This document shows, in pieces, positions 1 through 64,000 of a DNA stretch of 64,000 bases. Numbering within the stretch: position 1 is the first letter of the stretch; the number at the start of each line of letters is the position of its first letter. This DNA comes from Alphaproteobacteria bacterium (lineage in GTDB: Bacteria > Pseudomonadota > Alphaproteobacteria > G963923945). The notes below the pieces were generated by a model. The model saw nothing but the letters and a program-made list of their open reading frames with translations. It did no database searches and was not told where the DNA came from. The stretch covers positions 1,643,288 to 1,707,287 of the forward strand of contig OZ240684.1 in the NCBI GenBank assembly GCA_965199175.1, read 5' to 3'. Made by a program: the position numbers and the translations under genes.

Positions 1-584
1 CTGATGCGAATGCGAATATTGCCAAGATATCCCGTCTTCTCGCCGAAGGTCTCGGCTATGGATGGAATGAAACCTGTTTTAGCGGCACTGCTTATCCCCG
101 GGTGGATGAAGGGTTAGAAATCGCTCATCGTCTGGGTTTTGGCCGCATTGTTGTCTTCCCTTATTTCCTGTTCACCGGTGTCCTGGTCAAACGTATTTAC
201 CAACAAACTGATTTGGTCGCGGCCCGCCATCCCGAAACCCAATTCCTCAAAGCCAGCTACTTTAATGACCATCCTCTGGTTATAGAGACGCTGGCTGACC
301 GGGCCCGGGATATTCTTTCCGGCGACAACGCCATGAATTGTATGCTCTGTAAATACCGGTCTCAGATCATTGGCTATGCCGGTGACCAGGGGCAACCGCA
401 AGTCGGCCATCACCATCATGTCCGGGGTATCGGTACTCAGTCCGATAGCACAGATGATAGCACAGATCCTCAGGCGGTCGCCCATCATCACACTGATTCG
501 CCAACCAGCGATCATCACCACGGCCATCATTCAACCCATCATCATGCCCGGCCCACTCCAGGCGGCAAAACCGCCCTGCCATGA
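1..584 (+). CDS. cbiX: CbiX-like sirohydrochlorin cobaltochelatase, 5'-partial (the frame is open from base 3). It has a CxxC motif (NCMLCKY) and a His-rich C-terminal tail
   Basis: Frame open from the window start; a His-rich tail plus an MxCxxC-like motif is typical of long-form CbiX; it sits at the head of the cbi cluster. Confidence 0.55.
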   Translation, partial: DANANIAKISRLLAEGLGYGWNETCFSGTAYPRVDEGLEIAHRLGFGRIVVFPYFLFTGVLVKRIYQQTDLVAARHPETQFLKASYFNDHPLVIETLADRARDILSGDNAMNCMLCKYRSQIIGYAGDQGQPQVGHHHHVRGIGTQSDSTDDSTDPQAVAHHHTDSPTSDHHHGHHSTHHHARPTPGGKTALP

Positions 585-1294
585 CATGTTCTCAAACCCA
601 TCCGGATACGCCTGAGGGAGCTTCTCCGGTCAGAGAAAACATCCCCCAATCGGGGACAGTATTCGATTATATCCGGGACCCGGACGAAATTTCCCGGCGC
701 TCTTTTGCCGTGATTGATGATCTGTATGATTTTTCCGGTTTCCCTGATGATATTGCTGTTGTGGCCAGGCGGCTCATCCATGCCCGTGGCGATGGTCTGT
801 TCCTTGATCAGCTTTCCTGGTCGGCTGGTGCAGCATATACCGGAGCCAAAGCCTTAGCAGCAGGGGCACCGATTTTCTGTGATTCCCATATGACGGTTGC
901 CGGTATTATGCGGAATCTCTTGCCTGCCGATACCCCCATCCTTTGCACGCTCAATGACCCGCACACCACCATCCGGGCTCAGGAAACCGGGATGACCCGT
1001 AGTGCGGCGGCTGTCGAGTTATGGCAACCCCGGCTGGCTGGTGCGGTTGCGGTTATTGGCAACGCCCCCACAGCATTGTTTCATTTGCTTGAATTGCTGT
1101 CGGCAGGCGGTCCTCAGCCATCCCTGATCATCGGTTTTCCGGTAGGATTTATCGGTGCTGCTGAATCAAAAAAGGCGTTGATTGATCATGCCTCATCATT
1201 GGGAATCGCCTATCTGAGCGTGACTGGTCATGTCGGTGGCAGTGCCCTGGCAGCAGCCGCTATCAATGCTCTGGCTACAGCAGCCTCCTCTTGA
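581..1294 (+). CDS. cbiC: precorrin-8X methylmutase (CbiC/CobH)
   Basis: 237 aa with the N-terminal YIRDP motif region (VFDYIRDPDEISRRSF); it overlaps the preceding and following cbi genes, consistent with an operon. Confidence 0.85.
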   Translation: MTCSQTHPDTPEGASPVRENIPQSGTVFDYIRDPDEISRRSFAVIDDLYDFSGFPDDIAVVARRLIHARGDGLFLDQLSWSAGAAYTGAKALAAGAPIFCDSHMTVAGIMRNLLPADTPILCTLNDPHTTIRAQETGMTRSAAAVELWQPRLAGAVAVIGNAPTALFHLLELLSAGGPQPSLIIGFPVGFIGAAESKKALIDHASSLGIAYLSVTGHVGGSALAAAAINALATAASS

Positions 1295-2535
1295 CCTTAC
1301 CATGGCTCAGTATTGTCGGCCTGGGTGAAGACGGCATAGACGGCCTGTCGCCACCGGCCCGCCAGGCTATTAAAACCGCAACCATCCTGGTGGGTGGGAA
1401 ACGGCATCTGGCGTTCATTCCTGAAAGTGAAAACGCCGGTGAACGCTGGGTATGGCCCAACCCGATTGAGCAGATATTCGAAGCCTTAATCCCTAAGCGG
1501 GGACAAGCCGTCTGTATTCTGGCCAGTGGCGACCCGATGGATTACGGCGTTGGTGTCCTCATGTCCGCGCATTTTAATAGTGATGAAATGGTGGTCTATC
1601 CGGCCCCTGGCGCATTTTCTCTTGCCTGCGCCCGCCTGGGTTGGGCACGTTGCCAGACTGAAACCCTCAGCCTCCATGGGCGCCCGTTCTCCCTGCTCAA
1701 CGCCCATCTGCGACCAGGTGTCAGGCTGTTGATCTTATGCAATGACGGAACCACACCGGCCCGGATTGCGGCCCGGCTCACTGCGCACGGCCTGGGAGCC
1801 AGCCCGATGACCGCTTTTTCCCATCTTGGCGGCCCAAAAGAACAACGAAAAGATGCACTGGCCACCGACTGGCCAAGCCAGCCCTGCCCTGATTTAGTCA
1901 CGGTGGCAATCACATGTCGGGCTGAACCGGGTGGCCAGGCTTTGATCCGGTCTGGTGGATTGCCTGATGATGCATTTCATCATGATGGCCAACTCACCAA
2001 ACGGGCAGCCCGTGCGGTCACTGTATCGGCTCTCTCCCCCTTGCCGGGACGCTTGCTCTGGGATGTTGGGGCAGGATGCGGCTCTATCGCCATTGAATGG
2101 TTGCGCGCTGAATCCAGCTGTCAGGCCATTGCCATTGAACGCAACCCCCGGCGATGCGATCTGATCATGGCCAACGCTCAGGATCTTGGTGTGCCAGGTT
2201 TGCGGCTGGAAAATGCGGTGGCTCCTGATATTCTCAGCCATCTGCCCCAACCTGATGTCATCTTCATCGGGGGCGGTCTGAGCGGTGAAAAAGGACCTGA
2301 GATCATCAAAACATGTTGGCATGCCTTACCCTTAGGAGGGCGGCTGGTCGCCAACGCCATCACTGCGATGAGTGTCTCTCGTCTCAGCCTGTTTGCCACA
2401 ACCACAAAAAACGCTCAATGTCGATTTGTGAAACTGGCATGGAGCAATGGTCATCCGGCCAGGGGAACCATCATATGGGATGATCAATACCCCATCACTC
2501 AGATGATCGCCGACAAAGTCACCCTCAAGACCTGA
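1291..2535 (+). CDS. cobL: precorrin-6Y C5,15-methyltransferase (decarboxylating), a fused CbiE/CbiT (CobL)
   Basis: 414 aa with a tetrapyrrole methylase N-domain followed by a SAM-MTase domain (VGAGCGSIAIE). Confidence 0.85.
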   Translation: MTLPWLSIVGLGEDGIDGLSPPARQAIKTATILVGGKRHLAFIPESENAGERWVWPNPIEQIFEALIPKRGQAVCILASGDPMDYGVGVLMSAHFNSDEMVVYPAPGAFSLACARLGWARCQTETLSLHGRPFSLLNAHLRPGVRLLILCNDGTTPARIAARLTAHGLGASPMTAFSHLGGPKEQRKDALATDWPSQPCPDLVTVAITCRAEPGGQALIRSGGLPDDAFHHDGQLTKRAARAVTVSALSPLPGRLLWDVGAGCGSIAIEWLRAESSCQAIAIERNPRRCDLIMANAQDLGVPGLRLENAVAPDILSHLPQPDVIFIGGGLSGEKGPEIIKTCWHALPLGGRLVANAITAMSVSRLSLFATTTKNAQCRFVKLAWSNGHPARGTIIWDDQYPITQMIADKVTLKT

Positions 2536-2693
2536 TCTGTGAAAACCAGATCACCCACATCGCACAGGATAGAAAATATCACAAGATATAGCATGCCACA
2601 GGATATCAATGTTCTGCCGATGTTTTCTTTATATATCCTTTTTTTATATGCCGTTTTTTCCAATCTTATCTCCCCGGTCAACAGGCACATAGC

Positions 2694-3401
2694 ATGGTGA
2701 ACAGATATAATCTATACGGTATCGGGGTGGGGCCGGGGGATCCGGAATTGCTCACCGTCAAAGCGGTTCGCTGTCTGGAATCATGCCCGGTCGTCGCCTA
2801 TCCGGCCCCGATGGAAGGACCGAGTCTGGCACGGCGTATTGCCGCTCCCTATCTGGATGGCCGGGGCAAAACCGAAATTGCCATCCGTATCCCTTTGGTA
2901 GCCGGACAATTTGCTGACCCGGAAATTTACCATGCAGCCGGGCGCGATTTGACCGCTCACCTGGATAGCGGACGTGATGTCGCCGTCCTCTGCCTTGGGG
3001 ACCCTCTGCTTTATGGTTCCTTTTCCTATCTGCTGCATGCTATGCCGGAACATCATCATATCCGGATTATCCCCGGTGTCTCAGCAGTCACAGCCGCTGC
3101 CTCAGTCGCACAAAGGGCATTAGCCATCCGGGAGCAATCCTTTTCCATCATTCCCGCCACCTTGAATGAGCAAGAGCTCACTACCCGAATCGCGGCTGCC
3201 GACGCCATGGCCTTCATCAAGGTCGGGCATCATCTGGCTAAACTTCAACGGCTTTTGACATCTCTGGGTCTGGACCAATATGCCGTTTATATTGAACGCG
3301 CCACTTTTGAGGATCAAAAATATATCCCTCTTTCCCAAGCCGATCCCCGTCATAGTTCCTATTTCTCTATTGTATTAACCCATCAGCATCCGGTTCCATG
3401 A
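2694..3401 (+). CDS. cbiL: precorrin-2 C20-methyltransferase (CbiL/CobI)
   Basis: 235 aa; the tetrapyrrole methylase N-terminus LYGIGVGPGDPELLTVKA. Confidence 0.85.
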   Translation: MVNRYNLYGIGVGPGDPELLTVKAVRCLESCPVVAYPAPMEGPSLARRIAAPYLDGRGKTEIAIRIPLVAGQFADPEIYHAAGRDLTAHLDSGRDVAVLCLGDPLLYGSFSYLLHAMPEHHHIRIIPGVSAVTAAASVAQRALAIREQSFSIIPATLNEQELTTRIAAADAMAFIKVGHHLAKLQRLLTSLGLDQYAVYIERATFEDQKYIPLSQADPRHSSYFSIVLTHQHPVP

Positions 3402-5407
3402 TTGATTCCATGACTCAGCCTGCCCTGATTGTCTTAACCCGTCAGGGGCTCATCCTTGCCAACCGCCTGCGTCCTCATCTTGGCTCCAGCCATATTCATA
3501 CCTATTCCCCAGGTCTTGGACACCCTCCTGAAGCAGATTACAGTTTTGATGATACCGGTGCGTATTTACGCGACCTCTTTGCCAGGAAAACACCCATCAT
3601 CGGACTCTGCTCGACCGGCATTATCATACGTTCCCTGGCCGGATGCCTCAGAGATAAATGGTGTGAACCGCCGGTCCTTGCCCTAGCCGAAGATGGTTCT
3701 GTGGTCATCCCTTTACTGGGAGCACATCATGGTGGTCTGACTCTGGCCCGCTGCATCGCCACAGCAACCAAAGGCATCCTGGCTGCAACCACCGCCAGCG
3801 ATATTCAGGGTCTTCCGGCGATTGATCAGCCCCCTGCAGGCTGGCATATCGGCAACCGGGAAGCCGCCAAAGGAATCACTGCAGCTATCCTCAATCACCA
3901 GCCGGTCGCCCTAACCCAGGACGTCAGCGATGGCGGCTGGCTCAGTCAATCAGATCTCAGGTTTGATCCGCAAAGCACTCACCGTATCATCATCACCCCT
4001 TACCAGCATTTCAGCGACCACAGCCGCCGCGAAGATCCTCTCTTACATGATGATTCTCTCAATGAGACTCCTCAGTCAAATCATGATGCCAATACCGCTT
4101 TTTTTCACCCTCCGGTCCTCACCATCGGGGTTGGCTGCGAACGCGGAACCGATGGCCATGAACTGATCACCCTGATTGAGGAATGTCTGCATGGCCATCA
4201 TCTGGCCCCTGAAGCCATTGCCTGCTTATGTTCACTCGATATCAAAATGGATGAAGAGGCCGTGCATCATGCTGCGGCTCATTTTGGTCGCCCGGTTCGT
4301 TTTTTTGATGCCGGACGGCTGGAAAAAGAACGGCCGCGTCTGGTCAACCCATCCGAAGACGTCTATCGCACCACCGGGTGTCACGGGGTTTGCGAAGGAG
4401 CCGCCCTGGCAGCAGCCGGAACAAAAGGCCAGTTGTTATGCCCCAAAACCAAATCCCATCGAAGCACCTGTGCCATTGCCCTGGCCGGGGAGCCGCTTGA
4501 TGTTGAGTCCATCGGCTCCCAACGTGGCCGGCTCACGGTCATTGGCCTGGGACCTGGCTCCCCGGATTGGATGCCTCCTGAAACCCGGCGCGCTCTTGCA
4601 GATGCCCAAGATCTAATCGGGTATCACCTGTATCTTGATCAGGCCGCATCCCTGGCTCCCCAAGCACAACGTCATGATTTTGAACTGGGTGAAGAAACAC
4701 AGCGCGCCAAAGTCGCCTTAGATCAAGCCGCCAGTGGGCGGCGGGTTGCCCTGGTATCTTCCGGTGATGCCGGTATTTACGCGATGGCCTCTCTGGTTTT
4801 TGAAATGCGGCATCAGGGACCACCGCGCTGGTGGTGGCCAGAGCTTGAGGTATTGCCGGGGATCACAGCCATGCAAGCAGCCGCAGCCCGGGCCGGAGCA
4901 CCTTTGGGACATGATTTTTGTGCTCTTTCTCTCTCCGATCTTCTGACCCCGTGGTCAATCATCCGCCGCCGTCTGGAAGCCGCCGCCAGCAGCGATTTTG
5001 TGGTTGCGCTGTATAATCCGGTTTCTAAAAAAAGAAATCATCAACTCGCCCAGGCCCGTGATATTTTCCTGGCCCATCGTCCGGCCACAACCCCGGTTAT
5101 TCTTGCCCGTAATCTCGGACGCAGCGGCGACCATTCAGACGTCATCCCGCTTGATCAACTCAGCCCGGAAAAAGCCGATATGCAAACCCTGGTGATCATC
5201 GGCAACAGCCAGACACGCCAGGACAAAACCGGCGCAATCTATACACCGCGCGGCTATCCGGTCCCCTCAGAGGATACCCGTGATACCAGGTCCGGTGATA
5301 CCAGGAGCACCCCCCCGTCATCTGGTGTCGTATCACCGGGCATTTCGTCACCGAAAAAGCATCATGGTCAACCCCGAAAGTCAGGGTCCGGATATAATAT
5401 CACCTAA
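3398..5407 (+). CDS. cbiGH: a CbiG-CbiH fusion: cobalt-precorrin-5A hydrolase domain plus precorrin-3B C17-methyltransferase domain
   Basis: The N-terminal half is CbiG-like; the C-terminal half begins RLTVIGLGPGSPDWMPPETRRAL (a CbiH/CobJ methylase). The C-terminal tail contains DTR repeats. Confidence 0.8.
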   Translation: MIDSMTQPALIVLTRQGLILANRLRPHLGSSHIHTYSPGLGHPPEADYSFDDTGAYLRDLFARKTPIIGLCSTGIIIRSLAGCLRDKWCEPPVLALAEDGSVVIPLLGAHHGGLTLARCIATATKGILAATTASDIQGLPAIDQPPAGWHIGNREAAKGITAAILNHQPVALTQDVSDGGWLSQSDLRFDPQSTHRIIITPYQHFSDHSRREDPLLHDDSLNETPQSNHDANTAFFHPPVLTIGVGCERGTDGHELITLIEECLHGHHLAPEAIACLCSLDIKMDEEAVHHAAAHFGRPVRFFDAGRLEKERPRLVNPSEDVYRTTGCHGVCEGAALAAAGTKGQLLCPKTKSHRSTCAIALAGEPLDVESIGSQRGRLTVIGLGPGSPDWMPPETRRALADAQDLIGYHLYLDQAASLAPQAQRHDFELGEETQRAKVALDQAASGRRVALVSSGDAGIYAMASLVFEMRHQGPPRWWWPELEVLPGITAMQAAAARAGAPLGHDFCALSLSDLLTPWSIIRRRLEAAASSDFVVALYNPVSKKRNHQLAQARDIFLAHRPATTPVILARNLGRSGDHSDVIPLDQLSPEKADMQTLVIIGNSQTRQDKTGAIYTPRGYPVPSEDTRDTRSGDTRSTPPSSGVVSPGISSPKKHHGQPRKSGSGYNIT

Positions 5408-5426
5408 AGCAACAATAATGATTTAA

Positions 5427-6224
5427 TTGTTACTGTCTCGAAGGAACATCTTGATGCCTGTCCATTTTGTCGGGGCCGGACCCGGAGACCCAGATCTTCT
5501 CACCTTACGCGGTCGTGATCTGCTGCGGGCTGCTGATGCTGTTCTGTATGCCGGATCCCTGGTCCCGAAAGCCCTGTTGGCAGAAGCCAAAAAAGCCCGG
5601 GAAATCATCGATACCGCCCCGCTGACCCTCAAAGTCATCATCGACCATATAGACCGTCTGCATCACACAGGATGCCAAATTGTCCGTCTGCATTCCGGCG
5701 ATTTATCTCTTTATAGTGCAGTTGCAGAGCAAATCCGGCATCTCAATCGATTGCAGATTCCCTATGATATGACGCCGGGTGTTCCGGCTTATGCTGCCGC
5801 AGCCTCAGCCCTTGGGCAGGAACTCACCCTGCCGGGGATTACCCAAAGCGTCATCCTGACCCGTACCGCTACCCGTTCCTCAGCCATGCCTCCGGGAGAA
5901 ACCCTGAACGAACTGGCCTCTGGCGGAGCAACCATGGCCATCCATCTCTCAGCAACCAATCTCGCCAGGCTGGTCACCGCATTGATTCCTCATTACGGGG
6001 CTGATTGTCCCGCCGCCGCCTTGTATCGGCTAGGCTGGCCGGATGCCCGGATCATCCGGGCACCACTTGATCAGATACGTGCCAAAGTCAAAGCCGCCAA
6101 AATCACCCGCACTGCTCTCATTCTGGTTGGCCCGGCATTAGCAGCAGATCATTTCAGCGACAGCCGTCTGTATGATGCCGACCATCATCATCTGTTTCGG
6201 GATGCAACAACCAAAGCAGATTAA
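5427..6224 (+). CDS. cbiF: precorrin-4 C11-methyltransferase (CbiF/CobM)
   Basis: 265 aa; VHFVGAGPGDPDLLTLRG tetrapyrrole methylase signature. Confidence 0.85.
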   Translation: MLLSRRNILMPVHFVGAGPGDPDLLTLRGRDLLRAADAVLYAGSLVPKALLAEAKKAREIIDTAPLTLKVIIDHIDRLHHTGCQIVRLHSGDLSLYSAVAEQIRHLNRLQIPYDMTPGVPAYAAAASALGQELTLPGITQSVILTRTATRSSAMPPGETLNELASGGATMAIHLSATNLARLVTALIPHYGADCPAAALYRLGWPDARIIRAPLDQIRAKVKAAKITRTALILVGPALAADHFSDSRLYDADHHHLFRDATTKAD

Positions 6225-6378
6225 CCGGGTCCTGAGAGTGTGACCCCGTTGGTTGGTTGAATCCCAAACCATATCCTCCGCCCCGGCCAGTCTCCAAAAG
6301 CTAATCATATCGTCACTCATCGTCATCATCACGTACAGTCACGTTACAGTCGCGTTACGGCCACTTTAATCACCTCAA

Positions 6379-6984
6379 TCACCGGCTTTTTTGTTCAAAA
6401 ATGCGCCGGATCAAACGGCTGCGGGAATGGCTTGCATAATACTCTGCATCGCGCCCGGTATAATCAGCCAGCCGGGGATCCGCTCCGGCCGCCAGCAAAA
6501 TCCGCACTGATTCGGTCTGATCGCCCTTAACCGCCTGGATCAATGGGGTTGCACCATCCTTGTTCTGGTGGTCAATATCCGCTCCCGCATCAATCAGGCG
6601 TCTGAGAATAGCTCCCTTCCCCAAAGAGGCCGCCCACATCACCACTGTATTCCCGTAAGGATCTTTCTGGCTGATTTTGGCCCCATAATCGAGCAACATA
6701 TCAATCATCTCCATATTGCCCAGCTTCACCCCATACATGAGCGGCGTGTTGCCTTTTGAATCTGGGGTATTGGGAGAAAAATCGGTCTCCAGATGGCGTC
6801 TGATTTTATCAATATCACCACTGCGAACAGCCGTCCAATAAACCAGCTCAGGGAATACATCGCTTTCCACAGCCCGCGCCGGACCAGCCCCCATGACTGA
6901 GACCATCACCACAACCAGAGCCATCCAAAACAACCCGGAGAAGGGATACATTCCGGAAAACCCCAAAAAATCCTTAAAAACCAC
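6379..6984 (-). CDS. ankyrin-repeat protein with an N-terminal hydrophobic segment (signal peptide or membrane anchor)
   Basis: At least 4 ANK-like repeats (GNTPLMYGV..., GNTVVMWAA..., DGATPLIQAV...); the N-terminus has the hydrophobic stretch LFWMALVVVMVSVMGAG. Confidence 0.7.
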   Translation of the reverse strand: MVFKDFLGFSGMYPFSGLFWMALVVVMVSVMGAGPARAVESDVFPELVYWTAVRSGDIDKIRRHLETDFSPNTPDSKGNTPLMYGVKLGNMEMIDMLLDYGAKISQKDPYGNTVVMWAASLGKGAILRRLIDAGADIDHQNKDGATPLIQAVKGDQTESVRILLAAGADPRLADYTGRDAEYYASHSRSRLIRRIFEQKSR

Positions 6985-7117
6985 TTTCTTTTCCTTATTT
7001 TGATTTCTGTTTTGGCACTCTGTTGTCCCGGATCCTGGTCTTCAAAAACCGCTCGTCACCGACTGCCCCTCACCGCACGCCGTACTCTTTGTACCATAGA
7101 TTGATGATGAAAACAGA

Positions 7118-8023
7118 TCACCAGACGGCTTTACACCTGGTCGGGGCGCATCGCTGTGCCAACCAGTCAAGGGCTGTCGAAACACCTGATGCGTGATCGC
7201 CAACCTCAAAGGGTGATGCTTTCACGCCAACCGGACGCTCCAGCAAAAGACACGGTATACCTAAATGATCAGCAGCCGCCAATTTAGCCCGGGTTGCTGC
7301 GCCACCACTCATCTTAGCAATCAGACAATCAATCCCGAATTGACGCAATAATGCGGTTTCCCGGCTGAATGTAAAAGGACCACGCTGCACCCATAAGGCA
7401 AAGCCACCGCGCCGATGGATCAAACGGCCCGATAAACGTAGGGTTACAGAAGAAAGAAGCGGACCAAACGCCGCTTGCCAGTCGGTATAGTCATCCGGCA
7501 AGGCTGCGACCCGGATCAACCAATATCGGCGTGGCAGAAATTTTTGCTCTCGCTGACAGACCGCAGCAAAAGCCGCCGCACCGCCCGCTCCTACTGTCAG
7601 AAAACAACGTTGGGCACCATCAGGCACCGCCGCACAAATTTGCTCAAATCCGGGGAAACTGAGCCATTTCCTCCCGGCCTGCTGCCAGGAGGAACGCTCA
7701 AGGCGCAAATAATCCCGCCCGGTCTGTAAACAAGCCGCACGGGTATTGCCGGAAATGGTGGCCGCAAAAGGATGGCTGGCATCAATCACCCAGTCAATTT
7801 TTTCCTTTTTGAAATACTCCACCAGGCCCGGCACCCCGCCAAAACCGCCCTGGCGCATATCCCCGGCCAGTGGGCCAGCCGGCGGCACCAAACCAAGCCG
7901 GGATGTTACCAATCCTAAGCTTTGGCCATAAATCACCGATACCGCATTGGCCAGATGTCTGGCCTCCCCGGTTCCGCCAATAATCAGAAGCCTCGGTATT
8001 TTTCCCGGTATTTTCCCCGGCAT
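7118..8023 (-). CDS. cbiJ: precorrin-6A / cobalt-precorrin-6A reductase (CobK/CbiJ)
   Basis: 301 aa; N-terminus RLLIIGGTGEARHLA, typical of CobK. Confidence 0.75.
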   Translation of the reverse strand: MPGKIPGKIPRLLIIGGTGEARHLANAVSVIYGQSLGLVTSRLGLVPPAGPLAGDMRQGGFGGVPGLVEYFKKEKIDWVIDASHPFAATISGNTRAACLQTGRDYLRLERSSWQQAGRKWLSFPGFEQICAAVPDGAQRCFLTVGAGGAAAFAAVCQREQKFLPRRYWLIRVAALPDDYTDWQAAFGPLLSSVTLRLSGRLIHRRGGFALWVQRGPFTFSRETALLRQFGIDCLIAKMSGGAATRAKLAAADHLGIPCLLLERPVGVKASPFEVGDHASGVSTALDWLAQRCAPTRCKAVW

Positions 8024-8166
8024 TTTCTATGTTCCCATCCCAACACATAGCAATTCAGAACCCCGGAGATCATGCCCCCAATATTTCTAAATCCCCAACA
8101 CTGCATAAAGCAGAAACAACATAAAGCAGAAACAACCGCATAAAATCACGGGCTCAATCAGCCAGA

Positions 8167-9255
8167 TTACCCCGACTGGCCAATCAGAACCCCATGGCGA
8201 TCAATGACATATACATCAATGGCTGTCCGGCCCGGCAACACCGCCAACGCTGTTGACCGTGCACCGGCCGCGACCTGGTCTGGCAATCTGATTCCTGCAG
8301 CCTGGGCTTGAGTCAACAGCTCCCCGGCTGACTTTACCCCGGCCACAGCCGTAGCCTCGCCACCCAGGGCCGTGAATTGATCAACCAGTCCCCTAAGATC
8401 AACCTGGCTGCGTGATGAATGTAAATCCATTGCCCCGGCTGCTAATTTAGCCAATTTAGCAAATCCTCCGGCCACAGTGAGACGGCCCACCGGGGCCTTA
8501 CGCAAATATTTGAGAAGACCGCCCACAAAATCTCCCATATCAATCGAAGCTTCCTCAGGAAGACCGGTTAACCGGCGGGTAGCCTGTTCAGAAACCTTGC
8601 CGGTTGCAGCAATCAAATGGTCATGCCCTGCAGCCCGCGCCACATCGACTCCCCGATGAATGGCATGAATCCAGGCCGCACAGGAATACGGCACCACCCG
8701 CCCATTACTGCCCAGAACAGAGAGGCCACCGATGATCCCCAGGCGACGATTGAGGGTTTTTTCCGCCAGGTCCTCCCCGTCGGGAATGGAAATAGTGATC
8801 ACCAGGTCTGGCTCTGTGCTCTGTTTTGAACCCTCTTTCTCAGCCAGCACCGCCATCAGAGCTGCCCGAATCATGGCTCGTGGTCCGGCATTGATCGCCG
8901 GTTCACCAACCGCCAGCGGCAATCCGGGCCGGGTTACCCGCCCAACCCCAATGCCGCCGCAAAACTGGATTCCGCCACCCGCCGGGCCGGGCCGGACCGT
9001 GGTAATCACTTCAACCCCATGGGTCACATCCGGATCATCTCCTGCATCTTTGGTGATCCCGGCCAGGGCTTCCTGATCGCTGCACTGCCATCGGGTCAAA
9101 GGAAAGGCATGGGTCTTTCCGTCAGGAAAGCGCATCAGGACCGGATCAGGGATGGTTCCGCCAATCAACCCGGTATAGGCCGCCGCTGCTGCTGCTGCCG
9201 AGCAGGCACCGGTCGTGAAGCCGGACCTCAAATCTCCGCCATATTTCTGTTTCAC
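8167..9255 (-). CDS. cbiD: cobalt-precorrin-5B C1-methyltransferase (CbiD)
   Basis: 362 aa; N-terminus LRSGFTTGACSAAAAAAA, characteristic of CbiD. Confidence 0.85.
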   Translation of the reverse strand: MKQKYGGDLRSGFTTGACSAAAAAAAYTGLIGGTIPDPVLMRFPDGKTHAFPLTRWQCSDQEALAGITKDAGDDPDVTHGVEVITTVRPGPAGGGIQFCGGIGVGRVTRPGLPLAVGEPAINAGPRAMIRAALMAVLAEKEGSKQSTEPDLVITISIPDGEDLAEKTLNRRLGIIGGLSVLGSNGRVVPYSCAAWIHAIHRGVDVARAAGHDHLIAATGKVSEQATRRLTGLPEEASIDMGDFVGGLLKYLRKAPVGRLTVAGGFAKLAKLAAGAMDLHSSRSQVDLRGLVDQFTALGGEATAVAGVKSAGELLTQAQAAGIRLPDQVAAGARSTALAVLPGRTAIDVYVIDRHGVLIGQSG

Positions 9256-9260
9256 TCTGT

Positions 9261-9366
9261 ATGTTCCTGTCTGATACGATGTTCCTGTCTGATACGGACT
9301 GTCTGATACGGACTGTCTGATACGGACTGTCTGATATGGACTGTCTGATACGGACTGTCTTTACGG
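9261..9366. repeat. Tandem repeat array: 2 x 18 bp (atgttcctgtctgatacg) followed by about 5 x 14 bp (gactgtctgatacg), immediately upstream of the cbiD start
   Basis: Read directly from the sequence. Confidence 0.9.
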
Positions 9367-9422
9367 AGCAGTAAGCGGTTTTTGTCTCAAAAGACTCCTG
9401 TTTCAAGCTGTTTTACCGATGA

Positions 9423-9567
9423 TTTCCTGTGTTCTCCACATTTAGGATAATTTTCTGTGTTCTTCACATTTAGGATGATTTTCTGTGTTCTCCACATTTA
9501 GTTTCTATGCCTTTCACATTTAGTTTCTATGCCTTTCACATTTGGTTTCTATGCCTTTCACATTTGG
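9423..9567. repeat. Two adjacent tandem arrays: 3 x about 28 bp (ttttctgtgttctccacatttaggatga) then 3 x 22 bp (tttctatgcctttcacatttgg)
   Basis: Read directly; the units share a CACATTT(A/G)G core. Confidence 0.9.
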
Positions 9568-9599
9568 TCCGGGTGATCGACACATCAACAGGCAATTTT

Positions 9600-9730
9600 C
9601 TATATTCAAAAAAACCTTTTATACTTAAAAACATATGCTCAAAAACGATATATACTCAAAAACAATGTCTTTTTTGTAACAGCACTTTTTTGTAACAACG
9701 CTTTTTTTATAACAATGTCTTTTTTACCCA
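9600..9730. repeat. AT-rich leader of cobA with 4 x about 17 bp repeats (ctttttt(g/a)taacaa). These include a duplicated copy of the cobA start region (aatgtctttttt) that forms a decoy ATG-TCT-TTT-TTG-TAA mini-ORF
   Basis: Read directly from the sequence. Confidence 0.85.
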
Positions 9731-10572
9731 AAAATATTACCACATTGCCGGATTTTGAACCCGGATGGGTCTGGCTGGTCGGGGCCGGACCAGGAGACCC
9801 TGGTTTACTGACCCTGGCGGCTCTGCATGCCTTGGAAAACTGTGATATTATCGTCTATGATGCCTTGGTTGATCCCCGGATTCTGCGGCTGGCAAGAACA
9901 GGAGTACGCCTGGAATATGCCGGTAAGCGCGGCGGAAAACCATCACCGGTTCAGCCAGATATCTCAAATATCCTGGTCCGCCGTGCCCGGTCCGGAAGAC
10001 GGGTTTTACGCCTCAAAGGAGGGGATCCCTTCACCTTTGGACGCGGCGGTGAAGAGGGGTTGGCTTTGGTGCGGGCACGGGTACCGTTCCGGGTTATTCC
10101 CGGCATTACCGCCGGTATCGGGGGTCTCGCTTATGCCGGAATCCCGGTCACCCATCGCGAAACCAACTCCGTGGTCACTTTCGTCACCGGAAACAGCAGT
10201 GGCGGCGGGTTGCCAACCGATATTGACTGGCCATCCCTGGCACAGGGGTCACCGATGCTGGTCTTCTACATGGCCCTCAATCATCTGGATCAAATCGCTG
10301 ATCGTCTGATACATCACGGGCGACCCAAACAAGAAGCGGTTGCCATTGTCTCCAGAGCCACCCGGCAAGACCAACAAATTCTCGAAACAACCCTCAGCGA
10401 TTGTGCCCAGGACGCCCGGGCCACCGGCATCAAAGCCCCAGCAATCATCGCGATTGGCCAATCGGTACGTTTGCGCGCTGGTCTGGATTGGTTGTCAGCC
10501 AGCCACGGAGCCATCCTTGATCCCGACCCGATGGGTTTAGGAAACCAATGGACAACCGAACAAGCAAGCTAA
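9715..10572 (+). CDS. cobA: uroporphyrinogen-III C-methyltransferase (CobA/CysG-A type)
   Basis: 285 aa; VWLVGAGPGDPGLLTLAA methylase signature. Confidence 0.85.
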   Translation: MSFLPKNITTLPDFEPGWVWLVGAGPGDPGLLTLAALHALENCDIIVYDALVDPRILRLARTGVRLEYAGKRGGKPSPVQPDISNILVRRARSGRRVLRLKGGDPFTFGRGGEEGLALVRARVPFRVIPGITAGIGGLAYAGIPVTHRETNSVVTFVTGNSSGGGLPTDIDWPSLAQGSPMLVFYMALNHLDQIADRLIHHGRPKQEAVAIVSRATRQDQQILETTLSDCAQDARATGIKAPAIIAIGQSVRLRAGLDWLSASHGAILDPDPMGLGNQWTTEQAS

Positions 10573-11225
10573 TGATCAGTCATTCATCGGCAAAAACCCG
10601 GATCCGGCATGTGTTGCTCATCGCAACTCTGGCTGCCGCCATCGGTATCGCTTATCTGAACTATAGGGTCACCACCCAACCAGTTGATGATCCTCAATCC
10701 GCCAGTCAATCAGACCCCCCGGTCACCATTGGTGGCCCGTTTACCCTCATCGACCATAACGGCCAGATCCGCCATGATGCGGATTTTCGTGGTCATTATA
10801 TGGTGATCTATTTTGGCTACACGTACTGCCCGGATATCTGCCCCTTTGATTTACGCAAAATGACCAAAGCTCTTGATCAGCTCAACACCAAAGGGGAAGA
10901 GATTATACCTATCTTCATCAGCATTGATCCTGAACGCGACACCCAGGAACGTCTGGCCGACTATGTCGATGCCCTGCATCCACGCCTGATTGCCCTGACC
11001 GGCTCCCCCCAACAAATTGCCCAGGCAGCCAGTCAGTATCGGGTTTATTACGCCCGGTCAGACGAATCAGCCCCATCGGGTGATGGGTATCTGATCAATC
11101 ACAGTGCCCTCTTTTATCTCATGGGTCCCGATGGCCGCTATATCACCCATATCCCCAGCGGGGCCAATGAAGAGCAAATGATCACAACCCTTAAGAGCGT
11201 TATTGATTCCCAGCCTTCTTCTTAA
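10548..11225 (+). CDS. SCO1/SenC-family copper chaperone (thioredoxin-like, CxxxC)
   Basis: N-terminal TM helix; FGYTYCPDICP motif; embedded in the cbi cluster. Confidence 0.8.
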   Translation: MDNRTSKLMISHSSAKTRIRHVLLIATLAAAIGIAYLNYRVTTQPVDDPQSASQSDPPVTIGGPFTLIDHNGQIRHDADFRGHYMVIYFGYTYCPDICPFDLRKMTKALDQLNTKGEEIIPIFISIDPERDTQERLADYVDALHPRLIALTGSPQQIAQAASQYRVYYARSDESAPSGDGYLINHSALFYLMGPDGRYITHIPSGANEEQMITTLKSVIDSQPSS

Positions 11226-11273
11226 TTTTGGTGTTTTTGGTTCGATGTTGCCGCTCCGTCAAACCGTATTTTT

Positions 11274-12713
11274 ATGTCTTATGGCCTGATTATTGCCGCC
11301 CCGACATCCGGAAGCGGCAAAACAGTCTTTACCCTTGGCCTGATCCGGGCATGGAAACGCCAGGGTCGCCAGAGTGCTGCCGCAAAAATCGGGCCGGACT
11401 ATATTGATCCTGGCTTCCATCGCGCTGCCGGTGCCGGTGCCCTGCGTAATCTGGATCACTGGGCCATGCGCACAGCAACCATTGCCTCAGCCATACGTGA
11501 TCTTGCCGATGCCGGCGATTATATCCTCTGCGAAGGGGTTATGGGGCTGTTTGATGGTGCTCAGACGACCCGGATTCCAAACACCGGAAATGCAGAGATC
11601 AACCGCGCTGCATCTCTTGGACAGTGTTGCGACAATGCACCCACCCCTGCAAAAACAGTGATCCCCGGCTCAACGGCTGATTGTGCTGTTGCAACCGGCT
11701 GGCCAGTCTTGCTGATCATTGATGCAGCACATCAGGCCGCCAGTGTTGGGGCGGTCATTCATGGCTGTGCCACCGCCTGTGAGAGGGTGACCATCTCCGG
11801 GGTTGTGTTCAACCGGGTCGGGAGTCCGGGCCATCGGGAGGCTTTGGAAACCGGTCTCCGGCTTTATGCTCCCGGTATTCCCCTTTTGGGTTTTCTGCCC
11901 CGTCACCCATCTGTGGACCTTCCCGGCCGCTATCTCGGTCTGGTCCAGGCCGGAGAATTGACGGCGATTGAGGAGCAAATTGAGAATATCGCCGATTGGG
12001 TCAGTGATCACTGTGATCTGGCAGCGCTGGACCAGATCATCAGATCAAACCAGGGCCCAACTGTCGCGCCACCGAGCCGGTCGGTCAAGCCACCCATTCC
12101 CCCGCTCGGCCAGCGTATGGCGATTGCCCGGGATAGAGCTTTTTCGTTTCTCTATGATGGAATTGTCGAAGGATGGCGGAAAGAGGGTGCTGAAATCTGC
12201 TTTTTTTCTCCTTTAGATAACACCCCGCCAGCAAATGATGCAGATGCCGTAATCTTACCGGGCGGGTACCCGGAACTCTATGCCGGAACACTGGCATCCA
12301 ACCAGATTTTTCTCAGCGGATTGCATCAGGCTGCTGATCGTGGAGCAACCCTCTATGGAGAATGCGGCGGCTTCATGACCCTGGGAAAGAGCATCACTGA
12401 CCGCGATGGCCATCGCCATATAATGGCTGGCTTGCTGCCTCTGGAAAGTGATCTGCATAAACCCACACGGGTGCTTGGGTACCGTCACCTGACCCTGGCC
12501 GCCACCACAGCCTTAGGAAAGAAAGGAGAGCAATTTCGTGGCCATGAATTCCGCTATAGCCGAATCACCACCCAGGGAAAAAGGGATGGTGCTTTATTCA
12601 TGGCCAGTGATGCTGCCGGACGGCCCTTACCACCGATGGGACTGCGACACCGGAGAGTACTTGGCTCCTTTGCTCATATCATTGACCGGCATGAAACAGA
12701 CCCAACGTACTGA
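11274..12713 (+). CDS. cbiA: cobyrinate a,c-diamide synthase (CbiA/CobB)
   Basis: 479 aa; N-terminal ATP-binding APTSGSGKT and a C-terminal glutamine amidotransferase domain (GECGGFM). Confidence 0.85.
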   Translation: MSYGLIIAAPTSGSGKTVFTLGLIRAWKRQGRQSAAAKIGPDYIDPGFHRAAGAGALRNLDHWAMRTATIASAIRDLADAGDYILCEGVMGLFDGAQTTRIPNTGNAEINRAASLGQCCDNAPTPAKTVIPGSTADCAVATGWPVLLIIDAAHQAASVGAVIHGCATACERVTISGVVFNRVGSPGHREALETGLRLYAPGIPLLGFLPRHPSVDLPGRYLGLVQAGELTAIEEQIENIADWVSDHCDLAALDQIIRSNQGPTVAPPSRSVKPPIPPLGQRMAIARDRAFSFLYDGIVEGWRKEGAEICFFSPLDNTPPANDADAVILPGGYPELYAGTLASNQIFLSGLHQAADRGATLYGECGGFMTLGKSITDRDGHRHIMAGLLPLESDLHKPTRVLGYRHLTLAATTALGKKGEQFRGHEFRYSRITTQGKRDGALFMASDAAGRPLPPMGLRHRRVLGSFAHIIDRHETDPTY

Positions 12714-12786
12714 GAACATTCTTTGGGCATAACTATATCGGCTGGTATGAATATATCAGCAAGCTGACCAGCCACTCCACACGCAA

Positions 12787-14706
12787 TCAGTTGAATGATT
12801 GCCCAACAACCATGAAATCCCGCCACAGGCGGGCCGGTAATCCGCCACCAGTCACCTTGTCCATGGGGCGGGCATCATCATTGCCTAACCAGACCCCGGT
12901 GACCCGTTCCTCATCAAAACCAATAAACCAGGCATCACGAAAATTCTGGCTGGTTCCGGTCTTACCGGCCACCGGCCGCTCCAACAAAGCCGCCCGACCG
13001 GTTCCGGTCTTCACGACCTGCCCAAGCATCATACGAAGCCGGGCCACCTGATCGCCGGCAACCGCTCGTCCGGGACCCGATCCTCGACGTTGATACAAAA
13101 TACCGCCCTCGCGGGTGCGAATATCCTCAATCCCGTAAGGCCACACCCCATAACCATCATTATTGAAAACAGCATACGCCGCACACAGATCAAGGAGATT
13201 GACTTCGCCGACCCCCAAAGCTAAAGCCGGGCCACCTGGTAACGGGCCGGTAATCCCCAACCGCCGGGCAACCGCAATCACCTCATCACGGCCAACCGCC
13301 TCGGTCAGCTTGACAGCAATGCTGTTGACCGACTGAGAAAGAGCCTCAGACACCGTCATCGCCCCGGTATAGGTGCCGCTGTAATTGGAAGGCGACCAGC
13401 CATCAACCGCCACCGGTTCATCAATCACCGTTTCTTCGGGCGTAAAGCCAGCCTCCAAAGCCGCCAGATACACAAAGAGCTTAAAAGCCGACCCGGGCTG
13501 ACGATAGGCTTGCGTGACCCGGTTATATTGACTGTCGCCATAATCCCGGCCCCCAATCATCGCCCGGATAGCCCCGTCAGAAGTCATGGATACCAAAGCG
13601 GCCTGATCGACCTGGCGGGATTTTCCGGTTGTCTGCAAACCCGCAACCAACACCCCCTCGCCATGGGTTTGTAAACCCAGATCCAACGTTGTCCGCACGA
13701 TGATATCCTGCCCGCGATTGCCGACAATCGCCCGTGCCCGGGGTAAAATCCAATCAGTGAAATAACGCGCCGAACGCGGTGGACCAGAGCGCACCAGGCC
13801 TTGGGGAACCTCACGCTCATGGGCATTTTTCCATTGACCTTCACTCAGGAACCCCACCACCCGCATAGCCCTCAGAACCACCTGAGTCCGGCGATGGGCT
13901 AAATCCGGATTACGGCTTGGTGCATAACGTGACGGTGCCTTGGGTAAACCAGCCAATAAAGCAGCTTCATAGAGAGTCACATCACGGGCTGATTTACCAA
14001 AATAGGCCCGGGCTGCCGCCTCAATACCATAAGCCCCAGCCCCGAAATAAATCCGGTTGAGATAAATGCTCAGGATTTGATCTTTGGTGTATTTGCTCTC
14101 CAGCCACAGGCTTAAAGCAGCCTCCTGGATTTTTCGCTTCAGGCTGCGTTCGGGGCTCAAAAACAATGTCTTAGCCAGCTGTTGGGTAATCGTACTCCCA
14201 CCCTGGACCACCCGGCCAGCCTTGAGATTGACCCAGGCAGCCCGCACCAAACCCACCGGATCAAGGCCAAAATGGCTCCGGAAACGACGGTCCTCAACCG
14301 CCAGAAACGCCGCAATCAAATGGGGAGGCAGTTCAGAAACCCGGGCAACCCGCCCATGACGTCCACCAACAACAGCAATTTCAGCCCCATGACGATCCAG
14401 AACAACAATACTCGGTTGGCGGGTCGCCGAAAATACAGGATCAATCGGGGGTAAATCGAACAAAAACCATGCAACCACACACCCCATCACCACCATCACC
14501 CAAACAGCGGTGACGACCCCCCATTTCACCAGAAACATACAAAGCCGAAAGCCAGAAAAACCACGCGCAGAGGAAGCAGAACCCCTCTTAGAAGATGAAC
14601 GCCCCTGAGAAGATGAGTGCAACGTCTTCTTTTGCACCATCTTCTTTTGCGCCGTCTTCCCGGATCGTCGCGGTTTCTGCCCGCGTCTGCTCTTCATCAT
14701 ACCCAT
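12787..14706 (-). CDS. bifunctional class A penicillin-binding protein (transglycosylase plus transpeptidase) with a long basic N-terminal tail
   Basis: GT51 motifs EDRRF and QGGSTITQQLAK; transpeptidase motifs GSAFK and KTGT; an N-terminal K/R-rich tail followed by a TM helix. Confidence 0.8.
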   Translation of the reverse strand: MGMMKSRRGQKPRRSGKTAQKKMVQKKTLHSSSQGRSSSKRGSASSARGFSGFRLCMFLVKWGVVTAVWVMVVMGCVVAWFLFDLPPIDPVFSATRQPSIVVLDRHGAEIAVVGGRHGRVARVSELPPHLIAAFLAVEDRRFRSHFGLDPVGLVRAAWVNLKAGRVVQGGSTITQQLAKTLFLSPERSLKRKIQEAALSLWLESKYTKDQILSIYLNRIYFGAGAYGIEAAARAYFGKSARDVTLYEAALLAGLPKAPSRYAPSRNPDLAHRRTQVVLRAMRVVGFLSEGQWKNAHEREVPQGLVRSGPPRSARYFTDWILPRARAIVGNRGQDIIVRTTLDLGLQTHGEGVLVAGLQTTGKSRQVDQAALVSMTSDGAIRAMIGGRDYGDSQYNRVTQAYRQPGSAFKLFVYLAALEAGFTPEETVIDEPVAVDGWSPSNYSGTYTGAMTVSEALSQSVNSIAVKLTEAVGRDEVIAVARRLGITGPLPGGPALALGVGEVNLLDLCAAYAVFNNDGYGVWPYGIEDIRTREGGILYQRRGSGPGRAVAGDQVARLRMMLGQVVKTGTGRAALLERPVAGKTGTSQNFRDAWFIGFDEERVTGVWLGNDDARPMDKVTGGGLPARLWRDFMVVGQSFN

Positions 14707-14893
14707 CCAGCCACAAGGACCATCATCGCCTGCCTGCCCCCACAGCCTTTACCCGACCAGCCGCATCACAATCAACCAACACATCCCCGCAATGAACGTG
14801 ATCCAGACGTTATGATTCAATTCAGAATTCTGGTTAAAAATTCTGATCGATCAGAGCACTCTGTCAAAGGTCATGGTGACACGGAAATAAAGA

Positions 14894-18651
<3,758 letters not shown>

Positions 18652-18655
18652 ACCG

Positions 18656-19777
18656 CTACACCCGCATCGGCATCAAAACATACAATGCACCACCATCCTG
18701 AGCACCGCGCATCAGCGCCGGAGCCGAAGAATCAGCCAGATCAAAACAGATCATATCGTCACTAAGCTGATCAGCAATATCAATCAGATACTGGGAGTTA
18801 AAACCAATATCAAGAGCATCAGCCGTGTATTCAACCTCAATCTCTTCAACCGCATCACCGCTATCAGGGCTGGAAACCGATAAGGTCAGAATTCCTTTCT
18901 CCAGGGCAATTTTCACCGCCCGTGAACGCTCATTGGAGATGGTCCGCACCCGATCAACCGCCTCAGAAAACAACCGCCGGTCAACTTTCATGCTTTTATC
19001 ATTTTCTTTGGGGATGACCCGCTCATATTCAGGGAACTGACCATCCACCAGCTTGCTGGTCAAAATGATGCGATCAAAAGAAAAAATGGCTTTGGTCTCG
19101 GAAAAGGCAACCGTAACCTCTGCCTGGCTGTCCTCAAGAATTTTGTGAAGTTCATTGACCGTCTTACGCGGGACAATCACCCCTGGAATTTCTTCGGCCC
19201 CTGAAGGACATGCCATATGTGCCCGCGCCAACCGATGACCATCGGTTGCCACCGCCTTCAACAACGGACCCCCCTCATCATCCGTGGTATGAAAATAAAT
19301 ACCGTTGAGATAATGGCGGGTTTCTTCCACCGACATGGCAAAACGTGTCTGATCAATCAACCCACGCAACGCATCGGCTTCCATGGTGAAACTCCGGGTC
19401 GATTCCTTGCCTGACATGACCGGAAATTCATCCGGCGACAATGACGGAAGAGTAAAACGTGACCGCCCGGACTTCAGATGCATCCGGCCATCTGCTGCCG
19501 GATCTTCGTGAAGCTCAATCTCACAACCATCAGGCAATTTACGGACAATCTCATAAAGAGTATGCGCCGAGACCGTCGTTGCACCCTTTTCGCTGATCCC
19601 GGCCTCCAGCGTCTCAACCACCGATAAACCCATATCAGTCGCGGTGAGGCTCAAGTCACCTCCCGATGCGTCAATCAAAACATTCGATAAAATCTGGATC
19701 GTCCCGCGCTTTTCCACCAAACCCTGAATATGACCAAGAGCCGGCAAAAAGACCGAACGTTCAATCGTCAGTTTCAT
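18656..19777 (-). CDS. dnaN: DNA polymerase III beta sliding clamp
   Basis: 373 aa; MKLTIERSVFLPALGHIQGLVEKR, typical of DnaN. Confidence 0.95.
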   Translation of the reverse strand: MKLTIERSVFLPALGHIQGLVEKRGTIQILSNVLIDASGGDLSLTATDMGLSVVETLEAGISEKGATTVSAHTLYEIVRKLPDGCEIELHEDPAADGRMHLKSGRSRFTLPSLSPDEFPVMSGKESTRSFTMEADALRGLIDQTRFAMSVEETRHYLNGIYFHTTDDEGGPLLKAVATDGHRLARAHMACPSGAEEIPGVIVPRKTVNELHKILEDSQAEVTVAFSETKAIFSFDRIILTSKLVDGQFPEYERVIPKENDKSMKVDRRLFSEAVDRVRTISNERSRAVKIALEKGILTLSVSSPDSGDAVEEIEVEYTADALDIGFNSQYLIDIADQLSDDMICFDLADSSAPALMRGAQDGGALYVLMPMRV

Positions 19778-19932
19778 ACAACCACCACCTCATCAATTCT
19801 TATCCTCACCATTCACAGACAGTGACAGATAATGACAGAATTCATATACAAAGTCTCTCAGGAAACACACATAATGACTGAGCAACACCTCTTCTGCATC
19901 ATGTCTCTCACATTATACCACATTATACCACA

Positions 19933-21444
19933 TCACACCCGTAGCATACGTTGAAGCAACGCAACATCTTCACGAAACGCTGCATCAGAATCACAAAGCT
20001 CCTCAACCTTACGAATCGCATGCATCACCGTCGTATGATCACGATTGCCGAACTTACGGCCAATCTCAGGCAAAGACCGGGAAGTCAGCCGCTTGGCCAG
20101 ATACATCGCAATCTGTCTCGGACGGGCCACCGCACGGGCCCGCCGGGCCGAAGACATTTCCGAAAACCGAATATTAAAATGCTCCGCAACCCGTTTTTGA
20201 ATATGCTCAATACTCACTCTGCGCTCCGAAGAACGCAGGATATCCCCCAACACTTCCTGAATGGATTCAAGGCTGACCGGGCGACCAACCAATGTCGTAT
20301 GCGCAACAATCCGATTGAGAGCACCTTCCAGTTCCCGCACATTTCCGGTGATTTTATAGGCAAGAAATTCCAGAACTTTCTCCGGCAAATCCAGGTCCAT
20401 GCCCTCGGCTTTGGCCTGCAGAATACCCAGACGCAGCTCGTAATTGGTCGGATGAATATCAGCAACCAAACCCCAGCCCAGACGCGAGCGCATCCGCTCC
20501 TCAATGCCTTCTAAATCATTGGGCGATTTATCAGCAGAAATAATAATCTGGCGATTTTGATCAACCAATGCATTGAATGTATGAAAGAATTCTTCCTGGG
20601 TTGAATCTTTGCCGGAAATAAACTGTACATCGTCAATCATCAGCACATCAACCGAACGAAACTGCTCCTTAAAAGACACCGTATCCTTAAATCGCAACGC
20701 ACGAATAAACTGATACATGAATTTTTCAGCCGAGAGATAAATAACCCGCCGGTTGGGATGCTTGGTCCGGATATGCCAGGCAATCGCATGCATCAGATGG
20801 GTCTTGCCAAGACCAACCCCGCCATAAAGGAAAAGCGGGTTGAAAGATACCGACTCCGCATCCGCTACCCGCCGGGCCGCCGCAAAAGCAAATTCATTGG
20901 GCTTGCCGACAATAAAACGCTCAAATGTAAAGCGGGAATCCAACGGTGCTGAAATATGGGCTGCCCAATCAGATTCTTTGGCATCTCCAGGAGAACTTCC
21001 CCGACCAACAGATTCCGGCAAAACCGCCTCAACAGACAAATCCTGATCCGTCCCCACATCCTTTGAGACAACCCCGGCTCCCTGATCCTTCTGACCACTC
21101 TCAGACCCGGTGACAACCTGGATTTCAACCTGTTCAATGTCTTGGTTTTCTTCCCGCCAAAGAGCCTCAATACGCTCAGAATAATGGGTGAGAATCCAAT
21201 CACGCATAAAGCGGGTCGGAACACTCATACGCAAACAGCCGTGCTCACAGCCGATAAAAGTCAGCGGTTTAAGCCAACTCCGATACGCCGCATCACCAAA
21301 TTCGCACCGCAATGTATTGCGAATCCGTGCCCATTGATGCGCATAGGTCTCTCTACGCTGGCCTTCATGAAGGCCCAAAGGATCATTCTTAACTTCTACA
21401 TGCGAACTGGCCAACCGGTCCCCCTTCCCGTTTTTCATATCCAT
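19933..21444 (-). CDS. dnaA: chromosomal replication initiator DnaA
   Basis: 503 aa; AAA+ motif LFLYGGVGLGKTHLMHAI; C-terminal DnaA-box-binding helix. Confidence 0.95.
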   Translation of the reverse strand: MDMKNGKGDRLASSHVEVKNDPLGLHEGQRRETYAHQWARIRNTLRCEFGDAAYRSWLKPLTFIGCEHGCLRMSVPTRFMRDWILTHYSERIEALWREENQDIEQVEIQVVTGSESGQKDQGAGVVSKDVGTDQDLSVEAVLPESVGRGSSPGDAKESDWAAHISAPLDSRFTFERFIVGKPNEFAFAAARRVADAESVSFNPLFLYGGVGLGKTHLMHAIAWHIRTKHPNRRVIYLSAEKFMYQFIRALRFKDTVSFKEQFRSVDVLMIDDVQFISGKDSTQEEFFHTFNALVDQNRQIIISADKSPNDLEGIEERMRSRLGWGLVADIHPTNYELRLGILQAKAEGMDLDLPEKVLEFLAYKITGNVRELEGALNRIVAHTTLVGRPVSLESIQEVLGDILRSSERRVSIEHIQKRVAEHFNIRFSEMSSARRARAVARPRQIAMYLAKRLTSRSLPEIGRKFGNRDHTTVMHAIRKVEELCDSDAAFREDVALLQRMLRV

Positions 21445-21618
21445 CTAAATCTGACCTTTACCCCTGACCTTTACTCTTGATCTTTGTTGATCCCGATCTT
21501 TGTTCTATCCCCGACTGTCTGTCTGTTGAGCGATATATCCTGTTTAATGATATATCCGTCTGTATGTGTCACTCTATCTGTATGTGTCCTCTATACGTGT
21601 CACTCTATTTCTGCACAG

Positions 21619-22068
21619 CTATCCTTGTGCCCAGGGCAGACCATCGCTCTTCCAGCCACTGACCGTGCCACGATGACCATCAGGATCATGATCGCCCTCA
21701 AAACCAGAGGCAATATTATAACATTGAGAAAACCCCCGCGCCGTCAAAGCCATCGCCGCCATGCGTGAGCGCCCACCTGAGCGACAAATAAACATAACCG
21801 GGTCTTTGGGATTGACCCCAACCGCACGCAGTTGATCTTCGAATTCCGGGTTTTGCTGCATGTTGGGATAAATTTGCCAGGAAATCTGTATCAACCGCTT
21901 ACCGATTGACCCCAGATCAGGCACGCCGACAAATGCCCATTCAGCAGAGGTCCGGCAGTCCACCAGCTGGGTTTCCGGCTGGTCCCGCAACAATTCCCAG
22001 GCCTGGCGCGGCGACACATCACCCGCATACCCGGCCGCTGGCCTGGTCAAGGACTCACTCTCCGTCAT
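21619..22068 (-). CDS. single-domain rhodanese-like sulfurtransferase
   Basis: 149 aa; active-site loop FICRSGGRS. Confidence 0.75.
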   Translation of the reverse strand: MTESESLTRPAAGYAGDVSPRQAWELLRDQPETQLVDCRTSAEWAFVGVPDLGSIGKRLIQISWQIYPNMQQNPEFEDQLRAVGVNPKDPVMFICRSGGRSRMAAMALTARGFSQCYNIASGFEGDHDPDGHRGTVSGWKSDGLPWAQG

Positions 22069-22733
22069 ACCCCCCCCTGATCATTAAGACCAACCAAATT
22101 AAAACCGGCCAGGTCGCCGAACAAAGCAACAAAAAACGATAAACCCAAAATTGATATTAAAAAATATTCAAAAATAGACTCACAGAAACAATGATAATAA
22201 GAAAATAATTAACCGGAAAAAATTAACCAAAAAAATAAATACCTATAGAAAAAAGAACGAATTCAAATAAAAGCTCGATGGATATAAACTACTAAACATC
22301 AATGACCCACATAAAGACTTCAAAAACACTCACTCAGCCGCAACAAAGCGAAAAAATCCTTTTTGAAAATGAAAAACATCAAATAATGATGAAGGGGTAC
22401 CAATCAGCCTCAGAACCCTCTCACCATTTTTGAGGTCAATGATGGTGACCTTACCGTTGCCGGAAAGACATGGCAATACGACATGATGGTTTCCTGATAA
22501 AAAAACCATCTGGCTGACCCGAATATGGAAAATTTTGCCGACCAGCGACCAGAAATCAACCCCCCGGGAAAAGACAAAAACAAGAGCGACAAGCTGGTAC
22601 GTAACTGCTATGGCTGAGACAGAATCTCTGCCCATTTTATATCCGCTTCATATCCGCCACAGTTTCTTAAAAACGGCATGATGTTTGCGTCTCTACTCCT
22701 GGATTATACGGCTTACCACAGGAGACTCTGATC

Positions 22734-23015
22734 ATGCTTGTCGAAACCAGCCCGACCCATGCCGCTCTTTGCCCATGCACTGACCCTGTAGGCAGAAGCA
22801 AGGAAAAATTTGCCGATCAGACACCGGATTCCAAAAAACTGACCGCTCATTTTGATGCAGCCAAGGCCCCGCCAATCACCGGCGTTTCCGGCAACACCTT
22901 GTCGAAGGAAGTGTTGGATCAGCTCATCAGCGCACAGGATATCAACGCACAGGAAACCGAAAAACACCTCCCGGTTGACCAGAGGGCGGCAACAACACCA
23001 TCCAGCACAACGTAA
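22734..23015 (+). CDS. hypothetical 93-aa protein with a good AGGAGA RBS
   Basis: AGGAGA sits 7 nt upstream of the ATG; no recognisable domain, and the antisense ORF is less plausible. Confidence 0.35.
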   Translation: MLVETSPTHAALCPCTDPVGRSKEKFADQTPDSKKLTAHFDAAKAPPITGVSGNTLSKEVLDQLISAQDINAQETEKHLPVDQRAATTPSSTT

Positions 23016-23225
23016 ATAACGCAATTTTGTAAGGGGGTTTAATTTTTTGCGGGAATTCTTCCTGAAATCGTTTTCCCAAAAGAGCCCGCACAACAACACT
23101 CCCTCATGAAAACCGGGGGCAGAGCAACAGAAATGCTCCCGGTTTAGCGATCCGGGCAGACAGTCTGACTCAAATATAGTGGGGGAGAATTGCCGGAAAT
23201 TCCCGGCAAACCCATTTCACTCTTT

Positions 23226-23513
23226 TCAGGAATTCAAAGCCTTAATGCGGGCTGATAACCGGGAAAGCTTACGGGCTGCCGTATTACGCTTAAAAATGCC
23301 TTTGCCAACACCGCGCATCATCGCCGGCTGAGCCTGACGAAAAGCCTCCCCGGCCGCCGCCGCATCACCTTTGGTAATGGCATTCTCAACTTTTTTCAGA
23401 AAAGAACGAACAGAGGACCGCCGGTCCCGATTGACCCGGGTCTGGCGGTGATCACGCCGAAGGCGTTTTTTCGCAGAACTGGTATTAGCCATGATCTTAA
23501 CACCCAAAACCAA
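23226..23513 (-). CDS. rpsT: 30S ribosomal protein S20
   Basis: 95 aa; [10 protein letters not shown]...RNTAARKL, typical of S20. Confidence 0.9.
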
Positions 23514-23714
23514 AAAAGCACGTGATTGAAGAAAGGAACATCATCAATAAAGGATAATAATTGGAAACAACGTTCTTATACACCCAGTATCTGGAAAGAG
23601 GCGGTATAAGGCAAGCCCCCCTCTGCGTCAAGACGGTGTCAACGTCTTTATCGAATTTATCAAAATTTATCAAAACGTCTTGACTGAAAAGTCATTCGTC
23701 AAAAAGCCCTGGCG

Positions 23715-23782
23715 AAAATCACAGCCTGTTAAAAATCACACCTCGTTAAAAATCGCAGCCTGTTAAAAATCACAGCCTGTCG
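23715..23782. repeat. 4 x 17 bp tandem repeat (aaaatcacagcctgtta) upstream of rpsT
   Basis: Read directly; the preceding 23620-23700 holds a 9-bp inverted repeat (gtcaagacg/cgtcttgac) and three TTATC(G/A)AA motifs. Confidence 0.85.
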
Positions 23783-23922
23783 AAGAATACAAACGAAAGA
23801 ACAAACTTAAAAAAACAGACAGAAACATCAAAAAACAACAAAAATCATGATCAAGATAACCATCAACATCGAATCTCAAAGACCCGGCCTTATCCTGAAC
23901 AGCCCCGCTTAAATCCTGAATT

Positions 23923-24456
23923 TCATGGCCCGGGGGTCAGGGTGAAGCGGGCCTGAATAACCTCATCAATCCGCGTGAGCTGGAGAACCAGAACTTCCCC
24001 CTCACGCATAAAACGATCTTCTGAAAAATGATCTTCGGAAACACTCTCGGCCCGGTTCAGAGACTCTTCAGGAGCAAGGCTTTGCCAACCAAGCTGAGGT
24101 AAGGTTTCCCGGTAAAAATTGCGCACCATCATGCTGGTGAGGCGATCAGTGGCCAGACCGGTTACAAGAGCATCAATGATCCGCCCCTCCCGGGAATCGA
24201 AAACCGTCTGTGATCCGGGCAGATTGGCCATTCCCGAAGGTAAAGGAATATCCTCAAATCCGGCAACAAATTCCGGCCCGGCAACATCACCAGCAACCGG
24301 ATCACTGGCCGGCCCTTTCGCCGACCCGCTTTTTACAGCGAAAACCCCCATCACCATCAGAACCAAGCCAACCACACCGACAACAGTATACCGATGGCGT
24401 GTGACCGGATGTTTGACCGGATATGGGATCGAGTAAAAACTGGCTGATCTTTTCAT
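23923..24456 (-). CDS. hypothetical membrane-anchored protein (one N-terminal TM helix, periplasmic C-terminus)
   Basis: 177 aa; hydrophobic helix VVGVVGLVLMVMGVFAV; no known domain recognised. Confidence 0.45.
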   Translation of the reverse strand: MKRSASFYSIPYPVKHPVTRHRYTVVGVVGLVLMVMGVFAVKSGSAKGPASDPVAGDVAGPEFVAGFEDIPLPSGMANLPGSQTVFDSREGRIIDALVTGLATDRLTSMMVRNFYRETLPQLGWQSLAPEESLNRAESVSEDHFSEDRFMREGEVLVLQLTRIDEVIQARFTLTPGP

Positions 24457-24552
24457 CGCTTTTTCCTCATTGGCTGTGTGCTCATTGGTTGTGCTCTTTT
24501 TATATTGGTTTTTTCTTAAGTATCGGTATTTTCATCCTTTATCTCTGGCTGC

Positions 24553-25380
24553 TTACCTTTGGCATCGCGGGCAATAAAAGGTTGAGCGTCCGGCCTGGCG
24601 GATATGGGCAATCACATCACCGCATCTGCGGCGGCACTGCACACCGGTACGACCATATACCGCAAAATCATGCTGAAAATATCCCAGCCCTCCGTCTGGT
24701 CGACGATGATCACGCAGGCTGCTCCCCCCGGCTTCGATCGCCAGACCCAAAACAGCTTTCAAGGCCTGGACCAACCGATCCGCCCGGCGTCCCCGGATGC
24801 TTTTTGCTGGCCGAAGCGGTGATAACCGGGCCTGATACAACGCCTCACAGGCATAAATATTCCCAATGCCGGCAATCAGAGACTGATCAAGCAAGGCGGG
24901 TTTCACCACCCCCCGGCGACCAGCTAAACCAGCGGTGAGATAACAACCATCAAACTGCGGCGACAAAGGCTCCTGGCCAAGAGACGCCAGCAAGGGATGC
25001 GTGTCCAGGCCACCGGAAGATGCCAGAGTCATCAACCCAAAACGGCGCGGATCATGAAAAACAAGGGTTTCACCGCTTTCTATTTGCATAAAAATATGGT
25101 CATGGCGATCTGGAGTCTCTGGCCACGAAGGCCGGATCATCAACCGACCTGACATACCAAAATGCGTGATCAGAGTCTCCCCGCCGCTCAGAGATACCAG
25201 CATATATTTACCCCGGCGCTGCACCGCCTGTACGCAATTCCCCTCAAGACGGTCGCAAAAATCAGCCGGGACCTTGCGGCGCAAATCACCGCGCCGTACC
25301 CTGGCCCGGCTGAAAGAACGCCCCGCAATCAACGGACGCACACCGCGACAAATTGTCTCAACTTCCGGTAATTCAGGCAT
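24553..25380 (-). CDS. mutM: formamidopyrimidine-DNA glycosylase
   Basis: N-terminal MPELPEVE, a C-terminal zinc finger CxxC...CxxC. Confidence 0.9.
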   Translation of the reverse strand: MPELPEVETICRGVRPLIAGRSFSRARVRRGDLRRKVPADFCDRLEGNCVQAVQRRGKYMLVSLSGGETLITHFGMSGRLMIRPSWPETPDRHDHIFMQIESGETLVFHDPRRFGLMTLASSGGLDTHPLLASLGQEPLSPQFDGCYLTAGLAGRRGVVKPALLDQSLIAGIGNIYACEALYQARLSPLRPAKSIRGRRADRLVQALKAVLGLAIEAGGSSLRDHRRPDGGLGYFQHDFAVYGRTGVQCRRRCGDVIAHIRQAGRSTFYCPRCQR

Positions 25381-25812
25381 AACCCATCATCATATCCAAA
25401 AATCCTGTTGCTGAATTCTCAAAGCCTGCCAAAGACTCCAAACCCTTAAAAAAGGTCAGGAATAAGATCACCCGGAGAGATCAGGAAAACTGAGAACCAA
25501 CATGAGAGAACCAGATACAAAATCAAAAAAATCTCTCCCGATCAGGATATATGCGAATTTTTTTATCACCATATCTTCTTCTCACCATATCAGATGCTGA
25601 TCCGGGACACCGCCCCCTTGAAAAGATCATAACGAACATGTCACAACCCGCCCTGGGCTCTTTTTCAAACCCCGGCTCTCTTCAGGCAGGTGAAAAAATC
25701 AGCAGATGACCGCATGCCAGAACAGGATATCAAACCAGAATAGGATACCAAAAAAGCCCTGCCGGAAACACTCTCTTGAAACGATACCTCGCTGTCATCA
25801 TGAGGAGATATT

Positions 25813-26916
25813 ATGACTCATCGCATTCTCTGCCTCCCGGGTGACGGAATTGGCCCGGAAGTCACCCAGCAAGCCCGCCGCATTCTCGATTGGTTCGCAA
25901 AAAATCATGCAGATATCATGGTTGAGGAAGATGTTATTGGCGGCGCGGCCATTGATATGCATGGTCGCCCATTGACCGAAGAGACTCTGGAACGCGCCCG
26001 CAAGGCCGATGCGGTTCTGCTGGGTGCGGTTGGCGGTCCAGGGTGGGATGATTTACCCTTTGATAGCCGTCCTGAACGCGGCCTTTTGGGGTTGCGTAAA
26101 GGGCTTGGTCTGTTTGCCAATCTCCGTCCGGCCCGGGTATTTTCAGCTTTGGCCGATGCCTCGACCCTCAAGCCGGAACTGATCAGCGGTCTGGACATTA
26201 TGATTGTCCGCGAACTGACCGGGGGTATTTATTTCGGCCAACCCCGTGGAATCCAGGATCTGGGGGATGGCCGTCGCCGGGGGATCAACACCCTTGCCTA
26301 TGAAAGTGATGAGATTGAACGTATTGCCCGGGTTGCCTTTGATCTGGCCAGACAACGTGAAGGCCGTCTGTGTTCGGTCGATAAAGCCAATGTTCTGGAG
26401 TCAACGGTGCTCTGGCGTGAGGAAGTCACCCGTGTTCACAGTGATTACCCGGATGTGTCACTTTCGCATATGTATGTTGATAATGCGGCCATGCAGCTGG
26501 TGCGTGACCCCGGACAATTCGATGTCATTGTCACCACCAATATGTTCGGGGACATTCTTTCTGATGCTGCCGCCATGCTCACCGGGTCTTTGGGGATGTT
26601 GCCTTCGGCGTCTTTGGGAGAAACCGGCCAGGATGGTCGCCGCCCGGGTCTTTATGAGCCTGTTCATGGATCGGCCCCGGATATCGCCGGACAAGACAAA
26701 GCCAACCCGCTGGCCATGATTCTCAGCCTGGCGATGGCGATGCGTTATTCCCTTGATGCCCCCAAAGCCGCCGATAAGCTGGAAACAGCCGTTGAGCGAA
26801 TCTTAGAAAAAGGGGCCCGCAGTGCTGATACCGCCCGCGATGGCCACACAGCCCTTACGACCGGTCAAATCGGGCAGCGCATCTTAGAAGAGCTTGATCA
26901 GATATCGGCTGAGTAA
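25813..26916 (+). CDS. leuB: 3-isopropylmalate dehydrogenase
   Basis: 367 aa; [14 protein letters not shown]-terminus and an NMFGDILSD motif. Confidence 0.9.
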
Positions 26917-27010
26917 CCGGTTGTCTGAAAAAAAATCCTCAGCAAGACCCGGCACCACATCGGGTCCTTGCGGCGTCCGGACCTGATCATATGTGATATT
27001 TTTGATTGTT

Positions 27011-27757
27011 TTAATCCGGGATTGTCACCCGGCGCACGGTCAGATTGATCCGGCCTGCCATGCCCATGCGGTCCCGGATCAGATCATTATGGCCATAATC
27101 AATCCGGTCAATACCATGATACAGGTGACGCGATGAACCGCCAAGAACCACCACATCGCCTGATTTAATCTGTATTGAAAAAGCCCGATCCCGGCGGGTT
27201 CGGCCACCCAGACGAAAACGAGCCGGATCCCCTAAAGATACCGAGACCACCGGCGCATCACGAGCCGCTTCATCCTGGTCAATATGCATTCCCATACGTG
27301 CCTTTTGATGCCCGTAAAGATTGACCAGACAACATTGCGGCAAAGCCGGATAGGTGGTCACGGCGTGCCAGAGATCAAGGATTCGTTGAGGAATGGGAGG
27401 CCAGACCCCCCCGGTCACCGGATGGGTTTCCTGATAACGGTACCCACCCGATTGGTCAGAGACCCATCCCAAAGGACCGGCATTGGTCATACGCACAGAA
27501 AAAGGCCGTCCTGTGCCCGGCATCACCGGCTGAAACCACGGGGCAGAGGCTAAAATGGTATCAATATCGGCCAGTAACGCCCGTTGTGCCGCCGCATCGA
27601 AATAACCAGGATAAACATCAAACCCATCAGGAAAACGCGGATCATGATGACGGGTTGGCAGCATAACAGATGTCACGGCCTCTCCCGCCAGCACCCCTTC
27701 AGCATGCCACCTTTGGCAAGAATCCGCCCAAACCCGCCAAAACAGCGATAAAGCCAA
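27011..27757 (-). CDS. alkB: alpha-ketoglutarate-dependent dioxygenase AlkB
   Basis: HxD...H Fe-binding set (MHIDQDE ... HLYHGI) and the NLTVRRV C-terminus; it aligns to E. coli AlkB. Confidence 0.8.
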   Translation of the reverse strand: MALSLFWRVWADSCQRWHAEGVLAGEAVTSVMLPTRHHDPRFPDGFDVYPGYFDAAAQRALLADIDTILASAPWFQPVMPGTGRPFSVRMTNAGPLGWVSDQSGGYRYQETHPVTGGVWPPIPQRILDLWHAVTTYPALPQCCLVNLYGHQKARMGMHIDQDEAARDAPVVSVSLGDPARFRLGGRTRRDRAFSIQIKSGDVVVLGGSSRHLYHGIDRIDYGHNDLIRDRMGMAGRINLTVRRVTIPD

Positions 27758-28052
27758 CCTGAGGAATCATCCCAAAAAATCCCATACAGATGATGATTGC
27801 CCCCCTTGCGTTCGCTTTTCAGTCAACTATATAAGCATTGCCTGCCAGACGGGCATGACATTTTTGTGTTTTTATGTTTTTGCGTTTTTATGCGCCATTG
27901 CAAAACCGGTTGCTGACAATCAACCAGTCAGTGAACAAACCAGAACCAAGAACAAACCAGTGAACCAAGAATAAACCAGTAAAAATGAGCCAGTAAAACG
28001 AACCGATAAGAATGAATTTTAAAAACAACCAAGAAGAATTGAGAGGCATTTC

Positions 28053-30038
28053 ATGAGCAAGGTCATCGGCATTGATCTGGGAACAACCAATTCCTGTGTC
28101 GCCGTTATGGATGGCAAAGACGCCAAAGTTATCGAAAACAGCGAAGGGACCCGGACAACCCCTTCGATGGTTGCCTTTGCTGAAGACGGGGAACGTCTGG
28201 TCGGTCAACCAGCCAAACGCCAGGCGGTCACGAATCCGGAAAATACCTTGTTTGCTATCAAACGGCTGATTGGCCGGCGGATGGATGACGCCATGGTCTC
28301 CAAGGACAAAGATATGGTGCCGTATTCCATCCAGGGCAATGATAAAGGAGATGCCTGGGTTGAATGCCGTGGCGAGATGTACAGCCCCAGCCAGATCAGC
28401 GCATTCATCCTCCAGAAAATGAAGGAAACCGCCGAAAGCTATCTTGGCGAATCGGTCAGTCAGGCCGTGATCACTGTACCGGCTTATTTTAATGATTCTC
28501 AGCGTCAGGCAACAAAAGATGCCGGAAAAATTGCCGGCCTGGAAGTCTTACGCATCATCAATGAACCAACAGCCGCCGCCCTGGCATATGGTCTTGATAA
28601 AAAGGAAAGCGGTATCATCGCGGTCTATGATCTTGGCGGGGGGACGTTCGATGTTTCAATCCTGGAAATCGGTGACGGTGTCTTTGAGGTTAAATCAACC
28701 AATGGCGATACATTTTTAGGAGGGGAAGACTTTGACAAGCGGATCATTGATCACCTGGCCGATACATTCAAGCAAGAACAAGGAATTGATCTGCGTGAGG
28801 ATAAGCTGGCCTTGCAACGCCTGAAAGAAGCTGCCGAAAAAGCCAAAATTGAGCTTTCCACCGCCGCTCAGACTGAGATCAATTTGCCTTTCATCACCGC
28901 TGATTCAAGCGGTCCCAAGCATCTCAATATCAAGATGACCCGTGCTCAGCTGGAAAAGCTGGTTGAAGATCTGGTCGAACGCACCATTGCGCCTTGTAAG
29001 GCAGCCCTCAAGGATGCCGGGCTGAAAGCCTCAGATATCAAAGAAGTCATCCTGGTTGGTGGAATGACCCGCATGCCCAGGATTGCCGAAACCGTCAAAT
29101 CACTGTTCGGACATGAACCGCATCGCGGGGTCAATCCTGATGAGGTTGTGGCCGCCGGTGCAGCGATTCAAGGCGGTGTCCTCAAGGGCGATGTTAAGGA
29201 TGTTCTGTTGCTTGATGTTACACCGCTCTCCCTGGGGATTGAGACGTTAGGCGGCGTTTTCACACGGCTGATTGAGCGTAATACAACTGTCCCGACCCGC
29301 AAGAGCCAGGTTTTTTCAACCGCCGAAGATAATCAGGGAGCCGTCACCATCCGGGTCTTTCAAGGTGAGCGTGAAATGGCGGCTGATAACAAGCCGCTTG
29401 GCCAGTTTGATCTGATCGGTATTCCCCCAGCCCCACGCGGCACACCTCAAATTGAGGTTACATTCGACATTGATGCCAACGGGATTGTCAATGTTTCGGC
29501 AAAAGACAAAGCCACCAATAAAGAACAGCAAATACGTATTGAGGCTTCCGGCGGTTTATCGGATGAAGAAATTGACAAGATGGTCAAAGAGGCCGAGGCC
29601 AATGCGTCCCAGGATAAGGAGCGCCGTGAACGTGTCGAAGCGGTCAATCAGGCCGAGTCAATCATTCATAGTACTGAGAAAAATCTCAAAGATCATGGGG
29701 ATAAAATTTCCGAAGAAGAAAAAAATGCTATCGAATCAGCCCTGAATGATCTGCGCACCGCTAAAGATCAGGATGATTCCAGTGCTGAGGATATCAATAC
29801 CAAGGTCGGTGCTCTGGCTCAGGCCGCCATGAAACTCGGTGAGGCGGTTTATAAAGCCAGTCAAACCGAAGCCGAAGACAGTGATCAAGCTGAACAACCG
29901 ACAAATAACGAAAAAGACGATAATGTGGTTGATGCTGATTTTGAGGATGTCTCATCATCGGCTGATCAGAGCCAGCCTCAGGATAAAAAAGCCAAAAACA
30001 GCGATGGCAAACAAAAGGATCAGAAAAAATCAGCCTAA
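28053..30038 (+). CDS. dnaK: chaperone DnaK (Hsp70) with a long acidic C-terminal tail
   Basis: [23 protein letters not shown] signatures. Confidence 0.97.
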
Positions 30039-30083
30039 GAGCAGACTGGTTTTTTCTGACCACCGCTTCGGCATTCAGTTGCG

Positions 30084-31214
30084 ATGACTAAGGAGGATTA
30101 TTACAGCATCCTTGGGGTTTCCCGTGATGCCGATTCATCGACCTTAAAATCGGCGTATCGCAAGCTGGCGATGCAATATCATCCGGATCGCAATCCCGAT
30201 GACAAACAGGCTGAACGGCGATTCAAGGATGTGAATGAAGCCTATGAAATCCTCAAAGACAGCCAAAAACGCGCCGCCTATGATCAATTCGGCCATGCCG
30301 GAGTTGACCCCAACAACAGTGCCGGACAATCCGGTGGCTTTGAATTCAGTGGCGGCTTTTCGGATATTTTCGATGAAATGTTCGGGGATGTCTTTTCAGG
30401 AGGGAGGCGGCGCGCCGGACCCAAACGCGGGGCCGATTTGCGTCATGATATGGAAATTTCGTTGTCTGAAGCATTTGCCGGAAAAACAACCATTCTTCCT
30501 CTGGGTACATTGGCTGCCTGCGAAACCTGTAATGGCAGTGGCGGCAAAGACGGAGCACAACCAGTCACCTGCACCACGTGTCGCGGCCAGGGAAAAGTAC
30601 GGGCACAACAAGGATTTTTCACCATTGAACGAACCTGCCATCGCTGTGGTGGCCGCGGACAGATGATCGAAGACCCCTGCCTGAAATGCGGTGGTTCGGG
30701 GCGGGTGCGGCGTCATAAGGAACTCAAGGTCGCCATCCCGGCCGGCATTGAGGATGGTGCCAGGATCCGGTTGGCCAATGAAGGGGAAGCAGGCGATTAT
30801 GGCGCACCACCAGGGGATCTGTATCTTTTTATTTCGGTCAAACCGCATCGAATTTTTCAACGCGATGGAGCAAATATTTATTGTCGGGTCCCGATCCCGA
30901 TGGTCACAGCAGCATTGGGTGGCACGATTGAGGTTCCGACCATTGACGGCGCACGTGCCCGGGTCACTGTTCCGGTTGGTACTCAGGTTGGCCAGCAATT
31001 CCGCCTGAAAAACAAAGGGATGACGGTTCTTAAATCTTCCGTGCGCGGTGATATGTTTATCGAGGCATTGGTTGAGACCCCGACCAATCTCAGCAAAAAA
31101 CAAAAAGAAATTTTGCGCATGTTTGATTCTGAAGGCTCCCAGGAAAGCAACAGCCCTGAATCAGAAGGCTTCTTTGCCAAGGTCAAAGATCTATGGGAAG
31201 ACCTCAAGGATTAG
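30084..31214 (+). CDS. dnaJ: chaperone DnaJ
   Basis: J domain with an HPD motif, a G/F region, and 4 x CxxCxGxG zinc-finger repeats. Confidence 0.95.
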
Positions 31215-31331
31215 CCATATCTCACCAGAACAATAATCAGCCACGGCATAAAGCCAGGAATCGACATGACCGGCAATCAGACCAAAACCACCAAAATATA
31301 AGAGCCACCAAAACACCAAAAAGGAGTATCC

Positions 31332-32177
31332 ATGCCTCCATTGCGCATTGCCATCCCCGGCGCGGCGGGCCGTATGGGGCGGTTGTTGCTTTCTGAAATT
31401 CTCTCTGGAAAAGACTATCGCTTAACCGGAGCCGGTGAATGTCCGGGGCATCAGGATCTTGGTAAAGATGCCGGGGTCCTGGTCGGTCATGAGCCGTGTC
31501 GTGTTCTCGTGAGCGATGATCCGGCCACCATGATCACCAATGCCGATGTCATCATTGACTTCACCGCCCCTTGCGGTGCCAGTCAATATGCACCGTTGGC
31601 GGTTGCCAACCATGCCGCTTATGTCATCGGGGGAACAGCCCTGGATACCGACAGCCAGACCGCCATCAATCAGGCCGCCGGGAAGATCCCGGTTGTACAG
31701 GCGGCCAATATGAGTCTGGGTATTACGTTATTAACCAGCTTAATCGAATATTGTGCGGCCTGCCTGGATGATGATTTTGATATTGAGGTGATGGAACTCC
31801 ATCATGCCGCCAAGGCTGATGCGCCTTCAGGGACTGCCCTGGCTTTGGCTACTGCGGCGGCAAAAGGACGCGGGATTGATCCTGAGCAGGCGATGCTCCC
31901 GCCTCATTCCGGACGCAAAGGCTCCCGGCCAAAAGGGGGAATTGGCTTTGCCACCGCACGGGGGGGAGATGCCATCGGTGATCATAGTCTGCTCTTTTGC
32001 GGGACCGGGGAACGGCTGGAACTCACCCACCGGGCCCATAACCGCCGCATCTATGCCATTGGTGCCCTGAAAGCCGCCAGATGGGCGGTCCGGCAACCAC
32101 CGGGCCGGTACAGTATGCAGGATGTTCTTAATCTCTCCATGCCCAAAGCATGGGCAGGATATCAATACGAAAAATAA
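31332..32177 (+). CDS. dapB: 4-hydroxy-tetrahydrodipicolinate reductase
   Basis: 281 aa; Rossmann motif IAIPGAAGRMG. Confidence 0.9.
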   Translation: MPPLRIAIPGAAGRMGRLLLSEILSGKDYRLTGAGECPGHQDLGKDAGVLVGHEPCRVLVSDDPATMITNADVIIDFTAPCGASQYAPLAVANHAAYVIGGTALDTDSQTAINQAAGKIPVVQAANMSLGITLLTSLIEYCAACLDDDFDIEVMELHHAAKADAPSGTALALATAAAKGRGIDPEQAMLPPHSGRKGSRPKGGIGFATARGGDAIGDHSLLFCGTGERLELTHRAHNRRIYAIGALKAARWAVRQPPGRYSMQDVLNLSMPKAWAGYQYEK

Positions 32178-32334
32178 AATACAAAATGCGTCTTTTTAAG
32201 CGGGATGAAAGAAAATGATGAAGAAAAATGAGGAATGCTCTCTTAAAAAAAAACCGAAAAAAGACGTGCTTTTTATACAAAGACCATCATATTCATAGTA
32301 TTGGTTTCAATCTCCAGGAACTGAGAGGGCTGAT

Positions 32335-32895
32335 ATGCCGGAATGGATAAAACAGATCACAGCCGCACTGATTGTCTTGCTGGTCACGGCTTGTGATACA
32401 GAGGCCAGCAAAGCTGATATTGAGCAATATAATGCCCTGATTGCTGAAAAACATGATTTGCTGGGGCGGGCAATTATTCTCCAGGGTCGCCTGATTGAGA
32501 GCTTCAATATGAATGATGAAGTGATCGATGATGTTAAATTCATGGATGCTGAAGGGTATCTTGAGGAACTCCTGGAACGGATTGGCACAGTCGAAACGAT
32601 TGAAGCCATGCCTCTGCCCTCTCAGGCTTCGGACCTGCAAGAACTCCATCGTCAACTGGCCGATGCGGTTCATTTTCTCAGGGCCTGCTATGATGCCTTA
32701 GAGGATTCGGCTTTCGGCAATATCAGCTATGCTGAGACAGCATGGTTCAAATCCCGTAATGCCTTTGGCCATTTCACCAAAGAACTGGTCTTCCGGACCA
32801 CCGGGGAAGAACTGCCGGATATTCAGGAACGTGACATATCCGAATATAATATCGGCGAGAGTATGAAGGTCGAGCAAGGGCCGCAAGCGCCTTAA
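32335..32895 (+). CDS. hypothetical lipoprotein (LVTAC lipobox), in a low-GC stretch
   Basis: 186 aa; signal peptide plus lipobox; the rest is a predicted coiled-coil or helical region; GC is clearly lower than the flanks. Confidence 0.5.
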   Translation: MPEWIKQITAALIVLLVTACDTEASKADIEQYNALIAEKHDLLGRAIILQGRLIESFNMNDEVIDDVKFMDAEGYLEELLERIGTVETIEAMPLPSQASDLQELHRQLADAVHFLRACYDALEDSAFGNISYAETAWFKSRNAFGHFTKELVFRTTGEELPDIQERDISEYNIGESMKVEQGPQAP

Positions 32896-33002
32896 TCATA
32901 ATATTCCCCACCAAACAGCCGGGAATTCGCAGCATCCATTTATCAATGATCAGATCAGGATCTTTTCTGAAATGATTCCGGTGATCGCATTGCCCGGCCG
33001 TC

Positions 33003-33773
33003 ATGGCTGGAGACCATGAAACGTCTTCATATATTTTCCATATATTTTCCGATGAGGCCGGGTGTTTCGGCTTTCATAAAAAAGGGAATGCCAGCCGATA
33101 TTTTATCATCTGCAGCGTCATGATGGAAAATTGCGCCATCAGTCAGGCTTTGGAAGATTTAAGACGTAAGATAGTCTGGGAAAGATCCCTTATTGGGGAC
33201 AGCTTCCATGCCTGTCATGACAGGCAAAAAATCCGCAATAAGGTTTTTAGCATCATGAAAAACCATGAATTTGACGTCCACGCAACGATTATGGAAAAAC
33301 CAAAAGCGCGTTCACATGTCCGGAAATCAAACCATATTTTTTACAAATATGGCTGGTATTACCAGCTAAAAAACGCCATATCGGCAGAGAAAAAAAGAAC
33401 CCGCGCATTTCTGTTTACAACGGCCAGTATTGGAAAGAAAAAACATCAGGCTCAGTTTACCCATGCAATCAATCATGCAGTCAATGAAGTGGCGCAGCAA
33501 ACCATCCCGGACGGCAGATGGAAGACGTCCCCTTCATCGTCCGATCCTTGCTTACAGATTGCAGAGTATTGCAGCTGGGCTCGCTCTTCGAAGAAAATGG
33601 GAACGCAACGACCCACGGTCTTACAATCTGATCAAAGACCACATCAAATAGGGATCAGATACGAATATGACCTTTGGCAATATGGGAAAACCCACTCTTA
33701 CTTAAGAGTATCAAAAGCCATAACCGAAGGGAAAAGCAGCCCGCCCCGCAATCTCAACTATCGGCTTGAATGA
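33003..33773 (+). CDS. DUF3800-family protein, in a low-GC stretch
   Basis: 256 aa; the N-terminal IFSDEAGCF (DE[S/A]G) motif is characteristic of DUF3800, a putative RNase H-like fold; the exact start is uncertain. Confidence 0.5.
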   Translation: MAGDHETSSYIFHIFSDEAGCFGFHKKGNASRYFIICSVMMENCAISQALEDLRRKIVWERSLIGDSFHACHDRQKIRNKVFSIMKNHEFDVHATIMEKPKARSHVRKSNHIFYKYGWYYQLKNAISAEKKRTRAFLFTTASIGKKKHQAQFTHAINHAVNEVAQQTIPDGRWKTSPSSSDPCLQIAEYCSWARSSKKMGTQRPTVLQSDQRPHQIGIRYEYDLWQYGKTHSYLRVSKAITEGKSSPPRNLNYRLE

Positions 33774-33923
33774 TCGACAAACCGAAAGGTTCCCGGAACC
33801 CGTTCGCCAGGCAAGGGACGGGATCTTTTATGGTTGTGTATCTCGGGTCATACATATTCTGTAAAAAAACACCCTCAGAGCAGAGGGATACATCAATCAA
33901 TCAGAATTGAAGTCTTTTTGCTT

Positions 33924-34502
33924 TCATGCGGTGGCTTTGGCCAAAGCATGGCGTAAGGCCCGGGCAAAATCGAATCGCTCCCCCCCATTCAGGAAACCGC
34001 CAATCACCAGACGCCGGCCCCGGGACATCAGAGTCAATGGGGTATCATGATGCGGTGTATCGGCCATTTCTATCCAGGTCCAGTAGGGCTGAAAATCCCA
34101 GTGACACCGCCGGCCCCGGGTATCAACCCGCTCAATCCGGAGCCTTGATGCAGTCAAAGACACCCGCTCACACAGCCGGGCCTGACGGAAATTCAGCCAA
34201 AAAGCCCCACCAAGCAACACCATATCAAGCCCGAAAAAACCCAATACCGGCCAGGCCCCCAATGCCAGGAAAAAAATCCCAACAACAAAAAAAATCACCC
34301 CCATCACCGCCGTCACAACCAGGGCAGCACGCACCGACAAACTGCGATGGGGATACAAAACGGCATCAAACAAAACCGGCTCCTGGGTCGATGAATCATC
34401 GGCGGAGTGCCGGTCATCATAACCGGAATGCCCCGACCCATGATAAACGGATCTGTCGCTAGAAGATTGATGATTCTGCGTTGTTTCCATCACCAATACC
34501 AT
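33924..34502 (-). CDS. membrane protein: two TM helices followed by a small cytoplasmic domain (DUF2244 / bPH_2-like architecture), with an N-terminal His/Ser-rich tail
   Basis: The hydrophobic hairpin AALVVTAVMGVIFFVVGIFFLALGAWPVLGFFGLDMVLLGGAFWL followed by a domain of about 90 aa. Confidence 0.45.
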   Translation of the reverse strand: MVLVMETTQNHQSSSDRSVYHGSGHSGYDDRHSADDSSTQEPVLFDAVLYPHRSLSVRAALVVTAVMGVIFFVVGIFFLALGAWPVLGFFGLDMVLLGGAFWLNFRQARLCERVSLTASRLRIERVDTRGRRCHWDFQPYWTWIEMADTPHHDTPLTLMSRGRRLVIGGFLNGGERFDFARALRHALAKATA

Positions 34503-34627
34503 CTGTTCGAATCTCTTCGCATCTGGCTATTTGCATCTGAATCCCTGATACAGATTGTTGTCTCATGAACGAAGTTGAATGATCCTGTTTTGTTATTTCT
34601 GATCATTTTGCGGTTTTGCTTCGTCAG

Positions 34628-34743
34628 GAGACTGTTTAGCTTCATAAGACTGTTTAGCTTTATAAGATTGTTTGCCTTTATTAAGACTGTTTAAATTTAT
34701 AAGACCGTTTTTAAATTTATAAGACCGTTTAAATTTATATAGG
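34628..34743. repeat. About 6 x 18-20 bp degenerate tandem repeats (gactgtttagcttcataa)
   Basis: Read directly from the sequence. Confidence 0.85.
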
Positions 34744-34959
34744 AATATGACAGCACGATATCATGACAGCATGATCAAAAATCATTGATACGGGAAATAT
34801 CAATAAAAAAATAACGCAAAAAAATGACCGGAAAATACAATCCCGGAACCATCCCGGCTCTATCCGGGCTTTGTTCCTGAGTTCGGTTTTTTTTCAGGGC
34901 CGGGGTTTCCATGTTCAGTTCCCGGATACGACCCACAACAACACCGATGAAAAACCAGC

Positions 34960-35640
34960 TTGATGACAGGATTGATGAAAAAAATTTCCCCAATGGGCCG
35001 CCCTTCCATCGATACCGTTTTCCGGCGGTTTGAAGGCCAAACACCTCATCCGCGTGGTGAACTCAACCACAGCAATCTTTTCACGCTTTTGGTGGCGGTG
35101 GTGCTGTCTGCTCAGGCAACCGATAAAGGAGTCAATAAAGCAACTGCGGCCCTGTTTACGATTGCCGATACACCGCAAAAAATGCTGGCCCTGGGTCTGG
35201 ATCATCTCAAGGATTATATCAAAACCATCGGCCTCTATCATTCCAAAGCCAAACACATCATCGGCCTCAGCCAGGCCCTGATTGAACGGCATGGTGGCAC
35301 TGTCCCGGATAATCGCGAACAGCTCCAGGCGTTGCCTGGGGTTGGACGCAAAACTGCCAATGTTGTGCTCAATATCGGCTTTGGACACCCGACCATTGCT
35401 GTTGACACCCATTTGTTTCGGGTCTCCAACCGGACCGGTCTTGCCCCGGGCCGCACGCCTCTGGAGGTGGAAAAAAAGCTCCATTCCCGGGTTCCGGAAT
35501 GGGCCGCCTTGCGTGCTCATCACTGGCTGATTCTCCATGGTCGCTATGTCTGCAAAGCCCGTAAACCCGACTGTGGGCACTGTATTATTACCGATCTTTG
35601 CCAGTATCCTCATAAGACGGCCTCCGTCACATCTGAATAA
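34960..35640 (+). CDS. nth: endonuclease III
   Basis: HhH-GPD motif LPGVGRKTANVVL; C-terminal 4Fe-4S cluster CxxxxxxCxxC. Confidence 0.9.
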   Translation: MMTGLMKKISPMGRPSIDTVFRRFEGQTPHPRGELNHSNLFTLLVAVVLSAQATDKGVNKATAALFTIADTPQKMLALGLDHLKDYIKTIGLYHSKAKHIIGLSQALIERHGGTVPDNREQLQALPGVGRKTANVVLNIGFGHPTIAVDTHLFRVSNRTGLAPGRTPLEVEKKLHSRVPEWAALRAHHWLILHGRYVCKARKPDCGHCIITDLCQYPHKTASVTSE

Positions 35641-35685
35641 TGTTTCAGGACTGTTTCAGGTCATACTGTCTAAGGTCAGACTTTC

Positions 35686-36648
35686 TCAGGTCAGATGTTC
35701 TGGTCTTTTGGATTGCGACCCGGACACAAGCCGCCGGGGGGATTGCGGTCGCCGGCCAGTCACAGGGGGCGTATTCTGCATCAAATCGACCAGCAACAAC
35801 GCCAGGGCAGCGGTTGCGATAACCGGTGCGATCAGATTAACCACCGGCAGGCTGAATAAAAAAGCCACCACCATCCCATGCCGCCATATCCGGCCAGCTG
35901 CCCGGCGACGCCAGAAGGCTATTTGATCCGGGCACAGGCGACGTAAGGCCACCAGGTCAAAATATTCACGCCCCAGCAGATAGCCGTTGGCCCCATAATA
36001 CAGCAGGGGATAAAGCGGCCCCAGCAGCAATGCCGGTAACAGAAGAATATTCACCACCACAATCAGCCCGGCATATCGAAGGGTCAGCATCACCGCCCGC
36101 CCCGGCGACAAAGAGCGTGGCGGCGGCAATCCGTCTGTGTAATGAGCCTCAGCAGAAGCAGCCACCACATCCAGAAACAAGCTCACAGCAACCCCGGTTA
36201 AGGCCGGAAACAGTGCCAAAGCCAGAACAAAGATCACCAGCATCCCCAATGATGCAAGCAGCCCATCCAACCAATACCAACCGGTTGAAGGGAGCAGAAA
36301 CAAACCCCCGCTCAATACTGCGGCCAGAAGAACCAGCACCACAAAAGCCCCGATCACAGACAACAGCAAAACCCGGCGGATTCGCCGGTCTGATAACAAG
36401 CCAAAGGCAGCAGCAAAACGAGTCAACATGGCCCCATCATCAATCAGCAAACAACCAATCACAAGCAGGATCACACCCCGGCAAACAGCCCAATGATAAA
36501 GACCGGTACTGATAAGGACGGAAAGGACTGCTTGATGGATATCCGAAAGACTACGTGTCAGAAAGAAAAGATACGGGTCGGGAAAATTACGTGTCAGCAT
36601 CAATAACGCCGGAGACGAAACAACGGACCCGATAGCCATATTGAGCAT
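35686..36648 (-). CDS. polytopic inner-membrane protein of the EI24 / CysZ-like family
   Basis: 320 aa with about 6 predicted TM helices; family assignment by resemblance only. Confidence 0.5.
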   Translation of the reverse strand: MLNMAIGSVVSSPALLMLTRNFPDPYLFFLTRSLSDIHQAVLSVLISTGLYHWAVCRGVILLVIGCLLIDDGAMLTRFAAAFGLLSDRRIRRVLLLSVIGAFVVLVLLAAVLSGGLFLLPSTGWYWLDGLLASLGMLVIFVLALALFPALTGVAVSLFLDVVAASAEAHYTDGLPPPRSLSPGRAVMLTLRYAGLIVVVNILLLPALLLGPLYPLLYYGANGYLLGREYFDLVALRRLCPDQIAFWRRRAAGRIWRHGMVVAFLFSLPVVNLIAPVIATAALALLLVDLMQNTPPVTGRRPQSPRRLVSGSQSKRPEHLT

Positions 36649-36762
36649 ATTTCTCTCTGGTTTACGCCGATTTTTTTGGGATCATCGACGTTTCCGATTC
36701 TGCGATGCCATTGGTATCCGATGATATGATATGGTTTGCCTGTCATTACTCAGGCTGTATTA

Positions 36763-36846
36763 CGTCTATCTGCGCACTTTGTTTGAGCTGAATAAACGCT
36801 ATGGGTTTCGCAAATTCATCATTGTAGTGCCCAGCGTTGCGGCTTG
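36763..36846 (+). other. An 84-bp copy of an internal segment of the downstream res gene (matches 39435-39518 with 3-4 mismatches), same orientation, lying in the intergenic region upstream of mod
   Basis: Direct sequence comparison: tacgtctatctgcgcac(t/g)(t/g)tgtttgagctgaataaacgctatgggtttcgcaaattcatcattgtagtgcccagcgt. Confidence 0.9.
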
Positions 36847-36955
36847 ACTGTTTGAACCAGCTGGGGTCTGAACGTCCGGAGGAATACCATCCCACGTATA
36901 ACATCACGCAACACCAAAACAGCCTGATGCGTAAAGATGGAAAGAGAGTCAATCA

Positions 36956-38989
36956 ATGCATGAAACCAGAAAAAGCATCATCAAGACTGCCGCAGATGAA
37001 TCAAACAAGCCGGAAATAAATAAACCGGAGACTGATACAACGGCACCCAACAGACCAGAGACCCATGAGCCAGAGACCCATAGGCCGGAGACTCATAGGC
37101 CAGAGACCTTCGATCTCACCTCAATGGATGTGGGGGCGGAAAAACGCGCGGCTTTACGTGGCCTGTTCCCGGAAGTTTTTGCAGAAGACCGGATTGATTT
37201 TGATCAGCTCAAACGTGTTCTGGGTACATGGGTGGAGCCGGGGAAAGAACGCTTTGGCCTCACCTGGCCCGGCAAGGCTGATTGTATGCGCGTCATCCAG
37301 CAACCCAGCATTGCCACCCTGAAGCCAGCACGGGATCAATCGGTTGATTTTGATACGACCGGTCATCTGTTCATTGAAGGGGATAATCTGGAGGTCCTCA
37401 AGCTGTTGCAAAAAGCCTATTTCGGTAAGGTCAAGATGATCTATATCGACCCGCCCTATAACACCGGCAAGGAGTTTATCTATCCCGATAAGCATGCGGA
37501 AAATCTCAGGACCTATCTGGAATATACCGGCCAGCTGGATGGGCAGGGCCGCAAATTTTCCACCAATACCGAACAAACCGGGCGGTATCATTCCAACTGG
37601 CTGAGTATGATGTATCCGCGCCTCTATCTGGCCAGGAATTTACTCCGCGAGGATGGGGTGATTTTTATCAGCATCGATGACAACGAACAGGCGCATTTAA
37701 AAGCCCTGTGTGATCAAATTTTCGGAGAGGAGAATTTTGTTGGTATAATAATTTGGAAAAAGAAAACAAACGGAAATAATATGGGGGAGATTCCCTCTGT
37801 TCATGACTATTTCATATGTTATGCAAAAAATTTATTGGTCACAAATTTAATAGGTTTTCCGATATCTGAAGAATATATCAGAAAAAATTATTCTAATACT
37901 GATAATGACCCGAGAGGACCTTGGACGACTACTGATTTATCGGCAAATCATAAAGGACCTTATTTTGAAATCATAAATCCAAATACCAATGATTGTTTTC
38001 TTCCTCCTAAAGGTAGGTATTGGGTTTTTGGAAAAGAGGAAGTTAAAAAGAGAATCAAAGATGGAAGAATAATTTTTGGAAAATCCAATACGGGAAGACC
38101 TGTTCAGAAAAAATATTTGTCTGAAAAAATCTCAATGAGGGTCAAGCCTGAATCGTGGTGGGATAATCATGGGATGAATGAAGATGGAACAACTGAGATC
38201 TCTGAATTATTTGAGCCGAAATTTTTTGACCACCCTAAACCTACAATAACTTTAAAGCACCTTTGCAATATCACAACTCAAAATACAGATTTAATATTGG
38301 ACTTTTTCTCTGGCTCATCCTCAACCGCTCATGCGGTGATGCAGTTGAATGCTGAGGATGGGGGCCAGCGCAAATATATCTGTGTCCAGTTGCCCGAACC
38401 CTGTGACGAAAAATCCGAAGCCTGTAAAGCCGGGTATGACACCATTGCCGATATTGGTCGCGAACGCATCCGCCGGGCTGCCCAAAAAATCGCCGACCAA
38501 ACAATCAGCTCTGAACAGACCGGTAAACTCGACCTTGATACCGGCGAAAAGCCGGATCTGGGCTTCCGGGCCTTTCGGCTGGATCGCTCCAATTTTAAGG
38601 TCTGGGATCAGAAAGCCGACGATGCCGAAACCATCGCCCAACGCCTGGAAGATCATATTGATCATCTGGATGCCACCAGCACGCCCGAAGATATTCTCTA
38701 TGAATTATTGCTCAAAGCCGGCTTTGAACTGACAACCCCGGTGACTCAGCGCACCCTGGCCGGAAAACCCGTATTTTCCATTGAAGGGGAAACCGGCCCC
38801 CTGCTGATTTGCCTGGAAAAAACCATCACGACCGAATTGATTGACGCCTTAGCCGCCGCCAACCCGGCCCAGGTGATCTGCCTGGATGCCGGCTTCCGGG
38901 GCAATGATCAACTCAAAGCCAATGCCGTGCAAAGTTTCAAAACCCAGGCCCGGATCACCAGCCAGGATATTATCTTCCAGACAGTCTAG
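36956..38989 (+). CDS. mod: Type III restriction-modification system methyltransferase (Mod), an N6-adenine MTase
   Basis: 677 aa; IDPPYNTG catalytic motif, FxGxG SAM motif near the C-terminus (FFSGSSSTAHA); the central roughly 600 bp is AT-rich (a target-recognition domain of foreign composition); in-frame 15-bp repeats in the N-terminus. Confidence 0.9.
   Translation: MHETRKSIIKTAADESNKPEINKPETDTTAPNRPETHEPETHRPETHRPETFDLTSMDVGAEKRAALRGLFPEVFAEDRIDFDQLKRVLGTWVEPGKERFGLTWPGKADCMRVIQQPSIATLKPARDQSVDFDTTGHLFIEGDNLEVLKLLQKAYFGKVKMIYIDPPYNTGKEFIYPDKHAENLRTYLEYTGQLDGQGRKFSTNTEQTGRYHSNWLSMMYPRLYLARNLLREDGVIFISIDDNEQAHLKALCDQIFGEENFVGIIIWKKKTNGNNMGEIPSVHDYFICYAKNLLVTNLIGFPISEEYIRKNYSNTDNDPRGPWTTTDLSANHKGPYFEIINPNTNDCFLPPKGRYWVFGKEEVKKRIKDGRIIFGKSNTGRPVQKKYLSEKISMRVKPESWWDNHGMNEDGTTEISELFEPKFFDHPKPTITLKHLCNITTQNTDLILDFFSGSSSTAHAVMQLNAEDGGQRKYICVQLPEPCDEKSEACKAGYDTIADIGRERIRRAAQKIADQTISSEQTGKLDLDTGEKPDLGFRAFRLDRSNFKVWDQKADDAETIAQRLEDHIDHLDATSTPEDILYELLLKAGFELTTPVTQRTLAGKPVFSIEGETGPLLICLEKTITTELIDALAAANPAQVICLDAGFRGNDQLKANAVQSFKTQARITSQDIIFQTV
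37054..37107 (+). repeat. About 3.6 x 15 bp in-frame tandem repeats (ccagagacccatgag) encoding PETHE/PETHR repeats in the Mod N-terminus
   Basis: Read directly from the sequence. Confidence 0.9.
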
Positions 38990-39120
38990 AGGGCATATGA
39001 CCGACAAAGACCCGAAGAAAAAAGGCATCATACGGGTATAAAGTGTAAGGAAACAAAAAGCAGATGTCGGTCAACCCAGCCTTGGGAAGCGAACCATCTG
39101 CATGATCAGTATAAGATAAT

Positions 39121-42111
39121 GTGAGAAAATCGCAAGTGAAACTTAAATTTGATCCCTCACTGGACTATCAACAAGACGCCATCAATGCAGTGGTTGATGT
39201 CTTTGCCGGTCAGGCCAGCCCGCAAAACAGTGCGGCGGCTTTTCAATCCTTGCAAATCGGCGGAATGTTTGAACAAGAACTCGGGGTCGGGAATCTTTTG
39301 ACTCTGCCCGATGATGTGCTGCTGGCCAATGTCCATACAATACAGGAAGCCAACGCCATCGAAAAAGTGCCTGCGCTTCAGGGGCGGCATTTCTCGATTG
39401 AGATGGAAACCGGAACCGGCAAAACATACGTCTATCTGCGCACGGTGTTTGAGCTGAATAAACGCTATGGGTTTCGCAAATTCATCATTGTAGTGCCCAG
39501 CGTCGCAGTCCGTGAAGGAGTGCTCAAAAGCATCACCATCATGAAGGACCATTTCCGGACCCTCTATGACATGGTGCCGTTTGATTATTTTGTCTATGAT
39601 TCCAAAAAACTGGCAGCCGTGCGGGAATTTTGCGGCGGCAACCATATCAAGATCATGGTGATCAATATCCAGGCATTCGTGAAAGACTTCCCCGACCAGC
39701 CACAATCAGAAACAATCACCGATACAACCAAACAACCAGACCAAAAGCGTGCTGATCAAAAACGTAACGTCATCAACCGGGAAAATGACCGGATGTCGGG
39801 AAGAAAACCCATTGAGTTTATTCAGGCAACCCGTCCTCTGGTGATTATTGATGAACCACAAAGTGTCGATAATACCCAAAAAGCACAAGATGCCATCAAA
39901 CGCCTCAATCCATCAGCAACTTTGCGCTACAGTGCCACCCATCGCAATCCGTATAATCTGCTTTATAAACTGGACCCCATCAAAGCCTATGATCTGCGGC
40001 TGGTGAAACGGATTGAGGTGGCCTCAGTCCGGACCGAAGATCACTTCAATGATGCGTTTGTAAGGCTTCTGCAAACTGATAATACAAACGGCATCCGGGC
40101 CCGGGTTGAAATCCATAAGGAAGGAGCAAAAGGGCCAAAACCGGTCCGGGTATGGGTCCGGCAAGGCGATGATCTGTTCGTAAAATCCGGCCAGCGGGCC
40201 GCGTATGAAAATGGCTATATCATTCAGAATATTGATTGCACACCCGGAGCCGCAGGGGTGGAACTCACCTCCGGGCATTGGCTGGCTCTGGGCCACGAAA
40301 TCGGTGGTTTGAATGATGATATTATGAAACGCCAGGTTTTTGAAACCGTCGAACAGCATCTGAAAAAAGAGCGGGCCTTTCAAAACAAAGGCATCAAGCC
40401 ACTCTCCCTGTTCTTTATCGACACAGTCGCCAATTATCGCATCTATCATGATGATGGCTCAACCGGGCTGGGAAAAATCGGTCGATGGTTCGAGGATGCT
40501 TTTTGCGAACTCATACAAAAACCAGCCTATAAGGGCCTCATCCCCCATGCGGTTACCAATATCCATAATGGGTATTTCAGCCGGGATAAAAAGGGGCGAG
40601 TCCGGGATACCAGAGGCAACACCAGAGATGATGAAGAAACCTATCATCTGATTATGCGGGATAAGGAAAAGCTGTTGGATCAGGCCGAACCTCTGCGCTT
40701 TATTTTTTCCCATTCCGCCTTGCGGGAAGGGTGGGACAACCCCAACGTGTTCCAGATCTGCACCCTGAATGAAACCCGGTCCCCGGACAAAAAACGCCAG
40801 GAAATTGGTCGCGGCTTGCGTCTGGCGGTCAATCAGGAAGGACACCGCATTCACGATGAAAACATCAACCGCCTCACAGTTATCGCCAATCAATCCTACG
40901 AAGAATTCGCCCGCACTCTGCAATCCGAATTTGAAGAGGAATACGGAATCCGTTTCGGGCGGGTCGAAAAAATTGCCTTTTCTAAACTTGTCTCCCCAAA
41001 TTCTCAAGGGGTGGAAACAGAAATCGGACAAGCAACCTCAACCACCATCTGGCAGGAACTGGTGGATCATGGGTACCTGAATGAGGATGGAGAAATCCTT
41101 GATTCATTCGACCCCAAAAACCCCGATTTTAAATTGAAAATCTCCGCGGAATTTGTCTCTCTGGAACCGGAAATCACTGATATCATCAATCAAAAGCTGT
41201 TCAAAAACCGCATCCCTGATGCCCGGGAAAAACGACTGCTCACCTTTCATAAACAAGTGTATCTGGATCCCGAATTTGAAAAACTATGGCAACGAATCAG
41301 CCAACGCACCCGTTACCGGGTGCGGTTTAATACCGATGCACTGATCGAAAAAGCCGCCAGGCGCATTAAAAACATTGACCCCATCAAGCCAGTCCGCATC
41401 ACCACAACCCGTGCTGGTCTCGATATCACCGAGGCCGGAGTTGATTCCCAAACCGTCTTAGAACAAAAATCCTTTGAGACTCAATCTGTGGCATTTTTGC
41501 CCGATATTCTGGCTTTCTTACAAAAGGAAACCGAACTCACCCGCCATACATTGGTTCAGATTTTACAACAATCCGGTCGGCTGGCCGAATTCCAGATCAA
41601 TCCGCAATCCTTCATGGAGGCAGTCACCCGGGAAATCTCCCGGGCCCTTCGGGATCTGATGCTGGATGGAATCCAATACGAAAAAATCACCGACCAAAGA
41701 TGGGATATGGCCCGGATTGAGAAAGATGCCGCAGAAGAAATTCAACGCTATTTAGACCGACTCTATACAGTGAAGAACACCGAAAAAACCCTGTTTAATG
41801 CCATTGAATGTGATTCTGAAGTTGAGCGGCGATACGCCAGGGAACTGGATAATGACGAAAATGTACGGTTGTTCGTAAAACTCCCCGGCTGGTTCGTCAT
41901 TGATACGCCCATTGGCCCCTATAACCCCGATTGGGCTTTTGTCGCCGAACGCGATGAAAGCCTCTATTTTGTTCGCGAGACCAAGTCATCCACGGACCGC
42001 CAGCATCTCCGGACCAGGGAAGATCAGAAAATTGCCTATGGTCAAAAACATTTCAAAACCATTGGGGTTGATTATGCGCTCAGAACTTCTCTGCGGGAGG
42101 AAAGATGGTGA
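39121..42111 (+). CDS. res: Type III restriction enzyme Res (SF2 helicase plus a C-terminal PD-(D/E)xK nuclease); GTG start
   Basis: 996 aa; helicase motifs METGTGKT and LVIIDEPQS, C-terminal nuclease region; it lies immediately downstream of mod. Confidence 0.9.
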   Translation: MRKSQVKLKFDPSLDYQQDAINAVVDVFAGQASPQNSAAAFQSLQIGGMFEQELGVGNLLTLPDDVLLANVHTIQEANAIEKVPALQGRHFSIEMETGTGKTYVYLRTVFELNKRYGFRKFIIVVPSVAVREGVLKSITIMKDHFRTLYDMVPFDYFVYDSKKLAAVREFCGGNHIKIMVINIQAFVKDFPDQPQSETITDTTKQPDQKRADQKRNVINRENDRMSGRKPIEFIQATRPLVIIDEPQSVDNTQKAQDAIKRLNPSATLRYSATHRNPYNLLYKLDPIKAYDLRLVKRIEVASVRTEDHFNDAFVRLLQTDNTNGIRARVEIHKEGAKGPKPVRVWVRQGDDLFVKSGQRAAYENGYIIQNIDCTPGAAGVELTSGHWLALGHEIGGLNDDIMKRQVFETVEQHLKKERAFQNKGIKPLSLFFIDTVANYRIYHDDGSTGLGKIGRWFEDAFCELIQKPAYKGLIPHAVTNIHNGYFSRDKKGRVRDTRGNTRDDEETYHLIMRDKEKLLDQAEPLRFIFSHSALREGWDNPNVFQICTLNETRSPDKKRQEIGRGLRLAVNQEGHRIHDENINRLTVIANQSYEEFARTLQSEFEEEYGIRFGRVEKIAFSKLVSPNSQGVETEIGQATSTTIWQELVDHGYLNEDGEILDSFDPKNPDFKLKISAEFVSLEPEITDIINQKLFKNRIPDAREKRLLTFHKQVYLDPEFEKLWQRISQRTRYRVRFNTDALIEKAARRIKNIDPIKPVRITTTRAGLDITEAGVDSQTVLEQKSFETQSVAFLPDILAFLQKETELTRHTLVQILQQSGRLAEFQINPQSFMEAVTREISRALRDLMLDGIQYEKITDQRWDMARIEKDAAEEIQRYLDRLYTVKNTEKTLFNAIECDSEVERRYARELDNDENVRLFVKLPGWFVIDTPIGPYNPDWAFVAERDESLYFVRETKSSTDRQHLRTREDQKIAYGQKHFKTIGVDYALRTSLREERW

Positions 42112-42258
42112 CCCCCCAAATTTCTTCTCCCATTGCCGTTTGCTGGCCTTGTTGCTTCAGAGCGAATAATGTGGCGCAAGTCAGCTTGATGGAGGCTGTA
42201 TTGTTATCAAGATCCATCACCCCGGTAAAACCCCATCGAAAGCGCAATCAAAGACTCC

Positions 42259-42729
42259 ATGCCGCCCCCGCATCACTATATGGATCAAGCCCTCCGGCAG
42301 GCTGAACAAGCCTTTGAACGAGGGGAAATCCCCGTCGGGGCAGTCTTGACGGTCAATGATGTTATCCTGGCTGAGGCCGGCAACCGGGTCGAGGAATTAA
42401 AAGACGTAACCGCGCATGCCGAAATCCTCTGCCTGAGAGAAGCTGCCCAAAAATGCCGGACCAAAACCCTCCACAACGCCACCCTCTATGTCACTCTGGA
42501 ACCCTGCGCCATGTGTGCCGGGGCGATTGCTGCAGCTCGCATTCAATCCCTGTATTACGGGGCCTTTGACCCCAAATCCGGCGGGGTCGAACATGGGGCA
42601 AAATTGTTCTCCCAGCCCACTTGTCATCATCGTCCTGAAATTTATGGCGGCTTCCTCGAAAGCCAGTGCGGGGAACTGCTCTCGCGTTTCTTTGCAGCCC
42701 GGCGGGGTGATCCTTCCTCAGACTCCTGA
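42259..42729 (+). CDS. tadA: tRNA-specific adenosine deaminase
   Basis: HAEILCLREA and PCAMCAGAI zinc-binding motifs. Confidence 0.9.
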   Translation: MPPPHHYMDQALRQAEQAFERGEIPVGAVLTVNDVILAEAGNRVEELKDVTAHAEILCLREAAQKCRTKTLHNATLYVTLEPCAMCAGAIAAARIQSLYYGAFDPKSGGVEHGAKLFSQPTCHHRPEIYGGFLESQCGELLSRFFAARRGDPSSDS

Positions 42730-42753
42730 AAACCTTAGGGCAGAATCTTTTTT

Positions 42754-44037
42754 TTAAGAATCATCATCGTCTTTCAATGCCCGCCAACCGATATCACGGC
42801 GATAGATTCCTCCCGGCCAATCAATGCGCCCAACTGCTTCATAGGCTTTGGTCCGGGCGGTCGCCAGATCTTTCCCCCAGGCGGTGATACCCAGAACTCT
42901 CCCCCCATCGGCCCGCAACTGTCCCTGATCATCGTATCTGGTTGCGGCATGAAAAATCTCAACATCGGCCCCGGCGGCAGCGACTCCATCAATGAGGGTG
43001 CCTTTTTCATATGCCCCCGGATATCCGCGAGCCGCCATAACAACACAGAGAGCCGCCTCCTCAGACCACCGGAGATCGAAATGCCGCAACCCCCCCTCCT
43101 CAACCGTCAACAAAGCGGTCAATAAATCTGAGCGCAGCCGGGCCATGAGAACCTGGCATTCCGGATCCCCGAAACGAATATTATATTCCAACAATCTGGG
43201 AGCCCCATCAACAATCATCAAACCAGCAAAAAGAACCCCCCGATAGGGGTGTCCCTCAGCCTGCATCCCCTCGAGAACCGGCTGAATAATCTCAGCCATC
43301 ACCCGTTCTTGCAGACTCTGATCAAAACAAGCCGGAGGCGAATAAGCCCCCATCCCCCCGGTATTGGGACCAGTATCTCCTTCACCAAGGCGTTTATGAT
43401 CCTGAGCTGCTGCCAGAGGAATGGCGCTTTCACCATCCAGCAAAGCAAAAAAACTCACCTCCTCACCCGGCAGATAATCCTCAATGATGAGGGTGTTGCC
43501 GGCACTTCCAAAATGGTGGTCCTGCATGCTCCGGGTGACAGCATCCCGGGCCATTTTTCTGTCCGTCGCGATAGTAACCCCCTTACCGGCCGCCAGACCA
43601 TCAGTCTTAATCACAATCGGGAGTGGTCGGTTTTCAATGTCATCCAGGGCAGCCTGACAATCGGTAAAGCAGCGATAATCAGCAGTCGGAATAGCATAAC
43701 GGGTGCAAAAGTCCTTCATCCAGGCTTTGGATCCCTCCAGCTGAGCTGCTGCTGCGCTCGGACCAAAAACCCCAACCCCCTCAGCCCGCAAAGCATCCGC
43801 CAGACCCAAAACCAGCGGCTCTTCGGGACCAATCACCACAAAATCAATCGATTGCACCTGGCATAAATCAATCAGTCCGGGGGCATCTGTCGCCGCAATA
43901 TCATGGCATTCAGCAATTTCAGCAATGCCGGCATTCCCCGGTGCAGCATACAGACGCTCACATAACGGTGAGGCCGCAATCGCCCAGGCCAGAGCATGTT
44001 CCCGCCCACCAGAACCAACAACCAAAACCCGCATCAA
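42754..44037 (-). CDS. purD: phosphoribosylamine--glycine ligase
   Basis: 427 aa; MRVLVVGSGGREHALAWA N-terminus. Confidence 0.95.
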   Translation of the reverse strand: MMRVLVVGSGGREHALAWAIAASPLCERLYAAPGNAGIAEIAECHDIAATDAPGLIDLCQVQSIDFVVIGPEEPLVLGLADALRAEGVGVFGPSAAAAQLEGSKAWMKDFCTRYAIPTADYRCFTDCQAALDDIENRPLPIVIKTDGLAAGKGVTIATDRKMARDAVTRSMQDHHFGSAGNTLIIEDYLPGEEVSFFALLDGESAIPLAAAQDHKRLGEGDTGPNTGGMGAYSPPACFDQSLQERVMAEIIQPVLEGMQAEGHPYRGVLFAGLMIVDGAPRLLEYNIRFGDPECQVLMARLRSDLLTALLTVEEGGLRHFDLRWSEEAALCVVMAARGYPGAYEKGTLIDGVAAAGADVEIFHAATRYDDQGQLRADGGRVLGITAWGKDLATARTKAYEAVGRIDWPGGIYRRDIGWRALKDDDDS

Positions 44038-44340
44038 TCACCTTCCCCAATTCTGCGTCCTTTTAAATGACACTTTAAATGACACTCCGGCCCTGTCTCC
44101 TGGTTTTCCACTCAATCCCGCCCCTGGATCATTTTTAATCGGGCTGAAACGTTCTTCCTGAATCGTATAGATAAAAGGTGCCACCACTGTCCCCTGAGTG
44201 AGAACGATCAACCCCCCCAGTAAGCAGAGAGAGTAACAACGATAGGCAACAACCAATATTTTTTTCTGGTTACCAAAAAACCCCAGAATTCCAAAAGCAA
44301 AGAAATCATCAACCACCCTTTCCTGAATTAATTTTTTCAC
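44038..44340 (-). CDS. small membrane protein resembling the DUF5989 family, with a C-terminal extension
   Basis: The N-terminal roughly 60 aa resemble DUF5989 (LLGGLIVLTQGTVVAPFIYT); the ORF then runs on with no stop to the purD start and contains a 13-bp tandem duplication. Confidence 0.35.
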   Translation of the reverse strand: MKKLIQERVVDDFFAFGILGFFGNQKKILVVAYRCYSLCLLGGLIVLTQGTVVAPFIYTIQEERFSPIKNDPGAGLSGKPGDRAGVSFKVSFKRTQNWGR

Positions 44341-44344
44341 CCGG

Positions 44345-44644
44345 TTAATACTGATTTTTCATGCATCCAACCGGATCATCCCGCTCAACCCAATAGGTCG
44401 ATGCCTCTTTGCTCAATCTCCGGTTCAAGCTGTCTTTCCCCAAAAGACGCATCACCAGGCCGATAGGGGCAATCATCAGAAAATAAATCAATGCCATAAC
44501 AAGCGGGGCAATCAACCCACCCAATGCCAGACCCGGCCGAAACCACCATCGATGAGGAATCGTCAAAAATCCCGGCTTCAGCAATGCCATAACAAACAGC
44601 AGTATACCAAACCCAAAAATCCAAAAATTGGTGTCACCCCCCAA
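44345..44644 (-). CDS. SxtJ-like small membrane protein
   Basis: 99 aa with two TM helices and a C-terminal ...RLSKEASTYWVERDDP motif resembling the SxtJ family; it is paired with a DUF5989-like gene as in other genomes. Confidence 0.45.
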   Translation of the reverse strand: MGGDTNFWIFGFGILLFVMALLKPGFLTIPHRWWFRPGLALGGLIAPLVMALIYFLMIAPIGLVMRLLGKDSLNRRLSKEASTYWVERDDPVGCMKNQY

Positions 44645-44866
44645 AGGCCACAGACTGACGATCAGAAAAACCGCCGCAAAGAAGATGCCGAAACTTTTTT
44701 TCTGACCCTATACGGACGTTTAAGTGACTGTTTTTTTCTGATTTTTTCTGAATGATTGTTCTTTTTTGTTATATTTTTCATAAAATTTCTGCCAGATCTT
44801 TTCGTTCATCCGTTCTTTTCAGAATATTTTTCCCAAGGGTACTACTCTTGATAATTAAAAACGGAT

Positions 44867-46537
44867 GTGTCTGGTAGTTTTTTCCGTACAGCTTCCCTTC
44901 ACAATAATCGCATGCCCAAACAATCCATGATCACTTCTTCTGACCTCAATACGACTCCTGACAGCGATCATGGCGACAATGACAATGGTGATGATAACAT
45001 CGACCATCCTATCGATAGCCCTATCGGCGATAACGGTAATCATAACGGTAATAATATTGTCGAATACAGTGTCAGCGAACTCTCCCGTAGCCTCAAAAAA
45101 ACCATTGAAACCGGTTTTGGACGGGTGCGGGTACGTGGTGAAATTTCCGGCATCCGCCGCCCCGGTTCCGGTCATCTGTATTTTGACCTCAAGGACGAAC
45201 AGGCTCTTATAGCGGCTGTTTGCTGGAAAACCACTGTTCGGAAGTTGGCAACACTACCTGAAGACGGCCTGGAAATTCTGGCAACCGGACGCTTATCGAC
45301 ATATGGCCCGCAATCAAAATATCAGCTCATTGTCGAAAGCCTGAAGCCAACCGGGCAAGGTGCTTTGCTTAAGCTGCTGGAAGAAAGAAAGCAGCGTCTG
45401 GCTGCTGAAGGATTGTTTGCTCCCGGAAAGAAAAAACCTCTGCCTGTTCTCCCACAGATCATCGGTGTCATTACCTCTCCCAGCGGGGCCGTTCTGCGGG
45501 ATATTCTTCATCGTCTGCACGCACGGTTTCCCCGCCGGGTGGTCCTCTGGCCGGTCAGTGTCCAGGGCGAGACCGCCGCCGACCAGATTGCTGCTGCAAT
45601 CAGTGGCTTTAACGAATTATCGAAAAAGGACAATATCCCGCGTCCTGATCTGATTATCGTTGCCCGTGGGGGCGGCAGCCTTGAGGACCTGATGGCTTTC
45701 AATGCCGAGATCGTCGCCCGGGCGGCTGCAAATTCACATATTCCGTTGATTTCAGCCATTGGTCACGAAACCGATACCACCCTGATTGATCATGCTGCTG
45801 ACCATCGTGCTCCGACCCCCAGTGCGGCGGCTGAAATGGCAGTACCGGTACGCGCAGATCTACAAACCCAGATCAATAACCAGGGTCGCCGTCTGGATAC
45901 CCTTATCCAGTATGGAATGGAACGGCACCAGGGGAGGCTGAAACTGCTGGATCAAACTCTGCCCGGACCAGATCGTATTCTGGGCAATGCGGCACAATGG
46001 GCTGATGAATGTGGCGAACGCCTGGATGCGGCGGCGGCGGCTGTAAAACTCCGGGCCACCGCCGCCCTGGCAAAAACTGTTGCTGGATTACGTCCGGCCA
46101 TTCTGGAAGAACGTCTGGCCCGTCACCGGCAACGGCTTGCTGATCTCAATCACCGTATCACCACTGCTTTGGATACTTTCATGACCAGGGCGCATCACAG
46201 CCTCACCGCGACCACGGATCTGTTGGAAAGCTATTCCTACCGCAATGTTCTGGCCCGGGGCTATGCTGTCATCCGTGATCATCGCGACCATCCTCTCACC
46301 CGGGCCAGCCAGACCCATCCCAATATGAAAATCACCATCGAATTTGCCGATGCACCTCCCGTCCCGGCGCATATCGGGACCAACCCCCATGCGACCAAAA
46401 CCACCAACATGGCTTCTTCTCAGGAACAAAATCCAAAACCAACCCAGGCAACCACTCCCCAGACCGGGTTGACCAAAACCAAATCCACGACAACAACAAA
46501 CCCTCCCTCAAAAAATCCTCAGGGACGGTTGTTGTGA
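44867..46537 (+). CDS. xseA: exodeoxyribonuclease VII large subunit, with low-complexity extensions at the N-terminus (D/N/H-rich) and C-terminus (T/P-rich); the true start may be internal
   Basis: OB-fold plus the catalytic core (VITSPSGAVLRDILHRL..., ARGGGSLEDL). Confidence 0.85.
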   Translation: MSGSFFRTASLHNNRMPKQSMITSSDLNTTPDSDHGDNDNGDDNIDHPIDSPIGDNGNHNGNNIVEYSVSELSRSLKKTIETGFGRVRVRGEISGIRRPGSGHLYFDLKDEQALIAAVCWKTTVRKLATLPEDGLEILATGRLSTYGPQSKYQLIVESLKPTGQGALLKLLEERKQRLAAEGLFAPGKKKPLPVLPQIIGVITSPSGAVLRDILHRLHARFPRRVVLWPVSVQGETAADQIAAAISGFNELSKKDNIPRPDLIIVARGGGSLEDLMAFNAEIVARAAANSHIPLISAIGHETDTTLIDHAADHRAPTPSAAAEMAVPVRADLQTQINNQGRRLDTLIQYGMERHQGRLKLLDQTLPGPDRILGNAAQWADECGERLDAAAAAVKLRATAALAKTVAGLRPAILEERLARHRQRLADLNHRITTALDTFMTRAHHSLTATTDLLESYSYRNVLARGYAVIRDHRDHPLTRASQTHPNMKITIEFADAPPVPAHIGTNPHATKTTNMASSQEQNPKPTQATTPQTGLTKTKSTTTTNPPSKNPQGRLL

Positions 46538-46679
46538 TAGTTGTTATAAAGCTGGCTATCATAAAACCGGTTGGTATCATGCGGCTGTTATAAAAAGTGG
46601 GGCTGTTATAAAAGAACACCACATGACCCGGATTTCCTCTTTACAAAAGTTCACCCCATAATCAGATCAGCGCATCATC

Positions 46680-47567
46680 ATGCAAACAACATCTTTTCTT
46701 CGGTTGATAGTGATTTTCGTGATCACTGTAACCGTGATTGCTCCTGCTCAGGCTGATAAAAACATCCGGCCCCATAACGTCATCGGGCACCAGATCCAGG
46801 GTGGGTTGCTGACCGGATACGCCCCGGCCGGGAGCCGGGTTTATTTTGATGATCAGGCTCTGAGAGTATCCTCCGATGGCCGTTTTATTTTCGGGCTTGG
46901 TCGCCAGGCCGGACCGGATTTCCTCCTGACCATCGAAGGGCCGGAGGGAACCCGGTATCAAACCACCCTCACCGTTGCCCAACGCTCCTATGATATTCAG
47001 AGAATCGATGGGTTGCCGGATAAAAAAGTCTCCCCCAATGCGGATGATCTCCGCCGGATCAAAAGCGATAAAAATGCCATTCTTGAGGCCCGCCGGGGTA
47101 GTGAGAATACCCCTTTGATGATCACAACCGACCCTGATGGTGTGACCTTAAACTGGCCGGTACTGGGTCGCATCAGCGGAGTCTATGGGAGTCAGAGAAT
47201 CCTCAATGGGCAACCGCGATCCCCCCATCTCGGGATTGATATTGCTGCTCCTGAGGGAAGCCCTATTCGCGCACCGGCTCCAGGACGGGTTAATCTGGTT
47301 CATGATGATATGTTTTTTACCGGAAAAACAGTGATGCTGGATCATGGCCATGGCCTTACTTCGGTCTATGCCCATCTTGATCAGATTGCGGTTCAGGAAG
47401 GCCAGAAAGTCTCGCCGGGGACTCTGCTCGGCACGGTCGGTTCTACCGGGCGATCGACCGGGCCGCATCTCCATTGGGGGCTGCATTGGTACGGTGTCGG
47501 TCTGGATCCGGCTCTGTTGACCGGACCCATGCCGCCCCCGGAAACACCCGCAGATTCAACACCATGA
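46680..47567 (+). CDS. M23-family (LytM-type) peptidase with a signal peptide
   Basis: HxxxD and HLHWG motifs in the C-terminal domain. Confidence 0.8.
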   Translation: MQTTSFLRLIVIFVITVTVIAPAQADKNIRPHNVIGHQIQGGLLTGYAPAGSRVYFDDQALRVSSDGRFIFGLGRQAGPDFLLTIEGPEGTRYQTTLTVAQRSYDIQRIDGLPDKKVSPNADDLRRIKSDKNAILEARRGSENTPLMITTDPDGVTLNWPVLGRISGVYGSQRILNGQPRSPHLGIDIAAPEGSPIRAPAPGRVNLVHDDMFFTGKTVMLDHGHGLTSVYAHLDQIAVQEGQKVSPGTLLGTVGSTGRSTGPHLHWGLHWYGVGLDPALLTGPMPPPETPADSTP

Positions 47568-47650
47568 TCCGGCAGCATGACCCTATGAACAAACACCATA
47601 TGAATGAACGTTATGACCCTGTGTCGATACCAGATATCGATACCAGGAGG

Positions 47651-48664
47651 TTAGACCCAATGATCCAACAGGGCCTCTAAATCAGCCGGATGACGCCACA
47701 CCAATCTGACCTTTGAAACCATAATATGGTCGCGCAAATCAGCCGGTAAACGCACAGCATCTTTCCGGGTCGTAACGACCAGGGCCGCCGATTGTCGTGC
47801 CCGTTTCAGCAATGGCTCAATATCCTGATGCCGGTAAGGATGGTGGTCAGGAAAAATCTGAAATTCCTGGATTCGACACCCCATCTCTTCCAGGCTGCGG
47901 CGAAACTTACCCGGCAAGCCAATGCCACAAAACGCACACACTGGGCGACCAGACAAAACAGCATGATCGATTGGCTCCAAAGCGGCATGCAGAACCGGAA
48001 TATCCGGCCCGATGGATTCAGAAACTCCCGCCCGGTCTGATCCCAGTATAATCACCGCATCAGCCCGCCTTAACCCGGCTGTCAATGGTTCGCGTAACGG
48101 TCCGGCGGGCATCACCCGACCATTGCCGAAACCAAAATCACCATCAACCACCAAAAAAGAACCATCCTTACGTAAACCGGGATCCTGATATCCGTCATCC
48201 AACACCAGAACATCCGCCCCTGCAGCCACTGCTGCGGCTGCACTCTGTCGCCGGTCACGGCCAATCCAGGTCGGGGCGGTTGCCGCCAAAAGCAAGGCTT
48301 CATCCCCGACCTGCGATATGTCATGTCGTGCCGGATCAACCCGCTCCGGCCCTGTTAACCGGCCTCCATATCCCCGTCCCAGCATATGCGGTCGCCGGCC
48401 CCGGTCACGCAAACGATCCGCCAGATCCATAGCAACCGGTGTCTTGCCAGCCCCGCCAACATTCAGATTTCCGACACATAGAACCGGAACCCCGACCGAA
48501 GCCGGACGAACCCATAATCGCCGGGCCGCCGCACCCAACCGCCACAACCAACTCACCGGGACCAGACCCCGGGCACACAGCGATTCCGGCTGTCCCCAAA
48601 AATCAGGGGGATGCATTGCCAATTCCTGAAGATAATGGAGAAAGACAGGCTGATATCTGATCAA
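47651..48664 (-). CDS. lpxK: tetraacyldisaccharide 4'-kinase
   Basis: P-loop VGNLNVGGAGKTP. Confidence 0.85.
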   Translation of the reverse strand: MIRYQPVFLHYLQELAMHPPDFWGQPESLCARGLVPVSWLWRLGAAARRLWVRPASVGVPVLCVGNLNVGGAGKTPVAMDLADRLRDRGRRPHMLGRGYGGRLTGPERVDPARHDISQVGDEALLLAATAPTWIGRDRRQSAAAAVAAGADVLVLDDGYQDPGLRKDGSFLVVDGDFGFGNGRVMPAGPLREPLTAGLRRADAVIILGSDRAGVSESIGPDIPVLHAALEPIDHAVLSGRPVCAFCGIGLPGKFRRSLEEMGCRIQEFQIFPDHHPYRHQDIEPLLKRARQSAALVVTTRKDAVRLPADLRDHIMVSKVRLVWRHPADLEALLDHWV

Positions 48665-49895
48665 TCACCGGATCAAGGAGATCACAATGAGCAGCAACCA
48701 CCCGGTGATTGGCCTCTATAGCCGCCTGCCGGACTGAAGCAGTGCGCAACAAATCTGCCACCGCCAGAGCCAATGTCTCTGCATCATCGACCCGCCACAA
48801 AGCCCCTTCAGACTCAAAAGCAGATGTGACACCAGGAAAATTCCCGGTATGGGGTCCCATCACAAGAGCACAGCCAAGCTGGGCTGGCTCAATGGGGTTA
48901 TGGCCCCCACCTTTCACCAAACTCCCCCCGACAAAAGCAATCTCAGTGAGCCGGTAAAACAAACCCAGCTCGCCCAATGTATCAGCAAGATAGATATCCT
49001 GACCAGCTTCAGGGAGTTCACCCAAAAAGCGCCGGGCCACCCCAAGACCGGATTGACTTAAAGAACCGGCAATCGCCGGACCACGGTCAGGATGACGCGG
49101 GACAATAATGGTGAGGATGTCGGGAAAATCATTTTTAAGACGTCTGTGAGCAGCAGCGATCATGTCTTCTTCACCGCTATGGGTACTGGACGCCAACCAT
49201 ACAGGTCGTCCGGCTATATGCGCCTTCACATCAGCTGCGGATTGAGCACAATATGGCAAGGGTGCGGCAATCCATTTTAAGTTGCCTATTTTCTCTACTT
49301 TGCATGCCCCTAAGCTGCGAAATCGGTGTGCTTCTTCTTCACTCTGGGTGAAGCAAAAATCAAAGCAGGACAGGATACGCCGAATGGCTCCGGGAACGCG
49401 CTGCCACCGCCGACAGGAATGCGGTGACATCCGCGCATTGAGCAGCACCATCGACACACCGGCGTGATATGTCTGCATAATCAGGTTGGGCCATAATTCC
49501 GACTCCAGCCATACCGCAAGATCAGGCCGCCAGTGATCAAGAAAACGTCGCACCGCATATGGCATATCAACCGGTATATATTGATGAATAGCCCGGGATG
49601 GCAACCGCTTCTCAAGAAGCTGTGCGGATGTCACCGTGCCGCTGGTGATCAGAATATGCAGGGCCGGATCCATCCCCAAAAGCCGTTCCATCAGCCCCAA
49701 AGCCGAAACCGATTCACCAACACTGGCCCCATGAATCCATAAAAGCGGACCCGATGGCCGCTCCCGGCCGGCACGACCCAGCCGCTCCCCCAGACGGGCT
49801 GAATCTTCCTTACCAAGACGAGCACGACGACCCAATACCCATGGGGCCAAAAAGCCAAACCCTCTGGTCGCTAAACGATAGGCCCCTAAAATCAT
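48603..49895 (-). CDS. waaA: 3-deoxy-D-manno-octulosonic acid (Kdo) transferase
   Basis: 430 aa; GT30 family; adjacent to lpxK. Confidence 0.85.
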   Translation of the reverse strand: MILGAYRLATRGFGFLAPWVLGRRARLGKEDSARLGERLGRAGRERPSGPLLWIHGASVGESVSALGLMERLLGMDPALHILITSGTVTSAQLLEKRLPSRAIHQYIPVDMPYAVRRFLDHWRPDLAVWLESELWPNLIMQTYHAGVSMVLLNARMSPHSCRRWQRVPGAIRRILSCFDFCFTQSEEEAHRFRSLGACKVEKIGNLKWIAAPLPYCAQSAADVKAHIAGRPVWLASSTHSGEEDMIAAAHRRLKNDFPDILTIIVPRHPDRGPAIAGSLSQSGLGVARRFLGELPEAGQDIYLADTLGELGLFYRLTEIAFVGGSLVKGGGHNPIEPAQLGCALVMGPHTGNFPGVTSAFESEGALWRVDDAETLALAVADLLRTASVRQAAIEANHRVVAAHCDLLDPVIDQISACLSPLSSGIGNASP

Positions 49896-50680
49896 AGGCG
49901 TTTCTTATCAGAACCGTCTCTGTTTTCTTGCCGGTGTTTGCCAGAACTCCATTCTCCCTCCTCAGGTGCCACGGTTAATCGACCGGTCAAATGATCCGCC
50001 CGCGCGGTCAGACGATTGAGCGACTCCTCAAGCATACGCACACAGCCCATTGCTGTTTGCTCATCAGCATCTCGCGGAACCCGGATCGGTTCCCCCCAAA
50101 GAATCACCCCATAAGCCAGAGGAAACGGAATTAAAAAGCGGTCCCAGCTTGTTGCCAGACGACCCCGCGACAGACCATAGGTTGCCGGGACCAAAGGAGC
50201 ACCAGATATCCGGGCAAGTGCAACCGCCCCCATTGATGCCCGCATACGCGGTCCGCGTGGCCCATCAGGTGTGATGCCAACACAGTGGCCGGCACGCAAA
50301 CAAGAGATCAAACGGCGCAAAGCCGATGCCCCATTTTTATTGGTTGATCCGGCAACCGTCTCAATCCCAAAATGGCCGACTGTCCGGGCAATCAACTGCC
50401 CGTCGGCATGTTGGGAGATCAACATATGGATCGGTTGGTGGTCAGGCCAACAATACGGCATCATGGCCAAACGGCCATGCCAGAAACATAAAATAAATGG
50501 CTGGCCACGTTCCCATAAAGCAGCCGGTCGCCACCCCCCCAATATACGCCAGCGTCCGGTCAGCCAACACAGACCAATAAACCGGGCCACCAACCAACAT
50601 AAAATTCCATGCCCGCATCGCCGCCATAAAGCGACACTTGCTTTCTTAAAAGGACCCTTCCAAAAAGCCTTCATCATCAT
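49892..50680 (-). CDS. DUF374-family lysophospholipid acyltransferase-like protein
   Basis: 262 aa; context is the waaA-lpxK lipid A cluster; family assignment by resemblance. Confidence 0.65.
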   Translation of the reverse strand: MMMKAFWKGPFKKASVALWRRCGHGILCWLVARFIGLCWLTGRWRILGGWRPAALWERGQPFILCFWHGRLAMMPYCWPDHQPIHMLISQHADGQLIARTVGHFGIETVAGSTNKNGASALRRLISCLRAGHCVGITPDGPRGPRMRASMGAVALARISGAPLVPATYGLSRGRLATSWDRFLIPFPLAYGVILWGEPIRVPRDADEQTAMGCVRMLEESLNRLTARADHLTGRLTVAPEEGEWSSGKHRQENRDGSDKKRL

Positions 50681-52692
50681 GGATCAATAACTTTCATTTC
50701 CCGCCGGTGCATATCCGGAGAAGATTTTTGAGCACCTCCATCACCTGCTGAAGGATCACTGTCTTCCTGGTCCTCAGCGGAGTGATGAAATTGCATCCGG
50801 CACAGCCTGGCATATAAGCCACCGCGACTCTGAAGCGCATCATGAGAACCCATCTCAATAATGCGACCCTGGTCAAAAACGACAATCGTATCAGCCTTAC
50901 GCACCGTGGAAAGACGGTGGGCAATGACCACCGTGGTCCGCCCTATGGTCAACTGACTGAGAGCCGATTGGATCGTATCTTCTGATTGTGAGTCGAGAGC
51001 CGATGTCGCTTCATCAAGCAATAAAATCGGCGCGTCCTTAAAAAAAGCCCGGGCAATGGCAATCCGTTGTCTTTGACCACCCGATAGCCGCACACCCCGC
51101 TCTCCCAACCTGGTATCATATCCGTGCGGCAGAGCACGAATAAATTCATCAGCAGCCGCTTTCTTAGCCGCCGCAACAATAGCATCATGGTCGGCCGCAT
51201 TCTGCCCATAGGCGATATTGGCGGCAACCGTTGTATCGAATAACCCAATATCCTGACTCACCAACGCAATACGGGATCGTAAATCAGCGATTTTAAGATC
51301 ACGCACATCAACCCCACCGACACGTACCACCCCACCGACAACATCGTAAAAACGTCCGATAAGATTGAGGAAAGTCGATTTACCACTCCCCGATGGGCCA
51401 ACCAAAGCCACCGTCTGACCACCGGGAATGATCAGGGAGACATCCTCAAGAGCCGGCAGGCTGACCGTCTCTTGACTGACTCTACTGGCTCTCTCCTGAC
51501 TGACCTTCTCTGTATCGACCAGTTTATCTTCGTTATGATTTTTATCATCTATATTCTCAGAATCATAAGAAAAGGTCACGGACTGAAATTCAATGCCAAA
51601 CGGTTTCCCATCAGCCTGCGGAAGGGCAACCGCATCAGAACGGTCCCTGATAGAGGGTTCCAGATCCAACAACGTAAAAATACGCTGGGCTGAAGCAAGG
51701 CTTCTTTGTAAAGAAACATTGATGGATGCCAAAGATTTCATCGGCTGATACGCCAACAGCATAGCCGTAATAAAAGAGGTAAAAGCACCCGGGGTCGTGT
51801 GACCAGCCGCAACCTGATACCCCCCATACATGACAATGGCCGCAATCATCACACTTGCGATGACCTCCATAAGAGGCCGGATAAAAGTAACCACCCGGAC
51901 CCCTTTCATGGATAATGAAAACAGTTCCTGAGCAGCTTTTGCGGACCGGGAAGTCTCGTAAGGTTCGGCCCCGTATATTTTGACTTCACGGGCATTCTGA
52001 AACACTTCCCCCAAAAGACCGGTGAAGGCAGCCATCTCTTTTTGATTGATCGAAGATAATTGACGCATACGTCTGCCGACCCGGACAATCGGAACCAGAG
52101 CCAAAGGAAAAGCAATAAAAGCAATACAAGCCAACCGCCAATCCTGAATAAACATCACCGTGATCAGGCAAACCACCACCAGGGAATCTTTGATCAAACC
52201 GATTGCAGCATTGGACGCCGCAGTCTCTAACTGATTGACATCACTGATAAAATGGGAAATAAGCCGCCCCGAAGACGTAACGGTATAAAACGCAAGATCA
52301 GACCGCATCAAATGGGAAAACATATCTTTGCGAAGATCCCGGATCACCCGATGACCAACCATGCCCATTAAAAACCGGCTCAGATAATCCGAACCCCCTT
52401 TGATCAGCGCAACACCAACCACAGCGGCCGGAATCCAGATCAACATATTCTGATCACTGGAAATCAGAACATCATCAAGAATAGGCTCCATCAACCAGGC
52501 ATTGGCACCCGTACCAGCAGCACTCACCGCCATAAAAATCACCGCAACAATCAATGGCATGAGGTAAGGACGCACATAATCAGCGTAGAGACGCTGCAAC
52601 AACATCATGGTGGTACGGGCTTCTTGGGAAGGGTCAGAGGACGCCTTCCTTACAGGAACAGACATAGCCGGAATTTGGGTCCTTGATCTCAA
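50677..52692 (-). CDS. msbA: ABC transporter ATP-binding/permease, MsbA-like lipid A exporter, with an insertion of about 35 aa between the TMD and the Walker A
   Basis: 6-TM domain, Walker A GPSGSGKST, signature LSGGQRQRIAIARA. Confidence 0.85.
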   Translation of the reverse strand: MRSRTQIPAMSVPVRKASSDPSQEARTTMMLLQRLYADYVRPYLMPLIVAVIFMAVSAAGTGANAWLMEPILDDVLISSDQNMLIWIPAAVVGVALIKGGSDYLSRFLMGMVGHRVIRDLRKDMFSHLMRSDLAFYTVTSSGRLISHFISDVNQLETAASNAAIGLIKDSLVVVCLITVMFIQDWRLACIAFIAFPLALVPIVRVGRRMRQLSSINQKEMAAFTGLLGEVFQNAREVKIYGAEPYETSRSAKAAQELFSLSMKGVRVVTFIRPLMEVIASVMIAAIVMYGGYQVAAGHTTPGAFTSFITAMLLAYQPMKSLASINVSLQRSLASAQRIFTLLDLEPSIRDRSDAVALPQADGKPFGIEFQSVTFSYDSENIDDKNHNEDKLVDTEKVSQERASRVSQETVSLPALEDVSLIIPGGQTVALVGPSGSGKSTFLNLIGRFYDVVGGVVRVGGVDVRDLKIADLRSRIALVSQDIGLFDTTVAANIAYGQNAADHDAIVAAAKKAAADEFIRALPHGYDTRLGERGVRLSGGQRQRIAIARAFFKDAPILLLDEATSALDSQSEDTIQSALSQLTIGRTTVVIAHRLSTVRKADTIVVFDQGRIIEMGSHDALQSRGGLYARLCRMQFHHSAEDQEDSDPSAGDGGAQKSSPDMHRREMKVIDP

Positions 52693-52694
52693 GT

Positions 52695-53561
52695 CTAAAT
52701 ATTAGCGTATTGCCGCGAAACCAACCGATGCAATGTCGGGTTGGCGGCCAGAATACTGGGATGGGGACGCTCCGCCTCGCCATAGGTCAAAGATCGCCCA
52801 TCAGCCAGAGAAGCACATCCACCGGCTTCTTCAAGAATCAAATGAGCAGCAGCAATATCCCAGTCATTTTTCTGAAAAATACTCAGAGCCAGATCGCCCT
52901 GACCTGCTGCCACCAAACACATCTTATAAGCAATCGAACTCACTGAATGAACCTCACAACCTTTCACTTCATTCGCCCTGACCAGATCTTGAAATTCCCG
53001 ATAGCTGACCAGAAGACGACTGCCTTCCAGAGTCCTGGCCTTGCCAACCGCCAGACGGGAGCCATTCATCCAGGAACCCTGACCGGAGCAAGCCTCAAAA
53101 AACTCATCAGTACGGGGATTAAAAACGGCGGCAAAAATTGGCCGCCCCTTCTCCACCAAAGCAACAGAAACCGTATATTCGGGGCGTTTCTGCAAAAAAG
53201 CCCGGGTCCCGTCAATGGGGTCCACAACCCATATGCGCGGAGCCTGAGCCAGATTGCCTCTCACCGGGCTTTCTTCAGATAACCACGCATAATCCGGACG
53301 GGCACTCAGCAATCGTTCCTGCAACAAAGCATCAACCGCTAAATCAACCTCACTCACCACATGTCGGGGTTCTTTTTCCCATTGACGCGGATTCTGGCCA
53401 AAGAAGCGCAAGGTTAATAAACCGGCTTCGTAAGTCGCAGCCCTGAGAAGCTTATGATCTTCTTCAAAAGAATTGTTGTCATGTGTCGCCGGATCAAACC
53501 GGGGGGTCGACTCCTGAAGGTCGGGGGTCATAGCGCTGACAAAATCATCCGATAGCGTCAT
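52695..53561 (-). CDS. inositol monophosphatase family protein (SuhB/CysQ-like)
   Basis: WVVDPIDGT motif. Confidence 0.8.
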   Translation of the reverse strand: MTLSDDFVSAMTPDLQESTPRFDPATHDNNSFEEDHKLLRAATYEAGLLTLRFFGQNPRQWEKEPRHVVSEVDLAVDALLQERLLSARPDYAWLSEESPVRGNLAQAPRIWVVDPIDGTRAFLQKRPEYTVSVALVEKGRPIFAAVFNPRTDEFFEACSGQGSWMNGSRLAVGKARTLEGSRLLVSYREFQDLVRANEVKGCEVHSVSSIAYKMCLVAAGQGDLALSIFQKNDWDIAAAHLILEEAGGCASLADGRSLTYGEAERPHPSILAANPTLHRLVSRQYANI

Positions 53562-53577
53562 ATCAATACCCCCTTTG

Positions 53578-54915
53578 TCAGTACCCTGCCACGGTCATAG
53601 AATGGATGCGTAAGGTTGGCGAATCGATCCCAAATCGAAACGTCAGGTCATTAGCTACCTCAAGCTCAGCAAACATTTCCTTAAGATTACCGGCAATCGT
53701 CAATTCTGAAACCGGATAGGCCAGCTCCCCGTCTTCGATCCAAAATCCACTGGCTCCACGGCTGTAATCCCCTGAGGTCATGCTCACAGATGAGCCCATC
53801 AATTCGGTCACATAAAAGCCCCCATTGCTTTTTGCCAGAAGATCAGCCGGGGATTGCGACCCGGCCGCAAAATAGAGATTACTCGGTGCCGGGTTTGGCG
53901 GCATGCCAACATCCCGGCTGGCATGGCCGGTACTCCCCAAACCGAGACACCGGGCACTGCCCAGATCAAGCAGCCAGGTCTCCAAAACACCCTCAGAAAC
54001 AAGCGTGCATGGCTGAGAAGGAAGTGCCTCCGCATCATAAGGCCGGGAACGTAAGCCCCGACGGCGCAGCGGATCATCAATGACCGAAATATCTGGTGGA
54101 AAAATTCTCTCCCCATGTTTTTCCTTCAGGAAGCTGGTCCCGCGCGCAATCGCAACCCCATTGATTCCCTGAGCCAGATGATTAAGGAAACTATTGGCTA
54201 CCCGGGGATGAAAAACAACCGGAACCCTACAGGTTGCAACCTTACGCGGATTCAGCCGTTTCAATGCGCGCTGAGCAGCCCCCCGGCCAATAGCCGCCGG
54301 ATCATCCAAATCCTCAGCATGGGTCGCTAAACATATTTCATAATCCCGCTCCATCCCGGTACCCTGGCCAGCCACAACCCGAATCACGACCCCATGACGC
54401 GAAACCGTATAATCACCATGAAACCCGTTGCTGGTCGCCAGAGCCATTGCACTGCGTTTCCATTCAACCTCAACCCCTTCTGAATTGGTGATTCCAGGAA
54501 CGTCAAGAGCTGTTTCCTCAATCACCTGCGCCCGGTTGGTCAATTCTTCATGCGGCGGTTCTCTGGCGTCATCAAGATCCAGATCAATCTGCCGGGAAGA
54601 TAAAAGTTCAGAGGTCGCCAACCCACAATAGGGATCTTCCGGCCCAGCCTTAGCCATCGCCACAGCTCGTTCAGCCAGATCTCCGAATCCCGACGGGTCA
54701 CAATCAGTCGATGAAACACAGGCTTGCCGGTTGCCAAGAATAACCCGTAAACCAAGAGTCGCGCTTTCGGCACGTTCGCGCTTTTCCAAATGAGTCAAAC
54801 GCTGTGCAATCGCAATCTCTGTCCTGGCGATAAAAACAGCATCTGCCTGATCAGCCCCGACAGCCCGGGCCTGGCACAGCAAATCACTTAACAGAGAGTG
54901 CGCATCCTGCTCCAT
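53578..54915 (-). CDS. pmbA: TldD/PmbA-family metalloprotease (PmbA/TldE-like)
   Basis: 445 aa; family-typical length and conserved C-terminal region. Confidence 0.8.
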   Translation of the reverse strand: MEQDAHSLLSDLLCQARAVGADQADAVFIARTEIAIAQRLTHLEKRERAESATLGLRVILGNRQACVSSTDCDPSGFGDLAERAVAMAKAGPEDPYCGLATSELLSSRQIDLDLDDAREPPHEELTNRAQVIEETALDVPGITNSEGVEVEWKRSAMALATSNGFHGDYTVSRHGVVIRVVAGQGTGMERDYEICLATHAEDLDDPAAIGRGAAQRALKRLNPRKVATCRVPVVFHPRVANSFLNHLAQGINGVAIARGTSFLKEKHGERIFPPDISVIDDPLRRRGLRSRPYDAEALPSQPCTLVSEGVLETWLLDLGSARCLGLGSTGHASRDVGMPPNPAPSNLYFAAGSQSPADLLAKSNGGFYVTELMGSSVSMTSGDYSRGASGFWIEDGELAYPVSELTIAGNLKEMFAELEVANDLTFRFGIDSPTLRIHSMTVAGY

Positions 54916-55166
54916 AACCGCCGCTCATTTTGATTGTTCTTTAATCATTATTGATTGTTCTTTGGTCATTATCATATTGGTCATTATCATAGATGTTTTT
55001 TTAATATTATCATTCTTGATTACTTGTTATCCAAAAGCCACTATTCTTTTCACCTATTCAGGTCGCCGGTACGAAAATCCTGCTTCCGGAAAATGTCTGA
55101 CTGGATAATCAGAACATCTATCGGGCCGACAGCATGCAATGAAAGGATCGTAAAGGAATCATCACC

Positions 55167-55397
55167 ATGACCGAAATATCGTATTTTGTCGTCGGCGGCG
55201 AATACACCGACACCCGGTTCGAGCATCTCACCAATGCTGCGCAAGAAGAGCGGTATGGTCCTTTTTCCAGCTATAAAGAAGCCCGGGAGATCTGGTCTCA
55301 ACATGCCTGGCGTACCGTTGATACTTGCTGTGCCCGTTACCGGATCATTGACGCCAACGGTAACCCGGTTGACGACCCACCCACCAGCAATGCTTAA
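55167..55397 (+). CDS. DUF4170 small protein
   Basis: 76 aa; YFVVGGEY...RYRIID pattern, typical of DUF4170. Confidence 0.6.
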   Translation: MTEISYFVVGGEYTDTRFEHLTNAAQEERYGPFSSYKEAREIWSQHAWRTVDTCCARYRIIDANGNPVDDPPTSNA

Positions 55398-55470
55398 CCT
55401 TCACTCTGATACCATTGGCTCTTAACGATTCGTGATTGATCCGGGAAAGAAACCCCAACCCAGGATGGGT

Positions 55471-56454
55471 TCAGCCCGCACCCTCAGACGCAACCCAGAA
55501 GGCAACAAAAATAATCAGGCCAACCACCCCGTTGGAACGAAATATCATCAGACAATTTGCCGGATCAGCAAAATCAACCCGTGCCACTTGCCAGACCAAA
55601 TGACCAATGGCAAATAGAAGAACAGCAAAGAAAGGCCAGGCCAACCCAGCCCGATCAGCACAGAGAATCAATAACCCCACCATAAGGGCGTAAAATACTG
55701 CCACCGCAATCCGGCTGGCTGACCCCAGACGCAAAGCGGCTGATCGCACCCCAACCCGGAGATCATCGGCCTTATCCTGATGGGCATAGATGGTGTCATA
55801 ACCCAGAGTCCAAAAAGCAGCCGCCAGATAAAGCAAAAACGGCTCCATGCTTAATGATCCATGCACAGCCGCCCAACCGACCAAAACACCCCAGTTAAAT
55901 GTCAGGCCCAAAACCATCTGAGGCCAATCGGTATAACGCTTGGCCAAAGGATAGAGAAACACCAACGGCATCACTGCCAGAGCAAGCAGGATTGTAAAAT
56001 CATTCAAACGGCTGACAATCACCAACCCCAAAAGCAGTTGAGCCATCAGAAAAATCCAGGCTCCCACCAGCCCGATACGGCCACACGCCAAAGGTCGACC
56101 AGCCGTTCGCACCACCCGGGCATCAATATCACGATCAAGAATATCGTTAATCGTACAGCCAGCCCCCCGCATCACCACCGCACCACAAGCCAGATAGCTC
56201 AATATATCCAAAGGTATCTCAGCGGCCGAAGCAAATGCCACCCCCCACCAACACGGGGCCAGCAACAACCATATTCCGATTGGACGATCCCAACGCGCCA
56301 GGCGCAGATAGGGTCTCACCCAGGGCGGCATCAGGTGATCAATCCAGCTATCAACAGGGATATCGCTGGCCGCCGGAACCGATGATGATACGTCCAGATT
56401 GGCATCCGGGTGATCTTTCAGACGCGATTTTTCTGGATTCGGCATGGTTGACAT
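55471..56454 (-). CDS. ubiA: 4-hydroxybenzoate polyprenyltransferase
   Basis: 327 aa; polytopic membrane protein with NDxxDxxxD motif (INDILDRDIDARV). Confidence 0.85.
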   Translation of the reverse strand: MSTMPNPEKSRLKDHPDANLDVSSSVPAASDIPVDSWIDHLMPPWVRPYLRLARWDRPIGIWLLLAPCWWGVAFASAAEIPLDILSYLACGAVVMRGAGCTINDILDRDIDARVVRTAGRPLACGRIGLVGAWIFLMAQLLLGLVIVSRLNDFTILLALAVMPLVFLYPLAKRYTDWPQMVLGLTFNWGVLVGWAAVHGSLSMEPFLLYLAAAFWTLGYDTIYAHQDKADDLRVGVRSAALRLGSASRIAVAVFYALMVGLLILCADRAGLAWPFFAVLLFAIGHLVWQVARVDFADPANCLMIFRSNGVVGLIIFVAFWVASEGAG

Positions 56455-56581
56455 GCCCTACTGTGGTCGCCCCATCATCATAAGGCAAGCGTGGCAAAAC
56501 AAGCATGGCAAAATTACGTATGAATCAATACACAGCCAATCAATACACACCGGATCAACGCATACCGGATCAACGCATATA

Positions 56582-57355
56582 ATGACCGGGCGACGTTTCT
56601 TTGTCACCGATGACCTTCAGGCAGGAGTCCGACTCGATCTCCCGGTTCCTTTGGCACATCGGTTACGTCATGTTTTACGCTTAAAAGAAGGAACATGGAT
56701 TCGGCTTTTCAATGGCCGGAACGGTGAGTGGCAGGCGGTCATATCCTTTTCCGGACGCCGGGCTGTTCAGGCCACCCCTGACCGGCAGACCCGGACACAA
56801 AACAGACAGCCGGGACCCTGGCTTTTCTTTTCTCCGATTAAGCGCAACCGCCTGGACACCCTGGTTGAAAAAGCCACTGAGCTGGGAGTCCATCGCTTGA
56901 TTCCAGTCATCTCACGCTTTACCATTACCAAAAAAATCGGGCTGGATCGCCTCAAAGCGATTGCTCAATCAGCCGCTGAGCAATGCGAACGTCTGGATAT
57001 TCCGGTCATTGATTCCCCGCATCCCCTGGAAGATATCGCCGCCGACTGGCCACCCAAACGCCGATTATTTATGTGTGTTCCCCGCCAAAATACCCCATCC
57101 ATTCATCATGCTTTGGTACCGTTTTCTCACCCCCACCCTGATCCCCACCAGCAGACCAAAAGACCTGCTGCAGACTGGGCACTCATGATTGGTCCGGAAG
57201 GGGGCTTTGCTCCCGGGGAACCTGAACTCTTTGATTCACTACCCGGAGTATCGCGAGTCCATCTGGGGCCACATATTCTGCGGACCGAGACCGCCGCCAT
57301 CGCCGCCTTGTCCTGCTGGCAAGCTGCCCTTGGGAATCACAGCCCAGCCCGTTGA
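56582..57355 (+). CDS. rsmE: 16S rRNA (uracil1498-N3)-methyltransferase RsmE; the internal ATG is chosen because the longer ORF from 56444 overlaps ubiA and carries a repetitive leader
   Basis: RFFVTDDL...; C-terminal GPEGGF motif. Confidence 0.75.
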   Translation: MTGRRFFVTDDLQAGVRLDLPVPLAHRLRHVLRLKEGTWIRLFNGRNGEWQAVISFSGRRAVQATPDRQTRTQNRQPGPWLFFSPIKRNRLDTLVEKATELGVHRLIPVISRFTITKKIGLDRLKAIAQSAAEQCERLDIPVIDSPHPLEDIAADWPPKRRLFMCVPRQNTPSIHHALVPFSHPHPDPHQQTKRPAADWALMIGPEGGFAPGEPELFDSLPGVSRVHLGPHILRTETAAIAALSCWQAALGNHSPAR

Positions 57356-57402
57356 TCCTCCGCTTTAACAACAAAATCCATACCGATTTGTGCTCTTAAA
57401 CA

Positions 57403-58800
57403 GTGATGATAAAGGCCCCGATGACTCCCGCATCCCGCAAAAAAAACCACACCGATGAACAGGTCCCGATCACCGATACGGAGCCGTTGATCACGTATCT
57501 GTCTCAGGGCTGTACAATCCGGAGCAACTGGCGGATCGGGACCGAACATGAGAAATTTGCCTATCGGCTCAGTGATCACCATCCCTTAAGCTATGATGAG
57601 GTGGGGGGGATACGTGATCTGCTCCGGGGCTTGCTGCGTTTCGGCTGGCAGCCGATTGAAGAAGCAGGCCAGATCATCGCCTTAAGTCGGGATGGTGCCT
57701 CGGTCACTTTGGAACCAGGTGGCCAGATTGAACTCTCCGGTGCGCCCCTGGTCTCGGTTCATGAAACCTGCCTGGAAGTTCGTGAACATCTCAAAGAGAT
57801 CAAATCGGTTGCTGAGGGAATCGGGGCCGGATTGATGGGTTTGGGAGTCCTCCCGATTGCCGGACGCAATGCCATTTCCTGGATGCCGAAAGAACGTTAC
57901 GCAATTATGCGCCGCTACATGCCCACCAAAGGAGACCAGGGCCTTGATATGATGACCCGGACCGCCACCGTACAGGTCAATCTTGATTTTGAATCCGAAG
58001 CCGACATGGTGACAAAATTTCGGGTTGCCCAAGCACTCCAGCCGGTCGCGGTCGCCCTTTATGCCAACTCGCCCTTCCTCAATGGTCGTCCGAGTGGCTG
58101 GCTGAGTACACGCAGCCATATCTGGAACCATACCGACCCGGATCGTTGTGGTATTTTGCCTTTCATCTTTGACGATGGCTTCGGTTTTGAACGTTATGTC
58201 GATTATCTGCTTGATGTTCCAATGTATTTTGTCCGCCGCCAGGGTCGCTATATTGATGCTGCCGGTCAGTCTTTCCGTGATTTTCTATCCGGACGACTCC
58301 CGGCTTTACCAGGGGAATATCCGTATTTGAGCGATTGGATTGACCATATGAGCACCGTATTTACCGAGGTGCGGCTGAAACGTTTTCTTGAAATGCGCGG
58401 AGCAGATGGTGGGGCGTGGAATCGCCTCTGTGCACTTTCAGCATTTTGGGTCGGGCTGCTTTATGACCCGGTTGCTCAGGATGCTGCCTGGGATCTGGTC
58501 AAAAACTGGTCTCTGGAAGATCACATGCTCTTGCGTCAGGATATCCCCAAAACCGCTTTGGCAACCCATACGCCGGCTGGTCCCATGGCCGCATTGGCTG
58601 AGCAGGTCCTGGAGATTGCAGCGATGGGTCTCAAACGCCGGGGGTTTCAGGACACCAAAGGCAAGGATGAAAGCGGTTTCCTTGATCCGCTGATCGAAAT
58701 TGCTCAATCCAAAACCACCCCGGCGGAAATCTGGTTGGATGCCTATGCCCATCGGTGGAACGGCAGCCTCGATCCGATCTTTACCGAAAACGCATACTAA
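57403..58800 (+). CDS. gshA: glutamate--cysteine ligase (plant/alphaproteobacterial GCS2 type)
   Basis: 465 aa; GTEHEKF motif. Confidence 0.85.
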   Translation: MMIKAPMTPASRKKNHTDEQVPITDTEPLITYLSQGCTIRSNWRIGTEHEKFAYRLSDHHPLSYDEVGGIRDLLRGLLRFGWQPIEEAGQIIALSRDGASVTLEPGGQIELSGAPLVSVHETCLEVREHLKEIKSVAEGIGAGLMGLGVLPIAGRNAISWMPKERYAIMRRYMPTKGDQGLDMMTRTATVQVNLDFESEADMVTKFRVAQALQPVAVALYANSPFLNGRPSGWLSTRSHIWNHTDPDRCGILPFIFDDGFGFERYVDYLLDVPMYFVRRQGRYIDAAGQSFRDFLSGRLPALPGEYPYLSDWIDHMSTVFTEVRLKRFLEMRGADGGAWNRLCALSAFWVGLLYDPVAQDAAWDLVKNWSLEDHMLLRQDIPKTALATHTPAGPMAALAEQVLEIAAMGLKRRGFQDTKGKDESGFLDPLIEIAQSKTTPAEIWLDAYAHRWNGSLDPIFTENAY

Positions 58801-58909
58801 TTCAGTGATCCCCTCATTCAGTCATTGCAGGTTCATGTCTGTTCCAGATCAGAATCGACATATTATTCTGATACAGTTTTTTTATAATTCTCTGGCAATC
58901 CAATTCCCT

Positions 58910-58930
58910 GATAATCCGGTAGTGGGTCAC
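58910..58930. repeat. A 21-bp sequence (gataatccggtagtgggtcac) that is a near-perfect inverted copy of the IS right end at 61851-61870
   Basis: Direct comparison: the reverse complement of 61851-61870 is gattatcggtagtgggtcac. Confidence 0.8.
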
Positions 58931-59004
58931 TTTGAAATCTAACGCTCTCACGACTTCACTAGGTTTCGTTTGCGTCCGGTGCTGGCAATGCCTATCTTAC
59001 AAGC

Positions 59005-59220
59005 ATGACTAATAAACCCAAACGCCCAAGAGACGCGAACAAGTTAGCAAAGTCCATTGTGGACATTGCTATTGGCCAAGTCGAAGAAGAGCCGAAGGCA
59101 AAGGGGCAACAGCTTGGTGGCAAGAAGGGCGGGGCAGCCCGCGCTAAATCACTAAACGCTGCAGAACGATCCGAGATTGCAAGGATAGCCGCTGCGGCGA
59201 GATGGAAGAAGTCTCGCTAG
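59005..59220 (+). CDS. small lysine-rich basic protein (GGKKGG...ERSEIARIAAAARW motif), a putative DNA/RNA-binding protein
   Basis: 71 aa; pI very basic; resembles a widespread family of small proteins on mobile elements. Confidence 0.4.
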   Translation: MTNKPKRPRDANKLAKSIVDIAIGQVEEEPKAKGQQLGGKKGGAARAKSLNAAERSEIARIAAAARWKKSR

Positions 59221-59714
59221 GCTGCTTCATCTTCGTCCCCATCCGTCAAGCCGTTGGCAACTTTCATCTCTTCGATGTCTTCTTCGAAGTCCATGATGAT
59301 CTGAATGTCATCTTCGTTGGGATGGGCTTCGTTGTAGTGATCGACCTTCATAACCAATGCGTAGCAATCGCTTGCGATTAATCGGCGTTCTTGCTGTACG
59401 CTCTTTTCAACGTGCAGCCGGGGCGCTTCATCAATATCATCCCACTCAAACAGAGTTTCGCCCGTTTTAGCTTTTGATCGCACCGGAATGTTTGCCCGGT
59501 ATTCTCGTCCGGCTTTGTCGGTCCTTTTTTCTTCGCGCAGCGCCTGCGCCAGATCGTTTGCAAGGCTTGTACTCAAATCTATAGGTCTTGGTTGCCAAAG
59601 CCCTTGCCTGATTGCCCAAGCAGCGACCGTCTTTAGGTCAACGGGATCAGATGAAACCTCGTCACGATACTTTTGCCAGATATTTTGGCGTAGTTGTTCT
59701 TTGTAGTTCGGCAT
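59217..59714 (-). CDS. hypothetical 165-aa protein with an acidic C-terminus, second gene of an operon with the HTH-ImmA gene
   Basis: Separated by 12 bp from the upstream gene on the same strand; no recognisable domain. Confidence 0.45.
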   Translation of the reverse strand: MPNYKEQLRQNIWQKYRDEVSSDPVDLKTVAAWAIRQGLWQPRPIDLSTSLANDLAQALREEKRTDKAGREYRANIPVRSKAKTGETLFEWDDIDEAPRLHVEKSVQQERRLIASDCYALVMKVDHYNEAHPNEDDIQIIMDFEEDIEEMKVANGLTDGDEDEAA

Positions 59715-59726
59715 TTCGTTACTCCG

Positions 59727-60827
59727 TTATTTGCCAGTAGGGATCAGGTCACCCCAACCATCCATCATCATTGACGCAGACAGCGATTGTCTGACTTTCA
59801 CCAAGTGTCGGCGAAGAAAATCGTAACGATTCATCTTCCGTTGCAGTTGCCCGACCACTAGACCGGGGTGAACCCCCATACGCTTTGAGAATGCCAGCAC
59901 ATCCCGTCCTGAAAAGTATGGGTTCTTTCGTAAATAGAACGATTGCATTTTCTTGGATGAAACGCAGAAATCCGCAGCTTCTGAATTTGCAATAATTTCT
60001 TCTTCCGAAATGTTTGCTTCCATAGTTGGATCGCCCAAATCACAATCAACAATCGCGGCTTGTTTGCCGTGCCCGTGAAGCACATGGGCGCATTCATGGC
60101 GGAGAACAAACCAAAAATTATCAATGCGATCATAGCGCAGAGACATGCCAATGACAGGTGAAGTTTGGTCGAGCCAAAGGCAAACCCCGTCAATGGTGCT
60201 ATTCGCGATGCCCTCAACAACGACAAAACGGACCCCGGCTTTTTCAAGCAGCTGAGGGACGTAACGGACGTCCTCAGGCTTACCTCTCAAACCTTCAAAT
60301 GCTTTGATTGCATCCATGAACTTCTGCTTGTCATAAGACGGGGAAAGCATCTCCTCAGCGATGCGCTTTACACGAAATAGCCATGCAAGTTGCTGCGGGG
60401 GAACTTCTTCATAAGAGGTCTTCTTCGCGATGTGGGAGAGGTGGGGAACATCCTCAATGTCTTCTACGTCAAAGAACCTGTAAACCTGTTGTTCAAGCGT
60501 TCCTTCTCCGTGTTCAGGATCAACCCACCCTCGCTTTTCCATTTCTCTGAGCGGGTATTGGCTCAAAATCTTAGCCCGTGCTTTGATTCTGGGGTCGGGT
60601 TCTTCAGAGTGCTTAATCCCCCATTTTGCCTGAATCTGAGCGATTTCAGCAGCATCATATTCCAACGCAGCACCGAGAGACTGAGCCATTGCAGTGCTGA
60701 TCGAACGTTTGTCATTTAGTATTTGATTGATAGAAGCTGGCTGAGTGCCAATAGCGTAAGCCAGGTCACTTTGGGTCCAGCCCTTGCCTTCCATCTTGGA
60801 CTTAATGAATGTTCCTGGGGATGTCAT
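59727..60827 (-). CDS. XRE-family helix-turn-helix fused to an ImmA/IrrE-family (COG2856) zinc metallopeptidase
   Basis: N-terminal HTH (WTQSDLAYAIGTQPASINQILNDKRSIS), HEXXH motif (RHECAHVLHGH). Confidence 0.8.
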   Translation of the reverse strand: MTSPGTFIKSKMEGKGWTQSDLAYAIGTQPASINQILNDKRSISTAMAQSLGAALEYDAAEIAQIQAKWGIKHSEEPDPRIKARAKILSQYPLREMEKRGWVDPEHGEGTLEQQVYRFFDVEDIEDVPHLSHIAKKTSYEEVPPQQLAWLFRVKRIAEEMLSPSYDKQKFMDAIKAFEGLRGKPEDVRYVPQLLEKAGVRFVVVEGIANSTIDGVCLWLDQTSPVIGMSLRYDRIDNFWFVLRHECAHVLHGHGKQAAIVDCDLGDPTMEANISEEEIIANSEAADFCVSSKKMQSFYLRKNPYFSGRDVLAFSKRMGVHPGLVVGQLQRKMNRYDFLRRHLVKVRQSLSASMMMDGWGDLIPTGK

Positions 60828-60924
60828 GGGCCTGTTTCTTTCTTGGTTTTCCCCATACTAGAATGAGCACCATCGCTCGTCAATTATTGTTTTAGCAAAT
60901 ATGTTAAAATGACCTATATGCTTG

Positions 60925-61870
60925 ACTATGGTATGTTGATCACTTAGATTAACTGCATGAACAAGTTAGATGTCAAAACCCGCTCTCTGATCATCCGCCT
61001 TCTTGTTGAGGGAAATAGCATCCGTGCCACCAGCCGGATCGCAGATGTGTCTAAGAATACGGTCAACAAGCTTCTGATTGACGCAGGCAAGGCTTGCTCG
61101 AAATACCATGACGAGAACGTGCGCAATGTGAAAGCATCCGTGATCCAATGTGATGAAATCTGGTCGTTCACCTACGCAAAACAGAAAAACGTCAAGACGG
61201 CTAAAGCAGCGCCGGAACATGCGGGCGACACTTGGACTTGGACCGCGCTGGATAGCGAAAGCAAGCTGATCGTGTCCTACATGGTCGGTGGCCGTGACAG
61301 CGAGTACGCAATCGGCTTCATGGATGATCTGTGTGCGCGTCTGGCGAAACCGGGTGCAACTCACTACGGACGGTCACAAGGCGTATTTGGAAGCCGTAGA
61401 GGGCGCGTTCGGCGGGGACGTAGACTATGCCCAGCTTATCAAGCTGTATGGCGAACCCACGGGACAGAAGGGCCACGAACGCAAGTATTCGCCCTTTGAA
61501 TGTACCGGCACCAAAAAGCGCGTTGTCGAAGGTAGACCGATCAAGGCACTTGTCAGCACATCACACATCGAGCGCCAGAACCTTACTATGCGGATGCACA
61601 TGCGCCGGTTTACCCGCCTGACCAATGCTTTCAGCAAGAAGGTCGAGAACCATGCTTACGCGGTCGCGCTACATTTCATGTATTACAACTTCGCCAAGGT
61701 TCATCAGACGCTCAAGGTGACGCCCGCAATGGAAGCTGGCCTGACGGATCGTCTTTGGGATATTTCAGATCTGGTCGCTCTTGTGGACGCAAATGAACCT
61801 GCATCCAAGAAACGAGGACTATACAAGAAACGCCAGAAGCAAATTTCAAAGTGACCCACTACCGATAATC
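60925..61870 (+). mobile_element. IS1-family insertion sequence, roughly 0.95 kb, with imperfect terminal inverted repeats (60925-60944 / 61851-61870)
   Basis: The transposase shows clear similarity to IS1 InsA (HTH) and InsB (DDE; VIQCDEIWSF, W.TDG, IER.NL); terminal IRs found by eye. Confidence 0.7.
60957..61854 (+). pseudogene. IS1-family transposase interrupted by a +1 frame change near 61340-61350, at an AAA run in gcgaaaccgggtg. Either a frameshifted pseudogene or a programmed-frameshift InsAB'-type gene
   Basis: Two overlapping ORFs (60957-61499, 61288-61854); the homology runs continuously from ...FMDDLCARLA into RVQLTTDGHKAY... Confidence 0.7.
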
Positions 61871-61988
61871 CAATTTTGCACGTCCCGATTACATACTCCC
61901 ATCAACCCTGTCTGTGCCGAAAAGATACCGCAGTGTCAGCAAATATCACAATGACACCCCCAATAAAAACAACCATAAAGGAGTCCCC

Positions 61989-62279
61989 ATGACCCACCAA
62001 TGCGGATCCCTTGACCAGGTACGCAGAGAAATTGACCGTCTGGATGATTCCCTGCTTGATCTCCTGGCTGAACGCAGCTGCTATGTCCGGCAAGCGGTTC
62101 AACTCAAAAACCGTGATCAGATTATTGATCAGGAGCGTATTGAAGCCATCCTCACCCGCATACGGGAACGCGCTGCTGCCCTTGATCTGCAACCCGATAT
62201 TGCCGAGGCGGTCTGGCGGCGCATGATTGATGCCTTCATCGCTTATGAAGAACAAATCTATGATGATGTCCACACATGA
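61989..62279 (+). CDS. AroQ-class chorismate mutase; the internal ATG is chosen because the upstream part of the ORF overlaps the IS end
   Basis: LDQVRREIDRLDDSLLDLLAERSCYVRQAVQLK, typical of CM_2. Confidence 0.7.
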   Translation: MTHQCGSLDQVRREIDRLDDSLLDLLAERSCYVRQAVQLKNRDQIIDQERIEAILTRIRERAAALDLQPDIAEAVWRRMIDAFIAYEEQIYDDVHT

Positions 62280-62396
62280 CCCATCATGGGATGAATGAAT
62301 TCCTTCCGACCGATGATTAAAAGAGTGTCTTTATACCTGAAGAAAAATTGAATCCTCCCGAAGAAAAAATTGATCCATTAAAGTGAACCCAATGCC

Positions 62397-62747
62397 TTAA
62401 TGCCCTGATGCAGTGTACAAAATCTGATAAATTTCTCTTTGCTTACGGCTGCCACCGTATCTTCTGGCCAACTGCCAGGGTTGCAGGCCATTCTCATTGA
62501 TTGCTCCGGGATTGGCCCCGGCTTTGAGCAGCGTTCTGACAGTGTCAACGACAAAATGTCCATAAAACGATACAAGGGGTAAAAGTGATTCAATAACCGG
62601 GACGCTGGCTATCGGATTGCTTCGACCAAACTGCTTCGACCTCATTTTCACTTTATCTGATTTTACGTTACGTTGATCTGATTTTACGTTACGTTGTCTT
62701 TTGTTCTTCCGCCTGTTTTTTCTCGTGTTTTTTAATGACTGATCCAA
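62397..62747 (-). CDS. possible ankyrin-repeat gene remnant (a single ANK repeat at the C-terminus); the upstream part contains a 2 x 21 bp direct repeat and may not be coding
   Basis: LLKAGANPGAINENGLQPWQLA resembles an ANK repeat; the rest is low complexity. Confidence 0.3.
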   Translation of the reverse strand: MDQSLKNTRKNRRKNKRQRNVKSDQRNVKSDKVKMRSKQFGRSNPIASVPVIESLLPLVSFYGHFVVDTVRTLLKAGANPGAINENGLQPWQLARRYGGSRKQREIYQILYTASGH

Positions 62748-62791
62748 CCAGATAGAATCTGGTCAACGACTGATAAAAGTCCATAAATGGT

Positions 62792-63667
62792 TTGATTAAA
62801 ATGGTTCGATCCCCGCCTTCACAATCGGAAAATACGGATTTTGGGTACGCCAGGGTTTCGATGGCCGAAAAAACCCGGCGCGTCCAGGCGGTATTCAAAA
62901 ACGTCGCCCCCCATTACGACCGCATGAATGACCTGATGTCCATGGGCATCCATCGCTTATGGAAGGATGTTTTGGTCCGGGAAGCCGCGCCACGCCCCGG
63001 AATGGCGATCCTTGATGTTGCTGGCGGAACCGGTGACATTGCCCAACGCCTCATCAAACACCAATATCAGGGCCACCAGAGCCAGCCGCATACCCAGCCC
63101 GCCCTGCTTATCTGTGATCTTAACCCGGCCATGCTCAATCAGGGACGGGACCGTTTGATTGATCAGGGTCTGTCCGGCATGATTCACTGGACCGTTGGCG
63201 ATGCTCAGTCTTTGCCTGTTCCTGATTCCTGTTTTGACTTGGTAACAATAGCGTTTGGATTGCGCAATATCACCGATAAAACCCTGGCCCTCCGGGAAGT
63301 TCTCCGGGTTCTCAAAACCGGCGGACGCTTTTTATGTCTGGAATTCAGCCAGCCAGATCATCCCTGGTTGAAACGGGCCTATGATCTGTATTCTTTCACA
63401 ACCCTGCCAATCCTGGGAAAAATCATCGCCGGAGATGCCGCAGCATACCGTTATCTTGCCGAATCAATCCGGATGTTCCCCGATCCGGATCATCTGGCTG
63501 CCATGATGCACCAGGCCGGGTTCAGGAATGTCTATCACCGTCGGCTTTCTGGCGGAATCGTTGCCCTTCATGGCGGAACATGTGGCGAAAGACCCCTCAG
63601 AAAATATGTCAGAAATCAACCCAAAAAAGCACCGGTAAAACCGTCAGCAAAACACAAAACCCCATAA
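62792..63667 (+). CDS. ubiE: ubiquinone/menaquinone biosynthesis C-methyltransferase UbiE
   Basis: TDFGYARV...MNDLMSMGIHRLWK aligns to the UbiE N-terminus; SAM motif LDVAGGTGD. Confidence 0.85.
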   Translation: MIKMVRSPPSQSENTDFGYARVSMAEKTRRVQAVFKNVAPHYDRMNDLMSMGIHRLWKDVLVREAAPRPGMAILDVAGGTGDIAQRLIKHQYQGHQSQPHTQPALLICDLNPAMLNQGRDRLIDQGLSGMIHWTVGDAQSLPVPDSCFDLVTIAFGLRNITDKTLALREVLRVLKTGGRFLCLEFSQPDHPWLKRAYDLYSFTTLPILGKIIAGDAAAYRYLAESIRMFPDPDHLAAMMHQAGFRNVYHRRLSGGIVALHGGTCGERPLRKYVRNQPKKAPVKPSAKHKTP

Positions 63668-64000
63668 CCCGAAGCCAGCCATACGAACAGAAGGTGCCAG
63701 AACGTCACTTGTATTTGTTGGCCACAGCTTTCACAAACCACAAAAAATCGTCGTATTTTATTTTTGTTTTCTTGTTTTTTGTGGTATTTTAAATTCTTTA
63801 GTTCTCAGAATCGCTTTAATTCTTAGAGTCGCTAAAGCATCGCCATGACAACACTCCGGACCGACGACCAGAGCATCATGTTAAAGATTTGGTCCCTGTT
63901 TCAATCCCGTCTGTTTCCACCATGTCCTTTAACAATGAATTCTTTATTATACATTGAGCACGCAATCAGTGATCTGGACGTATGTGAATGCTCCTTTGGG

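What the first reader, a model, noticed from the sequence alone, without database searches (positions are those of the whole stretch)
32178..34959. A low-GC islet between dapB and nth encoding a lipoprotein, a DUF3800 protein and a membrane bPH/DUF2244-like protein
The dapB-to-nth interval carries about 2.8 kb whose first two genes (32335-32895 and 33003-33773) are visibly lower in GC than the core genes around them, and they are preceded by an AT-rich leader. The DUF3800 family (N-terminal DE[S/A]G motif, here IFSDEAGCF) is uncharacterised and predicted to have an RNase H-like fold; genes of this family are typically scattered accessory genes. The co-located lipoprotein has no recognisable domain. 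This looks like a small horizontally acquired cassette of unknown function, possibly defence-related.
Basis: partly seen in the sequence, partly recalled or inferred. Interest (0 to 1): 0.55.

Follow-up and report, generated by a model that had tools for sequence, protein, structure and literature searches.

The report
Decaying DUF3800 gene between conserved genes
The dapB–nth interval is not one imported three-gene cassette: two of its genes are old, conserved residents of this spot, and the only foreign gene, a mobile RNase H-like DUF3800 gene, is broken and being lost, so the locus is ordinary.

Summary
The ORFs, coordinates and domain calls are right, but the genes have three separate histories.

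- **DUF2244 (33924-34502, minus strand):** host-like GC. It occupies this position next to dapB in about a dozen distant Rhodospirillales genomes.
- **Lipoprotein (32335-32895):** it lies directly after dapB in all four close relatives and in two lineages where it is only 26-30% identical. dN/dS is 0.12, the same as dapB, and codon usage is host-like. It belongs to a rare family with no Pfam model and is predicted to be a four-helix bundle.
- **DUF3800 (33003-33773):** the only accessory gene. It has the lowest GC of 48 ORFs (44.1%, z -3.0), and its relatives ride IS1595 transposons and prophage-like contigs.

The DUF3800 copy here is damaged:
- An 11-bp duplication displaces the original start codon.
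- A 4-bp duplication and an 11-nt insertion put 21 conserved residues out of frame.
- The stop codon is lost.
- A motif Asp has become Glu.

One relative keeps only the 3' end of this gene at the same site, and three have none. No retron, CRISPR, transposase or RNA-motif partner is present.

Verdict: an eroding relic of one mobile nuclease gene between conserved genes. Interest is low.

The parts
32178..32334 (+). AT-rich dapB-lipoprotein spacer (33.8% GC)
   Evidence: It has the lowest GC of 26 intergenic spacers, z about -2.1. No Rfam family matches; every hit has E > 2.
32335..32895 (+). Conserved lipoprotein gene (186 aa) from a rare family without a Pfam model; predicted four-helix bundle
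   Evidence: Lipobox LVTA|C. dN/dS against L005 is 0.12, equal to dapB. GC z is -1.5 and codon usage is host-like. It lies directly after dapB in L005, L082, L083, L084 and in the distant loci L096-L101. Only 27 clusters among 1.84 billion representatives match. No Pfam or PDB sequence match. AF2 mean pLDDT is 74, with four long helices; only generic helical-bundle hits come back.
32937..33917 (+). About 0.98-kb lineage-specific insertion carrying only the DUF3800 gene (approximate boundaries)
   Evidence: Aligned against the empty site in L005, where the spacer is 65 bp. A possible 13-nt direct repeat lies at both junctions, p about 0.02. No IS1595 inverted repeats, transposase or P63C remnant were found.
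33003..33773 (+). DUF3800 ORF (256 aa as it stands), read here as a pseudogene of a roughly 218-aa RNase H-like protein
   Evidence: PF12686 E 2.4e-6. Homologues are 217-219 aa and 45-54% identical. GC is 44.1%. The AF2 core is confident and RNase HII is the best PDB match, 1eke E 3.8e-6.
33028..33049 (+). 11-bp tandem duplication (CATATATTTTC x2) that puts the ancestral start codon out of frame
   Evidence: Removing one copy restores ATG(33016) MKRLHIFSDEAG, which matches the family N-terminus. A GGAG at 33008-33011 sits in front of ATG 33016, not in front of ATG 33003 (read).
33462..33485 (+). 12-bp in-frame tandem duplication (adds HAIN), absent from all homologues
33579..33586 (+). 4-bp tandem duplication (GCTC GCTC), giving a +1 frameshift
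   Evidence: Read. Family profile positions 182-206 match the alternative frame at nt 33580-33654 (24.3 bits, E 3.4e-9). L082 has no such duplication.
33646..33656 (+). 11-nt insertion that returns to the original frame; it holds a TAG (33649-33651) in the ancestral frame
33702..33704 (+). Lost stop codon (TTA where the family ends); read-through adds 23 codons
   Evidence: All homologues end ...HYY* at this point. L082 keeps TAG here. Residues 236-256 have pLDDT below 50.
33872..33887 (-). Terminator-like hairpin followed by a T-run, downstream of DUF2244
33924..34502 (-). DUF2244 membrane protein gene, an ancestral neighbour of dapB
   Evidence: PF10003 E 1.3e-42. GC 54.9%. dapB-DUF2244(-)-nth order is seen in L002, L007, L010, L011, L013, L018, L037 and L060; dapB-DUF2244(-) is also seen in L001, L003, L006 and L008, where no nth was found or the contig ends. 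dN/dS 0.17.
34629..34739 (.). 18-bp x6 tandem array in the divergent DUF2244/nth spacer
   Evidence: It occurs only once in the window and is absent from all fetched loci and from the relatives' spacers.

Best explanation
The interval holds three layers of different age, not one cassette.

1. **DUF2244** is an ancestral core neighbour of dapB and nth.
2. **The lipoprotein** is an old, vertically inherited gene under purifying selection, and its place directly after dapB is conserved across deep lineages. It most likely encodes a membrane-anchored periplasmic four-helix-bundle protein. The periplasmic location and any envelope role are inferred, not shown.
3. **DUF3800** is a single roughly 0.98-kb insertion between the lipoprotein gene and DUF2244. 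The insertion happened in the common ancestor of at least four sampled genomes.

When intact, the DUF3800 protein is about 218 aa, with an RNase HII-like fold and an N-terminal DEAG motif. This subfamily is carried as cargo by IS1595-type transposons and prophage-like elements. It most likely acts as a metal-dependent nuclease serving the mobile element, for example by excluding competing elements. That activity and role are inferred, not shown.

In this lineage the gene is being lost. Two relatives have deleted it entirely and one keeps only the 3' quarter. The window copy carries several short tandem duplications and insertions. These displace its start codon, put 21 conserved residues out of frame and remove its stop codon. 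The 256-aa ORF is therefore best read as a pseudogene that happens to remain open.
For: **Synteny**
- dapB-DUF2244(-)(-nth) order is found in about 12 distant genomes.
- dapB-lipoprotein-DUF2244-nth order is found in L005, L082, L083 and L084.
- dapB-lipoprotein adjacency also holds at 26-30% identity, in loci of 60% GC.

**Selection on the lipoprotein**
- dN/dS is 0.12, equal to dapB.

**Damage to DUF3800**
- Family members are 217-219 aa long.
- The family profile splits across two reading frames.
- The indels are mapped.
Other members average 0.56 deviations, with a maximum of 3. The deviations include D to E in the QxAD motif.
- AF2 gives low confidence for exactly the out-of-frame segment and the read-through tail.

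**History of the insertion**
- L082 keeps an orthologous 3' remnant together with shared downstream non-coding sequence.
- The topology ((window, L084), (L005, L082)) is supported in 1000 of 1000 four-point bootstraps, so the window and L082 fall in different subclades.

**Mobility and fold of the family**
- In L081 an IS1595 transposase, a P63C gene and DUF3800 lie together between perfect 27-bp terminal inverted repeats.
- 11 IMG/VR loci carry a family member, two of them directly after a CI-like repressor gene.
- Family genes are 4-13 GC points below their host locus in every case.
- RNase HII is the best structural match.
Against: - The frame-0 ORF is uninterrupted for 256 codons. It keeps the DEAG, HA..D and DPCLQ motifs and a confidently predicted core, so a weakened or altered protein cannot be ruled out.
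- The two late indels sum to 15 nt and restore the frame. That could reflect selection rather than the one-in-three chance expected.
- Assembly errors cannot be excluded without the reads, although tandem duplications of 4, 11 and 12 bp are not typical sequencing errors.
- L082, L083 and L084 are low-coverage long-read contigs with their own indel errors, so only their large-scale features are reliable.
- Presence in two subclades could also come from recombination between lineages rather than an ancestral insertion.
- The nuclease activity and the exclusion role are inferred from fold and genomic context only.
Confidence: 0.8

Rival explanations
1. One reading: the lipoprotein and DUF3800 genes (with or without DUF2244) form one horizontally acquired low-GC cassette, possibly a defence system.
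For: - The genes are adjacent, and two of them share a strand.
- The leader is AT-rich.
- DUF3800 has low GC and weakly matches a PADLOC model, DUF3800_VII at E 9e-7.
- A Type III R-M system lies 2 kb downstream.
Against: - The three genes differ in phylogenetic distribution.
- The lipoprotein and DUF2244 genes have host-like composition and are under purifying selection.
- None of 17 DUF3800 loci has a lipoprotein or DUF2244 homologue within 5 kb.
- Lipoprotein loci in six other genomes or contigs lack DUF3800.
Confidence: 0.03
2. The 256-aa DUF3800 ORF is still functional. It would be a remodelled variant that starts at ATG 33003, with a new C-terminal segment tolerated or selected for.
For: - The ORF is open throughout.
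- The frameshifts compensate each other (4 + 11 = 15 nt).
- An upstream in-frame ATG rescues the N-terminus.
- AF2 predicts a confident RNase H-like core, mean pLDDT 82.5.
- Public annotation records the ORF as a protein (P0001).
Against: - The replaced segment contains near-invariant residues, R-K-W-E-R..D..SY..I, and is modelled with pLDDT about 60.
- The Shine-Dalgarno-like GGAG serves the displaced ATG 33016, whose reading frame stops after 35 codons.
- A motif Asp is replaced by Glu, and there are excess changes at conserved columns.
- The stop codon is lost.
- Sister lineages have deleted the gene.
Confidence: 0.12
3. The frameshifts are assembly or sequencing artefacts, and the genome carries an intact, active DUF3800 gene.
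For: The related metagenome contigs L082-L084 clearly contain indel errors that split dnaJ, dapB and dnaK, so errors of this kind exist in such data.
Against: - In the window, dnaK, dnaJ, dapB, nth and 40 or more other ORFs are intact.
- The lesions are tandem duplications of 4, 11 and 12 bp plus an 11-nt insertion, not homopolymer slips.
- The lost stop codon and the D to E change are substitutions.
Confidence: 0.05

Closest known systems
Stand-alone DUF3800 (PF12686) proteins, an RNase H-like family of unknown function
   Same: The Pfam match is above the curated cut-off. The gene is 45-54% identical to a large subfamily of about 218 aa. It shares the N-terminal F[AS]DEAG motif and the HA..D and DPCLQxAD motifs. 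RNase HII and the Argonaute PIWI domain are the best structural matches, in line with the RNase H fold reported for DUF3800 in PMC10910872.
   Different: This copy has a displaced start codon, an out-of-frame conserved segment, a lost stop codon and QxAE in place of QxAD.
IS1595-family transposons with passenger genes (transposase-P63C-DUF3800 unit found here in L081, L076 and L077)
   Same: The passenger DUF3800 is from the same subfamily: 44% identity over the open reading frame, and 17 of 21 residues identical in the out-of-frame segment.
   Different: The window contains no transposase, no P63C gene and no terminal inverted repeat, even allowing 8 mismatches or fewer.
Retron type VII (reverse transcriptase plus DUF3800 effector; Mestre et al. 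2020, PMC7736814)
   Same: A weak match to the PADLOC DUF3800_VII model (E 9e-7, covering residues 13-153 only).
   Different: No reverse transcriptase gene or msr/msd-like RNA is adjacent. The neighbours are the lipoprotein and DUF2244 genes.
TPR-DUF3800 accessory proteins of Cas12a2/Cas12a3 loci (PMC10910872, PMC13594972)
   Same: They share the DUF3800 RNase H-like domain.
   Different: There is no TPR region (the ancestral protein is only about 218 aa), and no cas genes or CRISPR array nearby.
DUF3800-I to DUF3800-XI RNA motifs (Weinberg et al. 2017, PMC5737381)
   Same: These motifs are associated with genes of the same Pfam domain.
   Different: None was detected: no Rfam hit at E 10 or lower other than chance snoRNA or leader matches in 31900-35200, and nothing at gathering score anywhere in the window.
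DUF2244 (PF10003), a membrane protein with a predicted bacterial PH-like domain (PMC2817789)
   Same: Full-length match, E 1.3e-42.
   Different: Nothing unusual. It is a conserved core neighbour, not part of any islet.

Membership tests
DUF3800 (PF12686) | Profile match above Pfam's gathering score | tested here: met
   28.7 bits against a cut-off of 21, E 2.4e-6. The subfamily profile scores 251 bits.
DUF3800 (PF12686) | N-terminal DE[A/S]G acidic motif and RNase H-like fold | tested here: met
   The motif FSDEAG is present. The AF2 model's best PDB matches are RNase HII (1eke, E 3.8e-6), RNase H2A and the Argonaute PIWI domain.
DUF3800 (PF12686) | Intact reading frame comparable to family members (about 218 aa, conserved C-terminal helix RKWER..D..SY) | tested here: not met
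   The conserved segment is encoded in another frame, the start codon is displaced, and the stop codon is lost.
Retron type VII | Adjacent reverse transcriptase and msr/msd non-coding RNA | tested here: not met
   The neighbouring ORFs are the lipoprotein and DUF2244 genes. No RNA family was detected.
CRISPR-associated TPR-DUF3800 | TPR domain fused to DUF3800, with an adjacent cas12 or type III locus and CRISPR array | tested here: not met
   DUF3800 is the only domain found. No CRISPR-like array or cas genes lie in the neighbourhood.
IS1595-family transposon passenger | DDE_Tnp_IS1595 transposase and terminal inverted repeats flanking the unit | tested here: not met
   tblastn with the transposase and P63C proteins found nothing significant in the window. 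The inverted-repeat search with 8 mismatches or fewer found nothing.
DUF3800-associated RNA motifs (Rfam) | Covariance-model match next to the gene | tested here: not met
Bacterial lipoprotein (Lgt/LspA substrate) | Signal peptide followed by a lipobox [LVI][ASTVI][GAS]C | tested here: met
   The sequence is MPEWIKQITAALIVLLVTA|C. The Cys is conserved in 15 of the 19 aligned family members. Lipidation itself cannot be tested here.
DUF2244 (PF10003) | Full-length profile match | tested here: met
   145 bits, covering profile positions 1-138 of 138.
Genomic island / horizontally acquired cassette (all three genes) | Joint presence or absence among relatives, and atypical composition for all members | tested here: not met
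   Only DUF3800 varies among relatives and is compositionally atypical.

The most novel reading that the evidence does not exclude
The gene worth attention may be the lipoprotein, not DUF3800. It belongs to a rare, unnamed four-helix-bundle family: 27 clusters among 1.84 billion representatives, with no Pfam model and no solved structure. Its position directly downstream of dapB has been kept in alphaproteobacterial lineages only 26-30% identical. That hints at a conserved functional link with diaminopimelate, peptidoglycan or envelope metabolism. A second possibility is that the IS1595-P63C-DUF3800 unit is an undescribed transposon-borne exclusion module.
Probability: 0.15. Interest if true: 0.4.

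Novelty: new member of a known kind. Interest (0 to 1): 0.15.

Why it matters
- It corrects a tempting reading. Low GC plus an uncharacterised domain suggested a defence islet, but comparative synteny shows a single decaying mobile gene wedged between conserved genes.
- It flags a probable annotation error: a 256-aa 'protein' that is really a frameshift-compensated pseudogene.
- It yields two modest leads. One is a rare lipoprotein family with conserved linkage to dapB. The other is evidence that this DUF3800 subfamily is cargo of IS1595 transposons and of prophage immunity regions, which bears on the still-unknown function of DUF3800.

Tried and rejected
- **Rfam:** a scan of 31900-35200 at E 10 or lower, and of the whole window at gathering score, found no DUF3800 RNA motif and no other RNA family.
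- **PADLOC:** only a weak DUF3800_VII match, with nothing for the lipoprotein or DUF2244.
- **NCBIfam:** nothing meaningful.
- **Exact look-ups** of the window's lipoprotein and DUF3800 products returned no record.
- **IS1595 remnants:** searches for the transposase, P63C and the terminal inverted repeats in the window were negative.
- **Curated phage and plasmid collections:** only distant DUF3800 relatives, 24-29% identical.
- **Target-site duplication:** a 13-nt direct repeat lies at both insertion junctions, but it is only marginally non-random (p about 0.02).
- **tRNA genes:** none in the window, so no tRNA integration site.
- **18-bp array:** found nowhere else, so no family could be built from it.
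Full report
**What is in the interval.** The gene order around the finding is dnaK (28053-30038), dnaJ (30084-31214), dapB (31332-32177), a 186-aa ORF (32335-32895), a 256-aa ORF (33003-33773), a 192-aa ORF on the minus strand (33924-34502), nth (34960-35640), an EI24/CysZ-like gene (35686-36648, minus strand) and a Type III restriction-modification pair (mod 36956-38989, res 39121-42111). Pfam assigns DUF3800 to the 256-aa ORF (E 2.4e-6) and DUF2244 to the minus-strand ORF (E 1.3e-42). The 186-aa protein gets no domain. It has a signal peptide and the lipobox LVTA|C (sequence).

**Composition.** The window has 51.8% GC. Forty-eight long ORFs average 53.6% (sd 3.1).
- DUF3800 is the lowest of the 48, at 44.1% (z -3.0).
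- The lipoprotein gene has 48.8% (z -1.5), comparable to dnaK at 50.1%. Its synonymous codon usage is more host-like than average.
- DUF2244 has 54.9% (z +0.4).
- The dapB-lipoprotein spacer has 33.8%, the lowest of 26 spacers, which average 43.4%.

Only one of the three genes is compositionally atypical.

**Synteny in relatives.** A dapB-anchored scan of one genome per GTDB species returned 75 loci.
- About a dozen distant Rhodospirillales genomes (dapB 44-50% identical) have dnaK-dnaJ-dapB followed within about 50-100 nt by DUF2244 on the opposite strand. Most of these then have nth and EI24. DUF2244 is therefore an ancestral resident of this position.
- The closest genome, L005, is a 2.10-Mb alphaproteobacterial MAG with dapB 81% identical. 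It has dapB-lipoprotein-DUF2244-nth and no DUF3800. Its lipoprotein-DUF2244 spacer is 65 bp, against 1028 bp in the window.
- Three further relatives, found through the lipoprotein (L082, L083, L084), show the same order.

**The lipoprotein.**
- Against L005 its dN/dS is 0.12, identical to dapB. dS is about 1.
- An exhaustive profile search found only 27 clusters among 1.84 billion representatives.
- No family member matches Pfam apart from one chance hit, and no PDB sequence matches.
- AlphaFold predicts four long helices, with mean pLDDT 74. Foldseek returns only generic helical bundles such as chemoreceptor ligand-binding domains, PsbQ and cytochrome b562, all at E 0.07 or higher.
- Family members only 26-30% identical to the window's protein, from loci of 60% GC whose dapB is 49% identical, also lie directly downstream of dapB. 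The order there is dnaK-dnaJ-dapB-lipoprotein-nth-..-EI24.

The adjacency of dapB and this lipoprotein gene is therefore old and conserved. This is the opposite of a recent acquisition. The function remains unknown. A periplasmic, membrane-anchored helical bundle is the most that can be inferred.

**The DUF3800 gene is damaged.** It has 492 homologues, which cluster at 217-219 aa and are 45-54% identical to it. Alignment with them, and a family profile run against all three reading frames, show the following:
- **(a)** An 11-bp tandem duplication (33028-33049) separates the ancestral start from the gene body. The ancestral start is ATG 33016, which reads MKRLHIFSDEAG once one copy is removed, and it is preceded by GGAG. 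The ORF is rescued only by an upstream ATG at 33003 that has no comparable ribosome-binding site.
- **(b)** A 12-bp in-frame duplication (33462-33485) adds four residues that no homologue has.
- **(c)** A 4-bp duplication, GCTC (33579-33586), shifts the frame.
- **(d)** An 11-nt insertion (33646-33656) shifts it back.
- **(e)** The family's stop position reads TTA, which extends the ORF by 23 codons.
- **(f)** The conserved QxAD motif reads QIAE.

Between (c) and (d), the conserved segment ALRRKWERNDPRSYNLIKDHI is encoded in the +1 frame. The family profile matches positions 182-206 there at 24 bits, E 3.4e-9.

Even after repair, the sequence deviates at 4 of 46 columns that are at least 95% conserved. 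Other family members average 0.56 deviations, with a maximum of 3. AlphaFold models a confident RNase H-like core, but gives pLDDT of about 60 for the out-of-frame segment and below 50 for the read-through tail. The best PDB matches are RNase HII (1eke, E 3.8e-6), RNase H2A and Argonaute PIWI domains. This agrees with the published RNase H-fold prediction for DUF3800 (PMC10910872).

**History of the insertion.** L082 retains, at the same site, only the last 54-73 codons of a DUF3800 gene, together with downstream non-coding sequence that aligns with the window's. Identity is 69% in the coding remnant and 76% in the flank, against about 83% over core genes. L005, L083 and L084 have nothing there.

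A dnaK+dnaJ alignment of 3069 ungapped columns gives the topology ((window, L084), (L005, L082)) with L083 outside, in 1000 of 1000 four-point bootstraps. The two genomes that carry DUF3800 sequence therefore lie in different subclades. The simplest reading is one insertion in their common ancestor, followed by independent erosion and loss. Transfer between lineages by recombination is not excluded.

**Where the family normally lives.**
- In L081 the gene is the last of three (IS1595 transposase, P63C protein, DUF3800) enclosed by perfect 27-bp terminal inverted repeats. L076 and L077 carry the same unit, and L085 and L092 also have an IS1595 transposase next to the gene.
- Eleven IMG/VR contigs encode a family member. 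In two of them the gene directly follows a CI-like HTH/S24 repressor gene, and in one it neighbours a Prim-Pol gene.
- Apart from these, no partner gene recurs.
- In every locus the DUF3800 gene is 4-13 GC points below its surroundings. Low GC is therefore a family trait of a mobile gene.
- None of the 17 loci has a lipoprotein or DUF2244 homologue nearby.
- The window itself has no transposase, no P63C gene, no inverted repeats, no reverse transcriptase, no CRISPR array and no DUF3800-associated RNA motif.

**Verdict.** What is there is a conserved dapB-lipoprotein-DUF2244-nth neighbourhood. A single mobile RNase H-like gene was inserted into it long ago and is now decaying. The mechanism proposed for the intact protein is a metal-dependent nuclease carried by transposons and prophages, plausibly for excluding competing elements. 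This rests on fold and genomic context only. The locus is ordinary, and the small leads are the rare dapB-linked lipoprotein family and the IS1595-P63C-DUF3800 unit.

Noticed in passing
window 36956-42111: A complete Type III restriction-modification pair (mod, PADLOC MTase_III E 1.6e-214; res with ResIII and endonuclease domains) has low GC (46.7% and 48.7%). It lies between the EI24 gene and a tadA-like deaminase gene. L082 and L084 lack it at that place, while L005 has three mod-like genes around EI24. This is the real variable defence spot of the neighbourhood.
   Followed up: partly
window 34629-34739: An 18-bp x6 tandem array (consensus AGACTGTTTAGCTTTATA) lies in the divergent DUF2244/nth spacer. 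It is unique in the window and absent from the relatives' spacers and from all 95 loci fetched by then. Its function is unknown: it could be a set of binding sites or a minisatellite made by slippage.
   Followed up: partly
window 35649-35695: A 15-bp x3 tandem repeat (GACTGTCTCAGGTCA) lies in the short convergent spacer between nth and the EI24 gene.
   Followed up: no
L081 3117-5813 (also L076, L077): An IS1595-family transposon of 2.7 kb has perfect 27-bp terminal inverted repeats. It carries two passenger genes, a P63C-domain protein and a 217-aa DUF3800 protein.
   Followed up: partly
L096-L101 (e.g. L099 2511-4014): Distant homologues of the window's lipoprotein (26-30% identical) sit directly downstream of dapB in 60%-GC alphaproteobacterial contigs. 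The dapB-lipoprotein adjacency is therefore conserved across deep lineages for a family that has no Pfam model.
   Followed up: partly
L087 3877-5645; L090 4178-5636: In two prophage-like IMG/VR contigs the DUF3800 gene directly follows a CI-like repressor gene (Peptidase S24 in both; the HTH domain was detected only in L087). This is the usual place for prophage-encoded exclusion genes.
   Followed up: no
window 33003-33773, and L082 around 6700: Short tandem duplications are strikingly frequent in this one decaying gene: 11, 12 and 4 bp in the window, and an 18-bp duplication in the L082 remnant. This suggests that slippage duplications dominate the decay process in this lineage.
   Followed up: no
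window 32941-32953 and 33892-33905: Similar 13-14-nt direct repeats (ATCAATGATCAGA and ATCAATCAATCAGA) lie at the two junctions of the DUF3800 insertion. They are only marginally non-random (p about 0.02 by shuffling).
   Followed up: partly
window 19933-21444 (minus strand): dnaA lies about 11 kb upstream of the finding. It is followed by a 2.5-kb stretch with only small ORFs (a rhodanese-like gene and rpsT). No tRNA gene and no Rfam family is found anywhere in the 64-kb window.
   Followed up: no

Follow-up and report, generated by a model that had tools for sequence, protein, structure and literature searches.

A short res-derived repeat upstream of a Type III mod-res operon in an alphaproteobacterium, read as a probable scar of templated illegitimate recombination

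The 64,000-nt stretch of alphaproteobacterial DNA analysed here (the window) carries a short internal segment of a Type III restriction gene, res, a second time in the intergenic DNA upstream of the partner methyltransferase gene, mod. The repeat is real, yet it is best read as the one-off scar of an illegitimate recombination event and not as a regulatory device or the relic of a cassette. In the reading that we consider probable, the copy is a single recent templated patch that was laid down by microhomology-mediated illegitimate recombination, in the manner of the events described as SPDIR, and that has no evident function.

The two genes lie adjacent on the same strand and together form a complete Type III restriction-modification operon. 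The methyltransferase gene mod (36956..38989, plus strand) encodes a protein of 677 aa with a Pfam N6_N4_Mtase domain and a PADLOC MTase_III match of 712 bits. The restriction endonuclease/helicase gene res (39121..42111, plus strand) encodes a protein with Pfam ResIII, DEAD and RE_endonuc domains and a PADLOC REase_III match of 948 bits; its reading frame opens with a GTG at 39121 in the 996-aa reading used here and at 39136 in the public call P0001 (991 aa). In Type III enzymes Res acts only together with Mod. The operon occupies a variable gap whose right border is a tadA-like deaminase gene (42259..42729, plus strand), followed by purD and xseA, with M23 peptidase and lpxK genes also among the neighbours. 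The left border is an EI24/CysZ-like membrane protein gene (35686..36429, minus strand), beyond which lie nth, a DUF2244 gene, a DUF3800 gene, dapB, dnaJ and dnaK. The longest EI24 reading frame (35686-36648, 320 aa, public call P0131) is probably over-extended by 73 codons; EI24 homologues are 227-261 aa long, nucleotide conservation with relatives begins at about 36429-36447, and the probable true start is 36429, so that the intergenic region ahead of mod comprises 36430-36955.

Within this region, window positions 36761-36840/41 match res 39427-39506/07 in direct orientation, with 77 of 80 bases identical (96%) and an E value of 7e-34 in a local blastn alignment, at a start-to-start spacing of 2,666 bp. 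When the whole 64-kb window is compared with itself this pair is the sole match with E < 1e-4, and it is therefore not a product of chance. A sequence-only reading of the window had already pointed to this direct repeat, and it placed the upstream copy correctly to within 2-5 nt. The length and the position in res require correction: the match covers 80-81 nt and not 84 bp, since 36842-36846 have no counterpart, and the res arm lies at 39427-39507, about 8 nt below the previously assigned 39435-39518. The copy differs from res by GG>TT at 36778-79 and C>T at 36838, and an extended match adds A>G at 36841; past the 80 nt, GCGG stands opposite GCAG and similarity then disappears. In the pairwise alignment both ends of the copy are sharp, with identity breaking off abruptly on either side. 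We distinguish an unambiguous donor-derived core (about 36771-36833, plus strand), in which GG>TT, a Val to Leu change in the res frame, is the sole difference, from possible junction or microhomology zones at the two edges (36761-36770 and 36834-36841). The longest perfectly identical block, of 58 nt, spans 36780..36837 and is shared with res 39446-39503.

The donor segment (39427..39507, plus strand) begins at the codon directly after the Walker A motif (GTGKT) and encodes Res residues 103-129, the most conserved part of Res among homologues. A tblastn search with Res returns a single 27-residue match at the upstream copy (36761..36841, plus strand), with 96% identity and aligned to ...RTVFEL.... 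The earlier description of the copy as a non-coding, same-orientation duplicate of res sequence from just behind Walker A is supported. The copy does lie upstream of mod as described, at a measured 114 nt from its end to the ATG at 36956 where 110 bp had been given, and the repeats do enclose mod and the 5' end of res, although the enclosed part of res amounts to 102 codons in the 996-codon reading, or 97 with the start at 39136, where about 105 had been estimated.

The identity of the donor follows from a comparison over the same 84 nt. Here 78 further res genes agree with the resident res at 69% of positions on average and at 77% in the best case, and the upstream copy agrees with it at 96%, which indicates that the donor was the resident res or a near-identical allele and that the event is recent. 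The same comparison leads us to reject a relic of a different, earlier cassette, as the divergence of the copy is not that of another allele or species; of the sequence-only reading's suggestion of a scar left by an earlier res copy or cassette exchange, the general category of a recombination scar survives and the earlier cassette does not. A longer degraded res or mod pseudogene, the possibility that translated alignment was to address, is likewise rejected: tblastn of 36300-37000 and of the whole window finds no Res or Mod homology at this site beyond the 27 codons, and blastn with a word size of 7 finds no further res or mod match in the sequence adjoining the copy. The differences at 36838 and 36841 may stem from the recipient, given that L081 (one of the related genomes introduced below) has GCGTTACCGC where the window has GCGTTGCGGC and res has GCGTCGCAGT. 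We also considered whether the location of three of the four differences at third codon positions marks the copy as a once-functional, diverged allele, and set this argument aside: the two differences furthest to the right are probably part of the recipient junction, and the number of differences is too small.

Three related genomes (L081, L082 and L083), reached through the neighbouring EI24 gene and about 67-84% identical to the window at the nucleotide level in the aligned flanking regions, place the operon in its wider context. All three share the order xseA-purD-tadA-gap-EI24-nth-DUF2244-dapB-dnaJ-dnaK, and the content of the gap differs in each. The gap of L083 is almost empty (340 bp), and a 60-75 nt island of the res C-terminal region (L083 3035-3109; Res 912-936; 83% nucleotide identity, tblastn E 2e-7) sits 36 nt from tadA. 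The gap of L082 contains three small unknown ORFs, and that of L081 contains a GmrSD/HEC-05 gene followed directly by a remnant of the res N-terminal region (Res 6-33; L081 3420-3503). At 5236-15079, L081 additionally has two tandem pairs of orphan Type III mod genes, four genes in all, in inverted arrangement around the EI24 gene. Taken together, these gap contents indicate a defence hotspot in which a Type III system has long been present and is being eroded and rearranged.

The 80-nt copy is absent from the orthologous position in L081, L082 and L083, and it shows no significant similarity to the intergenic DNA of these genomes. The comparison of locus architecture in relatives that had been proposed along with the sequence-only reading thus yields three related genomes without the copy at this position. 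An ancient, decayed orthologous copy in L081, hinted at by a MAFFT alignment, was rejected when local and global alignment gave no signal against shuffles. Among 80 other Type III loci from bacteria and archaea, searched by peptide tblastn and self-blastn, none has a second copy of the segment, and the literature we searched on res fragments upstream of mod contained nothing relevant. The protein itself stands apart in the collections: in about 5.8 billion clustered proteins Res has no close relative except its own entry (one member, from one 2.07-Mb contig), and the next best match, from Sneathiella, is 71% identical. Exact look-ups of Res, Mod, tadA and P0001 gave no match, metagenome and viral collections scanned for exact 44-mers and 36-mers contained 0 matches, and the sequence has no match in E. 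coli.

Several further features of the neighbourhood were observed alongside the repeat. An in-frame 15-bp tandem repeat at 37055-37108 (3.6 copies, consensus CCAGAGACCCATAGG) encodes PETHR pentapeptides in an N-terminal extension of Mod; it gives a weak Pfam GETHR match, is missing from the Mod N-termini of L081, and could change in copy number without a frameshift. The centre of mod (37500-38250), where the GC content falls to 0.33-0.39 from about 0.50 in the surrounding sequence, is probably a horizontally swapped target-recognition domain. In L081, the mod array includes a 2.8-kb inverted repeat that is 97.8% identical, its mod genes have conserved ends and central regions of three different kinds, the two genes of a pair are separated by HEPN/MNT-like remnants, and no intact res is found in the array; from this arrangement, it could be a locus for recombination-driven shuffling of mod specificity. 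The DUF3800 gene (33003-33773), which has a weak PADLOC DUF3800_VII match and occupies a lower-GC stretch between a hypothetical gene and the DUF2244 gene, is missing from that position in L081 and L082 and may represent a further small insertion related to defence. Two copies of a motif of about 20 nt ending in ACGTGTCAG (36542-36561 and 36578-36597) lie 36 nt apart upstream of the probable EI24 start and overlap the only predicted minus-strand promoter-like site (36597..36568), to the left of the res copy and nearer EI24; this motif pair may be a putative regulator binding site.

Comparison with the relatives also reveals the nature of the DNA on either side of the copy. Abutting its right end is a 16-mer, CGGCTTGACTGTTTGA (36840..36855, plus strand), that is found exactly at the orthologous position of L082 (8342..8327); it has a single occurrence in 83 loci, and 0 of 300 shuffles attain its score. 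A -35-like TTGACT lies within this 16-mer, and farther to the right L081 and L082 also share GAACGTCCGGAG and the purine-rich ribosome-binding region ahead of the ATG. The left flank (36430..36760), which is EI24-proximal intergenic DNA, has a weak but collinear similarity to L082 (10/300 shuffles) and L083 (2/300 shuffles). When the interior of the copy is aligned to the corresponding segments of the relatives, the score is attained by 1951 of 2000 shuffles for L082 and by 432 of 2000 for L081, and the L081 and L082 segments at this place resemble each other (32/2000 shuffles). Native flanks around an interior that is unlike the L081 and L082 segments mark the copy as foreign to an otherwise native intergenic region.

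The junctions offer a suggestion of how the foreign segment was joined. At the place orthologous to the left junction, L082 has ATACGTC and L081 has CGTCTATC, both of which match the donor ATACGTCTATC, and the distance from this motif to the 16-mer is 77 nt in L082 and 79 nt in the window. Donor and recipient have only GCGT..GC in common at the right junction, the recipient being deduced from diverged relatives. An alternative alignment through TTGCCTGT, which is common to the window and L082, would make the event an insertion of the copy together with 17 nt of other origin; the 17-20 nt just left of the copy have no other copy in the window. The evidence from the junctions is only suggestive, because matches of 7-8 nt are about as frequent genome-wide as chance predicts, the relatives are diverged and this alternative alignment exists.

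In the mechanism that we favour, the resident res, or an allele nearly identical to it, would have been the template for about 77-81 nt that came to lie in the native DNA between EI24 and mod, about 115 nt ahead of mod, with the patch annealing at two microhomologies and replacing a similar length of resident DNA. The type of event is inferred; the patch may have replaced about 70 nt of older sequence or may have been a pure insertion, and the copy appears neutral, judging from the absence of signals in one genome. The closest known counterpart is SPDIR, which is described as comprising microindels of 3 to about 100 bp formed when intra- or extragenomic single strands anneal at (extended) microhomologies (bioRxiv 10.1101/2023.11.22.568220). 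The res copy resembles such events in being a short ectopic patch within this size range with an identifiable intragenomic donor 2,666 bp away; it also has sharp junctions with candidate microhomologies, and under one alignment it would replace resident sequence in a roughly length-neutral manner. It departs from them in lying at the upper end of the reported size range and in having a recipient reconstructed from diverged relatives. A single-stranded DNA intermediate integrated at a replication fork would have to be presumed, and the event may instead have been a pure insertion.

The origin of the copy can be explained in other ways that make different demands on the same evidence. A scar of several steps, in which mod-res was first duplicated in tandem, or a circular mod-res' intermediate integrated in Campbell fashion, and a later deletion spared only res codons 103-129 of the first copy, is conceivable but unlikely. 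The near-identity of the copy to the resident res would suit a recent duplicate, and the relatives show large duplications and decay in the gap, namely the mod pairs and res remnant of L081 and the res island of L083, but at least two illegitimate events would be needed, and their end points would have to bring the spacing back almost to its original value (79 nt, with 77 nt in L082). In addition, native DNA starts again precisely at the right edge of the copy, and no other trace of a second cassette is seen. The copy does share the tadA-EI24 gap in which relatives hold res remnants, orphan mod genes and other defence genes; unlike the decaying Type III remnants there, however, it was not left in place, as its position upstream of mod and its age (96% identity) are both wrong for such a remnant and it has no flanking decayed homology. 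That a chimeric or mis-joined read placed res sequence upstream of mod is extremely improbable. The contig is apparently a metagenome-assembled chromosome of 2.07 Mb, which leaves some room for such an error, yet 3-4 positions distinguish the copy from res, both of its junctions are clean and lie within otherwise native, collinear intergenic DNA, and 80 nt is far too short to mislead a long-read assembler. The collapsed repeat that the sequence-only reading had named as a possible artefact does not bear on the matter, as collapse removes repeats and creates none. A diversity-generating retroelement, whose template and variable repeats would likewise be two direct copies of about 80-100 nt with one in coding sequence, was rejected: no reverse transcriptase occurs within about 10 kb to the left or right, the mismatches show no adenine specificity, and the copy inside coding sequence belongs to the best-conserved helicase motif region and not to a variable ligand-binding tip.

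A second group of alternatives assigns the copy a function. Recombination between the repeats, either RecA-dependent or by replication slippage, would delete mod, the res start and Walker A, would silence the system irreversibly, and would fuse a 38-codon ORF running through the copy in frame to a Res 103-996 that lacks Walker A. The 58-nt perfect block makes it plausible that such an inactivating deletion could be supported, and because Res needs Mod to act, the joint loss of mod and Walker A should be safe. The geometry of direct repeats 2,666 bp apart would also fit a selected switch, in which the pair is maintained so that a subpopulation sheds mod and the 5' end of res and turns restriction off. 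The minimal processing segment is quoted as 23-27 bp and the range for RecA pathways as 44-90 bp (PMC12074656), values that 58 nt respectively exceeds and falls within. There is, moreover, a precedent in the wzy locus of Salmonella Typhimurium, where spontaneous excision between perfect 113-bp repeats that are conserved in 134 of 134 representative S. Typhimurium genomes checked has been observed to produce a 2,558-bp deletion (PMC12074656). Both are loci of phage interaction in which a deletion of about 2.6 kb is framed by direct repeats about 100 bp long, and the identical length of the res repeat should suffice for RecA-dependent or RecA-independent deletion. Unlike the wzy repeats, however, the res repeat is 80 nt long with 3 mismatches, occurs in one genome only and has one arm in coding sequence, and the deletion at mod-res would be irreversible and has been observed in no variant. 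The absence of the repeat from three relatives and 80 other Type III loci gives no sign of conservation, the copy already differs from res by the core GG>TT, and the collections searched hold no deletion variant or second strain. A selected switch of this kind thus appears very unlikely to us, and the irreversibility of the deletion, the lack of conservation of the repeat and the lack of a second strain in the collections make deletion a possible consequence of the repeat and not its purpose. Similarly improbable is the broader proposition that the pair is a selected self-destruct of the Type III system or, alternatively, that the copy modulates mod-res expression near the -35-like element; if the self-destruct were real, excision in a fraction of cells would produce restriction-free cells able to take up foreign DNA. 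Highly improbable, too, is a regulatory element that tunes Res expression through an antisense or decoy RNA, through competition for 39805-39825 or through a 38-residue peptide. The copy does lie directly upstream of the -35-like hexamer of the mod region, and the 38-codon ORF (36731..36847, plus strand, res frame) is open throughout it, as is expected of a stop-free coding fragment; this ORF has no evident Shine-Dalgarno sequence ahead of it, though, and is probably not expressed. Neither a sigma-70-like promoter from which a discrete RNA might arise nor an intrinsic terminator is predicted in or beside the copy on either strand, no Rfam families or tRNAs are found in the window, and the RNA folds of the copy region are ordinary on both strands (z-scores 0.05 and -1.0). 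The remaining argument for such an element is a 21-nt inverted match in which 39454-39474, and equally 36788-36808 of the copy, is complementary to res 39805-39825 at 19 of 21 positions, more than in 200 codon shuffles. The same positions in homologues show a complementarity of 3-15/21, and the peptide motifs LNKRYGF and KPIEFIQ allow high complementarity with A/T-ending codons. As the match is unconserved and largely permitted by these two motifs, functional intramolecular pairing was rejected and we regard the match as an unexplained coincidence, and the absence of the copy from relatives likewise speaks against a regulatory role.

In summary, the templated patch is most likely a harmless scar that might, at the very most, serve as a substrate for loss of the system by deletion. 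Events of this kind are already known, and the res copy adds one more natural instance: a fairly clean natural patch, about 80 nt long, whose donor is identified 2.7 kb away in the same genome, which is of modest interest for the study of microindel and SPDIR-type mutation. If the 2,666-bp deletion does occur, the locus would provide a simple natural model for the repeat-mediated loss of a restriction system. More broadly, the tadA-EI24 gap of this small-genome alphaproteobacterial clade emerges as a hotspot in which Type III systems are gained, multiplied and eroded.

Follow-up and report, generated by a model that had tools for sequence, protein, structure and literature searches.

A probable IS1-family transporter IS with a toxin-antitoxin-like cargo module between the gshA and chorismate mutase genes of an alphaproteobacterium

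In an alphaproteobacterial genome, we analyzed a stretch of 64,000 nucleotides (referred to here as the window) in which the intergenic region between gshA and the chorismate mutase gene contains a unit of 2,946 bp (58918–61863) with four genes. The features of the unit and its borders are as follows (position, strand, description).

58910..58917, no strand: left copy of the target-site duplication, GATAATCC, identical to 61864–61871 and directly abutting the left inverted repeat (IRL)
58918..58938, + strand: IRL, GGTAGTGGGTCACTTTGAAAT, starting with GGnnnTG as IS1 ends do
59005..59220, + strand: p71, a 71-aa basic protein encoded next to IRL, conserved core gene of the group
59217..59714, – strand: p165 (165 aa), downstream partner of the p366 gene, with an acidic COOH-terminus ending in AA
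59727..60827, – strand: p366 (366 aa), with a HigA-like Xre HTH fused to a peptidase domain of the HExxH (M78/ImmA-IrrE) type, homologous to component B of PD-lambda-2
60855..60883, – strand: promoter-like site of the p366-p165 operon, TTGACG-17 nt-TAGTAT, from a consensus scan only
60906..60950, + strand: predicted transposase promoter region, containing a sequence previously taken for a weaker copy of the repeat
60906–60914, + strand: AAAATGACC, matching the inner half of the terminal repeat in inverted orientation, within the promoter region
60922–60927, + strand: predicted –35 box of the transposase promoter, TTGACT, from a sequence scan
60945–60950, + strand: predicted –10 box of the transposase promoter, TAGATT, from a sequence scan
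60957..61854, + strand: IS1-family DDE transposase (Pfam DDE_Tnp_IS1), with an ORF split by a 1-nt insertion
61843..61863, – strand: right inverted repeat (IRR), overlapping the stop codon of the transposase
61864..61871, no strand: right copy of the target-site duplication, GATAATCC, a direct repeat of the left copy

The ends of the unit form a perfect 21-nt inverted pair, and a search of the window for GGTAGTGGGTCACTTTGAAAT with up to three mismatches returned two matches only, which are the ends themselves. The inverted repeat is thus real and stronger than the near-perfect 20-mer of the original prediction; the outer 13 nt of the predicted 20-mers belong to the true repeat, whereas the remaining GATAATC(C) is target-site duplication. 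That the repeat might be a chance match or a REP-like host intergenic sequence is a notion favored by its intergenic position and nothing further. We regard it as negligible, given that 100 shuffles yielded no match to the 21-nt repeat and that an end sequence of 19 to 21 nt bounds elements in many bacterial phyla as well as in viral contigs.

A check for a target-site duplication located the 8-bp direct repeat immediately outside the two ends, bracketing the whole unit with all four genes. The chance of an 8/8 match at a single fixed position is approximately 1 in 65,536. One base (C58917/G61864) can be counted with the repeat or with the duplication. The original claim that an IS1-family unit of about 3 kb moves together with the non-transposase genes inside its ends is borne out by the fact that the duplication encloses all 2,946 bp. 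The two repeat-like sequences and the internal look-alike might point to a compound transposon or to what is left of two IS copies around cargo. The unit contains only one transposase gene, however, the left end consists of the 21-bp repeat alone with p71 directly behind it, the duplication lies around the entire unit, and all relatives have the same structure, and we consider such an origin extremely improbable. Rather, it is highly probable that 58918–61863 is one transposable element, a transporter IS of the IS1 family, that was inserted as a single piece.

The GC content of the unit (49.7%) is below that of the window (51.8%) and of the left 10 kb (52.2%) but above that of the right flank (47.8%), so that the predicted drop in GC relative to the flanks holds on the left side and is marginal. 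A scan of positions 58000 to 62600 gave no match in Rfam. The predicted empty site before insertion is CCCTGATAATCCAATTTTGC. An exact scan of JGI metagenomes with 24 nt comprising the left flank and the duplication gave no match to an empty site. Metagenomic relatives of gshA were at most 62% identical and retained the rsmE-gshA synteny, and no chorismate mutase gene was detectable downstream of them. The collections searched contained no close relative of the host lineage, and no comparison site was available for the empty-site check.

Public genomes, metagenomes, and viral contigs contain many relatives of the transposase, with 49 to 93% amino acid identity; 547 were confirmed with one genome per species, together with 31 in viral contigs. 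We resolved 95 complete elements (85 distinct insertions) of 1.3 to 5.4 kb with common ends, for which the terminal-repeat consensus is GGTAGTGggTCAgTTTGAAAT (84 elements). A perfect 8-bp duplication of their own was found for 59 of the 85 distinct insertions, and the sequences of these duplications differ. The palindrome GGTCAG-N8-CTGACC was rejected as a general end feature, being present at only 9 of 84 left ends. Reading from the left end, members of the group have p71, then a cargo slot of variable content, the conserved promoter/operator, and the transposase gene, in some cases with further cargo before the right end. The window contains no second copy of the element. A check for the unit at other loci was positive: the four-gene layout recurs at many unrelated sites with their own 8-bp duplications, including the Mesorhizobium loti plasmid CP050295, Tardiphaga CP041402, a gammaproteobacterial MAG, and marine metagenomes.

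Cargo differs among elements with the same ends. The p366-p165 module is present in 30 of the 85 distinct insertions, in 10 of which a HigB-like toxin gene is also found; other cargo includes Rosmer, IetA, SocA/Panacea, and PDC candidate systems, among others. Flanks were swapped between two copies within one genome in two cases (L027/L028 and L033/L055), indicating that copies recombine as units. A minimal element of p71 and transposase was not found among the relatives, and in the only 1.3-kb element (L097), p71 is truncated and a tRNA is present. A literature search on ISMhu11 and on IS1 elements with passenger or defense genes revealed no description of this group, which, on the basis of that literature, is apparently a large, undescribed cargo-carrying group of the IS1 family.

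The transposase of the relatives is encoded by a single ORF of approximately 298 amino acids and is labeled "IS1 family transposase" by PGAP. The window transposase matched Pfam DDE_Tnp_IS1 (PF03400) with 37.1 bits against a cut-off of 24.1, and NCBIfam transpos_IS1 with an E value of 3.6e-19 and 69.5 bits, under the curated cut-off of 100 bits. BLASTP against E. coli InsB gave an E value of 4e-07 around the catalytic E, and D66, D138, and E205 are conserved among 89 sequences. Residues 4 to 39 showed weak matches to HTH_23 and HTH_7, and reading of the NH2-terminal region revealed no CxxC pair, with C47 being the sole conserved Cys there.

Comparison with eight relatives placed a 1-nt insertion in the AAA at 61347–61349 of the transposase gene. 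This +1 change is absent from every relative compared, and it truncates the protein ahead of D138 and E205, with the loss of two of the three catalytic residues. The window element is therefore, as far as can be judged from its sequence, probably no longer autonomous, the transposase being frameshifted. We also considered that the insertion is a sequencing error, or that +1 frameshifting or slippage during transcription overcomes it, either of which would leave the element autonomous. The perfect repeats and perfect duplication suggest a recent insertion, the break consists of one A added to a run of AA, and frameshifting does occur in classical IS1, though of the –1 kind, programmed between insA and insB'. 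The ORF is uninterrupted at this position in all 88 distinct aligned relatives, however, GCG-AAA-CCG is no known +1 slippery site, and three A residues are a short homopolymer for a sequencing error. We thus judge an intact or bypassed reading frame to be unlikely, although less so than the other alternatives weighed here, and favor the loss of autonomy.

The sequence upstream of the transposase start that had been noted as a weaker match to the repeat is not an end; to judge from its conservation, it is a transposase promoter with an IR-like putative operator. Among 62 relatives, the transposase promoter contains TGCTTGAC in 56 and AAACTGACC in 46, with the two side by side in 35. It is conceivable that an IS of 0.94 kb (approximately 60925–61863) whose left end was lost or weakened made use of a stray copy of the repeat 2 kb upstream and so captured three local host genes. 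A weak likeness to the repeat is indeed present 12 to 30 nt upstream of the transposase start, and 8 of the 62 relatives have a good forward copy, GGTCAnTTTGAA, at that position. Against such a capture, the terminal GGTAGTG is missing from the proximal site, which coincides with the conserved –35 and –10 boxes, and no genuine 0.9-kb element was resolved among the relatives; the sole call of this size (L008, 936 bp) is an artefact, being based on an internal site with four mismatches in a short contig. In addition, a p71 homologue adjoins the distal end in 90 of the 95 complete elements, and unrelated hosts contain elements with the same ends and the supposedly captured genes. We consider this scenario very unlikely. 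The original proposal that the IS uses the distal repeat was right in that this repeat is the true left end, which is, however, the normal end of the whole group and not a recruited alternative.

The three non-transposase genes had all been regarded as passengers. This view holds for p165 and p366, whereas the small basic protein p71 is, by its conserved position, a core gene of the IS group. Homologues of p71 form more than 1,000 clusters with no Pfam family, and p71 itself belongs to no Pfam, NCBIfam, or PADLOC family, with only a weak PHROG match for its COOH-terminal motif. The AF2 model predicted three helices (pLDDT 72.8). No match in the PDB was found by sequence or by fold (best Foldseek E value, 3.2). 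The possibility that p71 is a diverged InsA was dropped, the hhalign probability being 0.1%.

The cargo protein p366 matched PADLOC PD-Lambda-2_B over residues 4 to 350 with an E value of 2.6e-46, as well as Pfam HTH_3 and, at residues 2 to 73, NCBIfam antidote_HigA. Its HExxH motif is conserved, with H244, E245, and H248 retained in at least 93% of 30 homologues. PD-lambda-2 is an experimentally tested abortive-infection system of E. coli that is toxin-antitoxin-like; its component C, reportedly a relative of a P4 phage antitoxin, is needed for defense, and its HigB-like partner was reported to neutralize the toxic B component (Vassallo et al. 2022, PMC9519451). The HigA-like Xre HTH and COOH-terminal peptidase of p366, with a full-length B match, resemble this system, and in ten relatives the p366 homologue is flanked by a HigB-like gene (PF05015) on its upstream side and a small third gene downstream, in the order A-B-C. 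The window copy differs in having no A gene, with no ORF for a HigB-like component in the 129 nt between the p366 and transposase genes, and in that p165 only holds the position of C: neither p165 nor its 13 homologues matched PD-Lambda-2_C at E values up to 1, and p165 has no Pfam or PADLOC family. Given the absence of the A component and of a PD-Lambda-2_C match, the assignment to defense is by partial homology, by which p366-p165 would be a toxin-antitoxin/phage-defense-like module. The pair was also found outside the IS group, as for example beside TniB/TniQ genes in Pandoraea.

The element shares several features with E. coli IS1. Its transposase has the signature T-x-x-IER-x-NL-x-x-R...FSK-x-VE-x-H around the catalytic E, its ends begin with GGT..TG (GGTAGTG in the window, GGTGATG read directly from IS1A, and GGnnnTG in the IS1-family consensus of ISfinder), and its 8-bp duplication falls in the range of 8 to 9 bp for IS1. 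In both elements a small gene is directed inward from the left end and a catalytic gene lies at the right end, and both appear to have a putative transposase-binding sequence at the transposase promoter; in IS1, InsA binds the element ends. In contrast to classical IS1, the window element has a single-ORF type of transposase that shows neither a –1 frameshift motif nor an apparent zinc finger, a p71 unrelated to InsA, an internal transposase promoter 2 kb from the left end, and a cargo slot. The sizes also differ (2.9 kb versus 0.77 kb for IS1); one IS1 subgroup in ISfinder, ISMhu11, reaches 4.6 kb.

Transporter ISs, or ISs with passenger genes, were first defined for the IS1-related IS1595 family according to Siguier et al. 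2009, as cited in PMC3129680 and PMC7986276. The window element resembles them in its IS-type ends, one DDE transposase, internal passenger genes, and a duplication around the whole unit. It differs from those of the IS1595 family in that its transposase matches the IS1 rather than the IS1595 Pfam model, and its group differs in having p71 as a conserved second core gene and cargo that consists mostly of toxin-antitoxin and defense modules. Such cargo is shared with Tn7-like and Tn5053-like transposons, which are multi-protein and target-selecting, whereas the vehicle described here is minimal, with a single transposase.

A broader reading, to which we give somewhat less than even weight, is that these elements form a large, undescribed IS1 subgroup that crosses phyla (Alpha-, Beta-, and Gammaproteobacteria, Bacteroidota, Chloroflexota MAGs, and viral contigs). 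Such a subgroup would have a two-gene core of p71, as a new basic protein of three helices, and a zinc-finger-less single-ORF transposase, together with a self-regulated internal transposase promoter. Its slot would shuttle small modules of the toxin-antitoxin and anti-phage kinds, among them PD-lambda-2-like, Rosmer, and IetA modules and also a suppressor tRNA, and elements would swap these modules by recombination.

In the mechanism that we propose, the putative NH2-terminal helix-turn-helix of the transposase would bind the GGTCA(G/C)TTT part of both ends, and the enzyme would cleave at the GG termini and insert the element via 8-bp staggered cuts, as IS1 does. Binding of the transposase to the half-site copy at its own promoter would limit its own expression, and p71 may serve as an accessory or regulatory factor in transposition. 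The p366-p165 pair would constitute a toxin-antitoxin/abortive-infection module of the PD-lambda-2 type that lacks the HigB-like first gene and could benefit the element through addiction or phage defense. The window copy would now be mobile only with a related transposase provided in trans.

For this genome, the finding accounts for the 2.9-kb insertion between the gshA and chorismate mutase genes and marks the transposase as a pseudogene. As a natural PD-lambda-2 variant without the HigB-like partner, p366-p165 could help to dissect control of that system. Elements of the group are easily overlooked, because their usual annotation is merely "IS1 family transposase" beside "histone H1" and hypothetical genes; the conserved ends together with p71 offer a simple handle for mining the cargo slot for new small defense systems. 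If the subgroup reading is correct, p71 would represent a novel type of accessory factor for transposition. Traffic of defense and toxin-antitoxin cassettes is usually attributed to large transposons, plasmids, and prophages; if our interpretation is true, very small elements with a single transposase also convey them from one bacterium to a distant one and into the genomes of phages.

The 21-nt sequence GGTAGTGGGTCACTTTGAAAT occurs exactly twice in the window, at 58918–58938 on the forward strand and at 61843–61863 on the reverse strand. These remained the only copies in the 64 kb with up to three mismatches allowed, and a match of this type was found in none of 100 dinucleotide-preserving shuffles. 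The octamer GATAATCC lies directly outside both repeats in direct orientation, and constitutes the IS1-type target-site duplication (TSD) of 8–9 bp that was to be expected at the ends of the ~3-kb unit originally predicted at 58910–61873. The near-perfect inverted repeat of that prediction is real, but the true repeat is longer, perfect and extends inward: each of the two 20-mers described joined two features, the outer 13 nt of the inverted repeat and the octamer, and they resembled a near-perfect inverted pair purely because GATAATC differs little from its reverse complement. The supposedly lower GC content was not distinctive (unit, 49.7%; whole window, 51.8%; left flank, 52.2%; right flank, 47.8%). 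The duplication is present, other copies of such units exist, and the repeat is not a host intergenic sequence, so that all three grounds for doubting transposition are excluded. We consider the description of 58918–61863 as one transposed unit to be correct and well supported, with little room for doubt.

Features of the element (window coordinates)
58910–58917, then 58918–58938: left TSD, then left inverted repeat (IRL, forward strand); left end
59005–59220, forward strand: p71 gene (71-aa protein), just inside the IRL
59217–59714, reverse strand: p165 gene (165-aa protein), convergent with p71
59727–60827, reverse strand: p366 gene (366-aa protein), upstream of p165
129 nt between the p366 and transposase genes: divergent control region
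60957–61854, forward strand: transposase gene, stop codon inside the right inverted repeat
61843–61863, then 61864–61871: right inverted repeat (IRR, reverse strand), then right TSD; right end

Housekeeping genes flank the unit on each side: rsmE and gshA (GCS2 family) on the left, and on the right a CM_2 chorismate mutase gene followed, as read from the ORF translation only, by a putative UbiE/MenG-type methyltransferase gene. Two short tandem direct repeats lie outside the element, downstream of the chorismate mutase gene (62336–62376 and 62652–62693; one a 20-nt pair with 80% identity, the other a 21-nt pair with 95%). The convergent p71 and p165 genes overlap by 4 nt (59217–59220), with the palindrome CTAG shared by their stop codons in the window, and an overlap of this length is kept in distant relatives (L082, 719–722; L209, 5222–5225).

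Dropping one A from AAA at 61347–61349 joined two overlapping frames into a 298-aa transposase. The joined protein passes the Pfam IS1 transposase model, matches the NCBIfam IS1 model but under its cut-off, and can be aligned with InsB of E. coli in the region of the catalytic glutamate (E 4e-07). D66, D138 and E205 are conserved in at least 97% of 89 transposase sequences. The gene is a single uninterrupted ORF in 88 distinct relatives, which have CTGGCGAACCGGGT at the site where the window has CTGGCGAAACCGGGT. Given that the extra A falls near codon 130, the predicted window product keeps only the DNA-binding region and D66. We read the extra A, on this comparison, as a recent inactivating mutation; that the base is instead a sequencing artefact, or is bypassed by +1 recoding, appears unlikely.

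A sigma-70-like promoter precedes the transposase gene (TTGACT at 60922–60927, a 17-nt spacer, and TAGATT ending at 60950). The –10 box (60945–60950) ends 6 nt ahead of the ATG (60957), a spacing that looks similar in relatives, and the transposase mRNA is therefore probably leaderless or nearly so. The –35 context TGCTTGAC was found in 56 of 62 relatives. Just upstream of it is AAA(C/A)TGACC, which is the terminal repeat's inner half (GGTCAGTTT) in reverse complement; 46 of the 62 have this site, and in 35 it directly adjoins the –35 box. Eight relatives have in its place a forward copy, GGTCAnTTTGAA, located between the two promoter boxes. The terminal GGTAGTG is absent from every such internal site in the window and the relatives compared. 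The repeat noted beside the transposase start is indeed weaker than the ends, but as a transposon end it is rejected, being a promoter region without that terminal sequence. We infer that the internal site is a putative binding site for the transposase or p71, serving to control expression of the transposase; in IS1, InsA exerts comparable control at the ends.

A survey covering one genome per bacterial or archaeal species and a viral-contig collection confirmed at least 547 transposase relatives in the former and 31 more in IMG/VR contigs. When fetched loci were searched for GGTAGTGGGTCA(C/G)TTTGAA to either side of the transposase gene, both ends were found in 95 cases, corresponding to 85 distinct insertions of 1.3–5.4 kb (median, 3.06 kb). 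A perfect 8-bp duplication, different in each case, flanks 59 of the 85, and end-to-end identity within elements drops off past position 19–21. Reciprocally exchanged 8-bp flanks were seen in two pairs, one on a single contig with copies ~355 kb apart (GAAATTGC/GAACCATC) and one in a single MAG (CCTTTTTG/CAACGATG), a pattern that indicates inversion or rearrangement through recombination between element copies. The four-gene layout recurs on a plasmid of Mesorhizobium loti, which has p71 annotated as "histone H1", in Tardiphaga and in a gammaproteobacterial MAG. Seven marine metagenome contigs (L082–L088) carry a 3,122-bp element (L082, 242–3363) with this layout, 83% DNA identity to that of the window and an intact 297-aa transposase, beside the phage lysis genes LysC, BubE and GH108 endolysin. 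Together with the 31 IMG/VR contigs (L089–L119), these neighbours show that the elements also reside in phages or prophages. One relative on an IMG/VR contig (L097, 5518–6840; 1,323 bp; TSD AATCTCCC) has a truncated p71 gene and, as cargo, a tRNA with anticodon tta (5776–5859) that would read the UAA stop codon.

The small basic protein p71 had been counted among the passengers. In 90 of the 95 complete elements, regardless of their other contents, a homologue sits directly inside the IRL and is oriented inward, and two homologues chosen from a protein database blind to context were both inside such elements; p71 therefore belongs to the group's core. Its homologues form more than 1,000 clusters, and it has no Pfam family and no relative found in PDB by sequence or fold. 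It is predicted with moderate confidence to form three helices, and is not related to IS1 InsA.

Variable cargo occupies the space between the p71 and transposase genes and sometimes also lies downstream of the latter; its ORFs of at least 90 aa form 107 clusters, mostly singletons. The most frequent cargo is the pair also carried in the window, an Xre-peptidase (30 of 85 insertions) with p165 (29 of the 30). Cargo elsewhere in the group includes Rosmer RmrT/RmrA (E down to 1e-141), IetA, the candidate systems PDC-S13, PDC-S05 and HEC-04, SocA/Panacea, AbiEii-like ATPases, HicB and ClpP-like proteases. In some elements (L005, L031, L039), other ISs with DDE_Tnp_1 or DDE_3 transposases are nested within the cargo slot. 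The shortest elements (~1.9–2.2 kb; L013, L037, L059, L009, L075, L066) encode one protein of ~170–190 aa between the p71 and transposase genes, for which no family assignment was obtained; several have a C-terminal motif in common, e.g. RGxWGLKEWYP. Transposase identity and cargo identity are uncoupled. Transposases of L004–L014 are 86–88% identical to the window's with p366 only 36–44% identical, and L082 combines 85% transposase identity with 89–96% cargo identity. Modules are therefore exchanged between elements.

The p366 protein contains a HigA-like Xre domain (Pfam HTH_3; NCBIfam antidote_HigA) and a conserved HExxH motif (H244, E245, H248), and PADLOC PD-Lambda-2_B matches it along almost its full length (E 2.6e-46). 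PD-lambda-2, discovered in E. coli through functional selection, comprises a HigB-like protein (A), an Xre-peptidase fusion (B) that is toxic alone and neutralised by A, and a third gene (C) needed for defence (PMC9519451). The window-type module differs in lacking A, whereas ten relatives do have a HigB-like gene (PF05015) upstream of the Xre-peptidase, in the order HigB-like, B, p165. From these matches we conclude that the window cargo is a putative PD-lambda-2-type toxin–antitoxin/abortive-infection module in a two-gene form. Outside this IS, too, B and p165 occur together, with or without A, for example on Tara contigs next to a gene that has a faint HEPN-like Pfam match, and the pair is therefore an autonomous module. 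In Pandoraea captiosa (CABPSQ010000002.1; L200, 3829–5480) TniB/TniQ genes are situated a few kb away from such a pair, and the same module may also ride Tn7/Tn5053-type transposons.

The element is assigned to the IS1 family on the homology of its transposase, the sequence of its ends and the length of its duplication. It has neither the –1 frameshift nor the 0.77-kb size of classical IS1, and appears to lack its zinc finger. ISfinder includes an IS1 subgroup reaching 4.6 kb. The literature searched describes no IS1-type group that combines such a conserved second gene, an internal promoter/operator and defence-type cargo. That some ISs carry passenger genes (tIS) is well accepted, and the category was introduced with the IS1595 family, a relative of IS1 (Siguier et al. 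2009, cited in PMC3129680 and PMC7986276). The roles proposed for p71, the internal operator and the cargo are inferred. The group revealed by the window element matters somewhat more than the window copy itself, a single and probably dead one.

What the first reader, a model, noticed from the sequence alone, without database searches (positions are those of the whole stretch)
59217..60827. A two-gene module, HTH-ImmA/IrrE metallopeptidase plus an unknown 165-aa protein, as a candidate uncharacterised toxin-antitoxin or defence-like system on a mobile element
A 366-aa protein combines an XRE helix-turn-helix with a COG2856 ImmA/IrrE zinc peptidase (HECAHVLHGH). It is followed 12 bp downstream, on the same strand, by a 165-aa ORF with no recognisable domain and a strongly acidic tail. 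COG2856-HTH proteins are known as antitoxin or regulator partners of diverse, often uncharacterised, toxins, and as prophage repressor-cleaving proteases. The pair sits inside the IS-bounded cargo segment together with a small Lys-rich nucleic-acid-binding-like protein. I cannot assign the 165-aa partner to any known toxin family, so it is a candidate new effector.
Basis: partly seen in the sequence, partly recalled or inferred. Interest (0 to 1): 0.65.

Follow-up and report, generated by a model that had tools for sequence, protein, structure and literature searches.

The report
Defence-like gene pair inside an IS1-family transposon
The two genes are real and always travel together, but they are the swappable cargo of a small jumping gene (an IS1-family transposon) and resemble known anti-phage toxin-antitoxin modules, with a partner protein of a large family that nobody has characterised.

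Summary
In detail: a 366-aa gene (59727-60827, minus) and a 165-aa gene (59217-59714, minus) lie 12 nt apart and form an operon. The 366-aa protein has a HigA-type HTH plus a CapP/IrrE-like zinc peptidase with an intact HExxH...E set. It matches PADLOC PD-Lambda-2_B (2.6e-46). The 165-aa protein belongs to a large family (969 cluster representatives) with no Pfam, PADLOC, PDB or BFVD match.

It has perfect 22-nt terminal inverted repeats and a 6-bp target duplication. The same four-gene element recurs in dozens of unrelated sites.

The transposase and 71-aa gene form a backbone, and the pair is an exchangeable cassette. Sister elements carry RosmerTA or a ClpP-like protease instead. Distant relatives of the pair form HigB-like/HTH-peptidase/165-aa operons, as in PD-lambda-2.

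A palindromic operator between the divergent promoters tracks the HTH recognition helix.

Best reading: a Rosmer/PD-lambda-2-type toxin-antitoxin or defence cassette carried by, and probably regulating, a transposon. Which protein is the toxin is unresolved. This is a new variant of a known kind.

The parts
58911..58916 (.). Target-site duplication, left copy (ATAATC)
   Evidence: An identical hexamer flanks the other end. 18 of 23 full-length distinct insertions elsewhere have their own perfect 6-bp duplication.
58917..58938 (.). Terminal inverted repeat at the K71 end (CGGTAGTGGGTCACTTTGAAAT)
   Evidence: Perfect 22-nt inverted repeat with 61843-61864. The core GGTAGTGGGTCA is conserved at both ends of the element in all complete loci.
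59005..59220 (+). K71: a 71-aa basic protein (pI 10.8), part of the transposon backbone, transcribed inward from the end
   Evidence: ORF. Family of 1,087 clusters, some named 'histone H1'. pN 0.32 against pS 0.77. Co-diverges with the transposase (r = 0.55). Retained in elements with other cargo. No Pfam, PADLOC or NCBIfam hit.
59217..59714 (-). C165: 165-aa acidic protein of an uncharacterised family, second gene of the cassette
   Evidence: ORF. 151 close clusters and 969 representatives at E<=1e-3. No Pfam or PADLOC hit for 64 diverse members. No PDB sequence match. AlphaFold model pLDDT 85.7 with no significant fold match in PDB or BFVD. C-terminal AA in 35 of 38 close and 23 of 64 distant relatives. 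Its stop codon overlaps the K71 stop by 4 nt (CTAG) in 34 of 39 loci.
59715..59726 (-). 12-nt intercistronic spacer with a GGAG ribosome-binding site
   Evidence: Sequence. 12 nt is the commonest spacing across loci.
59727..60827 (-). B366: HigA-type HTH (about residues 5-84), conserved disordered linker (131-138, motif VPHLxHxAKKTxY) and CapP/IrrE-like zinc peptidase (about 185-330; H244 E245 H248, E276/E277)
   Evidence: PADLOC PD-Lambda-2_B 2.6e-46. Pfam HTH_3. HigA/GraA PDB profile match 5e-10. Invariant residues. AlphaFold model pLDDT 80. Foldseek CapP 7t5t E 6e-4 and HigA TM 0.7-0.8. Linker and active-site blocks conserved in distant relatives.
60855..60883 (-). Promoter-like site for the B366-C165 operon (TTGACG, 17 nt, TAGTAT)
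   Evidence: Found by the consensus scan. The -35 TTGAC is conserved in 30 aligned control regions.
60891..60908 (.). Palindromic operator (TTTAGCA-aata-TGTTAAA; family consensus TTAAC-N6-GTTAA) between the two -35 boxes
   Evidence: Fixed position in the alignment. 75% Watson-Crick complementarity in register against 40% or less when slid, with both-arm changes in L015, L027/L029 and L041. Variants go with changed HTH recognition helices and not with the transposase.
60922..60950 (+). Promoter-like site for the transposase gene (TTGACT, 17 nt, TAGATT). It ends 6 nt before the ATG, implying a leaderless or near-leaderless mRNA
   Evidence: Consensus scan. The -35 (GTCAAG on the other strand) is conserved in all loci.
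60957..61854 (+). IS1-family transposase gene, disrupted here by a 1-nt insertion near 61346 (two ORFs: 60957-61499 and 61288-61854). The stop codon lies inside the terminal repeat
   Evidence: ORFs. Pfam DDE_Tnp_IS1 2.9e-6. Intact 295-aa relatives hit NCBIfam transpos_IS1 at 5.8e-19 and are annotated 'IS1 family transposase' by PGAP. Frameshift located by alignment.
61843..61864 (.). Terminal inverted repeat at the transposase end
61865..61870 (.). Target-site duplication, right copy (ATAATC)

Best explanation
The two genes are the central, exchangeable cargo cassette of a 2,948-bp IS1-family transposable element (58917-61864). The element's backbone is the pair of terminal inverted repeats, a divergently transcribed transposase and a small basic protein (K71).

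The cassette is a toxin-antitoxin-like, most likely abortive-infection or defence, module of the 'ImmA-protease hub' kind, to which RosmerTA and PD-lambda-2 belong.

Proposed mechanism:
1. The 366-aa protein dimerises and binds, through its HigA-type HTH, the palindromic operator that lies between the back-to-back promoters of its own operon and of the transposase gene. This sets the level of the cassette and probably of the transposase.
2. Its CapP/IrrE-like zinc peptidase is a latent sensor-effector. A trigger such as phage infection or DNA damage (by analogy with CapP, IrrE and ImmA) activates it. It then cuts either its own conserved disordered linker or its partner.
3. The acidic 165-aa protein is kept short-lived by its C-terminal Ala-Ala tail. 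It is the obligate partner that either restrains the peptidase or is the factor released. The outcome is growth arrest of the infected cell.

Shown here: the element's structure and mobility, the cassette's strict conservation and its exchange between backbones, the homologies, the intact catalytic site, and the operator with its co-variation with the HTH.

Inferred: DNA binding itself, the trigger, the cleavage target, proteolytic lability, toxicity, phage defence, and which of the two proteins is the toxic one.
For: Element structure:
- Perfect 22-nt inverted repeats and an ATAATC duplication.
- The same repeats occur in all complete loci, and 18 of 23 full-length distinct insertions have their own perfect 6-bp duplication.
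- The four-gene order Tnp(-) B366(+) C165(+) K71(-) appears in every sufficiently long locus, down to 29% identity of the 165-aa protein (L080).

Cassette versus backbone:
- Pairwise identities correlate for B366-C165 (r = 0.70) and Tnp-K71 (r = 0.55), but not for Tnp-B366 (r = 0.09).
- Discordant pairs confirm this. L015/L031 have Tnp 83%, B366 45%, C165 33%. L009/L021 have Tnp 52%, B366 84%.
- The same backbone carries RosmerTA (RmrT 1e-97, RmrA 3e-191) or a ClpP-like SDH protease in other elements.

Kinship with defence and TA systems:
- PD-Lambda-2_B 2.6e-46 over nearly the full length.
- HigA-type HTH and a CapP fold match.
- Distant C165 relatives sit in HigB-like/HTH-peptidase/C165 operons beside type I restriction-modification and Abi genes (L014) or a caspase-helicase gene (L077).
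- Published tests show PD-lambda-2 is an abortive-infection defence system with a toxic B component (PMC9519451). RmrA-type ImmA proteases are antitoxins paired with many unrelated toxins and are enriched in defence (PMC10440598 and bioRxiv 10.1101/2022.05.11.491447).

Regulation:
- Both promoters are found independently and are conserved.
- The palindrome is in a fixed register with both-arm changes, and these track the recognition helix.

Active peptidase: HExxH and EExxAN are invariant or nearly so.

Partner features: operon spacing and ribosome-binding site; acidic tail and AA end.

All four genes are under purifying selection.
Against: - No toxicity, neutralisation or phage assay exists for this cassette or for any member of the 165-aa family.
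- The 165-aa protein does not match PD-Lambda-2_C, any RmrT, or any toxin family. It shows no membrane segment and no nuclease or other catalytic motif.
- The HigB-like component that neutralises the toxic B protein in PD-lambda-2 is absent from the IS-borne form.
- The operator lies upstream of both -35 boxes rather than over them. That position is unusual for simple repression.
- The four-gene architecture is conserved so deeply that the cassette could serve the transposon itself rather than the host.
- Neighbouring defence genes (TIR-AAA-TPR in L001, Shedu in L015) are anecdotal. Most insertion sites lie among housekeeping genes.
- The copy in this window has a frameshifted transposase.
Confidence: 0.55

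Rival explanations
1. The cassette is mainly a transposition switch. The HTH-peptidase acts like an ImmR/ImmA or CapH/CapP repressor and protease fused into one protein. It holds the transposase promoter, and its own, in check. It inactivates itself on DNA damage or another stress, so the element jumps when its host is in trouble. The 165-aa protein modulates the protease, and K71 assists transposition.
For: - The operator sits exactly between the divergent transposase and cassette promoters in all elements.
- The four-gene architecture is conserved down to 29% identity.
- There is a conserved disordered linker motif between the HTH and the peptidase, where self-cleavage would detach the DNA-binding domain.
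- The peptidase matches the fold of CapP, a repressor-cleaving protease.
- ImmA/ImmR controls the mobility of ICEBs1 (cited in PMC2701414 and PMC10440598).
- TA pairs in Tn3 transposons are proposed to be part of the transposition module (PMC7157771).
Against: - The cassette and the transposase do not co-diverge (r = 0.09), and the cassette is swapped between backbones.
- The same slot holds unrelated cargo, including a bona fide defence system, RosmerTA. The backbone can therefore do without this particular regulator.
- The same B-C pair also exists without any transposase, in HigB-type operons.
- The operator does not overlap the core promoter elements.
Confidence: 0.22
2. The pair is a pure addiction (stabilisation) module with no role in phage defence or in transposition control. 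It penalises loss or deletion of the element, or of the replicon that carries it, and so helps the transposon persist.
For: - The HTH is of the HigA antitoxin type.
- The 165-aa protein has a degron-like AA tail and an acidic nature, as labile antitoxins do.
- Related elements and operons occur on plasmids.
- COG2856-Xre fusions have long been predicted as TA components (PMC2701414).
Against: - Most copies are chromosomal, where segregational loss does not apply.
- Deletion derivatives that lost the cassette but kept the ends exist and have apparently survived (L052, L063).
- The experimentally tested relatives (PD-lambda-2, RosmerTA) act in phage defence.
Confidence: 0.15
3. The two genes are an ordinary host regulator and an unrelated neighbour, adjacent by chance, or the small ORFs are not real genes.
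For: None beyond the lack of annotation for the 165-aa and 71-aa proteins.
Against: - Strict co-occurrence in about 60 loci from many taxa and insertion sites.
- Purifying selection on all genes.
- Correlated divergence of the pair.
- A confident AlphaFold model for the 165-aa protein.
Confidence: 0.02

Closest known systems
PD-lambda-2 (E. coli anti-phage system; Vassallo et al. 2022, PMC9519451)
   Same: The 366-aa protein matches the PD-Lambda-2_B model nearly end to end (2.6e-46): a HigA-like HTH fused to an ImmA/IrrE-type peptidase. A downstream partner gene sits in the same operon. Distant relatives of the 165-aa family sit third in HigB-like/B/C operons with the same architecture (L014, L007, L077).
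   Different: The window has no HigB-like first gene; a divergent transposase occupies that side. The 165-aa protein does not match the PD-Lambda-2_C model. PD-lambda-2 is not described as cargo of an insertion sequence. Function is untested here.
RosmerTA (RmrT/RmrA; Millman et al. 2022; Ernits et al. 2023, PMC10440598)
   Same: A two-gene module in which an HTH plus zinc-peptidase protein is paired with a small protein of unknown fold drawn from many unrelated families. It is associated with defence. A genuine RosmerTA occupies the same cargo slot in a sister element (L082).
   Different: The 366-aa protein hits RmrA models only weakly (E 0.002-0.05). The 165-aa protein hits no RmrT model. 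Gene order here is peptidase first. The known RmrT of phage Kita depolarises the membrane, whereas the 165-aa protein is soluble and acidic.
CapH/CapP of CBASS, DdrO/IrrE of Deinococcus, ImmR/ImmA of ICEBs1 (repressor plus repressor-cleaving metallopeptidase)
   Same: The peptidase fold is closest to CapP (7t5t), with an HExxH...E site. It is associated with an Xre-type HTH and a palindromic operator at a divergent promoter. ImmR/ImmA controls the mobility of a mobile element.
   Different: Here the HTH and the peptidase are one polypeptide and the HTH is of the HigA type. No separate repressor substrate is evident. The controlled genes are a transposase and a small unknown protein. The trigger and the cleavage are not shown.
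Toxin-antitoxin pairs embedded in the transposition module of Tn3-family transposons (Lima-Mendez et al. 2020, PMC7157771)
   Same: A TA-like pair is placed next to, and shares a control region with, the transposition gene of a transposon. The modules have been acquired and exchanged between transposons.
   Different: The transposon family is different (IS1-like DDE, 2.9 kb, no resolvase). The TA type differs (ImmA-hub rather than ParE, PIN, Gp49 or HEPN). The association is nearly universal in this clade rather than occasional.
IS1 family insertion sequences (IS1, single-ORF subgroups; from my own knowledge of ISfinder classifications)
   Same: The DDE transposase has its best match to IS1 models. 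The terminal repeats begin GGT(A/G)(G/A)TG, as in IS1. There is a small basic protein encoded at one end.
   Different: The transposase scores below the NCBIfam cut-off (68.8 against 100 bits). Intact copies have a single ORF without the insA/insB frameshift. The target duplication is 6 bp rather than the 8-9 bp I recall for IS1. There are three extra genes. K71 is unrelated to InsA as far as tested.

Membership tests
PD-lambda-2 defence system | B component: HigA-like HTH fused to an ImmA/IrrE peptidase | tested here: met
   PADLOC PD-Lambda-2_B 2.6e-46, residues 4-350 on profile 60-397 of 402.
PD-lambda-2 defence system | A component: HigB-like protein encoded just upstream of B | tested here: not met
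   The 129-nt region upstream holds only promoters, followed by a divergent transposase. My HigB HMM hits only L007 and L014.
PD-lambda-2 defence system | C component homologous to PD-Lambda-2_C | tested here: not met
   No PADLOC hit for the 165-aa protein at E<=1, nor for 64 diverse family members at E<=0.01.
PD-lambda-2 defence system | Abortive-infection protection against phage; B toxic and neutralised | not testable with these tools
   Needs expression and phage assays.
RosmerTA | RmrA-type antitoxin (HTH plus zinc peptidase) matching RmrA profiles | tested here: inconclusive
   Only weak partial RmrA hits (E 0.0024-0.052). By contrast, 3e-191 for the genuine RmrA of L082.
RosmerTA | RmrT toxin partner | tested here: not met
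   No RmrT hit for the 165-aa protein or its family.
ImmA/IrrE (COG2856, Peptidase_M78) metallopeptidases | HExxH motif plus a downstream Glu ligand, and the fold | tested here: met
   H244, E245 and H248 are invariant and E276/E277 nearly so, conserved in distant relatives. Foldseek CapP 7t5t E 6e-4 over 179 columns. Pfam M78 itself is sub-threshold (15.5 against 22 bits), but is passed by relatives.
HigA-type antitoxin HTH | Xre-fold HTH most similar to HigA/GraA | tested here: met
   PDB profile hits to GraA/HigA 5e-10 to 4e-6 for residues 5-84. Foldseek TM 0.7-0.82 to HigA. TIGR02607 1.7e-7 but below its cut-off.
Type II toxin-antitoxin system (generic) | One product toxic, neutralised by the other through direct binding; labile antitoxin | not testable with these tools
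   Only indirect evidence: operon, autoregulatory-type operator, degron-like AA tail.
IS1 family transposable element | DDE transposase of the IS1 family | tested here: inconclusive
   Best family is IS1 (NCBIfam 5.8e-19, 68.8 bits, cut-off 100; Pfam DDE_Tnp_IS1 2.9e-6). PGAP names relatives 'IS1 family transposase'.
IS1 family transposable element | Terminal inverted repeats and a target-site duplication showing transposition | tested here: met
   22-nt perfect inverted repeats. 6-bp duplications that differ per site in 18 of 23 full-length insertions.
IS1 family transposable element | insA/insB organisation with a programmed -1 frameshift (classical IS1) | tested here: not met
   Relatives have one 295-aa ORF. 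The split in the window is a 1-nt insertion that puts the rest in the +1 frame.

The most novel reading that the evidence does not exclude
This clade of IS1-like transposons has a built-in 'socket' for sensor-protease cassettes. The cassette's HTH-peptidase directly couples a danger signal (phage infection or DNA damage) to expression of the leaderless transposase mRNA from the shared control region. The same switch would then trigger both host growth arrest and escape of the element by transposition. The 165-aa family would be a new class of short-lived, acidic regulator of ImmA/CapP-type proteases, possibly a DNA mimic.
Probability: 0.2. Interest if true: 0.8.

Novelty: new variant of a known kind. 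Interest (0 to 1): 0.55.

Why it matters
Insertion sequences are usually thought of as carrying nothing but their transposase. Here, a widespread clade has a fixed architecture with an exchangeable slot. It is found mostly in alphaproteobacteria, on chromosomes, plasmids and prophage-like DNA. The slot holds ImmA-protease-type TA or defence cassettes, and these are wired to the transposase promoter through a shared operator.

If the cassette defends against phage, these 3-kb elements are among the smallest autonomous vehicles for spreading immune genes. If it controls transposition, it would be a compact example of signal-induced jumping.

Either way, the work assigns a genomic role and a testable partner to a family of about 970 clusters of uncharacterised 160-aa proteins. 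It also gives a natural two-gene version of PD-lambda-2 that lacks the HigB-like component. That version could clarify how such peptidase systems are kept silent and how they fire.

Tried and rejected
- **165-aa family searches:** a profile against PDB sequences gave no hit at E<=10. Pfam on ten longer family members, looking for fused domains, gave none.
- **Locus retrieval:** The search for related loci with the diverse alignment A2 failed for lack of conserved stretches. The genome-contig scan with the single protein returned only 4 loci.
- **Link to PD-Lambda-2_C:** tested through distant relatives and not found. I could not retrieve an E. coli PD-lambda-2 locus to compare its C protein directly. 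The supplement search failed on a term that was too short and I did not repeat it.
- **Palindrome detection:** a free 'best palindrome' search with shuffles was only weakly above background and noisy. My first fixed-position test had an off-by-one anchor and is meaningless. The alignment-column test is the one to rely on.
- **Rfam:** nothing above noise in the element.
- **Programmed frameshift in the window's transposase:** rejected, because the insertion puts the downstream part in the +1 frame and relatives have one ORF.
- **K71 as the basic partner of the acidic 165-aa protein:** considered, but K71 co-diverges with the transposase rather than with the cassette, and it is retained with other cargo.
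Full report
**1. The observation**

The ORF list shows a 366-aa ORF at 59727-60827 and a 165-aa ORF at 59217-59714, both on the minus strand. The 12-nt gap between them holds a GGAG ribosome-binding site. A 71-aa Lys/Arg-rich ORF (59005-59220, plus strand) converges on the 165-aa gene.

The 366-aa protein has an Xre-type HTH (Pfam HTH_3 1.4e-7) and the motif HECAH. The Pfam Peptidase_M78 hit is sub-threshold. Even so, H244, E245, H248, H253 and E276/E277 are invariant or nearly so in 41 relatives, and they are kept in much more distant ones.

The 165-aa and 71-aa proteins have no hit in Pfam, PADLOC or NCBIfam.

**2. What the 366-aa protein is**

It matches PADLOC's PD-Lambda-2_B model nearly end to end (2.6e-46). 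A profile of the family matches HigA/GraA antitoxin structures over residues 5-84 (5e-10).

An AlphaFold model (pLDDT 80) has two kinds of structural neighbour. The best is CapP, the CBASS-associated IrrE-like metallopeptidase (7t5t, E 6e-4, 179 columns). The N-terminal domain matches HigA (TM 0.7-0.82).

A predicted-disordered linker (residues 131-138) carries the motif VPHLxH[SA]AKKTxY. The motif is conserved even in relatives about 30% identical. I read it as a candidate cleavage or docking site; this is inference.

In the literature, PD-lambda-2 is a three-gene abortive-infection system. A is HigB-like. B is this HTH-peptidase; it is toxic alone and is rescued by A. C is needed for defence (PMC9519451).

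**3. What the 165-aa protein is**

It has 151 close clusters. A profile search finds 969 representatives at E<=1e-3.

- None of 64 diverse members hits any Pfam or PADLOC family, including PD-Lambda-2_C and RmrT.
- No PDB sequence matches.
- The AlphaFold model is confident (pLDDT 85.7). It has three helices, a four-stranded sheet, a long helix, a short helix and a disordered acidic tail. Foldseek finds nothing significant in PDB or BFVD.

The protein is acidic (pI 4.6). It ends in Ala-Ala in 35 of 38 close and 23 of 64 distant relatives. Chance expectation is about 1%. From general knowledge of ClpX recognition of ssrA-like C-termini, I take this as a possible degron; this is inference.

**4.

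A perfect 22-nt inverted repeat (58917-58938 and 61843-61864) encloses four genes: the 71-aa gene, the pair, and a divergent transposase gene (60957-61854). The repeat is flanked by a direct ATAATC duplication.

The transposase's best family is IS1, and PGAP names relatives 'IS1 family transposase'.

The closest homologue of the 165-aa protein, in a Paracoccaceae MAG, has the same gene order in a different chromosomal site. So do all other loci examined.

With my own HMMs on 76 or more loci, every locus long enough shows Tnp(-) B366(+) C165(+) K71(-). The terminal repeats (core GGTAGTGGGTCA) are conserved. Of 23 full-length distinct insertions, 18 have their own perfect 6-bp duplication.

This is therefore an active family of 2.9-3.5-kb transposons, found on chromosomes, plasmids and prophage-like DNA. 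Deletion derivatives that keep both ends also exist (L052, L063).

In the window the transposase carries a 1-nt insertion near 61346. This copy is probably immobile, or the base is an assembly error.

**5. Backbone and cassette**

All four genes are under purifying selection (pN 0.24-0.32 against pS 0.73-0.83). Pairwise divergences correlate within B366-C165 (r = 0.70) and within Tnp-K71 (r = 0.55), but not between the two groups (Tnp-B366 r = 0.09).

Clear discordances confirm this:
- L015/L031: Tnp 83%, B366 45%, C165 33%.
- L009/L021: Tnp 52%, B366 84%.

Elements with the same ends, transposase and K71 carry other cargo:
- A full RosmerTA system (RmrT 1e-97, RmrA 3e-191) in a Hoeflea plasmid.
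- A ClpP-like SDH protease plus a 68-aa ORF in an Acidiphilium plasmid.

The pair is therefore an exchangeable cassette in a cargo slot of the transposon.

Conversely, distant relatives of the 165-aa protein (40-44% identity) occur without any transposase or K71. They sit as the third gene of HigB-like/HTH-peptidase/C165 operons. One lies beside type I restriction-modification and Abi genes (L014), and another beside a caspase-helicase gene (L077). In other HigB/HigA-peptidase operons the third gene is different or absent.

**6. Regulation**

The 129-nt region between the transposase and the 366-aa gene is strongly conserved. It holds two back-to-back sigma-70-like promoters, which the consensus scan finds independently:
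- TTGACG, 17 nt, TAGTAT for the cassette.
- TTGACT, 17 nt, TAGATT for the transposase. This one ends 6 nt before the ATG, which implies a leaderless mRNA.

Between the two -35 boxes lies a palindrome (consensus TTAAC-N6-GTTAA; window 60891-60908). At fixed alignment columns, 75% of arm positions are complementary, against 40% or less when the arm is slid. Both arms have changed together in L015 (TCCCC...GGGGA), L027/L029 (TTCGG...CCGAA) and L041.

These variants go with altered HTH recognition helices: INQIL becomes VSEVV and other variants. They do not track the transposase; L015 and L031 share 83% transposase identity but have different operators. This is good indirect evidence that the 366-aa protein binds this site.

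Because the site lies upstream of both -35 boxes, I cannot say whether it represses or activates, or whether it acts on both promoters.

**7. Mechanism**

*Shown:* a transposon with an exchangeable cassette; a HigA-HTH/CapP-like peptidase with an intact active site; an obligate partner of an unknown family; a co-varying operator shared with the transposase gene; kinship with two experimentally validated defence systems.

*Inferred, and my best reading (0.55):* the cassette is a TA-like, probably abortive-infection, module of the ImmA-protease hub type (PMC10440598). The HTH-peptidase sits on the operator and is a latent sensor-protease. The short-lived acidic 165-aa protein either restrains it or is what it releases.

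I cannot assign the toxin. PD-lambda-2B is itself toxic, RmrA is an antitoxin, and the 165-aa protein has antitoxin-like traits while occupying the usual toxin position.

*Rivals:*
- A transposition switch of the ImmR/ImmA kind (0.22). The shared control region and the deep conservation of the architecture favour it. Cassette swapping and alternative cargo weaken it.
- A pure addiction module (0.15).
- Chance adjacency (0.02), refuted.

**8. Comparison and novelty**

The cassette works like PD-lambda-2 and RosmerTA but is a member of neither. It lacks the HigB-like A component and a PD-Lambda-2_C homologue, and it matches RmrA only weakly and RmrT not at all.

The placement of a TA-like pair in the control region of a transposase recalls the TA pairs of Tn3-family transposons (PMC7157771). 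Defence cargo is well known for Tn7-like elements (PMC8649781, listed).

My literature searches found no description of an IS1-family element with this architecture, nor of the 165-aa family. The library is limited, however, and ISfinder could not be consulted.

I rate it a new variant of a known kind, with interest 0.55.

Noticed in passing
window 60957-61854 (insertion near 61346): The transposase gene of this copy has a 1-nt insertion relative to intact 295-aa relatives, which splits it into two ORFs in a +1 relationship. It is either a dead copy or an assembly error, not an IS1-style -1 programmed frameshift. The cargo genes and both terminal repeats are intact.
   Followed up: yes
L082 (Hoeflea sp. 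plasmid NZ_CP011481), about 1054-5279: A sister element with the same terminal repeats, transposase and K71 carries a full RosmerTA system (RmrT 1e-97, RmrA 3e-191) plus two small ORFs, one weakly PD-T4-9_A-like. It has its own GATGATT duplication.
   Followed up: partly
L083 (Acidiphilium multivorum plasmid NZ_CP041717), about 1766-4401: Another sister element carries a ClpP-like SDH-type serine protease (318 aa) and a 68-aa ORF in the cargo slot. A RES/Xre toxin-antitoxin pair lies just outside its end.
   Followed up: partly
window 59217-59220, and 34 of 39 related loci: The stop codons of the convergent 165-aa and 71-aa genes overlap by exactly 4 nt (CTAG), leaving no room for terminators. 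The two transcripts must overlap as antisense, which could be a further regulatory layer.
   Followed up: partly
window 60906-60914, and the terminal repeats 58925-58933 / 61848-61856: The motif GGTCAnTTT is shared by the inner part of the terminal inverted repeats (GGGTCACTTTGAAAT) and by the control region next to the operator arm (GGTCATTTTAAC). It may be a second binding site, for the transposase or for K71.
   Followed up: no
window 60945-60957: The predicted -10 box of the transposase promoter ends 6 nt before the ATG, here and in related elements. This suggests a leaderless transposase mRNA.
   Followed up: partly
L052, L063, L065-L070 (metagenome contigs): These are internally deleted derivatives of the element. 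Some lack the 366-aa gene and most of the 165-aa gene but keep K71 and the ends (L052: 2,228 bp with a perfect duplication; L063: 1,171 bp). They are MITE-like decay products.
   Followed up: partly
L011 and L012 (same metagenome, ERZ25067493): Two identical copies of the element are inserted at different sites (duplications CCTGAA and TTATGT) in prophage-like DNA, with GpA terminase, DNA ligase and BrnA antitoxin genes nearby. This shows recent transposition into phage genomes.
   Followed up: partly
window 61914-62279: The chorismate mutase ORF next to the element probably starts at ATG 61990 (RBS aaggag), 125 nt from the terminal repeat. The element sits between a plant-type glutamate-cysteine ligase gene (57403-58800) and this gene, so it could affect expression of the chorismate mutase.
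   Followed up: no
window 22000-24000, 33000-35000, 44000-45000: These stretches have markedly lower G+C (0.44-0.46 against about 0.53 for the window) and may be other acquired segments. They were not examined.
   Followed up: no
L001-L003 6897-9347; L015 6104-7282: In two unrelated hosts the element lies next to defence-type genes: a TIR-AAA_16-TPR protein, and a Shedu nuclease. This is anecdotal, because most other insertion sites lie among housekeeping genes.
   Followed up: no
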